A DNA stretch of 61,384 nucleotides, filler included, from Sphacelaria rigidula (GCA_964200075.2; 11 parts of 11 records of this genome joined end to end with filler, not necessarily neighbours in it), one strand, 5' to 3'; positions 1-61,384 are shown, counted from the first letter of the whole stretch. Notes: generated by a model not told the origin, from the letters alone. A program made the numbers and translations.

Positions 1-84
1 TTCGTGTAGCGCTTCGAGTCGCTCCACCCGTCAGACATGCCCACCCGAGGGTGGACATGTCCGGCGAATGTATGGATAGGGCTG

Positions 85-690
85 CCTAGAAAAGGAATAC
101 CTTCCCATTTTTTTGCCTAAGGAAGGTACGAAGACTGATCAGAGATGTAATGACAGCGAAACACACAATCTAGACCGCTTCCGCCCCGAGATTTTCACGC
201 ACATCAATCGGAGGGCTCCTCGGCACCCAGGCCTCGAAAAATAACAGAAAAAGCACATGTTGCTTGCGATATACGGCCATGCGCGAAAGGCCGTCTAGCC
301 TTGAGAAATCACTTTCCCTTTCTAGGCCAAATATTCACCACGTATACCTGAGCCAGGAATTCTTGTGAAATCGTACCTGGTCTAGGCCACCAGTCGGCCG
401 GGGCAATTGCCCAGAAAGGAATATCTCCTCGTTTTTGCCGAAGAGAGGTACGAAGATTGACCAGAGATGCGAAAACAGCGCAACATACAATCTTGACCGT
501 TTCCGCTCCGAAATTTTCACGCACATAGATTGGGGGGCTGCTTAGCACGCGGGCCTCGAAAAAAACAGAAAACTGAAACATGTGGCTCACGATGAACGGC
601 CGTGCGCGAATGTCTAGCCTCGAAAAACCACTTCCCATTTCTAGGCCAAATATCCACCAGGTATACCTAATCTGGACCACCAGTCGGCCG
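85..690. repeat. Diverged tandem duplication, period about 320 bp
   Basis: Blocks such as ggtacgaaga(c/t)tga, attttcacgcacat, ggcctcgaaaaa, tttctaggccaaatat and ccaccagtcggccg each occur twice about 300-320 bp apart. Confidence 0.75.
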
Positions 691-3146
691 ACAAAGTACC
701 TGTCCTGGGCCCTTCGCTTGCTATATTGTACCTTTCACGGCATACTGCGCGCAAGGGAGCCCACGCGCCATCTCCAACCATGGCGCCCACACATTCGGCT
801 CTTTTCACGCTCATTTGCCGCTTACAGACGCCACAACAATCAGGCCCTTCCCCCCCGGAAATACTTCCCGAGTCTCTCCGCAGCGACACAAGAACTGAAT
901 TCACAACTCACAACGCGTCGGTTTTCGTGCTTGCGGGGGGTTACGCAACATCGTGGTGTTGCGATATAGGGGCTGGTATCAGGGCCAAGCCAGGCTCTTC
1001 CGTCGCCAACGGACGGTTATCACATCATGGGTGGTTAACAGATAACAATCGTCACGCATATATAAATGGAGACAGTACAGCAATAGCGTTGAACTCTACA
1101 GAGTCACATGCGCGCAACAGAAGTACCCAGGGAGCACATACATTACATGCACTGGACTTTGCGTAACAATCACCAACGACGGGCGAGAAGTTCGGATCGT
1201 GTCCTCAGCTGTTATGTAGATACTGTGGGCGCCGGTGCAGGTGAGATATGCGGGGGAATGAAAGCTGCGAAGAAAGGCAGGACCACTACATTGTATTAAT
1301 AGCAAAGAGAGGAGGGAATAAGATGGGTGTCGTGAGGTTCGGGTCATTATCGCTGCACTGTATGATGTACTACGGGGGACGATTCACACGGGCTCGGTGG
1401 GGTGTGCGTGCGTTCAGCGACTGTCGAGGGCGAGGGCTTTAGCTATCCATCCATATCTGTTGGGCGCATGTTACTCTACAGGGTTCAACGCAATTGCTGC
1501 ACTCTCTCTACTTATATATACGTGACGGTTCTTATCCGTTCCTTAGACCAACCATCGATCATGTGATGACCGTCCGTTGGTACCGGAAGAACCTGGCTTG
1601 ACCGTGATACCAGCCCCTGTATCGCAACAGCACGATGTCACATAACGCCCCGTAAGCAAAAACGACCGACGTATGTCTCACTGTAACTCATTCACATCCA
1701 TCGGACACCAACTTTTGCGAGAATGATGTCGAAACTAATTCCAATCGGTTGGGTAGCTCTAAACACACAGGAAGCATAGAGCTTTACGAACGTGTTCGTC
1801 GAGTTCGGCGTTGCCAAACAGTGAGAAGAATGCCCAAATTTGTTCCGAAAATCCGGGGATAGACCAGTTTTATCCCCGAATTGACTCGTTTCTCTCTTTG
1901 GTGCCAGAAAGTAATGCATTGTGATGCGTGAAGGTTAATACCAAAGGAAAAGATCTGGATTGTCCCAGGTGTTCCACTTCCGTAGTCATTGTCGATTCTG
2001 CTGCAACATGAGTGATTCGGAGGCATCGCTCAACGTGGGTCATAGTACCTTAGTCGTAATCCATGAACATCAAATTTCGGGAGATTACTGTCAAAATGTA
2101 TTTCGATGGGTTGAAGAAGCCAAAAGCAAAAAATACGTCTTCGTCGAGTACGGCGTGGTCAAACACAGACTTTATGGCCAAAATTGTCCCGAAAACCAGG
2201 GGATGGGCCATGTTTATCCTCGCACTAATTTTGTTTTTGTGAAACGGACCGCAACGACAAGTGGTTGATCATAGAAAAACTTTGTTCCTGGTGAAAACCA
2301 TCACCCTATCTCGCCTCAGCTAAGAACATCCTCTCCTGGCATTTTTTCGCCATTGTAACACACGCACACACACAGCCTGCTGAGCGCTCAACCGGTTGTA
2401 CACCAGAAAAACTCAGATTACAGGGTGGCAGCCCTTGATGCGTCGCACCAGCAACAGTTAGGTCACCGCCGGAGGTATCTTTCTTTACTCCATGTGCCAA
2501 CAAGGCGTCTCTACGAGCGTTTGATCTCTCGTACATCCCCCTAACTGAGGTGTAGCAAACTAATTCTCGTTGTGAACACACAGGTGCAGAGAGATCGGAT
2601 GAAATCAACTATGACAATAATACCCTCCAAGTTACGATTGGATTTTCTTATTGCCGCAACACCGTCCCTGCTGGCATGTGTGTGTGAGAGAACAGTAGCG
2701 GTGACGAGAACGTCGCTCCGTTGTTCGACGACGTGTTCTGCAGCGCACAGAGGCGCGTCCTGTCCACAAACGGAGGCAAAGAGGTTTCAATACAAAAATC
2801 AGCTAGGGGCAAGCACATTTTAGACCGAAACATGGCTACGTAAAACATGTGCACACATTAGGTAGGACTGTTTAAGGTAGGGAAGACGCCGGGCTGACAA
2901 GGTACTTTTCTTTTCGGTCTGGGTGTACGAAAGGCCCATGATAAAGTATGGAGAAATGTGCCGTGGGAAACGTGTTGGGAAACTGGCTTTAGAGGGAAAA
3001 TGTGGAGAATGATGGACAAGATGACAGAATGTACGAATAGTGCCATGATGCTAGATCGGAACATATCGAGATATTTTGACATCTTACAAGGAGTTGCACA
3101 CGGACGGACGCTATCACCCACTTTATTCAGGGTGTTTGTCTATGAT

Positions 3147-3667
3147 GAGTCATGCTACGATAAAGGGGGGGGGGGTAGTTTTAGTTTGGGCCGTTTTCTT
3201 CCACAAATTCTACTTGCAATCGTCGTTGATAGCAGCAACGGTTATTCGAAGAGCAATGCTACGGTAGGGGTGCACTTTTTTCGCGGAATTTTTTTCTGGT
3301 TCAGGGGCTCCTGACGATTCTAGATTGCACAAGAATATGGGTCAGGGCATCCTCGTTTGCAAGTTCATTCGGGATTTCCCCAGAACATTGGAGTAGTAAT
3401 CCTGGCGTACTTTCACATATTTTCACAAGTGGTGTTTTGCATGAGATCAAGGGCTCCTGGCAATTTTAACTTCAGAAAATATTTGTGCACCCCTAACCGT
3501 AGCATCACTCCGAACGCGCTTGCTATCGATGAATAACGCTCATCCATACTGCTTGACACCGTGTTTGCCCAAATACAAGCGCACCGCCAGTATGTTGGGT
3601 CGTCTGAAGCATGAATGAGTCCATTTTTCGCGGAATCGAATACCCCCCTCTCTATCATAACATGACT
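3147..3667. mobile_element. MITE with GAGTCA-type TIRs inserted in the LINE RT
   Basis: Left end gagtcatgctacgataaaggggg is inverted with right end cccccctctctatcataacatgact. Removing it rejoins RT sequence (FVYD/LIRAV). The same terminus occurs at 22361-22422 (minus) and 50135-50194 (plus). Confidence 0.75.
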
Positions 3668-3994
3668 ATCATCTGATAAGGGCAGTGTAAGTAACAAAGC
3701 AAGGAGTCAAGAAGGGGGAAGATGCGGCATCAAGATTCATGTTCGCGGATGATTTCGTGGAAAAATCAGAAACACCAGAAGGAGTGCGGAAGCAAATAGA
3801 GAAGGCGCTAGGATACACTGAAAAATGGAGAGTAACAGCGAACGCGTCATAAATGCGCGGTACTTGTGTATAACGAAGATAAGAACCCGGTAGAGTTAAA
3901 ATGAAGATTGGGAGAAAGGGCGTTGTCGATCATAGACCAGTAGGCATACCTTGGCGTAGAGATCTTAAACAACTGTTTTTGGGATGCGAACATA

Positions 3995-4368
3995 TGTATT
4001 GGTCCGACTGTCGCCACAAGGGTGGAGAAAATGGGGGTTCGATTCCCGATGCATTGGGTTTTCTTCGTAATATCTGATTTCCACCGTGGAAAGCGTGAGA
4101 ACGTGAGTAAACAAAGTAGTCGACTGAGTTCGTTTGACGTGAGTTAACGCTTTGCGGGAGTGCTGACCCCGTCCGTGCAAGGCGCGTACCGGGGAGAGAT
4201 AGATGGCTTGATCTCTTGAGACCACGAACTCGTCCCGAGGAAGGAAGGGGGGGGGGGGCGTTCTCATGTGTTGCTTGCCTTAGTCGTTTGACCATTGACC
4301 ACGCATCCCTTTCGAGACGGAGCACAGCAGGAAGGGAGGGGGGTTCAAAGCGTGACAAACGAAACATG
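3995..4368 (+). mobile_element. Probable tRNA-derived SINE inserted in the LINE RT, itself carrying a poly(C)-tail element
   Basis: B-box GGTTCGATTCC at ~4036. Flanks cgaacatat and cgaaacatg resemble a TSD. Removal rejoins FWDANI to NKVMEEGK. The 3' body (ggcgYgtRccgggg...tcgtYcc.ag.ga.ggRaggg) recurs at ~9339-9410 and ~15846-15915. Confidence 0.55.
4247..4325 (-). mobile_element. Short 5'-truncated copy of the LINE 3' end with poly(C) tail
   Basis: Reverse complement matches 5365-5447. G12 at 4247-4258. Flanks ggaaggaagggg and ggaagggaggggg look like a TSD. Confidence 0.8.
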
Positions 4369-5490
4369 AATAAAGTAATGGAAGAAGGCAAGGCGCAGAT
4401 GGGCAGGATGGACGTGATTCTCAGAGACTCGCACCTAGATCCTAGGGTTAAAAGATGTATTCTGATGAAGGTGATTGTACCAAAGCTAGAATATGCTAGG
4501 AGAAGTGTGACAGGAGAACGCGACGTTGGTGAAGAACTTGGAAACAGTACAGATGGCAGCACCTAAGAAGGTTCTTGTGCTCAAAAACGACTGATGCAGC
4601 ATTGAGAGCAGAGTCGGGAAGGTACCCACTTCAAACGAAGAGATATGAAAAAATAAATTGACTGTCAAGAGTAAAGAACATGTAGCGAAAGATATTGCCA
4701 GCCATCGTTGATAGGGCTGTATGGAAGAAAGTGGCGAAACGATAGGCTGGAGTAAGATGGGATAGCGAAGGCGAGAAAGTATGGAAATAAATAGAAGGAA
4801 ATCAAGACGAGATACTATCCATAGATGAATGTGGCGGGTACATAACCAGGAAGGGACATGATACATAAAAGTGGAAAAGGGTCGCCAAGACGCAAAGCGA
4901 ATGAGTAAGAACACCTGAAGATATACAGGGGGTTGAGAGACGGGACAGGGATAAAGCCACATCTGCAGGGCACAGTAGACTTTGAATCTTCGATTTCGGG
5001 TGAGGGACCTGGAGATGCCAGAAGGAAGAGGTATACCAGGAGTCTAGTAGAGGAGGAAGTAAATGCACAAAATTGCCCCCGTGGCAAAAAGTAGAGTAGG
5101 AGTCATATAGTGGCGGGATGTAAACTATACTAGGAGAAACAGGACGTGCAAGAGGGGGAAATGTGGAAAGTAAGTGAAGGTGGCACGCGATCGTTTGATG
5201 CACTCAACCGTAGCGAGAACGGTGGTTATACTAGGAGATAAATGGTGGCCACAGACGGTGATACAGGATGGGGAAAATATACGTTTAATATATTTGTGTA
5301 GTGTATGGAAGAAACGCAATGATCACCGGAAATATTGGAGGTGTCTGTATTAGGAGTAGGGACGGTGCTCCGTCTCGAAAGAGATGCGTGGTCAATGGCC
5401 GAACGACTAAGGCAAGCATCGAATTAATACCAACCCCCCCCCCCCCCGATGGGGTTGGCGTGCCTTGGCCATGACCGTATAAAACACACC

Positions 5491-5590
5491 NNNNNNNNNN
5501 NNNNNNNNNNNNNNNNNNNNNNNNNNNNNNNNNNTTAATTAATTAANNNNNNNNNNNNNNNNNNNNNNNNNNNNNNNNNNNNNNNNNNNN
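5491..5590. other. Artificial contig linker N44-TTAATTAATTAA-N44 (first of 10)
   Basis: Identical 100-bp linkers at 5491, 11081, 16671, 22261, 27851, 33440, 39029, 44618, 50207 and 55796. The palindromic 12-mer gives TAA in all six frames. Intervening pieces are 5490 bp (x5) then 5489 bp (x6). Confidence 0.97.
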
Positions 5591-6007
5591 AAATGTGAAA
5601 ACCGCAGAACCACCACTGATTCGGACATGTCCGTGACGTTAATTTACACACTCCCATCTGACAACTTTTCAGCATGTAATCACGAGTGCTCGACATCAAA
5701 ACGTCCAAAATCGGTCAACATCGGGGTATAAGTGGACCCAAAAGAGCCAAAGTGGGGTATATTTTGATATAATTTTAGTATTGAAAACAAGTTTTTTTTT
5801 CTTTTTTTTTCTCAGTCAGCTTCGTCTGCACGTTATCTCTCTAACGAGCCCAACTGTAGCATGATCTTGAGCATTGAAATACCCACACGATTAAACGTCC
5901 ATAACGATACAGATTTATAGGACAAAGGAAGTATTCCTTCAGCATACCATCGAGTTAGATACTGACTTGCAGGTCGTCCTGTGGTCATATCCAAAAGGTG
6001 TTCTAAC

Positions 6008-8731
6008 CTGAAGGCGTATATTCGCTTCCCGGCCCTCATTCTGCTTGAAGGTATCAAACGCATTCTTCAGGTCACAATCGCCTCCAACAAGAGAAGTAGT
6101 AGCACTCATGTCCCGCCCCCCTCCCTTCGACGAGTTGGTGGCGATAACTGCGTCGATTGCATCAGTACTGTGTGACGATGCTTCCCTGCAAGACGCAACG
6201 GGCCCTGTCGCGTCCTGCCCCCTCTCGATATCGTCACCTTTACCGCAACAATTAATACCACGAAAGCCTCGATCAGCCAGCTCCAATCCTTGCGCAGTGA
6301 TAGGCCGTGGTCCTCTTGCCGGAGGCAACGGGTTACGATTATCTTGGTCACTGCATTTCGGCCGTCGAGACGGCGACGATCCCGATAACAGCGGTCCAGA
6401 TAAAGATCGATGCGCCCCTAATCTTTCGAGGCAATTGGACCGCCGATCGCAGGTGCGATGTTCATGCTCATCATCGGGCACGTTCACCCAATGTATCTGC
6501 CGTCGTGATCTCTGTAGTCGTCTCAGAAGGGCTCCCTCGTCATGAGTAGAGAGATGGTCACTGGATACAACACGTTTGCCCGCCCCGTCGCCTTCAACGT
6601 TCCTTTCATAATTTTCTCCGTTTCCTTCTCCGTTGTAAGGATTATGTGCGTCAACGACAGTACAAACCGCGTCCCGAATAATGGCGGCCGTTGGAGATGG
6701 CCCGCGATGTGCGTCCCCCCCGCCGGTATGAACCCCCTGGCTTGGTGATGGCTCCCCTGCGAAAGAGTATTTGGTCTCCTCCGTGTTGGTGATAGCGTTG
6801 TTGTTGTTGTTGTTGTTGTTACGTTTTGCGATGCCCATGGCGTGGGTTCGTTCCTCACTCGATCCCACTGCCGCCGCCGCGGCTGCCGTTGTCATGGAAG
6901 CCCACAAGATCTCCCTGAGCGCTCGCACGAACTCATGCGCGTGTCCGACGGTAGTAAATTTCGGGGGCGCGGGAAACCCATTCGTTCTCAGGATCTCGTC
7001 GTCAGGAATGGTGCTCGCAGCAGTGACGCCGACGGATGTAGGGCTCCTTCGCTGGTGATGCCGTCGCACTCGGTGGTTTTGAGGTCCTAACGATAATTCC
7101 TGGTCCGTGGCAGCATCGGCTTCCGTGTCTAGCGGGGTGAAAGTTCTGAGGCCTTGGGTCCGTCCGGGCGACCGTCGGTCTCTCTCGTTTTCCCTGTTGT
7201 CGTCATCATTGCTACTCAATGTTCCGTGCTCGTCGCCCCCCTGCTTCTCTTTTCTTGAAACCTGCTGCGGTGTTCCCGGTTCTATTTCTGGCAGCACGAA
7301 GCGACCGGCTTCCTCCCATACCTCGCGACGTTGGAATGTGTCCAATGGTGGTGCGCCCGCGGCACTGCGGCTGTGCGTTACTTGCGCGAGCTCGGTTTTC
7401 AACTGTCGCACCTGTCGTTGAAGTCTGCGATACCAGCGTGTAGCGCGGACGGGTTTGATTAGGGGGGAGTGGCGGCAGGCTGCATACATGACAACCCGAT
7501 CTCTCTCTCTCTCTCTTTTTTGCGTTGTATTTGGTAACGTCGAAGTCTTCTTGGGGCCAACGCCATTGATTGCGGCCTACCCCAGAGGGGAAATACGTCA
7601 CGAGAGAACATGCACCGCGACTTCAGCTTGCGCCCGAAAGTAACCGGTAACCTGCTGGGCAAACTTGCAAATACCGTGTAGCCGGGTGTGCATGGCGTAT
7701 GCCTGGTCGCGATCTATCTGCGTGCTCCGATTACGGAAGTATTTCACGAGTGTAGACGCACGACGCACTCAGCAGGGGTGAACCCAGTAGTCAACACAGG
7801 CGCAAGCACGAAAGAGAGCAATGGTGCCACCGCACCTCGATATCTCGTCCGTCGTGGAAGAGTAGCCGTCGTTTACTACCGGGTTGTTCTTGACGCAGCG
7901 CATTCGAGAAGCAAACTTTAACGTGGCCAGGGTTTGCGATAGCTGGTCTGGTCGCGGCCACACGCACGCGATCATGAGCGTGCGGCAGTTGCCACCCAAC
8001 GAGTCCTGTCTTGAAACAACGAGGATGCGTGGAGGATACCGGGGCGAGTATTGAGATAATTATTTTCACTAGAAACAAAGGCGAGACATCCGTGTGCTGA
8101 CGAGTATGGCGATCGGAAGCCGACAGGGGCATGGACGAACGCTTACTATACAGCAGTACTGCGTGTCATAGCAGGCGCTAAGACTCTCTCACCAAGCCTA
8201 CCGACCGATTCCGTCAGCCGACGACATCGTCAGAAGCCGAAACATATTTCTAACTTGTTTCCGGTTCAAGTCAACATGGTACATCTACTTAAACAACCGG
8301 GCTTCCCCCCAGGTGCACTATTTGACTTCCGCACTTGCTCGCCTTGAGGAGATGAGTCAACTTGCTCTGCCTGAACGGGACGTGATCCCTTGTCTTGTCG
8401 GCAAGTGCAATGGTGACCTTGAAGAGTGCAGTCGGCACAAATTAGCATCAGGGCACGTACAATGGAAGGGCGTGTATTCTGTAGATTCATTGGATGTAAT
8501 CCGTACGTGCGTGGCTATGGCGGACGGGGGGGAGGGGGAAAAGGTGGATCATGTTGCAGGATCATTCAGGTAATCTTTCAAACACCCGTACGTATTTTCG
8601 CCTTTTACGTACTACTGCACTCGTATTTCGCGGTAACTTACACCAGACCTCATGTAGTACGAAAGCTATGTTCTCTCGTCAAGTATATTCTTACATACAG
8701 TAGTCGCGCGCTCAAAACAAAAAGAAGAACG

Positions 8732-8777
<46 letters not shown>

Positions 8778-10326
8778 GCAGACAGATATATTGAAACACG
8801 AGAATAACACCGTTCGGTTTCCGTTCGAACAACGGAAAGAGAATTGCAAGTACAGTACGCATATGCGTCATCCGCGGCGCCAGTGGTTCAAGTGGTATAT
8901 AGATGGCACTAATTAGGTCGGGAGTGACGCTGCGATAACCCCCTCCCCAAACCAGCCCCAAAACTGTCACGAATAAAATGGCTATACAGCGCATGATAGC
9001 TGGTTTCAGACTGCATGAAGCGCTTCACATGGGTGAGATTGACAAAGACGATCCCAAGCGTGGGAATTCCCAGCTGCATTCTCGGCGTGCTCGGCTTTTG
9101 TCATTTTGGTTTTTATGTAGATTTTGCCTCCTGGACCCACTAGCCACTTTTCGGGGAGGGGCTATCGCGGCATCAGTCTCGAGAGAATGCGCGTTCGATC
9201 CCCGGCATATGCATTTTTTTTTTCTGAAAATAATGTGATTGATGAGGTTAGACACGTGAGGATTCCGGTGATTTATTTGAGGAGCGTCGGCGCGGTATAC
9301 AGACGTACTAAAACCGAATCCGCGATACCAGAATGCAAGGCGTGTGCCGGGGGAGAGAAGAGAGGTCGATGTCTTGACACCATGGACTCGTCCCGAAGAA
9401 GGGGAGGGGCTGAAAGTGTGACTGATAATTGTATACATATATGTTGTCTCTTCAGGATGAAAGTTCGCCCCAGAACTGGCAAAGCCACCCTTTTCACAAC
9501 AGTAAAGCTAGGCATTGCGCCGCTCATCCTCGCTCGAAGGTGACACACAGTCTCTTTCAAGCAAAAATGCACGAGGGCTATTGTGCTACTGTATTACTGT
9601 ATTTGCATGATTTCGCACCTGTTCTAAGAACGTGAGAGATTTATTGATGTAACAGCTCTGCCGATGGACGATTGCGTCATCGTCCGTCCCCATTCCTCCA
9701 CGCAATTCGCTCTTCTCATTTCCAGCCAAGTCTACGAGATTAAGTTTCGAAGTCGTTGCAGCAGGGCTAGCATCTTCGCGAGATCTCTCCACCACGAGGT
9801 GAACAGTCAGAACCGCGTGTGACCTGAAAAAAACGCACCGATTGCGCCCATCACCGCCCTTCAGCATGAACGCAATGGGTACAGTAGTACTACGTGATTA
9901 AAAGTCAGATATACTTAGGTTTGTACGATCTACCTGCACCCCTCCCTCCATGTGGTTATTGCTCCGCCTCGAAAGGGATGCGAGGCCAATGGTCAAACGA
10001 CTAAGGCGAGCAACAAATTTGTACGCCCCCCCCCCCACCCGTGTCGTTGTTCCCACCCACTCTTTTGAGGAAGTTTGGCGTTGTAACGAACTAGTGGAAC
10101 CCGTGCATCCTTACCATACTTCAAAGTAAATCTGCAGAAGGCACCTCTCCCCCCGCTCATATTTTGGTCAACAGCTCTCCTTATCCCTTCAAATCAGCGT
10201 GAACATACGCGCTCACCTGGAAGACGTGTGATTAAGCTGGTTCTCGGCGATGACTCTATTGGCCTCGCCGTGCCGCAGCATTGCCATCGCCTCTTCTTCC
10301 GTATTCACTGGCTCTATACTCAGCCC
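6008..10326 (-). CDS. KIF9: Kinesin-9A (KIF9/KLP1-like), partial; exons 10326-10217, 9823-9619, 8417-8343, 8005-7836, 7424-6008
   Basis: Exons splice in phase to give switch I NHTSS/RSH, switch [61 protein letters not shown], a neck coil [14 protein letters not shown], and [16 protein letters not shown], which resembles the KIF9 tail motif. The P-loop exons and C-terminus are not on this contig. The last donor (6007) is less certain. Confidence 0.9.
8733..8774. repeat. (CA)n microsatellite in a KIF9 intron
   Basis: About 21 perfect CA units. Confidence 0.95.
9960..10036 (+). mobile_element. Short LINE 3'-end copy with poly(C) tail in a KIF9 intron
   Basis: gctccgcctcgaaagggatgcgaggccaatggtcaaacgactaaggcgagcaac...gtacg followed by C11. 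Flanks ccctccatgtggtt and ccacccgtgtcgtt resemble a diverged TSD. Confidence 0.8.
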
Positions 10327-11326
10327 CTAAAAATACAGAAACGAGGACATTTGGAGCGGAAGGATCCCCCAAGCAATGAGGATGAATAATCGATGCTGAG
10401 ATCGCAGTTAACTTGCGGGAAAATATTCCTGGAGCATGGTAGCTTCTGCCTCAGGTACTACCAGCACTGCTAGCATTATTTGGGACGGCAGGACTTGCGT
10501 ATCCCTCTGTATGATACATTCTCGTCCAATGCCCACCTTGAGTATTTTTGCTTGTATGCGCGAGGAGTGTGTCGCCTATTTGTTTCAGAGCCACTTTGAC
10601 CGGGGCCGAACAGTCGGCGAAGAATTAAATCAAAACCGTAGAGACAAAAATAGTACACCACGTCATGATTGGGCCGTGTAGCGTGCACCTTCGCCATCCG
10701 ACGTGAGTTGCACAATTAGACCCACTTTTATGGCAACGAATCTCGATTTGTACAAATATGAGGATTTCAGCCCGTCTACGGGCGATATCTTTCCGTGGAT
10801 TGATATTTCGGATCCCAGTCCGTTGGGCAATGCTTTTCGCCTATCTGTGAGCAAACCGGATAGATCAATTCTCCGATTTTCTGGACGTTGACTTTTGGTT
10901 TATCACCTCTCTGCCCAAATCGGGACACTCCTGCATCTCCCCCGATTTTTGAAAACAAATCGGAGGAGATGCGGGAGTCTCCCGATCTGGGCAGAAAGGT
11001 GGTGAATAAAAAAACAGTGGATCCTAGAACATGGGGTTCATACAAAATATGAGGTTGAAGTGGCATTTCTCTTTTGCAGGNNNNNNNNNNNNNNNNNNNN
11101 NNNNNNNNNNNNNNNNNNNNNNNNTTAATTAATTAANNNNNNNNNNNNNNNNNNNNNNNNNNNNNNNNNNNNNNNNNNNNATGCGAGGTCAATGGTCTTA
11201 TGACTATGGCAGGCATGATCATGAGTACACCTCACCCCCCCCACAACAACAGAGAGAGAGAGAGAGAGAGAGAGAGATCAGAGTTCTGCTGAAGCGACGG
11301 AGAGTATCTCTTGAGTAGTACATTTA

Positions 11327-11735
11327 TAGGGCGACCACTCGAGTCATTGTTTGTCGTGGAAAAAAGTATGACTCGAACACACGAGTCATTGCTCATTACA
11401 CTGTAAGAAAAATTATGACTCGAGCACACGAGTCATTGCTCTCTGTAAAAAAAATTATTGACTCGAGCACACGAGGCATTATTGCTCGTTGTGAAAAAAT
11501 TAATGACTCGAGTACACGAGGCATTGCTCGTTATGAGAAAACTGTGTGACTCGTGTGCTCGAGTCATTGCTCGTTGTTAGAAAACTGAATGACTCGTGTG
11601 CTCGAGTCATTGCTTGTTGTAAAAAAATGGAAGGACTCGAGCACACGAGTCATGCTCTTTGTGTTTTAAAAAAACATCCACGAGTGCACTTGTTTCGATG
11701 AGAAATGGCTCGTCCGACGTGTGGATTTTCTGCCC
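11327..11735. repeat. Array of seven 43-47-bp units, each with palindrome GACTCG-N6-CGAG(T/G)C; probably part of a DNA-transposon/MITE family
   Basis: Palindromes start at 11370, 11417, 11460, 11505, 11548, 11591 and 11634. The downstream flank 11650-11722 matches 44718-44790 on another contig. Confidence 0.85.
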
Positions 11736-11907
11736 TTCGTGATGTAGAAAATGACGAATGGATTACATGTTGTAATTCAATGCGACATTTTTAATTCAAC
11801 AGAGAGGTTACCGCACGGTCCCAGAGCCTTGCTGCAAGCTAAACCTGGTGCCCCGCGTCACACGTTTTTACACTAGCAAACCAAGAAGTCAACGGTGCAC
11901 GATATAC

Positions 11908-14900
11908 ATGATGGGTGGCGATGAAGGATCTTCTGCTGCAGCGGTTGCAATTTCTGTTTCTGTAGGTGCGCGGAAGGTTCTCCTGGAGGATGTGCTCCTT
12001 GTGGCCGTGCACAAGGCTAGGGTGGACCTGCACCCTGCCTCTCTTGAGAAGGCGTGTCCGTGTGCATCTAACAAGAAGGGCGTGGAAGATAAAGCATTCG
12101 ACATCAGGTACTACATATTGATGTTTTACCCCTTGGTAATGCCCAGCGTTACCGTAGTAGTGCGCAGTGCTGCCCAGGTCTAGTGGTAGCGGAAAGAGTA
12201 GTCAAGGAACTTGACGGGACTGTCAACCAACCTCGTTATACTACAATCGAGTACTTTTACCAAGATTTCATGTACTGTGACAGTACGGTGCACCACAGTA
12301 CAGTCAGCACAGCACAAGACTGTCTTCAGTGTTGTGGATCCCCTCATCGCAACACGGGGTTTGCGGGGAGATCTGGTGTGTTCTGCTTGACAGCCAATAT
12401 GTATGTCGAGTTCCCATTGCGATCTAAAGCATCTGATCACAGTCACTGTGTTATTGCCGATAGGATCGCTGGCCTTTTCCTCTTTGGCTGCACAAATGTC
12501 GGAGAAGATGCACGGTGAGACGGCGAACATTTGTCGTGCGGGCTGCCACGGATGATGGATACAGTTGCTGTATGTAGTCGGAAACATTCTGTACAGCCGC
12601 CCAGCAAAAGCAGTTCCTGTCGCTTCATCCAGTGGTAGGTACAGCCAATGCTCTCTGGCAGTACGAGTATTGTTCTACGTGACTGCACACGGTGGGGTCC
12701 ATGACTGCACGGGCTTTTGCGCTGGCTGTGTTACGGCGTGAAAATCAATACAAGACGAGAGGCAGGCTCACCCGCGGTCAACTTTATTCTCTGCTGAGCA
12801 ATCAGGCCTCTGAAATCTCAGATTTGGTTATTCGATTCAGCGATGATTCGTGTGACCCTTGGAAATAAGCGTGCCGCGTCACTTGACAAGCAATATTTCT
12901 GAAACAAATTTGTACGCAGTCCATCCTAGTCCATGTGCAGCGAGGTTACATGCAAAGAGCCGAACCCTAAACATCACGCTATCCGCGCCCGAGCCCCCCA
13001 ACACGTCAAAGCCAAGTACGATTCAAACGTGATTTTTGGGCGACGGGTTCGGGTAAAGTTGTGCTGCTGCACGTGGGCTTTTGACTATCTAACCTCGTAA
13101 CATCCTCACGTGCGTCAGGTCAGATATCGGGAACACTAGTCTGTTCTCCCGGGTTATTGTCTATCCTGTCCCCGGAGTAATGGTCATACTCCAACTTCAG
13201 TTGGTGTCTCTTCCCACGCCCCCTGGAGCTCACTTCCCCTTTCGACCCTGGAGTCTCTCTCCACACAAGAACAAACTGTCTAGGCACGTCCCACGGCCAA
13301 GTCCGTGGCTTCCTGAGACTACTTCTCCCACACCCAGGGGTAGTAGCCTTATTAGCGTCGACTTGACAAACAACCTACTTAACATTAGTATTCTTGTGCT
13401 ATTTACATATATATATATTAAAAAATATATATACCCTTAATCGACAGCATTTTTGTCATGTGAAGGCGAGGTGAGACTTTATCGATGACCCGACTTAGTG
13501 CGGGTTTCTTGGCACCGCAGGGCTGTAGGAAAAACCGGCAGAGAATGTAGTTTACGTCAAATGACGTGGAAACCCAGGGGGGTGGGGGGGGAAGGGGGAA
13601 TTTGAAGCTGCCGTAAAATTGGCCTGAAGCGTCCACGTGAGGCATCAAATAGGAATTATTTGTCCAAGGGACACAACGCTCGCCGCATTAGACTAGAAAT
13701 AGGCAAGTTGCAGTCGAAGAATTGAGATTCGGATTGGGCTGTACTATCGAGCGGGCATTTTTGCCCGGCGCTCCCTTGTTCGCGGCAGCAAACCAAAAAG
13801 CAAACAACATATTTTTGGCGAAGTAAACTATGAGCGGGTCAGGTTATTTAGGCATCGTTCTGAACTTGGTATGGTCGAAAAATTTCCTTGAACGGTCCTT
13901 AACCCTTCGACCGCGAGGGTAGGTCACCCGCTGAATCGGTATCAATTTTCACTTGAAAAAAATATGCATAATCTAGATGGACTACCCGCACCGCGGTCCA
14001 AGGGTTAATTCCAGCTATTCAAGCCGACTTACCACCTGGCCTGGGAGTATTCGAGCCACGGCAAAGATCGAGAGAGCCACCCGATGGTGTTTGCGGGTGT
14101 TGCGACCGTTGTAGAGCCAATTCAACTAGTCTATTTTTATGTGTTTTACACTGCGATCGTCTTCTATGCGCACTGCATTGGATATGTGACTCACGACTAT
14201 TGGGATTTTTTATATTTCATACGTTTTTGTTGAACCCGAGAATTTCGGAGAGTGGACTAACCCTGGGAGGATCCCGCTGATGGATTATCATCCGCCGCGC
14301 TACATCAATCATGATTAAATCCGAGTAGTTGATGCCAAACACAACTACTGTACATCCTTCTTTTTCTTTCAAGCCAAACTGGAGTAAGCATGCACATATG
14401 CTGCCTCGGTGTACATGCCACTCGCACAATCAATCATACTGTACACTCAACCCTTTCCCCCTCCCAAAAGATATTTTTGGGGTATTTGTTGTTCACGACG
14501 ACGGTACAGCAGTATACAGATGTTACAACCACTGAGCAAACCCCCCTGTCCCTCCAATACCAACTTCAATCCCACCCTCCACGCCAAACCAACATTAGCG
14601 ACATCTCGGATGTCCCGGCCGATAAAGACGGCGCTCTCTCGGAGACGGCCGCGCGCGCGACGATGTTCGCCAGAGTCGCGTCTTTGATGAACGGGCGATC
14701 TGGGGTGCGGAAGGAGGTGATCGTGTTGCTGTGCGACATGCTGAACAAGGGGGTTGTGCCTTTACTGGCGCGAGGGGAGAGCGGGGGAAAGGGCGATGGT
14801 CCCGCTTTGGCTAAGGCGTTGCTGGGAGAAGGGTTGTGCCTGTTCCAAGGGGAAGTCAGGTACAGAGATGGTGATAGTGGTGGTTCTTGTTCCATGAATT

Positions 14901-16544
14901 TATTCGGCTTTGCGCTTAAGTCGCTTGATGTGGGTCAAGTTGCGTTGCTAATGCCAGCGTAACTGTATTGTGTGTTCACGTGTGTGCGTGTGTGTGTGCC
15001 TGTGCGCGTTTTTTTTTTCTTCACAGGTTAGGTATTTTTCCCATGTGAATTGAGAAAGCAAAGTAAGAAGGTCTGTTCCACGTGTATACCGACTATAATA
15101 ACTCCAGGATGTAAAAGTCTTTTCTCTGCACCATGCAGTCATGCATGCTGTTGTAGTGAGACCGAAGATATCTGTGTTTGTGCGACGGCGTTCACGAGTC
15201 AACGAGGTCCAATGGTGATGATTACCACCATTCTTACTTCGTCGATGTACGCCTGCTCGTTGTTGTGTGCTTCATGAAATACTCTTTTAAAATACGCGAG
15301 AGGCTTCATGAGTTCCGCAACCTCCGCGAAGGTTTTGAGCTTGGCCCTTTTTTATCAGGCAATGCGCGGTGGTCATGACGAAAGCAGAAACAGAAAACAC
15401 TTGATTCTTGACAATGTCCCTCGGTTACTCCGGCAAGTACGGTCAATGTTCAGCCGACCCAAGCTGTACTCTCTCAAGGGCATAATACTAGTGAAGCAGT
15501 CTAAACCGCCGCACTCCGGTGGTTTAGCGGTACAACTGACATCATCGTTTCGTTGGTGGATTGATTGTCGCACATCAACTGTTCCCCCCAGGAGTCATGA
15601 TCCAGTCGTGGTCATTATCCACAAGAGAGACGTACCCAGGGTAACCCAAGGGGAAATGCCGTTAGGCCGAGAAAATGTAGGTACGATTCTCAGCAGGTGC
15701 ATATTCCTTCTTTTTTCAGACGTATCTGATTTCTGTCGTGGAAATCGTGAGGAGGTATACGTGGTACGGAGGGGAAAAACAACATTTCACGATAGACGAC
15801 GCGGTGCGAGGGTGCTGATCCTGTCCTGCGGTACCATAATGCCCTAGGCGTGTACCGGGGCAGAGATGGGTTGATTCCTTGAAACGACGGAGTCGTTCCA
15901 AGGAACGGGAGGGCTTGAAAGTGTGCCTATTAATAAGAAAAGAAGAAATCAGGAGTCACGAGGAAAAAGTGTTGATGACATGCGAACAAGATCGACAGAG
16001 ACGCATGAATAAACGGAAGGACGTGCGTTCACAGAAGTATAACTACACTTTCGGCCAGTATCCCTCTGCCCATTTTTTTTTCACTTGTAGACCGATAGCT
16101 TTGGGCTTATCTCTACGGTTGACAGCACGACTACTTGATTTTAGAGTCGAGAAAGTTCTGAGAATTTTTATGGTTAGAGAATGTGGTTTGGTCGAAATCG
16201 GCGCCTGCGGCGTCGATTTGAGGTCTGCCAACGCACTCTTTGCCTGAATAGGGGAACCTATGCAACCCTTTTGCCCGAGGGTATCGTACGCCTTGGGTCG
16301 AAGTTAGCGTTAGGGTTATTGTTATTGTTAGCTTGTCCGAAAAAATCAACCACAGATTTTTCTGTTGCGCGACGCTCAACATCCCGCAGACCATTGCTGG
16401 AAGCAGCGTCCGCTTGCGGCCTATCCCCGCTTTCCATGCTGACCCCCGGAGAGGGAAAGACGATCGCACTCGGCAACTTTGTCGGCGTTGGAGTGGCCGC
16501 CATGGCTGCTGGAGCAGCTGCAAATGCCATCGAGATAGCTGACG
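11908..16544 (+). CDS. Histidine/phenylalanine ammonia-lyase-fold protein, N-terminal part, lacking catalytic motifs; exons 11908-12107, 14599-14859, 16390-16544
   Basis: GT-AG exons splice in phase (2,2,1). ALSETAARATMFARVASLMNGRSGVRKEVIVLLCDMLNKGVVP, ALLGEG and ACGLSPLSMLTPGEGKTI match HAL/PAL helices. The MIO-forming ASG is replaced by GKG. The gene continues off the contig. Confidence 0.85.
13903..14004. mobile_element. piggyBac-type MITE, 102 bp
   Basis: TTAA on both sides (13899-13902, 14005-14008). TIR cccttcgaccgcg / cgcggtccaaggg. Confidence 0.85.
16100..16370 (+). mobile_element. Member of a MITE family with a TTAGGG-like block
   Basis: gaaatcggcgcc...tttgcc...ttgcccgagggt...cgccttgggt..gttagcgttagggtta is shared with ~26380-26545, ~26760-26900 (minus), ~29960-30130, ~32000-32190, ~45035-45135 and 45931-46242 (minus). 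Confidence 0.7.
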
Positions 16545-16770
16545 GTACGTTGGCTATGAACTGAGGTCGTCCGGGGGGGAGGGGGGGGGGGGGGTTCCAA
16601 ATTTGTTGGTTTCCATAGGTTTTTGCGCAAAGACCTCCTATCCCTTTTGGGCTGCAGGCCGGGGGGGGGGNNNNNNNNNNNNNNNNNNNNNNNNNNNNNN
16701 NNNNNNNNNNNNNNTTAATTAATTAANNNNNNNNNNNNNNNNNNNNNNNNNNNNNNNNNNNNNNNNNNNN

Positions 16771-19700
16771 CTTATCATCCGACGGAATCCACAAAACATC
16801 ACTACTGCCAACACGGACGCGAAGCAAATCCCCGTCAGCCATAGTAGCTTGACCGAAAGTCATAGGAAAAGAATGAACACCGTCGCCGACTGTTTTGCGC
16901 TGCGCGGTACAAATGACATCTAACGAGGGCAGCGAATCATCGGCATCACACGGGCTGTACCCGGCAACAAAACGAAGAGGCTCGGTAGGAACCTTCACCC
17001 AGCGAGACAACAAATGTCCCCAACAACTGCGTTCTCCAGGAATGTGTTCAATGGCATACCGGTATTGGCTTAGTACCCCTTCCCAATTTTCAAGCGGTTG
17101 TGCCATGGCCTTCGTCACCGATGTGACACACTCTTCGGGATGAAAAATGTAGCTGAGATTACGATGATCGGTGAAAATGCGGACACCACCCCAAAGCAAG
17201 TACTCTAGCCTTCGAAATGTATTGACTATCGCGAAACCTTTCTTGTCCACTGTCGCCCACCGCAACTGTGAACCCTCAAAATTACCACTGAGAAAAGCCA
17301 GCGGTTCGTGTGACATGGTTTCGAGCGCAATGCCACTAACAAATTCTGCGACAGGCACTTGCGTAAAAAAACTGCCCCAGTGAAAATCCGAAGCATCCGG
17401 AAACATGACAACAACTCACCCTGGATGAGGATGATACAGCGGCATCGCTTGCGCCACCAAATCTTGCGCAGCACGCCATGCCCTCACACGATCCTCTGTC
17501 CACGCATCCTCCGGAATTGTACGGTTACGCACCACCCGCTTGGTCCGACGCGAAGCCCCGGCCATGATTTCTTCCAGAAATACTCGAAGCGGAGCAACTA
17601 CTTCCGCCATGCGCGGGAGCGAAGTCCGCAACCAAATCACCGCCTGCAGAAACTGCATCAGCTCACTAGCGTTTTGAGGACGTCGCACATTGCTCAAACC
17701 TTGAACACGGACGGGATCATGCGAAACAGTACCCTTGGAGTACACTTTACCACACCAAACCACTTCGCGTGCAAAAAAAGTGCACTTATGCGCAGCGACG
17801 AACAGACCAATACTCTGCAAGCGGCCAAGAATTTCGTCAAGCAAAGCTAACAGGGCTTCTTCGGTTCCAGCAAAATAGAAAACGTCATCCACCCACACTT
17901 TACAATCTAGTCCCCACAAAATCTTTGTCAACACACCTTGAAAATACGCCGTGGCGTCCAACACGCCCTGCAGGACACGAGTAGGCGTGAACAAGCCTTA
18001 AGGCGTGACGATCGTGAAGAGTTCCTGAGCCTCCGGTGCCAGAGGCATCTGCCAATACCCCTGTAGCAGGTCCAACTTGCCGAAGCATTGGGCTCCCAGC
18101 AACTCCCGCATGTCTTCCTGGCTTGTCATTACCCCTGGAGACTGCTCCACTTGCGCGTTCACCGCCTGATGGTCGCTGACCAAACGGAATAGATCCCTTT
18201 TCGGCACCGCCATCGCCGGACTCGTCCACACAGCTTGGATGTTCCTCACCACTAAACCAAACGCCATCGAAGCTGCGATGCATGAGGCTAACCACCCGGG
18301 CTTCACCGGATCGTACCGTCTGGGCTTGGCCTTCACCACCTTTGCCTGGGGCTTGATCTGCACCCTCATGGGCTCAACGCGCGCTGGCGGGTCACCACGC
18401 AGCGCACGGCGAAATATATCTACGCGGCGACCAAGAATATCGCGCAGACAATGTGCGCCATCGGCGCTAAGGCCCTTCTGCTCGATCTGCCGCACACTAT
18501 CCTCAAGCGCACGCTCCCGTGCACTTCTCTCAACTGCTGGGTCCATGAACATATCAGGCCCCCGATCGACCAAGCGCTCTACTGCTGCATCAGCAGGAGC
18601 CTCCTCCTCACAGGCGCTTTGGAATGACCGTATTGATACGATCACACGCCTTGCAGCAAGATAGCTGGAATTTTCCACGACAGTTTGCACCGGCACAGCA
18701 CGCGGACGTAGCTTCTCCAACGCCAACGGATACAAATCAATTCCCGGCTCCTTGATTGTTGCCATGCCAAATAGAACGACGTTGTCCCCACCGGGCATGA
18801 CAGCGAAAGTAATGGGCTGCAACTGCACCGCCCCCCACGGCGTACGAACGCTAAAAGCAATTGGCACCGTTTTGTGTGTAACCGTCACGGGAGCACCCGT
18901 GGCGGTCTGCGCCGTTTGCGGTCCGTTTTCGAACGAAATTTGAAGCTGAGCGCCCGCCAAACTGCGAAGACATTTGCTCAAGCAAGCCCACACAAATCGA
19001 CGTGAGAGCGGACCTAGAATCCAGAATAACTCTGGCCATAAACGAACCTACAGAACCAGGCAAGGATAAATCTGCGCGTAAGCATTCACCCTTGCGATCG
19101 GCAGGTACCGCGCCTGCCGAAGAACCCTGTTCTGTCCCAATAGTCACCTGAAGCCATGGCTGCCCTCCAGCCCTTGGCATCAATAACTGCGAATCGTCGG
19201 TCCAACCATACCACGTCGCCGACTATGCAGACGGCGCTGTAACCGCCGTCGCAGCCCTAGGAAATTTACCAGACACGGATCCTGCCTGGCCGATGGGTTG
19301 CGAGCTATTCGCTCCAGCACTCCCCACCGGGGTGTTTCTGTTTCCCACGTATACTGTCCGCCCCGCTACGGACGAACCATAAGATCTAGAGTCACCACCT
19401 GATGACGTAGTGGAAGAAACAGCAGCGGAGGAACCACAGTCCGTCGCCGATTGCTTGCTTTCGCGGCCGCAGCGCCCGCGTCCCTGATTTTCACGGCCCC
19501 GTCAACCGTGACGACTGCTCCGAGATCCTGATAAATCTCGCGCATTGCCCTGTGCAGCGCCTTGAGCGCGAGGCTTGGGGCAGTCTTTGATCATGTGCCC
19601 GGTGTTGCCGCAGTTATAACACACCCGAGTGGACGACTCTCGCGAAGACGGCTGCTGTTTCTGTTGCTGTTGCTGTTTTCGGCGCGAACCACCTGCACTT

Positions 19701-20574
19701 GTCGCAGAGCCGCACCGGTCATGTGCTTCGATGAATTTCCACTGATCGTCCGCCTCAAATATGTTTTTGAACACCACCGTCGGGTTCTTGTTCCAGCCGT
19801 CAATATACGTCAGTACATTTTTCACACTCGCCTTGAATCCCGGGGGCAAAATCCCATCCACCAAAGCTACGGACACCGAATCGGCCGGGCCAGGCAACCA
19901 ACTCCTGTCCTCCGCACGGTACATTGCTTGCACCATATATTTTCCAGCAAAAAACCTTTCCATGTCTGAACCAACCATCATGGCACGATTCTTCACGGAC
20001 TTTCCATCGCTCTGCTTCATTGTAAGTACCATACGTAGGTCTGCTGCAGCCCGCGTAGTGTCATGCTTTCCACCGGTTGTCGTATACCCGGCATGCTGCT
20101 TCACAGCATCAAGCAATTCATCGCAGGTCATAACCCGACCGTCCTTGTACATATCCTCGAAGCAGCGGTGATGTAGACAGGAATGAGTTGACTCATGCTC
20201 ACCCTCTTATGCCGTATGATTCCTTCTGCAGTAGCTAGACTCCACCTCTGTACGTATTCAACGTATCTCGCAAACAACACGCGAGATGCCTCCTCGGTCC
20301 ATAATTAACCATACTTTGGCGGCTGTAATGGCTCACCTAATACCAGCGGCGTTGCCGCCGCTTGAGCCATGTCGTCTATACTTCAAACACTTCACGGAGA
20401 TGCTCTTGCCTGACTTGTGCGTCTTCCAGCTCACTGAGCGTCCTCCCAGTGCTGTGCGCTTCAGGCTGCGTCTCCTCCTATCTGCGGGCTCTGCAACTGG
20501 CTCTATGAACTGCTGCCCAATCTCTCCTCAGCCAAAACTCCTCTAACAGGGTGCCGGAAGAAATATCTAGATAT
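16771..20574 (-). mobile_element. Ty3/gypsy internal region: gag (zinc knuckle), protease, RT, RNase H; pseudogenised
   Basis: CYNCGNTGHMIKDC in ORF 19502-20152. Protease ILDSRS at ~19020. RT motifs LDLLQGYWQM and VWVDDV. RNase H motifs FPDASD and IFTDHRNL. In-frame stops at 17998 and 17416, plus frameshifts. Confidence 0.95.
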
Positions 20575-20832
20575 TGTAGCCTCTGCCAGATGATCTCGAC
20601 AAGAGGACTATCCACGAGGGACTCCTCCAGTAGCACTGGCCTCGTGCTCAACAAGCCCTTTCTTCTCACTTGTTATTACCTCGGAGTGATCCAGGAATAG
20701 ACCACACAATGAGCCAGAAGCAAGGGGCCACACAGATAAGGATAATCAATCCAGGATCCCCTGTCCCCTGCGACTGCTCCGATTATGCATGCGATTATAC
20801 TGAAACCTACGGCTTGGTATCATTTGGCTACA
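20575..20832 (-). repeat. Single LTR (258 bp) of the contig-4 gypsy element
   Basis: TGTAGCC...GGCTACA terminal inverted repeat. Preceded by gagggtgc, equivalent to gggggtgc before the contig-11 LTR. Lies between the integrase/chromodomain end and the gag start. Confidence 0.85.
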
Positions 20833-20910
20833 GCACCCTCAAAGCGAGTTCAAGACAAACGAACGAGCTTGACAACCAACAAGAACCAAGGCGAAATCAC
20901 ATGCGCCAGA

Positions 20911-22260
20911 TCACAAAGAAATATAATAAATCGACGCGAATTTACTGGTCAGCGCCCGATTCAACCGCAGTTTACACAGTTCCTTCGGAACAAATTCAGG
21001 CGCAGAAGAATGAATCTTGCGAAGAGACTTCCACGTACGTTCTTTAGCCCCGAACCCTTCCCAATCCATCAAAACAATGACATTACCATTGTCATCCTCA
21101 GCAACGTGCACCAAAGCATTCATCCGATATTCACCTTGAGCATACGGATGCTGAAATACATATTTTAGTTCCGCAGTGATGTGCAACTGCGAATCAGCAT
21201 AGAAACGTAAACGAGCGACATGGGCCGAGTGCACGACGCCAGAAACAATGTTCTGCACCGAATACACGTGAGCGTGATCGGCTCCAACCACACGCCACGG
21301 ACCTGTTCACGTGGACATCAACTGTGGCGTCACACCTTGCCTCCGAACACGGGCATACAAGACGTAATCTCCACCTGAAAACTTGGGCAACACAACCTGG
21401 CCCTGAGCAAGCTTGCACTTCGTTACAAAACCGCACTTGTTCGTCAACCACGCCTCGAACCTTGTCACACAACGATTCAGCATCCATGATATCGACGTTC
21501 CACTCGCCACCAGAGACAGAAGCCAGCGCGGAAAACGCTGTACGTGGCGCACGCCCAAACATCACACAATCCGGAGTGCTACGGTAGCGTTCACGAGAAG
21601 AAGTATTCAACGCCCACTGAGCGGCTGGCAAAACATCAACCCAGTCAGACACTGGCCGTCACTGTTCCGACAAAATAGACCGCAACGCACGAATTACCTC
21701 TTTCACCATGCGTTCACAAGCACCATTTGACCAAGGGGTATACGCCACAGCAAATCGGTGTTGCACCTTCAGCGCATCGCTCAGCTGCGCGATCACTCGA
21801 TTATTGAAGTGCGTGGCGGTATCACTGACCCAAACACGCGGCACCCCCAAAGTCTTTCACCAATGGAGCAAGTGCTTAGCCGTAACCTCGGCAGTGCAAG
21901 CCTCGGTCGGCTCCAAGCAATCGAAATTGAACAAATAATGAATGATAACCAAAACGTACCGAAAACCACCCTCCTCAGGTAGACCATTAGTATCTTCAGA
22001 TCCGCTACTTCCGACGTACAGAAAATCAAAATAAACAACTTCGCCTGGCGCAGTACCATGCACAGTATCGCCATACGGGCGACGCACAATCGCACCAGCA
22101 CGAGTGTCTACACAATGCAAACACCGTCGAACGAACTCGCGAACGTGGGAATCCATGTGAGGCCACACACAGTATTCCTTCAAACGAAACAGAGTCGGCG
22201 CCACACCCCGGTGACCAGCCGACCGCATGCGAGCGCACACCATCAAGCGAGTTTGTAGAG
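20911..22260 (-). mobile_element. Ty3/gypsy integrase and chromodomain-like tail; pseudogenised
   Basis: AGHRG...CLHC zinc-binding remnant. Catalytic-core motifs YFDFL, VSDTATHF and NGACER. Chromo-like VLMDWEGFGAKERTW. Confidence 0.92.
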
Positions 22261-22499
22261 NNNNNNNNNNNNNNNNNNNNNNNNNNNNNNNNNNNNNNNN
22301 NNNNTTAATTAATTAANNNNNNNNNNNNNNNNNNNNNNNNNNNNNNNNNNNNNNNNNNNNGACTCGAAATTTCGAGCAACAAGTGGCCCAAAATACCCCC
22401 CCCTCCTATCGTAGGGTGACTCAAGGACACTCCAAAGGGTTTCATAAGGTGGTTGCGATGTGAGCATCGGACGATTTCGAGGATTCCGGAGATTTTGGA

Positions 22500-25400
22500 T
22501 ACGTTGCAACGGAGACTAAGACTGGTGGACACGCATCCGCAGCAGACAGTGCACAAGATAACTGCCCTATTCTAGGTGGTGGGGGCAAGGAGGTTTGGAT
22601 AGCGGATAGCGGAGCATCATGCCACATGTCTCCATCGAGGGAGAGAATATGTGATTACGAGCCTTGCACGAGTGTATCGGTCACTGTAGGAAACAGCCAT
22701 TAAGTGCCGATAGCAGGTTTTGGCAAATTTTTGGTATCAATGGTTGGTGACGATGATCAACTAATTTTCAGTATCAACAAAGTGGCACATGTCTTGGAGT
22801 TAGACGTAAATTTGTTTTCCCTGCTGATTGTGGCCGTGAAACATAATTTGCAGACTAGTGTGACGAAGAGAGGGACTGTGATTACTTTGCTTGATGGGAG
22901 GGGAGTGTTTTTCAAGAAGAAAGGAAGGAGTTATATCATGGTTTTTACTTGATTGTCACCATCAACCACTTCGACGGATTGCAAAGTTGACCACGATGAG
23001 TGCGCCAATGCTGTTTTCGCCCCTGGAAAGATGCAAATCAACCTCGATCAGGTGGACATCAATCTGTTTCATCAGTCTCACGGCCACCTGAATGAGGGCT
23101 TGTTGCGAGAAACCGCGAAGCAGCAGGGAGCGTCTTTGGTGGGAAAGTTTGAGGAGTGCAAGGGGTGCTCCATGGCCAAGGGGCTGCGAAAGCCCAGTCA
23201 AAGTTAGTTGAGAGTACGGGAGGTTTGAAGTATTCGCTTCTGATTCGGGATGATTTTTGGCGGAAAGTCTGGATGTATTTCGGGACACACAAGTCCGACA
23301 CTACTAAAGAATTCGAGCAGTACCTCGCAGATGTGGGTGCAAAGTGCACTCCCTCGGTGGTAGAAACTGTAAGGTCGGACGGCGATGGAGATTTTGCTGG
23401 GTCTTCCAGCGACCTGTGTAGGACACGAGGAATTAGACAGGAGCACACGCCAGCAGACAGTCCTGAGTATAACGGTGTGGCTGATCGTGCGATAGCAATG
23501 GTTGCACGATTTCAGGCGAAGGTACTGTACGATGTTGATGTTCCGGCAAGAACGTGGGCTGAAGCGTGTCGTTGAGCAGCAAACGTATTGAATCGCTCTG
23601 CTACCGCGGCTAGCCCTGGTATGAAATCTCCAGATAACTATACTATGGTGTAGTACCCCAGGTTAAGCTTTTACCTTTCAAGCCGGGGTACATTCAGTAC
23701 AAGAGAACGTCAAAGTGTATGCATAAAGCACAGGAGGAGTATTTTTACTTGGTACCTGGTTGCAACTACCCCCGTGACTCCATGAGAATGGAGACGAAGG
23801 GTAGATATGTCATCACCACTCGCAATGTCACTTGGTGCCGTTTACCCCCCTCAAGTGCACAAACAGCGGTTCCGTTTTCTAGGCGGGGTAGGGAAATCTC
23901 GCAGGATGTAGAGAGCGGGGAGGGCGATGCCGAGGACAATGATTCAGGGGAGTCGGACCTTGGGGTGGGGGTGGGGGGGTAAGCCACGGATCATGCGGTG
24001 TCCGAGCAGCGTTAAAGAGATGCCAATGAGAGGTCGGAACCTGAGCAGGGACTACACAGTGACGACGGCGAGAACACAATGGAGCAGCCGCCTACGTCGC
24101 TTGCGTCGTCTACATCGTCTGTCGGTGGCGGAGATGCCGCGAACCAACTATATTCGGTTGAGTCGATGCTGGGTCGAACGTGGCAACAGACACGACTGCT
24201 ACAGCAACAACGCCAAGAACAGCGACTGCATCATCATGTGTCTGATCTACAAAATCTAGAAGGCAATCACCGTGCGTTGTGGGTAACGACGGAGGATTTG
24301 TGGGACGCCGACAGGATACTGGCATTCCTGCGCGACGCGGACGACCCCAAAAAAACAGGGGAGTCTGAGTTGGAGGTTATTCCATATGTTACTCTTGATG
24401 AGACGGAGGTAGCACCGAAGACGGTGAAGGATGTAAACAATTCTCAGGTCAAGATAATGTGGGTTGATGCAATGGACAGAGAGGTGGAAGGATTGGAACG
24501 TAACAGCACGTGGACAGTTGTAGACTCACCGCCAGCAGGAGAAAAAGCAATAGATTCCAAGTGGGTTTTTCAGTGGAAGACTGATGAGCATGGTTATGTG
24601 ATCGTCAAGCTCGACTGGTGTACAGGGGTGATCGTCAAGAGATTGGGGATATTTAAACGTTTTCACTTACCCCTTCCTCAACAACCAACAGAGTAGCCAT
24701 GGCGGTAGCTTGCGCTGACGGAAATGCCATTTTACTCTTTGATGTTGAGCGAGCTTTGAGGTCTAGGTGGACGGTCAGGTGCTGTCGTACACCTGAGGAA
24801 GCGTTTGTATGAGATTCGACCAGCGGCTAGAGAATGGTTTGTTAATCTGGGTAAAACTATGAAAAGTCTGGGCTTCGACCAGGGTTTGGTCGACCCGTGC
24901 ATTTGTAGGTGTATGGACGGGCAGGACGTCCAGGTTTTGATTGTGGTGCATGTCGATGACATTTCCGTGGTGGGTGATGAGGCTCTGTGGAACAAGTTAG
25001 CTGCAGATCTCGTCTGTCACTTTCCGACGAAAACTCTTGGAGAACTGGTCTTGTATGCGGGGTGCGAGTATAGGCACGGCGTCGAGAAGGGCATTCTGAA
25101 GTTGTCACAGACTACATATATCCAACGGATTCTAGACAGGTTTTCCATCACTAGGACCGCAGCGACCCCCGCGTACGTTTCACTTTTTTCAAGGTTGATG
25201 AAGGAGAAGGCTTCAGGCGGAGGTATCGCGAGGCGGTAGGATCGCTGATGTGGCTCTCTAGTAACACTCGCCCGGATATCGCCGATGCCGTAAGAGCTGC
25301 TTCGAGGCACAACGAGAACCCGACAGCAGAAGACTGGCGCAAGGTGTTCAGGGATTTCGAATACCTGAGGGCTGCGGTAGATTTAGGAATTACGTTTATC

Positions 25401-25890
25401 AGGGGTTCGAGCGACGAGTTAGTAGCGTATGTGGATGCTGACTGCGCAAAATTCGACGATCGGCGTTCAGAGTCGGAAGGGGCAATATTTTTTCGTGGGG
25501 CTGTGGTTGGATTTTTCTCTCGGACTCAGCGGAATGTAACATTGTCATCGACTCAAGCTGAGTATGTAGCGATGGGGGATGTGGTGAAGGATGCTCTTTT
25601 TGTGAAGGTGGTACTGAAATTCATGCAACCGCAGAGGAAGGAGTTTTGCGTTCTGGTAACAGTATGCGAGGACAACCAGGGAGCGATTCAGCTCGCTAAT
25701 AATCCGCGAAGTTCCCACAACGGTAAGCATATAGATATACGTCATCACTTTTTGACAGAGTTGGTGTGTGAGCAGGTCATCCGAGCGGAGTATGTCCCGA
25801 CAGCTCGACAACATGCTGATGTGTTGACGAAACCGTGACCTGAGCATAGTTTCCGGTACCACGGGAATGTTTTGATGAACATCAAGTAAC
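22500..25890 (+). mobile_element. Ty1/copia pol remnant: protease, integrase, RT, RNase H; decayed
   Basis: WIADSGASCHM (~22596), HQSHGHLN..CKGC, RSDGDGDF, PEYNGVADR, KAIDSKWVF, VHVDDI, TRPDIA, YVDAD, EDNQGAI, KHIDIRHHF, ADVLTK. Copia domain order with stops and frameshifts. Confidence 0.95.
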
Positions 25891-26596
25891 TTAGGCAACT
25901 GTGTCGACTGAGATATTAGTCTCGGACCTTGTGTGGGTTATATGTCAAGCTATGAACGGTTTGATTGAGATGCCGCCGCGAGGTTGGCTTACTTGTGGCC
26001 GGTGCAGATGTACGGTGGTCGCTAGCATTATTTCGAACCTCAGATTAAGGGAAGATCCAAGCCGGGATTTTACGATTGGGACCTACGTTACAGACTGCGA
26101 AGATGTCAACAGCCCCATGCGATAACGAACCCGAACTACTGTGACCCACGACGTGGTATGTTTTTTCTCGACATGAAAAGGCGAGACATCATACGCAAGT
26201 CATCAACCGGCGCATTCAGCCTTGATACTCTTTCGTCTCGGGCTCGTGAACCCTATTTTAGGGGCATCTGCTGACACTGTATGTCAGTAGAGTTTACCGG
26301 CGTTGGACTACGTTTGAGAGTGGTTGATATTTCTCGATTTGAGTGTGAACAACAAGAAGCAGGATTTTAGTGGGGCTGACAGTCCCGTGTGCTCCTCGCG
26401 TGCGTACAGAACGCGTTTTGCGTTGAAATGGGCGTCTGTGGCGCCGATCCGGGGTCTACCGAGGCCGCCCTTTGCCGAGGGAATGTATGTTCCGCCCTTG
26501 CCCGAGGGTTCTCGGTATGCGTTGGGTTGGGGTTAGGGGTAGCGATACTTTTTCAATGGTTTCAACCATTCTAAAACGTAGCCTAACGACGGTTAA

Positions 26597-26697
26597 CCCT
26601 TAGACCGCGGTGCGGGTAATCCGTCTGGATCACGCATACTTTTTCAAGTAAAAGTTGATGCCGATTCCGTAGGTAATCTACCCTCGCGGTCGAAGGG
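26597..26697. mobile_element. piggyBac-type MITE copy (opposite orientation to the 13903 copy; right TTAA lost)
   Basis: ttaa-cccttagaccgcg ... ctcgcggtcgaaggg. The internal sequence is reverse-complement similar to 13903-14004. Confidence 0.75.
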
Positions 26698-27324
26698 AGG
26701 GGACCTAAAGAAATGTTTGTAGATAATGCTTGATGGGGAACATCATGGAATGTTACAAACTAATACTAACACAAACCTTAACTCCGACCCAAGACGCACG
26801 AGACCCTCGGGCGAGGAGGGTGCATAGATTCCCCTGGGCAAGCTGTGCGTTGGCAGACTTCAAATCGTCGTGGCAGGCGCCGATTTCGACAAAAACACGT
26901 TCTGGACGAGCTGGGTCCACTGCTCACCTGCCTCACACCACCTTTTTTTCAGAACTGTATCAGGCCTAAAATCGAGTTGTCATCCCTGTCAACCGTTGTG
27001 TACGAACCTTCATTTCGGTCTACTGCTCTAAGGGTCAACTAGCCTCTTATTATGCTACAAGCCAACGTGTCGTGTAATAATTTGAAAGGTGCATGTGACC
27101 GCCGTTCGAGTAAATTGGTCGCTCTCAATCATATCTTTAACTCTCAATCTCACGAAAACATCGTTGCTTGTCCGATCGGGTATCTTCAAATGTCACACCT
27201 ACGATACCTACGATACCTATACGATACCACGGTCAACCGGGTATTTTCGAAATTCATACCTACGATACCACGGTTTTCGAGATGTCAATGCCTGCCGTAC
27301 CCGCTCAATCAGGTATTTTCCAGG

Positions 27325-27630
27325 GGTCTACACGTTACACGTGCCACAGCGTTACACGTTACGTTCACGTTACGTTTTGGCCGAAACGTTACGTGAACGT
27401 TAAATATTTTTTACGTGATGAACGTAACGTGAACGTAACATTAATTTTTTAACGTGACATACGTAACTTAACGTCAACGTTTAATTGACCAAACGTTCAA
27501 ATCACGTATAATGAAACGTTTCATGTAACGTGTGACGTCTATTACACGTTACATGTGCATTAGATACACGTTACACGTAACGTTATATGTGACGTTACAC
27601 GTTACATGAAACGTCATGAACACGTCACAT
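27325..27630. repeat. Degenerate ACGT/GTTAC-rich repeat tract
   Basis: Dense cacgttac, gtaacgt and gaacgt motifs in both orientations. Confidence 0.75.
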
Positions 27631-28184
27631 GCAGTGGTGAAACTTCAAGGTTTCCAATGAATTCAAAAATCCTGGAAGATGGTGCTTCAATTAACACGAG
27701 TGAGTTTGAATGGCCATGGTATATAGATATGGTACTATTGTAAAAATTTCGCGCTCTCCCCACCACACGTCACATTCATAACATCATAATCATCTCGACC
27801 ACATTCAAGGCTACTTCGTATGTATAAAAAACACGTTGTCAGAAAAGCCGNNNNNNNNNNNNNNNNNNNNNNNNNNNNNNNNNNNNNNNNNNNNTTAATT
27901 AATTAANNNNNNNNNNNNNNNNNNNNNNNNNNNNNNNNNNNNNNNNNNNNACCGAAAGGTGTAGACTGGCGCCCAGAATAAACGGGACAACACACACACA
28001 CAGCAGAGCTGGGACCGCCCTGAAAATTGGAGGTTCGGTAATTATTGATGGTCCGAAGATGAAAAAAATGAGTTACTGACAATATCACAATCGTTTCTCT
28101 GCTTTTGACCACCTTCCGGGGGTTACCTTGTGAAGACCCCTGGAAGCCGGTAAAGAATGCCCAAAAAGTTCTTCATGCATATGT

Positions 28185-28584
28185 CAGAGCTCGGAAATGG
28201 GAACAGTTATAGCTCACCATTATCGTTACGATGGTAATAATGGTCATGGTTACATGAAATTTTGGATAATGGTTTGAAACCATCATTTACCGTTACCGGC
28301 TTCGTAAGCCGTTACCGGCTACGCATGCTACACATATACCTTGAAAGTTGGCCTGAATTTCACGTATTTTTCCAGCTCTAGTGAAGCCAAATCGCGTAAA
28401 AACGTGCCTCCGGCACGACGTCTACAGCGGCCCCCCCTCTGCCGGGTGGGTGGGGGGAGTCTTTTTGGCTCGCGGCTGCGCCGCTCGATGACCGAACCAT
28501 CGTGTGCCATGTAACTGGTTAGTGAGTGCGCTACGCGTAACCATTCGACTGGTTAATGGTTAGACAAACCATTTCCGAGCTTTA
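28185..28584. mobile_element. hAT-like MITE
   Basis: TIR cagagctcggaaatgg / ccatttccgagcttta. 8-bp flanks gcatatgt and gtatatat match 6/8. A homologous copy lies at 46469-46884. Confidence 0.8.
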
Positions 28585-30195
28585 GTATATATATGCGTCC
28601 CGGCATCGTCCCAAGGTATATTTTTTCGAAGTGTCGTTGCGTGACTAAAAAATAACGTACTGGGGTCCGAAAAAATCGTTCCAAATACCAAAACGAAGTA
28701 GTTGGGAGCTTGTACAACACCTTCCAAGTCCAGTTGGGGCCGCTTCTTTCTTCTTTGGGTCTGAGAGAAGTTACTGAAAAGGGGTCGTTTTGGTCAGTTT
28801 CCAGGACTTTTTCCAAAACGCGATCTTACAGGGCCATTTTTCATGAAAAATATCTCTGGAAACTGCGAGCCTTTTCCAGACAGCAAGATTTGGAAAAATC
28901 TAGCTGAAAAAAGCCGCCGGTTCTCAGTGAAATCGAACTGTCTGAAAAGGGACGTTCCATCACACACTCCTCGTACACCCCACCCGCAATGATACGGTCA
29001 GTGCTACATCACACACTCCTCGCATACAAGTGTAGCATAGTCGGTGCAAAAGTAGCTATGCATTTTGTATATACAGTAGCGTAGAAGCAGCATAGCTGCT
29101 GCAGCACGCTGTGCATCCTCTGCATGACCGTAGGACCAGGGAGAGACAGCACAACACCATGTCGCCCCTGCTGGCTGTATTGACTGCTCATATTGTTTCA
29201 TACTCGTCCTGCCCGCCATCGATTGTGGACTCTGTAGTATTTTGTGTACTGAGAAAATTCGTTCGTCCGAAATTTGTTCAGTGACTTTTTCCAGTCCTTG
29301 AGAAGCGGCCAGACGCCGATTCTTGGTGTTTTTGAATTTCTCAAAACTGAAAAATTGCGTACAAATACTACGGGGCATTTCTCAACTTTTGAACGAATGC
29401 GTTTTATTTTTATTTTTTTACGGTTTTCGGAGGTCCAGGAACGACATGTCATTCCCCAGGACCCTGGGGCCCTCGATATCCGGCGAAACCCCCCCGGAAA
29501 ACCCGATTGCTACTTGAAAGTTTCGAACATGTCCCATCGTGTATTGTATATGTCCAAATTGTCTAAAAAGAAGCAACAATCAGCGCGAACATCTGCGCAT
29601 GAGAGAATTTCGGGTCGAAAGCGTGAACCAGCCTCTACGGCACCCTTCTTGCGCCTCCCATTTCCGAGGGCCCTCCGCCTGCCATGGGCTGGGGTTTGAA
29701 TTTGGGATTCGAGTAGCTTCAGAGCTTGAAGAAAACAAAGTATGGTCGGCCATGAACCATGGATTCCTGTGGCGGGGATCGCATGGACTCCCGTCCACAA
29801 TTCAGTTCAAGATTTGATGGAACAGAAGATTTTTTTGTCGTGGACTTTTGTCGTAATAATGACAACAAAACTATTGTCACAACACAGTTTTACCAATTGG
29901 CCGGAAATAAAGGTTGATACATGATTTTCAGAATGGACACCGATATCAGGATCTCCAGCGGGGGCTGACAGTCTCACGCTCAGCCACCACGTTTTCTTGT
30001 CAAAATCGGCGCCGATTTGAGGTCCGTCGGTCACACTTTGCCTAGAGCATCCTCTGCGCCCCCCCCCCACCCCCCATGCCCGAGCAATGGTCTTATGCCT
30101 TGCTAGGGGTCAGGGTTTGGGTTAGAGTTGGCGGCACCTTAGATATAGTACCCACCGTAGTTTCCGACCATTTGGTAAACAGCCCTCAACTGTCA

Positions 30196-30405
30196 TGTGT
30201 GGTCGTCCCATCTATTCTGGACGCCGGTCTACACCTTTCAGTATACGTGGGCGCACCAGCGGGGGTCACACCGGAGGAAGGCCAGAACAGGATTTTTTTT
30301 TCTTGTTTTTGGTACTTCACCTTCCTTCTGCGGTGTTTGCCTTATGTTTTTGTCGCAAGAGGGGTTCAGCAGTCTGTTTTCCTCGTCGACTGTGAAGTCG
30401 AACGT
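30196..30405 (-). mobile_element. 3' part of the (CA)n-tailed SINE
   Basis: Reverse-complement match to 36585-36795. Another tail copy lies at 27951-28000. Confidence 0.75.
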
Positions 30406-32680
30406 CACTTTGGGCGGCTATTCTTCGGCAGACGGAGCCAACCTAGTCCCGTGTCCGTTGGTTCGGTCTTTTAACCCGTAACCGTTGAGACAGCGATAAA
30501 CAATGTTTTCGTGAGATTGAGAGTAGAGGATACGAGTGAGAGTGAAAAGCGGTCAAGTAGTTAATGGAACGCTTCAGCTCCGAAATGCCCTTCCACGAGG
30601 CTCGATATGCTCGCCACTGAGGCCCTTGATGTCCCTGAGAAGGATTAGGATATCGACGTGTAGCTGTAAGCACACGCCAGTGATGGAGGCAAAGAAAAGC
30701 TCACGGAATGAAAAAATAGCGAAGTTGAGGCGGACGACCAAATCCACTCTCAATCAGCGCTCTACTCTTGTTGATAGTCGGTCATCTGTTGCATCGGCAT
30801 CAGTTTCACGTGAAAAAAAAATGCATGGTCATCCAGATCGAATGACCTCGCGGTCTAATTTCGGGGAACCCGGCGCTGACTTTTGATTTCGTGAATAGGC
30901 ATCGCTTTTGCTTGAAAAATGAGTGAAAATGATGCCGATTCACGAAAACAAAGATCAGAATTGAGATCTAAAAGGGTTACGAGTAGTGCCAATCATGCGG
31001 ACTAGCACTGCCGACTTGATTTATGGGGGCAATAGCTGCGTTTCTTTGTGTATCTGCCGATCATTTAGCAGCCTTGCTCCTCGCTGTGGAATGCGTGGGC
31101 AGGATTCGGCCATGAGAGCGCGCGGTTGATCCCCCTGACCGCGAGGGCATGTCAACTGGGTCATACATCATTTTTTAAAGGTGAAATTGATGCCTATTCA
31201 CATATGCCCTATGCTGGCGATCCAAGAGCAACGATGGACCACCACCATAACTCACAGCTTTATCCTTCTGACCCCCTACACAACACGCACAAATTATACA
31301 TGTGTTTGGGCGAAGAGATCGTGGCGTAAATTCGTCTCATGCTCACCCCCTACTGCCACTCGATACGGCACCTTTGAAGTGAAGCACGGTGCAAATCCAG
31401 AATGTCGGCGGCGCTGATGGTCGCCAAACACCATCACGCTAAACCGCTCAGGTCCTGTGCTCACAGCCCATATCCTACCGCGAGATACTGTACTGTCCGC
31501 CCTGTACAACTAGCTGTCCGAGACGTCACACAGTACAGTCCTATATGTACCGTTACCTTTCACGTGTGTTGCGTCGCTTGTGAAAGCCTCTGTGTTGTAC
31601 AAAGCACAGGAGTGTTTCCATCCAGGCACCGGTTCCATGTGCCATTACTTCCTCTGTCTGATCTTCCGTAATTTGTCCTGGGGTTATGAACTCGTGCTTT
31701 TACCGCCGAGAGAGTGGATCATCCGGGTCCTGCGTTCATTTATCCAGGTGAGAATGGTGCCTATAATAGAACAATGCGTTGAATCAACCTCATTTTTCGT
31801 ATAAAACATGCGCATGAAAGAAACGAAGACAGGGGGAGGGTCCAAAACAGCCCGTCCTTCCTGACCTTGTGTGACAACCATCCGCGACAATCCTTCCGCG
31901 CCACAACCAGTATGGTGCTTGGTGCTTAACCACTTGGTCAATTAGAACCTTCGCGGAATTTTATTACTTGATTTGTGTGTAAACACCGATACTCGGATCT
32001 TTAGCGGGGCTGACAGTCCCGACTGCCCCTCGCGTGCGCAGATTGCGATCTAGTCGACATCGGCGCATGCAGCGTCGTTTTGAGATCTTCCGACGCCACA
32101 CTTTGCCGACGGAACGCCCTACACCCACCTCGTCCGAGGGTTCTCGGTATGGCTTGGGTTGGGGGTTGGGTTAGGGTTAGCGTTATTAATATATATATAA
32201 TATATATACGCTTCCGAGAAATGTTGTCATCGACCAAGTGATAAAATACACCTCGCCACAAACCCCAGGTCCGTCTCCGTTCGTCTCTTGCGTACAGAAC
32301 ATCCGTGTATGCAGATCGATATCCATCTAGTACTGTCACACCTGCATGCCTGAACAGAGCTACTTCTCGCTGCTCACCGTACCAAACCGGCGCAGCAGCA
32401 GGCGCCGACATGAGATCTGCCAACTGTCAACGCATGCACGAAAAAGATTTGGGTTTGTTTTTCACGCACCACTACTGACTGTAGATTGTCGATGAAATCC
32501 ACTATACTATTTGATTAGGATGAAGCCTGTAAAGCAGGAAGATCCGTATAATAGTCGTGGAGGTATTTCGGTCTCGTAGTCCCGAGTGTCTACCACAGTA
32601 CATTCCTGTTAAATGTACCGCGAATGTCGACTTCAAGACACTTCTTCTAAAGGAAAATGCGCCCGAGGCCGTGTCTTCGA

Positions 32681-33109
32681 CCAACTCTAATGAGAGCCGT
32701 TCAAAATTCCTGTTGAAAACTGCCTTTTGGACCCTTCTCCGTCAATTTACGCCCCAAAAGAAGGCTAGGAGGATGTTGACGCCTTGGTATGACCTTTCCA
32801 GGGCAACTTTGCATTTCCGGCTGGCTGCAGTTTCGTTTTTGGGCAAAGCAGGCCGAACACGGATTTTCAGCGACAAACGGCAGGTGATAAAAAATTCGCC
32901 CTGTTTCTTTATTGTTTTTCCGAGTTTGGCCAAAACGAAAAGTGTGGCCAACGGGAAATGCAAAGTTGCTCTGGAACGGTGTCAATAAGTAGAGCAAGTT
33001 ATTCCAAGGCGTCAACATCCGCCTAGCCCTCTGTTTAGGCTTAGAACGACGGAGTGGGCCAAAAATGCAGTTCTAAAGAGGAATTTTGAATGGCTCCCAT
33101 CAGAGTCGG
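32681..33109. mobile_element. Long-TIR (foldback/Mutator-like) MITE
   Basis: About 115-bp imperfect inverted repeats, including gagccRttcaaaattcct and ggctaggMggatgttgacgccttgg. Confidence 0.75.
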
Positions 33110-33305
33110 ACCTGACTCTAATGTAAGCCGTTATAAATTCCTCTCTAGAACCAAGGGACCCCACATCGGGAAATCACGGCACCAGGGCCCTCGTTGTCGC
33201 CAAAACCTCATTATGAGGCAGGCGGAGGGGGGGTACCCCAATGTTGATAGGGGGTACCCCCCTGATCGTTGGATGATGGCGATAGTACTTGCTGTACTGA
33301 GATAT

Positions 33306-33356
33306 TAAAAATAATAAAAAAATAAAAATAAAAATAAAAATAAAAATAAAAATAAA

Positions 33357-33419
<63 letters not shown>

Positions 33420-33439
33420 CATAATAATAATAACAATCA
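33306..33439. repeat. Compound microsatellite (AAAAAT)n-(AAT)n
   Basis: Directly visible; runs to the contig end. Confidence 0.95.
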
Positions 33440-33539
33440 NNNNNNNNNNNNNNNNNNNNNNNNNNNNNNNNNNNNNNNNNNNNTTAATTAATTAANNNNN
33501 NNNNNNNNNNNNNNNNNNNNNNNNNNNNNNNNNNNNNNN

Positions 33540-33999
33540 CCTTCTGATGGTTGAGTAGTGGGGTTAAACTCCCGGGGCTATCTGTTATTTTTTCCGACAC
33601 CATGCCCAACAGGTGAGAGCGACTATGTCGTGGGTACACAAAATTCGACTAAAAATCGTACTATGTAGTGTTCATGTGGTGAGACACCCATGAGGCAGTG
33701 TGTAAAAGTCGTGGCTGTCTCTGGAAGTGGCGATACCACGAAATGAGGCAACCCATTGGAGGCTGTCATGCAAATGCAAGATAATCAGTAGGCTTTGGGC
33801 CGAACAATATCAGCAGGATGCAGCCCGCCCTTCATGGGACTCGCCGAACACACCAAGGCGTTTCGCGCTTGGTGATTGGGTGTGAGCCTGGTCCGGCGGA
33901 AACCCGGCGTGTTCCGTCCCAGCTTTGTAGGGATGCGAGGTCAATGGTGTTATCAATATGGCATGCATGACCATGAGTACACCCCCCCCTCCGCCCCCC
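33540..33999 (+). mobile_element. SINE with partial tRNA-like head, shared core and LINE-type poly(C) tail
   Basis: 33540-33650 matches head and core 36483-36590. 33930-33999 matches the LINE 3' end (gggatgcgaggtcaatgg...gagtacacccccccc). Confidence 0.65.
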
Positions 34000-34561
34000 T
34001 TTCGCCCGTCTGGTACTCCCTTTTGTCCATTTCAGTGGAATCTCAGTGCCTCTGATAGCCCATTTCCCGGCGAGTTGGGCGATCGTCGTGGCAGTTGTCG
34101 TTAGGCTGTGTTTGAATTTCCGCTGTCCCTTAAAAACTGAACAGGATGGTGACATCTTCACTGGCGGCGCAGGTCATCCTCACCAGTGCACGGTAGTGCG
34201 CGTCTGCAAAATCATATATATTGGGTAACAGCGCTGTAAGAGCGCAGTGCATCCCGTCGGTGGGGTATCCATCCGTTTGACACTTGAATGGCAGCGCCTA
34301 GAGCACCACGCGCTATGCATGCTGGTAATTGGCGCCTGACACTCCGAACACAAGATTCATGATACAAAATCGGGATTTCGCACACAAACAACGACAACCA
34401 AGCATCCTCCTATTCGAGACTCACTCTATCCCTTTTCCTGTGGACAAATTCTGAAAGGTTGTGCCCACTTTCATTCATTTCCTCTGCCCTCTACTCTAAA
34501 ATACGGTCCTGTGTGTCTTTCTACTGTGACGCACCTCAAATAATGACTGGTTGGCTTTAAG

Positions 34562-35185
34562 AGGCCAGCGGGCGATGGTGGACAAGGGATGACGGCCTAC
34601 CGTGAAGTTAGTTCATCCGCGGAGATTGCAAGGGAGCTCAAAGTAGCGGGGTTCGTGATCGATCCGGAGGGCAGCACTCCAAGTGCATTTTCGCTGGACG
34701 AGAGGTCTCTGGATACCGCGGGGTTTGAAGCTTTTGCATCCTTCCGCACGAACCGTATCAAGTACAGGTGAGGTAACAGCTATCGCTACTAAGCCTAAAA
34801 CAGGGTTATAGACGCACGTCGGACATACGCCACTCCTAGGCACATTCCTCGAGACGACAGAAGTATTTTGCAGAGATATTCTGGTAGTGATGGCACTGCT
34901 AGAAATGCTTTTTGTCCCCATGGCCATGTGCGTTGATGATTTTAGCCCCACTTGGGCAACCGCGAGTCTATATCCACGCTTCCTCTGAAACATTATGTTT
35001 GCCGAACTAGGTTAGCGGGGTTCGCGATCGACATCGATCAGGCGTCCTTCGGCCATCAGGTGGTCGAAATTGAGGCAATGTCAGGCCCAGAAGCTGCGGA
35101 GATTACCGAGGCCGGAGAGGGTGTGGCAGCATTGGCACAGGCGCTTGGTGTTTCCAAAAGAGGAGAATCAGGCGATCCAGTCAAG
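34562..35185 (+). CDS. CYTH-family thiamine triphosphatase-like protein, internal exons 34562-34767 and 35011-35185
   Basis: In-phase GT-AG splice gives TAYREV..EIARELK..GFEAFASFRTNRIKYR/LAGFAIDIDQASFGHQVVEIEAM..LAQALGV. This matches the THTPA pattern EYKEL..ASFVTKR..VDLDTADFGYAVGEVEA. First and last exons were not identified. Confidence 0.8.
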
Positions 35186-36447
35186 GTATGCCTAGGCGAT
35201 AGCTCCCCATGGGGTCGTGCTTGTGTGAGATCAATCTCTGTAGAGAACGCCACTTCACGATACACACTTCATGATTGGGTCCTGTCCAAGATTGAAAACA
35301 TATTTGGAAATGCCGATATTTTTTTCACCTCGGAACAACGATCAAGGGCGACGACCCCCAAAGTAAATCACATAATTTTAGGACTGACATCTCGTACTCA
35401 TCTCGAGATATGAGGCATTGTGGAGAACAACAAAAGTGTTTGTATGACCTCACTCGAACAGCTCTGTACACCTTGAGATGGCGGGGGGTGGTGGTTGTGT
35501 AGTACAGAGAGATTGGTCGCCCTACGTGAAGATCTGCTTGGTTACGGCTGGAATCGACGTATAATGTCACGACGCAGGATCCATGAGTTTGGCGGCCTGG
35601 CCAGGGTACTTAGCATTCAATCTCCGGACACAGGGAGGAACACCTCGATTGAGTGTTCTGCACGATCTCCCATAGAGACACAGGCAAAATCGCAGAAATA
35701 ACGAGGGGAATGCATGCGCAGAATGTTGAGCTAGGAAGATAGCGCAACCAATAGTTGCGTCGCGTCTACCAATTGTTGTACAAAGCCTGTAGGAACACGA
35801 ATAAGAGGTGTGCGCCACTCTAGACGATTCTCGTAGAAGATCCGACATCTCTCCCTTCGATGTCAAAGCGAACGGCTCAAGTATGTGCGCGTCCGCAATA
35901 AATTGAGCAAGTGGGATCCTCAATTCCTACTCTCGGCACCACAGCGTCGCCGAATCCCCGCGACATGAGCAGTCGATCGAATAAAATACCGGAACTATGT
36001 AGCTTTTGGACTTCGCAATTTCTTGGACGCTCGTTGACTTATTTCGAAGTGCACGATGACGACATTTTGATTTGCTTACTGGGATGTGGTGTTTTCCCTG
36101 GTTTTTCAAGGGCCTGACGAATAATGATTTCTCTGACAGTCACTTGTTTTCGGTGTGATCGATCCGTACCGTACATATGTGCGAATAAATCCTTGGGCTC
36201 TGTGTTCGGCATTGCACTTCACGTACGCGCACCATAGGCACGTGGGCCTGCGCCAAACTTGCGTAGAGACGTTCTTGACCCGCGGTCGACTATTTCTCCT
36301 CTCCTTCGAGTCATCAGGCCTCAGGAGTCGTAGATTTGATGATTCGAACCAGCGATGATTCGTCTCCGATCCTTGTGCAGTTTTCATCACCTCTGATACA
36401 CAGGGTCCTGATACACCGGGGTGTAATCCTGTGCAGGTCACTCCCCT

Positions 36448-36817
36448 ACCCGCCCCGGTGGCTCATTTGGTAACCTCAAAACCTTCTGACGGTTGCGTCG
36501 TGGGGTCAATTCCCGGAGCGATCTGGGATCATTCTCACACCATGCCCAACAGTGGAGAGCAACTATGTCGTGGATACACAAAATTCGACTCAACACGTCA
36601 CCAGGGAAAGGGACTGCTGAATCCCTTTCGCGATAAAAAATACTGGCAAGCACTGCAGAAGGAAGGTGGGGTATCAAAACAATAAGAAACAAAAAGCCCC
36701 TGTGTTGACCTTCCTCCTGTGTGACCCCGGCTGGTGCGCCCACATATACCGAAAGGTGTAGACCGGCTTCCAGAATAGATGGGACGACAACACACACACA
36801 CAAAAACACACACAACA
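36448..36817 (+). mobile_element. Near full-length tRNA-derived SINE with (CA)n tail
   Basis: Head gccccggTGGCTCATTTGG (A-box) ... GGGTCAATTCC (degenerate B-box). Body repeated on other contigs. CA-rich tail, with caggtcac on both flanks as a probable TSD. Confidence 0.75.
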
Positions 36818-39128
36818 CAGGTCACGATCTTGACGTTCCGTGTTTTCGGCCCCATAGACCACAATCGCGAGGATCTTTTCCTGACCAAGAGCTTGCTAAC
36901 TGTGTGGTCCCCAACGAGACTCACGACCTCGAGGACTATCAATTTGTGTGCCCCACACTACACCCCTGAACCCAGACTCGACAACTAGAGCGCCGGCACA
37001 GCCCCCCTCGGTAGCCAGTCTCTTCCGTGGTAACGTGGTGTTCTCATTTGGCGTCAATTGTAGGACATGGTGTTCTAAATCCAAGGTGACGTTGTGAAAA
37101 CAAGAACCTGCGTGGGTTGCGGACACTCTTCGTCACTACACCATACTACCGCCGGCATATCGATATGTTGGTAATTTCTCAATGGCAGTCAGCAGATATA
37201 TTGGATAATGGCAATCATGACCGAAATATCGTGTGTTATAGTCGGTACGACGCACTACCGATATACCGGCGCCAGTCGGTGGTAAATGTCCCAGGTCAGA
37301 CATGCTAAGAGCCCCTGACGATAATTTTTCCATCTCATGGCAACCGCGGGACGCAGGACCGGACGGAAGTTATCCAGAGGTGGGCATTTGAATAAGCTAT
37401 CACGCAAGTTTAAAAAAATGAAATCAGAATCAAAACTCATTGTGAAGGTCTTTGTTGTTGTGTGGAAAGCAGCTGAGTACCTTCCCATCAGGAGAATTCA
37501 CTCAACGGTCGACTTTATGCGACATGGCACTTCTCAAGACTTCTCCTTGGCACGTTGGGCATCACAGCCCGGAAATAGAAGAGAAAGCGGACTTGATCCG
37601 GGGATAAATGTACCGTGTCCTGGATTCTGGGGACAGCAGTTGGACCAACTTTCTGTTTTCACCGCACCGTGCTGAACATGAACAATATTTCCTAGAATCG
37701 TGCTGTCAGAATTTTCTCCGTGCCATGGGTAGTCAGTATGTCATGTTTCAGGATGAAACCAGGCAATGTCAATACGTAGTGTGTAATTTTCTTCACAGAA
37801 AAAGGGGATTTTGCTTCTTCCGCTATATTCGAACACGATCATTTGTCGAGCCTAACGGTATCTGCAGCGCTGTTGCTGTGGTGATTGAGACAGGAAAACT
37901 TGATGAAGCCTCATTTGGGTGTACTCTTCAACATGTTGCCAAGCATTGTAAATAACACTCCGCACAACTCCAAACTATTCCAAAACGTTGTCGTCGTATA
38001 CCGTTCGTGGTCTGGTCATCAGCGAATAACGTATCTTGTTTCTGTTCTCTTTAATCCTAGGAGAGAGCGTAGTATGCTCACAGTTTTTGGGTTCAATCAA
38101 CACAAGTAGCGCCTTGTGTAAAGCCGAGATACCTAAAAGTGATGGCCTGGGTTACGCGCACCTTGTGATGTGCTAGTGATTATTATTATTACTAGATTAT
38201 TATCATCATGACTATGATGATGATGATGGTTATTATAAATATTTTTATTATTATTATTATTTTATTATTATTATACCCATCACATTAGCGCGATCTCTCG
38301 AACCCGTGGCTACAGAGTGCAAGGAGCATACCACCCATACCCAAAACTTGAACAGACCGCAGAGGAAGGCAAGGAACAAAACATCTACACGAAAAAGGGC
38401 ACCTACACCACGAAACATTCGTATAAAGACCGATTAAAGTACAGGAGACCTACTGGAATCTAAAAAATCCCCGCGTGTGACCTCTCCGACTACCTTGCCA
38501 CGTACTGGTGTATACACAGAGCAGTAACAGCGAGTAAGCCGGTGATCGAAACTGTCGCATATAACAGAGATCATTCCCAAGATTGATCTACTGTCTAGAG
38601 TGCTGTTCGAAGAGGTCCTCAACAGAGCCTGCGCGCCGGAGATTGAACAACGTCAGATAGGAAGATGAAAAAAAAAATAAAGACGAGCCGATGGTACGAG
38701 GAGGCAAAGCGAGGAACTATGATCTCCCTTGGGTTCTGGTCAAGTAGCATCGTCATAGAAACACACACCAGACAGGGCGTGTCTATCCTACATACGATAT
38801 GACGCTATCAGCACAAAGCAAAATCTATTCCGGGTGTCCTATATTCCACCATTCAAACATGGGATTCCATCTGTATGTGGTGTCCACAATAAACAACTGT
38901 ATCAAAAGAGAAGAAAAAAGTATTCCGCCCTCAACGAAATAAATGAGTATACCCCCCCCCCCCCCCCCCCACCCGCACGCCCCGCCGCCCCCCGCGGCCG
39001 CGCCACGCGGAGCTACCACACGGCCCACNNNNNNNNNNNNNNNNNNNNNNNNNNNNNNNNNNNNNNNNNNNNTTAATTAATTAANNNNNNNNNNNNNNNN
39101 NNNNNNNNNNNNNNNNNNNNNNNNNNNN

Positions 39129-39199
39129 GGGGGCGTACTCATTTGTTGCTTGCCTTAGTCATTTGACCATTGACCACGTATCCCTTTCGAGACGGAGCA
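39129..39199 (-). mobile_element. Short LINE 3'-end copy with poly(C) tail cut by the contig edge
   Basis: Closely similar to 4254-4325. A G-run also lies on the other flank. Confidence 0.8.
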
Positions 39200-39499
39200 G
39201 GGGGGGGAGCTATGCCTCGAAGCAGTGGTGGAGGTTGTTGGTAACGTGGGAAAAAATAGCAAATAAGTTGCAACGGCAGGGAACAGGAGTTTTGAGGTCC
39301 GCTGACCCTAGTAACAGTGAGATACCTCCGATAAAGATTCTAGTGTCAGCGGTAAATGCTATTCATTTCCACACAAAGGATAAGTTAATGAAGGTATGGG
39401 TCCGGGTGGTCCATGGATTACCATATCGATTTATTTCGACAGCAAGTTTCTTCAGGAGAAACAAGAGCACGTTATCTTTCGGAGGGCGATGGAGATTTC

Positions 39500-42400
39500 G
39501 GCCTTCGCCGTAGGCGCCGTGAGTACGGTTCGTGTCTAACAGTCCCCCAAAACTCGGAGCTTTTGACACCGACCACCTCACCAGCCAAAGAGATTCGGCA
39601 ACTTTGGACCTCTTCCGTGCTGTCAAGCCAAGCGCGCTCGGTGACGACTCGACGGGGTGGTTGTTTGGTCGGAGCGAACTGGCAGCATCATATGAGGTGT
39701 GCAAAAATCTTGGAGTGACGTGGGAGGACGATACTACGCTGCAGTGGCTGCTGCATCTAACAGAGGACGTAAGCTCAGAAGGTTTCGCTAGCAAGCTAGT
39801 CCCGGGCTACGTGCAATCGACGCTAGTATGGGCAGCCGCCTGCGTCACTGTTCGAAAGAAAGACGGACGATAGTTTACGACTATGTCAAGATTATCGTGG
39901 ACTGAACCAACTTCTGGAGTCATACAGTGGCAGTTTGAGGGATATGCAGACCATGTATGGCAGGCTAGCAGAATCCAAGTACTCTACGATTGTTGATTTA
40001 ACGAATGGGTTTTTCCAGTTGGAGGTGGAGGAAGTACTTTGGCAGCCAAAGAGTTCGTAGAAGTGATACGCTGATGCGGACTGGAAGACGTTGGATTGTG
40101 GTGGAGTAAACCAGATTGGAAAGGGGAGTCGGGCTGGTACATACGAGTCAGGGGCGCGGTTCTTTCCACAACCTTGTGGAAGAAGTGCAACCACAAGAGT
40201 TGGTAGGAGATACAAGTCGGGTTGCACCAATCGAATGGGCCGAGCCGGAGTCAGCATCAGCCAGCGTCGTCCAAACGTTGGTCGAGTCATTCCTCTCATC
40301 AACCTCTGTGACAACGCTGATCTCGGAGAGTACTGCTGTGGTGGTGCGCTCTCCTGGTGAAAGCGAGCTCGTTGCTCTGTGTTGAGCGGAGCTGGGGGTC
40401 TCACTGAGCAGGCCTCAGTCTCAGCCGTGCAGGTAGGCGCACCGTATCGGAAGAGATGGACCTATGTGGTCGCCTTGAAAGCTGATCATCGGAGGGAAGG
40501 ACAACTGCGAGCGTGGAAGCAGCGAGTGGAAACATACACCGTCGCCTGCCCCACGTTGGGTTAGCGATTATGGTGGACAGGTATTTACTTCTCTGGTGCC
40601 GACAGGACAGGGCGAGGCGATTCACACTTCCGAGAATCCGATGCCCAGATTATTTCGTTCTCAGCTGACGAAAGGGAAACCAAGGCGCGAGAAATTCAGA
40701 CTCCATGGGGCGGACGAAGGTGGATAGGAAGAAGCAGTCGAGCCAGAAAAAAACGATCTCGTGAAAGTTGCGACTACTCTCGACTGTTGCGAGACACCAC
40801 CCCGGTAAATAACGACGCCATGCCATAGATTGTGGCTAAATTCGTTAACCCGTGGATGATGAAGGCGGTTCTATCAAGTGGAAGCGGAAGGTTTGTTTAG
40901 CCTGACTCATATCCAGGGTGAAGATGAGGATTTGAGCACGCTCGCTACGATGTGGCCTCGTGACGGAGCAGAATTGCCAGAGGCTTGGGGAGCCGCTGTA
41001 ACTCGTTCGCCGGTTCAAGAGGCAGAGCGAAGGTCAGACCAAGATCCTGGTGGGGGGGAGGCTCCACCTGAGGAGCCACGGATACCAGGTAAAGGTAGCT
41101 CTCAGACCGTTCTCGAGCAGGCGACAGCGATTCTGATGAACAAGCCGCGACTAGTTTTGCTGCAAGAGCGGGACTCCCGGCTTGAGCCTATCAGTGATAG
41201 GTTAATGTTGGAGAAAAAGGACGAAGGTACAGGTAAGAGGCAGGAAGCGTACGTTCCAAAATGATGATGATCTTCTACGGTATACCTCACCTAGGGCGCC
41301 AGGTAAGTCGGGCACCAGGTAAGTTGGCTATTCCACGCAGTCTAGTGCCTGGCCTGCTCGCGTTGGTGCACACTACGCATGGGCACGCCAGAGTGATGAG
41401 AACGACTGTAGTGGTCAACGCACGCTATGGGTGACCCAGTCTTTTCGCCGATACTCGCAAATACGTGCTGTCTTGTGGATGTCGCCGAGCAAAACGTATA
41501 AATAGTCACACCATAACGGTGCGACTCGCCCGCTTTCTGCAGTTCTGGGAAATGAGGTAAATGGACATAGCGGACATGAAGCAGATTTCTACTTCTGGTA
41601 ATTGGTACTTGTTGGTTGTTATGGATCGAGCGACCAAGTTCTCTTTGCTCTTCCACCAGCAGCCAAGGTTACTGAGCACGTAGTTAAGGGTCTGCTGAAA
41701 TTGTTCTTGACGCTCGAAACTCCCTATTTCCTTTGAAGTGACGCTGGGGGGGAGCTCACTTCGGAAGTAGTAAACCATGTATGTCATGTGGATGAAGGTG
41801 AAACTGGATCATCGTCCCGCAGATTACCCTCGCGATCAGGGGGCCGCGGACAGATATGGAAAGTGGTTGCATGGCGTTTTAACCCAGCTATGTAAGTAGT
41901 GGCTGGAATGATGGGACGAGTATGTGGATCCTGCTATATGAATTCATCATACTACTTCCGGCCAGTCACTGCTGCATAACCCAACGCGATTATTGCTGCT
42001 TTTGAGCGCGAGCCTCGCATCCAAGTGGACTCTGTGTCACCTGAAGCAGAATCCCTACCGTTGAATAACACGGTAGAGCAACAGCGACAAAGTTGAAGGA
42101 CGTTCATGAGCTGTTAACCCAACGCCACCGGCGTAGGGAAGAGGTATAGGATATGATGCCAGTCAAAGAGTCCAACACCTCCCTTCTGTACGAAAATGTA
42201 CCGACCAAATTGGTACACGACTTTGTGGACTGGACCGGGAACGGTGCAGCAGGTGTTGATACCAGGTCTCAATTTTGAGGTCAAGATGCAGGCGCGTAAA
42301 GTACAAGAGCAAACGGTGTTCGCAGCCAACGTGAAGAAATTTCATGTGTGCCCAGAACAGCTGCAGCACTCATTTCCAGGCGAGGTCTTTTAGCTAGCTT

Positions 42401-43878
42401 GGGGGGGTAGAATTAGGGTTGGCTGAAGACATCACGTCCACACCTCTACTGTGTACTCTAACGAATAGGAAAGCAGTGCTGGGCCCAGGATCGTCGTGAG
42501 TGTGGGAACATCAACGGTTGTTTCACGACGGAGCTGAGCCACACTGGCTTTGCGATTTGGGCAGTTTCACTGAGTTACAGTTGGACGTGTTTCATGCCTT
42601 GTGGGAACTATATCAACCGCAGACGAGGCCACGTCCATCTGATACACCATCTCGAGCAGAAAGGGGCTCAATTGCGCGGTAGATTTGCCGAGGTACCAAG
42701 ATCCGCAAACGCTTTACGGAAAGCCCAGAGCAGTCAACAGGAACAAGAGCTTATCCGGACTGGATGGGATCGTTTCTGTACGGTGTTTAAGTTCCCTTCG
42801 TGGTCTAACCCGGCAGAGCGGCCAACAGGAACACGAGCTTATCCGGACTGGATGGGATCGTTCCTGTACGGTGTTTAAGTTCCCTACATGGTCTAACCCG
42901 GCAGAGCGGTCAACAGGAACAAGAGCTTATCCGGACTGGATGGGATCGTTCCTGTACGGTGTTTAAGTTCCCTTCGTGGTCTAACCCGGCAGAGCGGTCA
43001 ACAGGAATAAGAGCTTATCCGGACTGGATGGGATCATTTCTGTACAGTGTTTGAGTTCCTTGCGTGGTCTAACCCGGCAGAGCGGTCAACAAGATCAAGG
43101 ACTTCTCCGGACTTGATGGGATCGTTTCTGTACGGTGTTTAGGTTCCCTACGTGGTCTAACTTGGCAGAACAATTATCAAGATCAAGGACTTCTCAGGAC
43201 TTGATGAGATCGTTTTTGTACGGTATTTAAGTTCCCTACGTGGTCTAACCCGGCAGAGCGGTCATCAAGATCAAGGACTTCTCCGGACTGGATGGGATCG
43301 TTTTTGTACGGTATTTAAGTTCCCTACGTGGTCTTACCCGGCAGAAAGATCTACAAGAGCGGGAGTTACCGAGACTGTTCGAGGTTGTTCTGTACGGTGT
43401 TTAAGTTCCCTACGTGGTCTAACTTGGCAGAACAATTACCAAGATCGGCGGCTGCACGAAAACAACGTCGAATACTCGAGGACGAGGAATGTGGTAACGC
43501 GGCGATCCATCGTCGAACCACGTTCAGCCCCAGGGTTTGTCAACCCTAGGTCTGAGGGGGGTGTTATGGATCGTGATATACATGGAGGAAGGGCAATACA
43601 ATGATGGGCCCATCTAATCTGATGGAAAAGTCCCGGAGGGCTGACTGCGGGAACTAGCAATGTGCCGCAGTCAGGGGGGAGGATGTTTGAGCCCGTACGA
43701 AGACGGCTACATAAACATGCCTCTCTACATCCGACTTGAACTCGGTTCATTCGGAATCGGTGACGGCTGGCCCCCTGGTTTTAAACTTCTCTGGAACGGA
43801 GACGTGAAAGGAGCTAAAACCACCACCACAAAAGAGAACCTGAATCGACCCTGAAGCTGTGATCAAGATACCCTGACA
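39500..43878 (+). mobile_element. Heavily decayed Ty3/gypsy element (second family): RT and integrase remnants, 3' tandem array, PPT and probable 3' LTR (43562 to ~43878)
   Basis: WAAACVTVRKKDG, RLCQDYRGLN and DLTNGFFQL at 39825-40025. HTTHGHARV and YLLVVMDRATKF at 41365-41640. gagggggg directly precedes TGTTATG. The LTR end is tentative. Confidence 0.8.
42730..43446 (+). repeat. 88-bp tandem array, 8 units
   Basis: Equivalent positions at 42745, 42833, 42921, 43009, 43097, 43185, 43273 and ~43360. Confidence 0.95.
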
Positions 43879-44189
43879 TTCTGGATTAGCTGTTCTGCGT
43901 TAAACTGATCATGCCTTGAGCTGGAAAACCGTTTTGCCCTGCGATGATGGTGAGGGAGTACGTACAAATCAATGCATACTGTACGTACTGTACATTGATA
44001 AATATGCCGCATGTTTGGTTGAAGTAGGAAATTCCACTCTATGCCCCGTCTTATGAAGATCCGTCATCACAGTGCTTGAGCAGCGATCATAATACCCATA
44101 GACAGTAGTTAAAACAAACTAGTGCACGGACAAGCCAGAGAGGCTACTATACCGCCTATTTGAAACACATTTACCCCGGAGGCAGGCGC

Positions 44190-44540
44190 TTGGGGGCCTC
44201 AAGTATGCATGCAAGGTCTCCAAAGAGTACACCAAATGGACGGAGATTCAACTCCTGAAACCAACGATGGCGCACTTCACGAATTCCAGTCGATCGTACA
44301 GTCGACTGGCATCCCTGGCAGCGTTTGGGTCGAGCGACAGAGGGTTGACAAAGGGGGATTCAAAGGCAACGGGATCGAGGGCTATTGCCCCTAGACAGGA
44401 GTATTGCTGCTAGAGTACGCCAGTAGTATCACGCCGCAGCAAATCGGTCTGTTCGAGCGTGTTGGGAGGAAGCCCGCGGCCTTGGTACTGAGCGTGCTCG
44501 CCGACAGCGGATTGCCAATGTTTCTCTCGGGGGGAGTAAT
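44190..44540 (+). mobile_element. Ty1/copia integrase core fragment
   Basis: EYTKWTEI, RVDKGG, EYASSITPQQIGLFERVGR and VLADSGLP across frameshifts. Confidence 0.75.
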
Positions 44541-45930
44541 GATCACGGTAAACAGTGTTTTCGTGAGATTGAGAGTAGATGATACGATTGAGAGTGGCTT
44601 TGATCATTCGCTTTAAGNNNNNNNNNNNNNNNNNNNNNNNNNNNNNNNNNNNNNNNNNNNNTTAATTAATTAANNNNNNNNNNNNNNNNNNNNNNNNNNN
44701 NNNNNNNNNNNNNNNNNCATGCTCGTTGTGTTTTCGAAAAACATCAACGAGTGCACTCGTCTCGACGAGTGATGGCTCGTCCGACGTATGCATCCTTTCT
44801 CTGATTCCGGGAACATCCTTTCCAGACATTATTACCCTTCATTGCAGATTTCTGACCTCGTCTGGCAGTCTAAGCACTTGAATCCAGAGTCTCCCCACCA
44901 CCAACGTTGGGCTCAGACAGGTCCGACGACTATTACGATGTTGTAGGGTGCGTAACCATTGAATTAGTTATCGCCATTTTTCGCATTTGTCGTCATTATT
45001 TCCCGAGTTGGTCACAATAGTAGACTTCGCCCAGGAGAACCTATGCACCCCCCTTGCCCGAGGGTCTGGTACGCCTTGGGTCCGGGTTAGGGTTAGGGTT
45101 AGCGTTATTGTTCGTTTATTCGAAAAATCAACCATAAATATACGACCAAAACTCTAGGTCGCCTCCCTTGCCCGTGATGATCTCCCGAAGTACTTGTAGA
45201 CTTCAACTCTTGGTCGTCATAGTTTCCGATTTAGTCGTTGGAGCCGACTCTTAGTCGTTGTCATTTTGCGAATTTAGTCGCAGGAGTCGTCCCTCATTCC
45301 CCCAGTTTTGCCGCAGAACCCGAGTTCACGTTTTTGTTTTTCGTTACTAGTGTTCGCGAAACAAGTTTCGAGTGAGTGTTACTCGAACCAAAGTTGCGAG
45401 TGACGCAATATATAGCGCGTGCGAAATACCCCAATTGATATCCTTATTTCATTGAGCTCTACACCTTCGAATTTCCCTTGACTCGGTGAAGATAGGTTAC
45501 CTCGAGGGAATGGCGGGTACTCCCATATCCGTTGGAGAACTCGCGCCCAGTACACTCAGTACAGTGTATGTGCTGAATGTCGTGCAGCGCAGTGCAGTAC
45601 TGTAGTAGCACGTTACAGCGCAATATTGCAGCAGCTCACCAAAACAGCACAGCGCAGTTGAGCAGCAGTACAGCAGCAGTACAGCTGAACATGCAGCGTC
45701 TTTGCCAATAGCGGCAGGACAGAACAGCACAGCGCAGTGCAATGCGAGACCCAAATAGCGCTCGAAAGATTGTGCCTGCGAGGTCGACGGTTGTCCACGC
45801 TCCAGGCACCCATTGATTCTCTGCTCAAGGTGTGGTACCCCGCACTATCGAAGGAATGGATGACGGGGCAACCAACTATTGTGCGGTTCCTCACGATGTC
45901 CCCTACTACACGTGTGATGCCTTGAGACTA

Positions 45931-46242
45931 GTTTACCGGCGTTGGGCTACAAAATGTCCATGGTTGACACAATTTTACAAGTGTCGCTACACCTAACCCT
46001 AAACCCAACCCAACGCATACCGAGAACCCTCGGGCAAGGACTATGCATAGATTACCAGGCAAAGTGCGGCCGTGGTAGACCCCAAATCGGCGCCGGTTGC
46101 ACCGATTTCAACGAAAACGCGTTCTGCGTACGCGAGGAGCACATGGGGCTGACAGCCCTACTCAAATACCGATTCTCGTTGTACACACTCAAATCAAGTA
46201 AATGTGTCAACCACGGACATCTGTAGGCCAACGCCGGTAAAC
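45931..46242. mobile_element. Complete MITE with ~40-bp TIRs (TTAGGG-block family)
   Basis: gtttaccggcgttgggctacaaaatgtccatggttgacaca is inverted with tgtgtcaaccacggacatctgtaggccaacgccggtaaac. Internal cctaaccctaaaccc. The same terminus occurs at ~26292. Confidence 0.85.
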
Positions 46243-46468
46243 CTTTACTGGCTGCCTCGCCCAGACGAAGGTGTTACGGGGGCAAGTACGGTGCGGTTCC
46301 TCATGATGTCCCCTACTCGAGATGTGCCGCCTCGCACCGTCGAAGGAATGGTAGAAGAACTATTGTAGGGCTCCTCATGATGCTGATGGTGTGCTGTCTC
46401 TCCTCCTCACGAGACTCTACGAGAACGAACACCACGAAAACGATTTCATCTCGAAGATTGCAGACAGT

Positions 46469-46884
46469 TAGACCTCGGGAATGGAACCAGTTTTTACTGG
46501 CCATTATCATTATAGTGGTAAGAAGGGTAATGATTATACGCAAAATTCGGATAATGGTTTCAAACCATGATTTACCGTTACCGGCTTTATAAACCGTTAC
46601 CCGCTACGTATTCTACATGCAGCCCTTGAAAATGGCCCCAAATTTAGTGTATTTCTCAGCTCTAGTGAAGCCAAATCGCCAATAAACATGCCTCCGGCAC
46701 GGCACCTCCAGCGGGGTCCTCCGAGGGCGCCTCCGGCGGGCCCCCCTCTGTCGCGGGGGGCTTTTTGGCTCGCGGCTGCCCCGCTCGATGACCAAACTAA
46801 CATGTACCATTTTACTGATTAATGAGTGCGCTACGTGTAACGGTTGAACTGGTTAATGGTTAGACCAACCATTTCCGAGCTCTA
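46469..46884. mobile_element. hAT-like MITE, second copy
   Basis: TIR tagacctcgggaatgg / ccatttccgagctcta. 8-bp flanks cagacagt and cagactgg. Body matches 28185-28584. Confidence 0.8.
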
Positions 46885-49800
46885 CAGACTGGAGCACCAC
46901 TGGACGCTCATGCGTAAAATACCCCGCGCGTAACAACGCGTCAGCGAGACGATCTTACATCTGCATACCACAGCTCACCAGCTGTACTCACCAGCTGTAC
47001 GTTATGCTTTTCCTCTTGTTGCTGTGAAAGCTGCTGCATGTGGAGAGTGTACGACCCGCTACAACGTATATGGTCGTCACAGCTTGCACGAAACCATGCT
47101 GTATACCCCCTTGCTGTACACACAAAATACCCGAGACCATGCCCGGTATGCCCGCTGCCCGCTTCGTGTATACATGAGCTTCAAGATGATATCGCTCGCT
47201 CGCATTCTCTTGTTGGAGATATTAACGTACATCTATAGCGGCCTCTATATGGTCTGCGCCAGCCCTCATTCCAGCCGACGAAAGCTTGTGCGACCTGCGC
47301 GGTTTTTTTTTCAGGCGTATTCTTCGCGAGTGACTGCCAAAATAGTTGGACAGGAAGCGAGAACATGGTTCGGGTGTATCCACCGGGTGGGCACGGTCGA
47401 AGGCGGCCTACAGCTCGAGATACCAGTTTTTCAAGTTTTTGATTGATTGGTTGTCGCACTTTAACTAACCCCCCAGGGGTCCATCCGTGGTCTCATGATG
47501 GACGTACCCAACAAGAACGAAACTGAAAAACGCTCGAAGGAAAAAAAAAAAAAGATGAGACCTTCATCTGTCGTCTTTCATCATTTAGTTGATCACCGCC
47601 TAGCCTCTCTCCCGATCCAGGCCGGAGGCAGGGGCGAGGACACACGCGTGCAATCTGTCTAGTTGCAGTGCTCGCGGCACCGTCAACCTGCGATCCAAAT
47701 AATATTTTTCAAGAGAGTGTGTGAGTGAAAGCGCTTTGATCGTGTCCATAGTCGCGGACGACAGTATGAGCACAGCTCGAGATGACGAATTTTGAAAGTC
47801 GAGGCAGGGACCTGCTTGGTGAACAAAACAAGCCGTGCTTTTTTTGTTTTCTTGGCGTCAGTTGTTCAGATACGTTCATGCGCTCTCAAATTTAATAAGA
47901 TGCCTGACCCGGGGCATTATAGGTTTGGCCGAGAGTGGGATCAGATTCCAAATGTGAATAAGCAAAGGCACACGCCACGTCGCCGTCGACGTGTCAAGCA
48001 CGTACTGACCACCGATGCGAGTACTGCGATGTGCATTGGGTTTGGTCTCATTTTACCCTGTCACTACCACCCCCCCCCCCGTCAGATTGCCTGATGTTGC
48101 CTGGGCAGGAATCGGGGTCAAGTTGTTGTGGCACAACACGCCTCTAGATACAAACAGATGGATCCTGTGCATTTATGAAGATGTTCCGCCTGAGAACCCC
48201 CAATAGTGTAGTCTGTCAAGAAGTTAACTCTTGGTGTTTCTCGGTGTCGACAAGATCAGTAACATGGAGACCTGATGCAACTATACGGTGCGGAGATTCA
48301 TTGGTGATGAAGGGATGGAGGCGCGTCTCCATTATACAAGTAATTAGTTGTTCCCTTTCTTTTCTTTACTGTCCGCCCGATTCCCCGGGCATCGACGAGC
48401 CACAGGGTTGCACACTACAGCGGAGAAAGGCAGAGCTGCTACCGCTGTACTGTTGTGTACTGTCTGTAGCGATTTTGCCACAGTTATCATCCGTGCATCG
48501 GCAAGTCACACCGCCCCGTGGGCAGCAATTCCCACTCGCGGTGGCACATTGGCACGTGAGTGGCGCGGGGGTATCGGCAGGCCGGGTCCGGAAACACCTT
48601 CAAGGGGCTATGCGGTGCCCCAATTCCGCGTTTCCGGCCCTTTCGGTATCTCCCTTCAATCTGGTCCTGAAATACAAGGTACACGCACTGGTACTCGGTA
48701 TGCCATTCGTACATGATATTCTTGACTAGAATGGCATTGAAAACGTCTGAATACATATGTCGGTGAGGTACCGTACGGGCTGTGATGTATTCTGAACCGA
48801 CTGTACAGCAGTCTGCTGGACTGACTGCAGGGTACAGTTTCAACAAGAAGTAGGATACGATGTCTGACTCACGGGCGCAAGACCAACGGCTGTAGAACAG
48901 TTGCGTGCTATCCACAGTAGTACTTGATGTTTGAATGGGCCATATTGTGCTACACTCGTATCGCCTGCTAGCTCATGCGCTTTGTTTGCTCTGCACACCC
49001 AATCACAGAAGAACTCGTAGCAAAATCCACTTTCGACTCTATGGCCCATTCTTTTCGCCGACGCGTGACCGTTGATTTTTCGTTTTAGTACTGAAACGGC
49101 ACACTGCAGGCCAGTTCTTCACCTCGTACAAACCTTTATGCGCCCTGATCGAAATCGCTCATTTTTGACGATATTTTTTATCGGCAGGTGCTCTCGACAT
49201 TTGAAGAGCCGGGTGGTGATTTTATTTTAGTACAGAGTCAACCAGCTGTTGGGCAGGCCGGGTCCGATTTGTGTTTCCGCGAAACCGTTTCGACCCGGGG
49301 ACAAGAAGTATCAGCAGGGAAACGTCCATATCATGGGATTTTCAGAAGAAAAAAAAAAATCAACATCCAAGAAAACGCCCCGGCCACTGCCATCGTTGCA
49401 GGTGTAGTAACATATTGGTGCAAGTCGAGGCGCACTCCGTTCAGTCCGTAGCGATAATTATAGCATCAAAGTTTCGTTTTTTGACGTGCAAGTAAGCATT
49501 TTCGAAGCTCGTCGAAGCAGGCATTTCTCACTGGGTCGGCGGGTATAGGAGAAAATAACAGTGTTGTGCGAAACGAATGTGTTTGACGCAGTTTTCGACT
49601 ATCAGTTACGCTGATCAAATTCGCGAATCACACAAACACTCATGTGTGCGAGCGACCCCACTTATATTTTGCTGAACACTTCCAAGTTGTGGGTACTCAT
49701 AGGTGAACGGCGGATGTTCCCTCTCGCCGTTTCACAAGCCGTACAGTACAGCAGTTTGCCATGGGAATCGGGCTGGCTTTGGCAGGCAAAAAGTGCCCGA

Positions 49801-51406
49801 GCTGTTCGCAAAACCATTCCGACCAGAGAAAAATTGTCTTTCCCCCCCCGCCCCACCCCCCTGTTACCCGGGGCTGCTCGACCTGGATGCACGTGATTTT
49901 ATACTAGACTCCTTTGATCGAGACCTCGTGCGTGCAGGTGACGCCCTCGCTGTTCAGACGCGACAGTATATTAACCTGCACACCACTGACACAGGGGAGG
50001 CCATTATCTCTGTTTTGAACTGCTTTCAAAGCGTACCCTCAAAAACTGCAGGGTCATATTTCGGTATTCTCCGCTGAGCGTTGGAGATTCCCAGAATAGG
50101 AGCATGCAGCCGTCTGCATTCGCGTTCGAAGCATGAGTCATCCTACGATAGGGGGGGGGTATTTTGGGCCATTTGTCGCTCGAAATTTCGAGTCAGATCG
50201 TCGTTGNNNNNNNNNNNNNNNNNNNNNNNNNNNNNNNNNNNNNNNNNNNNTTAATTAATTAANNNNNNNNNNNNNNNNNNNNNNNNNNNNNNNNNNNNNN
50301 NNNNNNAATCCTCCGGGTTCTCATCCTCAATCAATAGCACCATCCTCAATATAGATGATTGGCTGTTTTATCAGGGTTTACCCATTCATTAGATCTGCAA
50401 CGAGTTTTCCCCTGTACTGTAATTTAGCAGGTTTTTCTCGTTTTACTTTCAGGCGCATGATGCACAGGCTTTTTTTTGTTCTGGCCCTTCCAGCCCTCCA
50501 ATAAATTCGTGTGTAGCCATATAAATATGGCTAGGGGGACGTTACAGATTTATTGGTCATGTTCCAGTCGACTGGGTTCCATTTGTCATACTTTGTCACG
50601 CTTGGTACCTGATGGGTCATACTATATTGTTTGATTTGATTGACTTGGCCGCCCCCTTGGGACACAGCGTTTTGGATTATGCATCTCAACTAGCAAAGCA
50701 CAAGTTAGCCTGTACGCCAATAATACAAGAGCATCTACGCCATCACGGACTGCGATCTCAGAGGATTCTCTGATCTTCACAAAATGTAAGCTTGACCTCC
50801 ATGCAACACATGTTGTGCTGCAGCCTGCGCGGCTCATGGCATGACACCTGACCACTGGTGCGGTGGCTGACTTTACGCTCTGTAACGTCGAACTCAATGG
50901 CTTCGATACTAAAGATTGTGTTTGGGCCTGCTAGCCCCGGTGCCCACTGAACTGGCATCTTCCTACCCAGGTGGTAAGTATCGTACCATGACACTACCAT
51001 CAGTTCTCCGTTTTAAGAGGAAACTGCGAGTTCTGCTTTTCTTGGCCAAATAAAGCGCCCTATCAACCATTTGTCTCACTGATTTATTCTGAAGCTGCGG
51101 AAGCAAGTGGTCTAATCAACCACGGTGCAACCTCTGCATACTACTGTTCGCTGAACAGTAGTTGGCCTGTCGTAAGGACAGTGCTACGACCACGAATTAT
51201 TCCAACAGGTTTTGAGCCATCGATTCGCGAGCGCGTAGGTCTTTAGGTCATCAGCCTTCGCTTCGAGACTACGTCGGTCAGCACCAGCGAGGGGACTTCC
51301 CATCAAGGTCGTCACGGCAGCTAAAAAGTGAGAAGAGTCCTATCTTCATATTTCTTATTTGATCAAGGTTTTAGGTGTGATAAATTCTCACACATACTGT
51401 AACAAG

Positions 51407-54032
51407 ATGAATAGTCAAGGAGAGCCATTTGTTGCACAGCTCATCAGGAGCATCAGGAAATTCGACGAAACTAATTTCCTCGAATGGAAGCGCAGCACGC
51501 GCGCAATGATTTCCCTCACACATCCTGGGATTTCGGATATAATGTATGGAAGTAAACGTCCCGCGGAAACTTTTGATGACGTGGAGCACACTCAGGGTGC
51601 CCAATCAGTTCCAGTTGCACGACCCAGGTCAAGATCAACTCCGCCACACACCCGCTCCCAAGGAACCGCGCCGTCTTCATCTGAAGAGGCAGCCGAAACA
51701 AGTGATTTAGTTGGGGACCCGCTGGCTGGCAGCGGAGTGGACTTCTCTCGGGAGGATACACATGTGAGAGTTGTGGTGAACAGATCTGAAATTCATGATT
51801 GGGATCGCTGCAACGAACAACTGTTCAATATACTATACTTGACAACTACAGGCCCAGCGGGTAGTTTTCTTCTTCGCTTCGAGCCGAAGGGCCACGTAAG
51901 ACCGGATGGCAAAATTGCATGGGAGGCACTGGTCGGTAAATACGAGAACTTTTCGAAGCAACGTCGGCGTATCTTATGCGTCAGCTAGATAACATCAAGA
52001 CGTCACCTGGCCAAGATCCTGACGTGTTTTTGACCAAGATATATGATGTACGTGATCAGCTGGTGTACATGGGTGAGCCCATTTCAGATGATAGACTTAC
52101 GGACACCGTGGTGGAAGGCTTAACAGATGAATACGACAGGATAAGGTATGACGCGGAGTGTGACCGAGACTTCAGCATCTCCGATATCGAAGTAACAATG
52201 AGGAATATGTATTCAAATCGCGTCGCACGCGGAATTTTGTCGAAGGGAGTACGCGGCCGTGATTCCGCCATGATAGCGGCATCGCCGCTCGATTCATCTG
52301 CACCACCTTCAAGATTCGCTGCAAAATGTTATTCCTGCGGTAGACCAGGACACTTTTCGCATAACTGTCGTTCTGAAAGACAGTCCAACAGCACGAGCAG
52401 ATCTGTCAAATGGTGCAGTCTGCATCGTACAGATAAACATGACAACACCGGATGCAAGAATCAAATCGGTAATGGTAGTACGTTCAGGAACAACGACAGG
52501 AACGATAACAACGACAGCAACTTCAACAACAATAGAGGCAACTACAACATCGACGAACATCAACGCCAAGCAAACACCGTCACAGTGGATTTTGCATCGA
52601 CGACAGCACCATCCAACATCCAAGTTCAAGAGACTAGCGGATCGGCAGCACCAACAGCGACTGACACAAGCTCGCCATCAAGCGGCATAGACTTCAGCTT
52701 TTTTGCTGATCCTGCAGACAAGGACAACACTCGGCTACCGGTGTTGATATCATTCAAGATGGTATGCGACTCCGGGGCCACTCACATCACTACATCGACG
52801 ATCAGCTACTTCCCAATATTGAAGAGGAGATGTTTGATTATGTGAAACTCGATCCTCCCATGAGAATTCTGGCAGCAGGTCGTCATCTACTCAGCGGAAC
52901 AGGCAAAGAAGTACTCCACTCCATCGTCTGTGATCAGCAGGGTAATCAACACTCCGTCCGTTTTCCGGCCATCATTGTTCCGCGTCTAGGGAAACATATT
53001 TTTTCACCAGTTGAAGCACTCACAAGAGGAGCTTCAACCGTGTTCTCCGTCGACTCTCACGTCGACCTTGGAAAATTCAAGATTCCAATACACACCGACA
53101 ACAACAACGGTACGCTCCACTTCATCAACATAAAGATTGTTCGGGACTCAAGAAATGTCAAAACAAACACCGGGTCAGCATTTACGACTAAAGTAGTGTC
53201 CGGGGAATTTATGGGGATTGGCACAGCATTGTCAGCAGTAGTACCTCCCCTGGACATCAAATCGACAAGAGCAGTCAAGATTGCCGAACCATCTTCGATA
53301 TCTTCCGTCAGACCAGTGACAAGGCCGTACGATTCAACGAGTAAAGCGAGAAGGGGTAGAAACTACAGTAAAAATAATAGATCTTCATGGGTCAAGCCTA
53401 CTTCTGCATATAACAGAACGAGGGGAGAAAAGCCGAAATTTCACGAAAGGAACAAACGTGCCGACTTCAACAGACGAGGAGATTTAAACGGAAGTTCAAG
53501 AAGATCGACAACTTCACCGCAGGAGAATCGCGATCATCCTTCTCGTCACCGTCATCATTACCATCATCAACTACAGCACCAGCACCAGCCACAGCAGCAC
53601 CAGCCACAGCAGCACCAGCAACCCAAGGTACGACACGAGAGCAGTTTAGGCGTTAAAGATATAACAATAGAGTATACCAAAGAAAAACTTGGCATCAAGA
53701 AAGCAGACTCATCATCAGTACTCCAGCAGGTGCTAGATACCCTACCTGCACACGTAAAAAGCGGGGCAATTCAACCTCCAAGGGACATCGCACGCAAAAT
53801 GCGCGGTACAGAAAATCCCAACCAGCCAACACGATCACAACGAGAACAAATGAAGATCACCTGCTTTTTCAAGAAGCAGCCATCCGAAGCGACTCCAACA
53901 AGCCCGAGAACAGCATCCACTACCAAGAAGCCAGTATCCAGAGACACGTCTTCAGCGTACTTCAGCATTATCACCAGAAACATCACTGACGTCGGAGCAC
54001 AGGGCATTCTACAGCATAGTCGCATCAAGTGA
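51407..54032 (+). pseudogene. Frameshifted copia gag-protease reading frame
   Basis: ORFs 51359-51988, 51976-52845 and 52764-54032 overlap and join by two frameshifts (~51976 and ~52785). Confidence 0.8.
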
Positions 54033-55457
54033 TTTTTCGGTGTTTCATTTGAAAGGGAATACTTCGTGCAATAAGGTCGCCGCGCTTCACCGTTCAGGAT
54101 TTCACACCACCACTACATACTGCATCAACTACGACCGAGTGAGGGCACGGAATAATAAGGGGAGCAGCTATACTACGACACCGCCCAGAACGGACCGAGC
54201 AAGATCAACGAACGCCACTACAACACCACACACTGTTAGCCAGAAAACGAAATGGTTGATCGGTAGCAGGACAATATAACACGGTACGTACTTGATTCGT
54301 ATATTTTAATGCATATACTGACTTGCGTATAGGATATATGTATTGACGTGCGTACAGTACAGAATCATAGGACTGCGTGCAGGGTCTTGATTTATTTGAA
54401 AACTGTGTGTCATGAGTACACCGTATGTACTTAATTAGTTTACCAACCTGTGTGAGAAGCTCACGTTTGCGCACTTGGGCAATATGCTTTGAGTCGAGCA
54501 TCAACGACAGTAGGATACGCAGTTGACACCGCTCCCTATGAGACTGTCTACGTAAGACAGAGGTTCAGATTTATCAATCGTTTTTGGGTCATGAGTGCGC
54601 ACTGTTTACAACATGAGTACCATCTCTGGATTTAAGGTTGTTGACTACCAGAGGACATGTGCTTTGATATTTGCATGCCATGTGAAGTGCTATATGTTGC
54701 GGGAAAACCTTTTAATTTATAGCAGGCACCAAAATTGTGATCTCATGCAAATAGCCCGAATACTTATGTCTAGGGATGAAATTCCACCAGTGACAACATT
54801 TCTTTGAGTAAACGTATACACCTGTACGCATAATAAACAGACTGATTTCTACATATCAGCTCAGCGTATCTTGGATGACTTTTTGTTTGATTTGAGCTGT
54901 TTTTTTACCCATCAGCACAGCGTACCCTGTAGCTGATTTTTTACACATCAGTACAGTGTGCTTTGTGGTACTTTTTGTTCATTTGTCTAGTTCAAGATTT
55001 GATTGAAGTTTGATTTGCTACCCACGTACAACTCAAGAGGGTGTGTTGGAAATTTACACAGCCAACAATCTAGCTGTATATCTTTTGTGTGTGAGTTTTT
55101 ACTCTGTAGCAGATTAGCGGGGCAATATATCTCGGTTCAACTAGGAGCCACCCAATATTGACCAAGGGTTCAAGCACTGTTTTTCATGTAGATACTTAAT
55201 TAAGTTCAATATCCTGTCAGACTTGCCACGTAAGCTTATTGAGAAAGCAATGTGTTGCTAGTGTTTGAGAGTGCTGCAGCTTGAGTAAGAATCCAGTCTG
55301 TGAGCTGGCAAACCAACACGTCAGAGTCGAGGACGCGTTATAGTCTACGTACGTGTAGAGCTTTGTTTTTTTGTTCCAAGGATTGAGCAATAATTGTAGT
55401 CGGTGGTCCTCACCGCCCTCTACACTCTCCTTCACTACCATCAGTTCTCCGTTTTAA

Positions 55458-55546
55458 CCCTTAGACCGCGAGATAAGTCTTTCTAGAGATCATGTATACT
55501 TTTTTTTCACTTGAATCATCAGAAGACTAACCTCGCGGTCTAAGGG
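55458..55546. mobile_element. piggyBac-type MITE, 89 bp, inserted in the copia 3' LTR
   Basis: Perfect 15-bp TIR CCCTTAGACCGCGAG. TTAA duplicated at 55454 and 55547. The 5' LTR has the empty site with a single TTAA at 51013. Confidence 0.95.
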
Positions 55547-57796
55547 TTAAGAGGAAACTGCGAGTTCTACTTTTCTTGGCCAAATAAAGCGCCCAATCAA
55601 CCATTTGTCTCACTGGTTTATTCTGAAGAACCGGAAGCAAGTGGTCTAATCAACCACGGTGCAATCTCTGCATACTACTGTTCGCTAAACAGTACTTGGC
55701 CTGTCGTCAGGACAGTGCTACGATCTGTGACGGTTTAAGAGACAACCAACTAGACTACTGACAAGTCAGCGCTGACTTGTCAGTAGTCTAGTTAGNNNNN
55801 NNNNNNNNNNNNNNNNNNNNNNNNNNNNNNNNNNNNNNNTTAATTAATTAANNNNNNNNNNNNNNNNNNNNNNNNNNNNNNNNNNNNNNNNNNNNAAAAG
55901 CACGATTTTGGGGACAAAAAGCGTCCTTTTTTCACCCCGAAATCGAGGCAAAAGTGTGCTTTTGCACACACACCCTTTGGGGGAACGGAAGGCTAGAATT
56001 CCCCCGAAATAGTTGTAGGGGGGGCGGGAAGGATGGGGTGGTCTGTATGAAAGTCATTTGTCTTGAATTTAGGTCAGGGAAAGCACGGCTTTTGAGTTGA
56101 ACCTCATTTTATTTTCCAACCCCATTTCCGAAAATCGGCTGTTTTGAGTTGGTAGTGATGATATGGATAGTGACTGGGGGCACGGAGATTCTGGAGGGTT
56201 CTGGATAATGACCGGGAACACGGAGATGGTATGTATATGCAGGTCTAGACAGCTGGTGCCTTGGAAGGTTACTCCTGAATAATGATAATGTTGTAAAGGC
56301 TGACAACTGAAACTGAGGCCAGTAAGACTGGGGAGTCCCTCAACAGTGATCCAACAGTGCTTCCACTGGCTGACGTCACAATATCGATATTAGTGCTAGC
56401 GCTAGTGCTGGTGTTAGTGCTACAGGCCTAATGGAAAGGATTCCGACGGAGTGAGTGTGCCAGCTGGGGACAACCTGACATCACGGATGCGTGATGGGGG
56501 TTCAAGCTGGTGGTGGCTGCAGAAACGCGGCTGGCCTGTGATTGATCCAAACTGGAGGCTTGCTGAAGCTGCGTGCAGCGGGAGTTTGGAGGCTCCTACG
56601 ACTGTGTGGTTCGGCGACGAAGCAAGAAAAGTGCAAATCGAGAAGGTCCGCTGGCCTGCAGAGGTTTGCAGGTAGCCGGTTATGGCTACCGGCTCACGGG
56701 TACGTCCACCGTGACACCCGTGGTCATGCGGGAAGAATTGCGAGCTCCCCAATACGAGGACAGGTACTCAGAAAGTGCATCTCGCACTTTTTACACGAGG
56801 TGTTTGGAATACAAGAAGCGTGTGGAGCACGCTAATGCAGGGGGTGCCGTACGGCATCAGGTGGTGGCAATGGCGCAACAAGTACCGACGCATGCACAGA
56901 GAGTGTTCGCTCGTTTGGAACATATTGAAAGCGCCATCACCTCGCCGCAATTGGTTGCGGCGATCAAAAAGCATGCTGGGCATGCGGCGGGCGCCGAGGT
57001 AGATCTGGCCCAAGCGTCCGCGGCCGTGGCGAAAGCTGTCACATTGGATTCTCGGGGGAAAACGATGTCGGAGCGTGTGGAGCCCATCTTGGCAAATTCG
57101 CAGAAGTACTTCACGGAAAATCCAAATATAGAACTAGTATATCGCTCCCCCGGGTGAGCTCATTCCCGGCCCGGCAGCAGTAACCACTAAGGCTTTGGTG
57201 GAGGGGTTGGCACCGGAAGATTTCAAGCAAGCCGTGCTTGTCAGGCTGCAGCACCAAACAGATTGGAAGGACGACCCGTACCTGGTGATGAGCACTATCG
57301 TGGCCGAGGCCAAGGAGTGGCGGAAAATAGAGGTGTTCGGCCAGTCGTCCACCTCTTCGCTGAAATCTTTGCGCAACCATGGCTCGAAATCGGCTGGTCG
57401 CGCCGCGAGTATTACTTGCCACCGCTGTGGCCAGGTCGGCCATTACGCGCGCGATTGCCCAACGTCTTCCGGTGGAGAGTCTGGGCAGTCTAGTGCCCCG
57501 CGCCATCAGCATCGTCAGCACAAGGGCAAAAGACGAGGCAATCGTGGTGGTGGCGGCAGATCCTCCGCGATGGAGGGTCGCAGGTGAGCCCTCAGCAGCA
57601 GCCGCAGCAGCAGCAGAATCAGCAGCAGAAGGGGCAGCGGCGTCAGCATGGGCCTGGCTCTGGGTCCGGCGCCGCCATAGGTGCTGTTGCTCCGCAGCGG
57701 GCGGTGCGGGTGGGCCCGACTTCCGCCGGCGGCGACACCGGCAGCAGCGCCAGGCGCGACGCCTGTTGACGCGCGGGTCGGAGGGTCGCCAAACTC

Positions 57797-60175
57797 TTGG
57801 TTTGCTGGGGGGCGTACCCGCCGGCGGTGCCGTTTGAACCTGCCGGGGCGTCTTCGCCTGCGCAGCTTGCGCAGCTTGCGCAGCTTGCGCAGCTTGCGCA
57901 GCTTGCGCAGCCGTGGCGTCAAGTGGAATTAGCGGTGCATAGGTCAGTGGAAGAAGTTTCCGTGGAGCTTGCCGATAGATACTTCCCGGCGGAGTTATGT
58001 CTTCCGAATCGACGGCAGCGTGGAGCCATTGTGGTTCTGTCTGTGTTGGATTATGGCGCCCATTTTACCAGTCTGCCGGTGCGGATGGTTGAGATGCTGA
58101 AGCGTCAACTCCCGGGTGTGCCACTGCGCATTCCGTTTTCGCTCGGGGCGCGGCAGGGAGTCACCGCGTCGGATCGGCATATTGCCGTCACGGAGCGTAC
58201 TGTTCCGTTGCGGCTAGCCTTCAAGACTGCTTGGGGGCTGGCGCCGTTGCCTCCGATCTCGTTTGCGATTATGCCAGGGTCGGATGGCGTTGTTCTTCTG
58301 GGGCTGCCGACGCTACAGGATCTAGGAGTCGACCCGTATGAGTGGTTGAAGAACTCCATCAAATCGCGGTTGTCTCCGCCTGGTCCGCACGTGGAGACGC
58401 TCGCCTTTTTGGGCAGTCGTCCCGTGAGCTTGTCGGTGGATGCTTTTCAGGAGGCTGGGGGGCAGGTGACCGAAGAGCGGGGTGCGGCGGTGGAACGCTC
58501 GGTAGAGCGCGGCCCGGATATGTTAATGATTCTGGCGGAAGAGGAGTCCGCTCGGAAAGTTGCGCTGGAGAAGAACGTGACGGATGCTGGGGTAACAGGC
58601 CTCAGCATCTCAAAAGCGGAGCGCCTGCGAGGCATATTGTATTGCCGCGTCAACGCGTTTCCTCGTGCGCTGCGGGGTGATCCCCCAGCGCGCGTGGAGC
58701 CCATGCGTGTTCAGCTGAAACCTGGGGCATCCGCGGTGAAAGCGAAGCCGCGGCGGTACGATCCGGTGAAGTCGAGTTGGTTGGCGTTGTGCATGGCGGC
58801 TCTTTTGGCGCTCGGGTTGGTGTTACGAAATTTGAAGGCGGGGTGGTCCAGTCCAGATATGGCGTTTCCGAAGAAGGCTACATCGTGGACGGAGGACAGG
58901 CTGCAGGCGTGGGCGGCAACGAAGGATCTGGTGGCTCATGCCGTGACGCTTTTTCATCCTCGTCTTGATTATCAGGTGTTTATGTTTCCGTATGCATCTG
59001 AGTGCCATTGGGGTAGTTTGGTCATGCAGGTGCCTACAGTTGAGATTCAAAGGCCTGTGCGCGCTGTGGCTGTGCATGGTCCGTGTGAACTTGAGGACTC
59101 GATGCCATCCACGTTTGTTGCCCGCCAAGCGCAACGAAAAGACCTTGGGGCCGAAGATGCGGATGTGCAATCTTTCGAGTCGGACGTTGGTACTGCTATC
59201 TTGGACAATGAAGGTCTGTTTTGTGTGCATGTGCGTGGCCGAAGCGTTTTGTGGATTCCGAGCTCTGACAATCAGTTGCAGGTACGTCTGATTATTTGCA
59301 CGCACATGCGCGACGCCGGGCATCGTGATGTGGCTGTGTCGCCCGTGCGCTTGCAAGAGGTTTGTGTCTGGCACGGGATAGAAACTAATGGTCGCGAATT
59401 TGTCCGCCAGTGTCTTCACTATGCTGACTCGAGGGCGGGCGATGTTGGTCCCCGCCCGCTCGGCAAAACGGTCCATGGGACCAAGTCGAATGAAGTCGTT
59501 CATTTTGACTTCTTGTATTTGAGCGAGAGTGGCCCGCTAGCTTCCCGAGGTTTGTCCAAGGATGCTGGGTTTCGATCTATTTTGGTAATTATGGATGATT
59601 TGAGCAACTTTGTGGCTCTGGAACCAGTAGCAGTGTGTACTGCTGAATCGACCGCTGCATCTTTGCTGAATTGGTGCAAGACTTTGGAAGTGCCATTTGT
59701 GTGGGTGAGTGATACCGCCACGCATTTCAAGAATGCGATCTTGGCCCGATTGCGAGAGGCTTTGCGCGTTGATCACCAGTTTGTGGTAGCGTATTATCCG
59801 TGGTCTAACGGTACGTGCGAACGTATGATCAAGAAAGTAGTTCGTGATCTTCGCTCTTTTCTTCTCGAGCAGCGTAGAGCGGTTTCCGAGTGGGTGGACG
59901 CATTGCCGGCGGTGGAATGGGCGCTCAATATAGCATATCGTCGTCATTATGATAGTACGCCGTACCACGTGATGTTTACCCCTCGGACGTCTTTCTCGGT
60001 GCTAGCGTCTTCATCGGCGGGAAAATGGAAGTGTGATGTTTTGGACGATGTTCATATTGAGAGTGCATTGCAAGGAGTCTTGGACTCGCAAGAACGTTTC
60101 CACGTTCAACTGCAGGAACGTGTTGCCGCTGGACGTGCGCGTAGACGTGAGGGGTCCTCGTCGGGGCTGGAGTAG
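57797..60175 (+). CDS. Deleted gypsy pol ORF (protease-connection-integrase); RT core and most of RNase H missing
   Basis: Collinear with contig-4 pol except for in-frame junctions at MAFPKK/ATSWTED (~58876) and QVPTVEIQ/RPVRAV (~59050). A premature TAG precedes the chromodomain. Confidence 0.8.
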   Translation: MVCWGAYPPAVPFEPAGASSPAQLAQLAQLAQLAQLAQPWRQVELAVHRSVEEVSVELADRYFPAELCLPNRRQRGAIVVLSVLDYGAHFTSLPVRMVEMLKRQLPGVPLRIPFSLGARQGVTASDRHIAVTERTVPLRLAFKTAWGLAPLPPISFAIMPGSDGVVLLGLPTLQDLGVDPYEWLKNSIKSRLSPPGPHVETLAFLGSRPVSLSVDAFQEAGGQVTEERGAAVERSVERGPDMLMILAEEESARKVALEKNVTDAGVTGLSISKAERLRGILYCRVNAFPRALRGDPPARVEPMRVQLKPGASAVKAKPRRYDPVKSSWLALCMAALLALGLVLRNLKAGWSSPDMAFPKKATSWTEDRLQAWAATKDLVAHAVTLFHPRLDYQVFMFPYASECHWGSLVMQVPTVEIQRPVRAVAVHGPCELEDSMPSTFVARQAQRKDLGAEDADVQSFESDVGTAILDNEGLFCVHVRGRSVLWIPSSDNQLQVRLIICTHMRDAGHRDVAVSPVRLQEVCVWHGIETNGREFVRQCLHYADSRAGDVGPRPLGKTVHGTKSNEVVHFDFLYLSESGPLASRGLSKDAGFRSILVIMDDLSNFVALEPVAVCTAESTAASLLNWCKTLEVPFVWVSDTATHFKNAILARLREALRVDHQFVVAYYPWSNGTCERMIKKVVRDLRSFLLEQRRAVSEWVDALPAVEWALNIAYRRHYDSTPYHVMFTPRTSFSVLASSSAGKWKCDVLDDVHIESALQGVLDSQERFHVQLQERVAAGRARRREGSSSGLE
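57860..57910 (+). repeat. 9-bp tandem repeat (GCGCAGCTT) x5.7, encoding (AQL)n
   Basis: Directly visible. Confidence 0.95.
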
Positions 60176-61384
60176 CCGAGTTTTGGGGTAGGCGATCATG
60201 TCTGGTATCCACGCGTGCGTCATCCGGGTGTTCCGCCAAAGTTGATGGCGACTTGGACTGGTCCATGAAGAGTGGTTGGTGCTCACCACCCGCACGTGTT
60301 TGAGATTCAGAACATTGTTTCGAGTCGTGTTCAGATCGCCCATGCAGCTCGTTTGCGTTTTTATGCAGACTCCCAGCTTGATGTTACGACTGACGTTAAG
60401 GACGTGTTCCAGCATGCATTCAATCAGGGTCAATTTCAGATGGCTGGTATTGTCCGAGTGGCAGAAGCAGATGATCGTTCGTTGACCGTGTTGGTCGACT
60501 GGGTTGGTTTCGAAGTTGAGGAGCGTACGTGGGAGCCTTTCAAGGATATTTTTGAGGCCGCTCCGGAATTTCTCACGAGGGAGTTGCGTAAATTGCGCGT
60601 GACTCGTGCCGTTGCTGCTCGCATTACGAGTGAGTTTGGTACTCAATTGTGACTTACTCATCGTTTTGGCGTTTTCTATGTTTCAAGCTTGTTGATCGAT
60701 TTTCGTCCAACGCGCTGTGGGGGTGCTGTGACAAAAATACGCCGTCACGTTGAGTTGGTAGTGATGATATGGATAATGACTGGGGGCACGGAGATTCTGG
60801 AGGGTTCTGGATAATGACCGGGAACACGGAGATATGTATCTGCGGGTCTAGAAAGCTGGTGCCCTGGAAGGTCACTCCTGAATAATGAGAATGTTGTAAA
60901 GGCTAGTCTCTTAAACCGTCACAGGCCAGTAAGACTGGGGAGTCCCTCAACAGCCGTGATACAATAGTGCTTCCACTGGCCGGCGTCACAGTTCATGCTG
61001 CAATCTGGAACACACACTGGCTGCGTGACCACCTCGGTACAGTAGCTGTCCACGATTAATTACGATGTGAGGAGGTCATGCATTACAGTACAAGCTGGGA
61101 CGAGATATCCACGAGGAACAAGAGTGCTCTATGATCAATCACTTGTTGTTGCACTCGACACCCACGCCATCAACCGCCGACCGCAAAGGTCCTGTGGCTT
61201 TCAAGCAACGCCGTCGGCAGTACGGCAGGCAAACCCGATCATAGCTGGCTTTCGTTGCTCTACTGTACTGACTGTCGTCTGCACAGAGGTCACGGTAACA
61301 ACATGCATGCACCGAACTTCACAACAGCTGTGAAAACTAAACAGTTCGATTTTCTCAACTACTTGCACACAATTTTGAGGACTT

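Follow-up and report, generated by a model that had tools for sequence, protein, structure and literature searches.

The conserved segment and the C-run behind it, which recur in the stretch of DNA analysed here (the window; 61,384 nt), are quite probably the terminal 3′ part of an APE-type, RTE-X-like non-LTR retrotransposon from a stramenopile alga, which ends in (C)n and inserts through target-primed reverse transcription (TPRT) at C/G runs. A C tail, C/G-run targets, and a G-run primer together form the best explanation of the observations described below; the G-run priming and the endonuclease's preference for C/G are the parts that we infer. To our knowledge, almost all LINEs studied at the bench end in poly(A) or A-rich repeats. 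A LINE family with a C end and C/G-run targets offers a natural way to test how far target choice is governed by the pairing of tail and primer and how far by the endonuclease.

The window consisted of 11 pieces of about 5,490 bp with N/ttaattaattaa linkers between them, and represents a contig sample of a repeat-rich eukaryote. By BLAST, pairwise reading, and MAFFT, the end segment with its C-run was located at six places, in pieces 1, 1, 2, 3, 7, and 8; all of the six copies on five contigs reported in the initial annotation were thereby found again. A degenerate 35-nt pattern on the invariant columns matched the window six times (three mismatches or fewer), exactly at copies A–F, and matched nowhere in 100 dinucleotide shuffles. 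A seventh, decayed copy (G) was recognized by sliding alignment. The segment common to the copies was 66 nt long (68 nt in copy A). The annotated ~75-bp segment was correct as to the repeat, which consists of 66–68 nt and then C8–C14, but its start at 5361 had to be corrected, as the short copies start at 5366; in the LINE copies, homology extends further upstream. The copies were as follows, P0001 and L006 being the protein and the contig of an intact LINE described below.

2794..5433, plus strand: LINE copy A, from the RT to the C-terminus (tblastn with P0001; blastn with L006, 73–75% identity)
5366..5433, plus strand: end segment of copy A, equal to the ORF end of intact copies
5434..5447, plus strand: C14 run closing copy A
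4259..4325, minus strand: mini-copy B, the 66-nt end segment only, 96% identical to the intact LINE
4247..4258, minus strand: C12 run after B, comprising the tail and the start of the 3′ TSD copy
9960..10036, plus strand: mini-copy C, 66 nt and C11, 91% identical to the intact LINE
11181..11242, plus strand: copy D of a divergent subfamily, cut by the piece start, ending in CCTCA and C8
16573..16670, minus strand: copy G, a decayed mini-copy composed of C10, a 66-nt unit-like stretch, and C14TC7 (sliding alignment)
33540..33999, plus strand: copy E, with the tail segment at 33908–33981 followed by C8 TCCG C6, closing a non-coding repeat
39129..39207, minus strand: mini-copy F (66 nt; 98.6% identity with the intact LINE)

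The carriers of the segment were of three kinds: long LINE copies (A and, outside the window, L001–L004), a non-coding partner (E), and mini-copies (B, C, F, and G). D and E formed the divergent subfamily, with 78–81% identity to the intact LINE compared with 91–99% for B, C, and F. E and L006 were 78% identical over 64 nt, and D had the same tail subtype as E but was cut.

The run closing the segment was C14 in A, C12 in B, C11 in C, C8 in D, C8 (followed by TCCG and C6) in E, and C14TC7 in G, and in the contigs from outside the window it was C8 (L001), C11GC5 (L002), C10 (L003), and C13 (L004). A run of at least C8 was present at all 10 copies with an intact 3′ junction, copy F being cut inside its run; at a junction, tail C's and target C's are indistinguishable. 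An A-rich tail was seen in none of the 11 copies (seven in the window and L001–L004), and the earlier statement that poly(A) is absent applied to all 10 complete 3′ junctions, which end in a C-run. Sequence shared past the run was looked for and was not found among the window copies and the outside contigs, whose flanks were unrelated; this supported the annotated reading of the C-run as the true terminus. Only the 3′ flanks of A and L006, both G-rich here, weakly resembled each other. Both flanks (5448–5490 of the window and 1–94 of L006) begin with G(A/T)TGGGG.. and are alike at 17 of 23 positions, a likeness that could reflect a tail-to-tail arrangement or chance. The 3′ flank of A also weakly resembles an inverted, deleted unit, and many of the sequencing-run contigs described below match this flank (bins 5450–5477).

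Three of the seven window copies lay at piece boundaries (D at 11181, G at 16670, and F at 39129), and two of these were cut inside a C/G run: of F's 3′ C-run, the piece start leaves 5 C, and the 5′ C-run of G is truncated by the piece end. Such positions speak for C-runs that are sequencing or assembly artefacts, for example poly-G read ends of two-colour chemistry. The chance that this is so appears negligible, as unique sequence was present on both sides of the run in A, B, C, and E, and the same junction was found in four contigs from independent assemblies and in four sequencing runs. Moreover, a high-copy repeat with a homopolymer is expected to break an assembly, and the pieces evidently end at D, F, and G for this reason. 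Copies of this family thus matter in practice: they break short-read assemblies at homopolymers, and three pieces of the window end in them.

Public collections were scanned with the pattern, which yielded three metagenome contigs (L001–L003) and one MAG contig (L004, extended to L006); the viral contigs scanned gave no match. The 'bacterial' MAG contig of L004 is evidently algal contamination, and the MAG contained one copy only. In L001–L004, the segment was preceded by a homologue of the ~100 nt upstream of copy A and followed by a C-run, with four unrelated flanks. L006 contained a 1382-codon frame that was open from stop to stop (P0001). Pfam analysis of P0001 identified Exo_endo_phos at residues 193–415 (E 8e-11), Exo_endo_phos_2, and RVT_1 at residues 763–1012 (E 7e-32). 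On the element strand of the 5,259-bp L006, this was the one ORF of at least 150 aa, and only EN and RT domains were detected by Pfam, with no ORF1 and no RNase H; L006 ends short of the 5′ end of the element, and an ORF1 further upstream is possible. The presence of an apurinic-like endonuclease N-terminal to the RT in one ORF is that of an APE-type non-LTR element. The 5′-truncated copies (A, and B, C, F, and G of ~66 nt), the TSD at B, and the lack of LTRs and TIRs are those of a LINE. The annotated LINE 3′ end was thus confirmed by intact copies that encode APE and RT domains.

The ORF passes through the end segment (..GAPSRKGCVVNGQMTKASNK) to a TGA located 5 nt before C13 in L006. The ORF end was the same in L001, L002, and L003, that is, the segment was read through in all four intact copies. 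Because the ORF runs through to its stop, the end segment comprises the last ~20 codons, the stop, and a 5-nt 3′ UTR; the previous reading as a 3′ UTR module had to be abandoned. In addition, L006 contained at ~4745–4805, about 480–540 nt upstream of the ORF, a degenerate reverse-complement likeness to the end segment (..GCCTTGCCATTGACC..GAGACGGAGCA). It may represent a mini-insertion in inverted orientation, or else belong to the 5′ UTR.

Copy A aligned to residues ~799–1382 of the intact ORF, being truncated at about residue 799, and was interrupted by foreign DNA at 3147–3672 and 3995–4362. Its final ~15 nt before the run and its stop have diverged from the family, and Pfam analysis of 141 stop-to-stop frames of pieces 1–3 gave no RT/RVT match in its broken frames. 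Judged from its sequence, copy A is an old, 5′-truncated, and decayed LINE. B (96%) and F (98.6% to L006) are far younger than A.

The target site was investigated using B, which sits in a G/C-run of a repeat (repeat X, 3995–4362) that itself lies within copy A. Two features were located with respect to this insertion.

4329..4343, minus strand: 5′ TSD copy of B (CCCCCCTCCCTTCCT), the 3′ copy being at 4242–4256
9397..9409, minus strand: paralogous empty site reading C4TC4TTC at the position of B, in a second copy of repeat X (9334–9420) without the insertion

The TSD copies of B were identical at 14 of 15 positions, a score that 15 of 2000 shuffles also attained. The duplication certainly spans 8 nt (CCCTTCCT), without mismatch, and at most 15 nt; B's own tail may be anything from C2 to C9. 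Both flanks of B aligned to the empty site and overlapped by 12–13 nt, the site being a diverged paralogue of X and not an orthologous allele. TSD-like flanks had been annotated for two copies, and those of B were upheld by these results. The flanks of C, identical at 15 of 19 positions, were not, as this was reached by 926 of 2000 shuffles and is at chance level in a C-rich context. For the 3′ flank of A, a TSD was searched for upstream in piece 1; the best candidate was a weak match (16/20) at 1394–1414 and was not accepted. The 5′ junctions seen come from short copies only and none from a long copy. A C-rich run was present no more than 25 nt upstream of all four mini-copies, and it directly abutted the 5′ end in F (C8, 39200–39207) and G. 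The proposal that the element inserts into C-rich targets was therefore borne out by the TSD of B, the paralogous empty site, the C-rich sequence before the short copies, and the tandems described below. Repeat X (3995–4362 and 9334–9420, both plus strand) has a box-B-like string (GGTTCGATTCC, ~4036), and about 90 bp are common to its two copies.

These data also bear on another reading, in which the same picture would be produced by a tail-less LINE that ends ..GAGTACG and inserts precisely at the 5′ edge of an existing (C)n, the endonuclease or DNA binding confers the specificity, and the junction C's belong to the target. It is in line with the paralogous empty site, which already reads C4TC4, with the 15-nt TSD reading of B, which leaves only about 2 C's for the tail, and with the C-rich sequence at both ends of the mini-copies. 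We nevertheless consider it improbable. At all 10 junctions, whose flanks are unrelated, the run is C8 or longer, whereas piece 1 elsewhere has only four runs of at least C5, the longest of which is C7. In addition, the consensus of the loose ends in the run contigs stays C's up to its 30-letter limit, and (C)n is counted as the element's 3′ end in the entries of the Ectocarpus curators' table (PMC12477816).

For the preferred C-tailed element, we propose the following mechanism. One long ORF of about 1,330–1,380 codons, with the endonuclease followed by the RT, ends 5 nt before the closing (C)n, so that the last ~66 nt are coding sequence and would also be an RNA signal for the element's own RT. 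The bottom strand would be nicked in or beside a G-run, and the 3′ end of the G-run would pair with the C-run of the RNA, as a T-run does with poly(A) in L1. cDNA would then be made, and a staggered nick of the top strand would give the duplication beginning with C's. The C-run would most likely be templated from the parent copy in variable register, a special polymerase being unneeded. Since the tails of the element are themselves C-runs, new copies would land in old tails, resulting in tandem unit-Cn-unit arrays.

The genome-wide arrangement was viewed using Logan contigs of four sequencing runs matched to 5100–5490 at 80% likeness or more. The numbers of matching contigs per run were 20781, 10999, 17046, and 4178; these count DNA-type contigs and not copies, their depth cannot rank parts of the region, and one of the runs was labelled algae metagenome. 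Loose ends at 5418, the point at which copy A departs from the family, (936, 565, 796, and 247 contigs) showed the family end ..AAATGAGTACG followed by C's, with an agreement of about 0.7, and those at 5366 (220, 183, and 187 contigs) lay behind C-rich sequence, with an agreement of 0.46. Joints that go back from 5447, 5431, or 5418 to 5362–5366 via C-rich spacers of 4–32 nt were also detected, which indicates a tandem unit-Cn-unit arrangement. Other contigs crossed 5366 from about 5293 and were of the LINE type. A minority of the loose ends, at 5398 (102 contigs of one run and 75 of another), read ..GCAACAAAAAAGG and not the usual end; the sequence seen stops short of their termini.

Hundreds of contigs per run began at 5366, the same base of A at which B, C, and F start, and far more contigs lay on the unit than upstream of it, though contig depth cannot rank parts. 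These features would fit a 66-nt unit that exists in its own right, as a small mobile element or a gene for a structured RNA (mini-SINE, MITE, or ribozyme), beside the LINE or captured by it. This is very unlikely, because the LINE ORF reads through the unit to its stop in 4/4 intact copies, the encoded peptide is kept at the C-terminus of distant relatives, and a search of the unit detected no Rfam family (E up to 10), no tRNA, and no terminal inverted repeats. At the gathering threshold, Rfam had no match in the whole window, and at E up to 10 it gave nothing in 3900–5490 but a chance CRISPR-repeat match. The z-scores of the single-sequence folds of six copies were −1.0, +1.4, −0.7, +0.7, −2.2, and −0.9, and five of the six were no better than shuffles. 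In the alignment fold, 1 of 18 pairs was compensatory and the covariation term was 0.02; two hairpins were predicted, one of them GAAA-capped. The unit was consequently rejected as a known ribozyme or RNA gene, given that no Rfam family, no convincing fold, and a covariation of only 0.02 were found.

The segment was next considered as the coding end of the LINE. Its nucleotide core GGATGCG(T/A)GG(T/C)CAATGG (GGAUGCGUGGUCAAUGG) did not vary among the copies, the non-coding E included, and the encoded G-C/R-V-V-N-G was found near the C-terminus in relatives that were only ~40% identical. In these relatives (P0007–P0030), a low-complexity Cys/Gly/Ser-rich stretch that could not be aligned was followed by G-C-V-V-N-G..A-M-A within about 10 residues of the stop. 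From this comparison, it seems that throughout the clade the ORF ends within the 3′ signal, and the conservation of the core fits a constraint at the nucleic-acid level, with the RT recognizing the 3′ end. The fold z-scores and the covariation given above lend such an RNA signal little structural support. A combined role in coding and recognition would explain why the segment is present in non-coding partners (E and probably D) and in the ~70-nt mini-copies (B, C, F, and G). A coding end that doubles as the tail of non-autonomous partners is worth a specialist look, as are the ORF stop 5 nt ahead of the tail and the very numerous ~70-nt copies with their common 5′ start.

The repeat that copy E terminates is at least 460 bp long, and tblastn with P0001 detected no LINE coding sequence upstream of the segment in E. 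D and E share an invariant tail core with the LINE copies, as SINEs share their tails. No Pol III-type head (tRNA, 5S, or 7SL) was found for D, E, or repeat X: ARAGORN predicted no tRNA in the window, and Rfam at E up to 10 gave nothing tRNA-like at 36400–36650 and 3960–4140. A tRNA-like head suggested by eye, from box-B-like strings only, was unsupported by both ARAGORN and Rfam and was discarded. E is classed as a SINE-like partner of the RTEX-N type. The first 114 bp of its repeat was 82% identical to 36482–36593. This sequence falls in 36440–36830, where the E-type repeat has a paralogue of its 5′ part. The paralogue begins at ~36458, preceded by C-rich sequence (CCCCTACCCGCCCC), and diverges after 36593; a (CA)n-like tract follows at ~36790–36820. 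The head may be common to partners of different LINE clades (cf. Ectocarpus 'unknown4-N1').

The start points of the mini-copies B, C, and F were within one base of each other, at the equivalent of 5366. Two routes could lead to such a fixed 5′ end. A short RNA might be cut from LINE or read-through transcripts; alternatively, the RT might copy the upstream C-run, and the G-run of the cDNA would anneal to a C-run in the top strand of the target and close the insertion. The fixed start, the lack of a Pol III head and of a body, and the C-runs on both sides also raise a tentative idea, namely that the ~66-nt segment and its C-run are a self-sufficient retrotransposition module, the shortest LINE-dependent retroposon known, with G-C-V-V-N-G as a by-product of the RNA signal and not a protein motif. 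We regard this as conceivable but rather doubtful.

Other features of the window were also recorded. Kinesin motor-domain ORFs, which are host gene fragments, were identified by Pfam at 7772–8059 and 9589–9897 (minus strand); mini-copy C, located shortly after 9897, is probably intronic. The only other Pfam match in the frames of pieces 1–3 was Lyase_aromatic, in an ORF for an aromatic amino-acid lyase at 14333–14959 (plus strand). Roughly eight tandem units of about 88 bp each, 80–87% alike, were present at 42726–43448. Long open frames that by eye resemble Ty3/Gypsy- and Copia-type pol/gag were noted at 16771–20206 (minus strand), 57770–60172, 24016–25835, and 51332–54029 (plus strand), and two of the Gypsy-like regions of the window were related to each other.

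In L1, TPRT proceeds with an A tail and a T-run primer, and the element has an APE endonuclease, 5′ truncation, and TSDs beginning with the tail base. The window family resembles L1 in its APE endonuclease, its 5′ truncation, and a TSD that starts in the base of the tail. Unlike L1, it has a homopolymer of C, would not need polyadenylation, and has a 3′ UTR of 5 nt, and its tail is shared with partners, which points to 'stringent' recognition of the 3′ end. Microsatellite-targeting LINEs are known in animals. As in LINEs that end in simple repeats, among them the (CAA)n and (CA)n families of Ectocarpus, a short templated repeat would replace poly(A) in the window family and could anneal to a similar repeat at the target; unlike in these LINEs, the period is 1 and the targets are C/G runs, including the family's own tails.

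The closest named proteins were those of Ectocarpus sp. CCAP 1310/34 (57–71% identity), and the last 20 residues of one of them, P0006, are almost those of the window family. The source of the window is hence probably a brown alga or something closely related. A search for a prior description, as proposed in the initial annotation, revealed that the trait is not new, since it is already annotated for RTE-X families in the Ectocarpus table (PMC12477816, Genome Biol 2025, supplementary file 1 / table 3). In its entries, RTEX-1_Ec32 is entered as 'single EN-RT ORF; (C)n 3′', its TSD being given as 'C-rich' and its length as 5.5–5.9 kb, and RTEX-2_Ec32 is entered as '(C)n termini/TSD' (PMC12477816). 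RTEX-N1_Ec32 (607 bp, >6000 copies) carries the remarks '60 bp 3′ end 83% RTEX-1/RTEX-2' as well as 'can be present in tandem', its head being given as unknown, and RTEX-N2_Ec32 (188 bp) is non-autonomous (PMC12477816). Other Ectocarpus LINEs in the table end in (CAA)n (RTE-1/2_Ec32) or (CA)n (CRE-1_Ec32), and the curators' family naming is blastp-based (PMC12477816). Besides this supplementary table, no description was found in the literature on poly(C)-tailed retrotransposons.

By this table description, the window family is similar to RTEX-1/2_Ec32 in its single EN-RT ORF, (C)n 3′ end, C-rich TSDs and termini, and length of at least about 5 kb, as well as in its partners sharing the last ~60–100 bp, its tandems, and its very high copy number (PMC12477816). 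The (C)n 3′ end was found at 10/10 junctions, and the C-rich TSD is seen in that of B and in the C-rich 5′ flanks. Membership in RTE-X is suggested indirectly, by the single EN-RT ORF architecture and by the link to Ectocarpus. Unlike RTEX-1/2_Ec32, the window family is nearer to unnamed metagenome proteins (75–91%) than to the Ectocarpus ones, which makes it a probable member of the RTEX-1/2 group from a different species. Copy E is similar to RTEX-N1/N2_Ec32 in being non-coding and in sharing only the last ~60–70 nt and the C-run with the LINE, whereas the mini-copies B, C, F, and G differ from these in having neither head nor body and in being shorter than the 188-bp RTEX-N2 (PMC12477816). 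A 5-nt 3′ UTR, a coding overlap, and ~70-nt mini-copies do not appear in the table entries with which RTEX-1/2_Ec32 were compared (PMC12477816). Relative to the Ectocarpus families, two features of the window family are thus possibly new: a near-absent 3′ UTR of 5 nt combined with the overlap of coding and recognition, and the abundance of ~70-nt mini-copies that share a single, fixed 5′ start.
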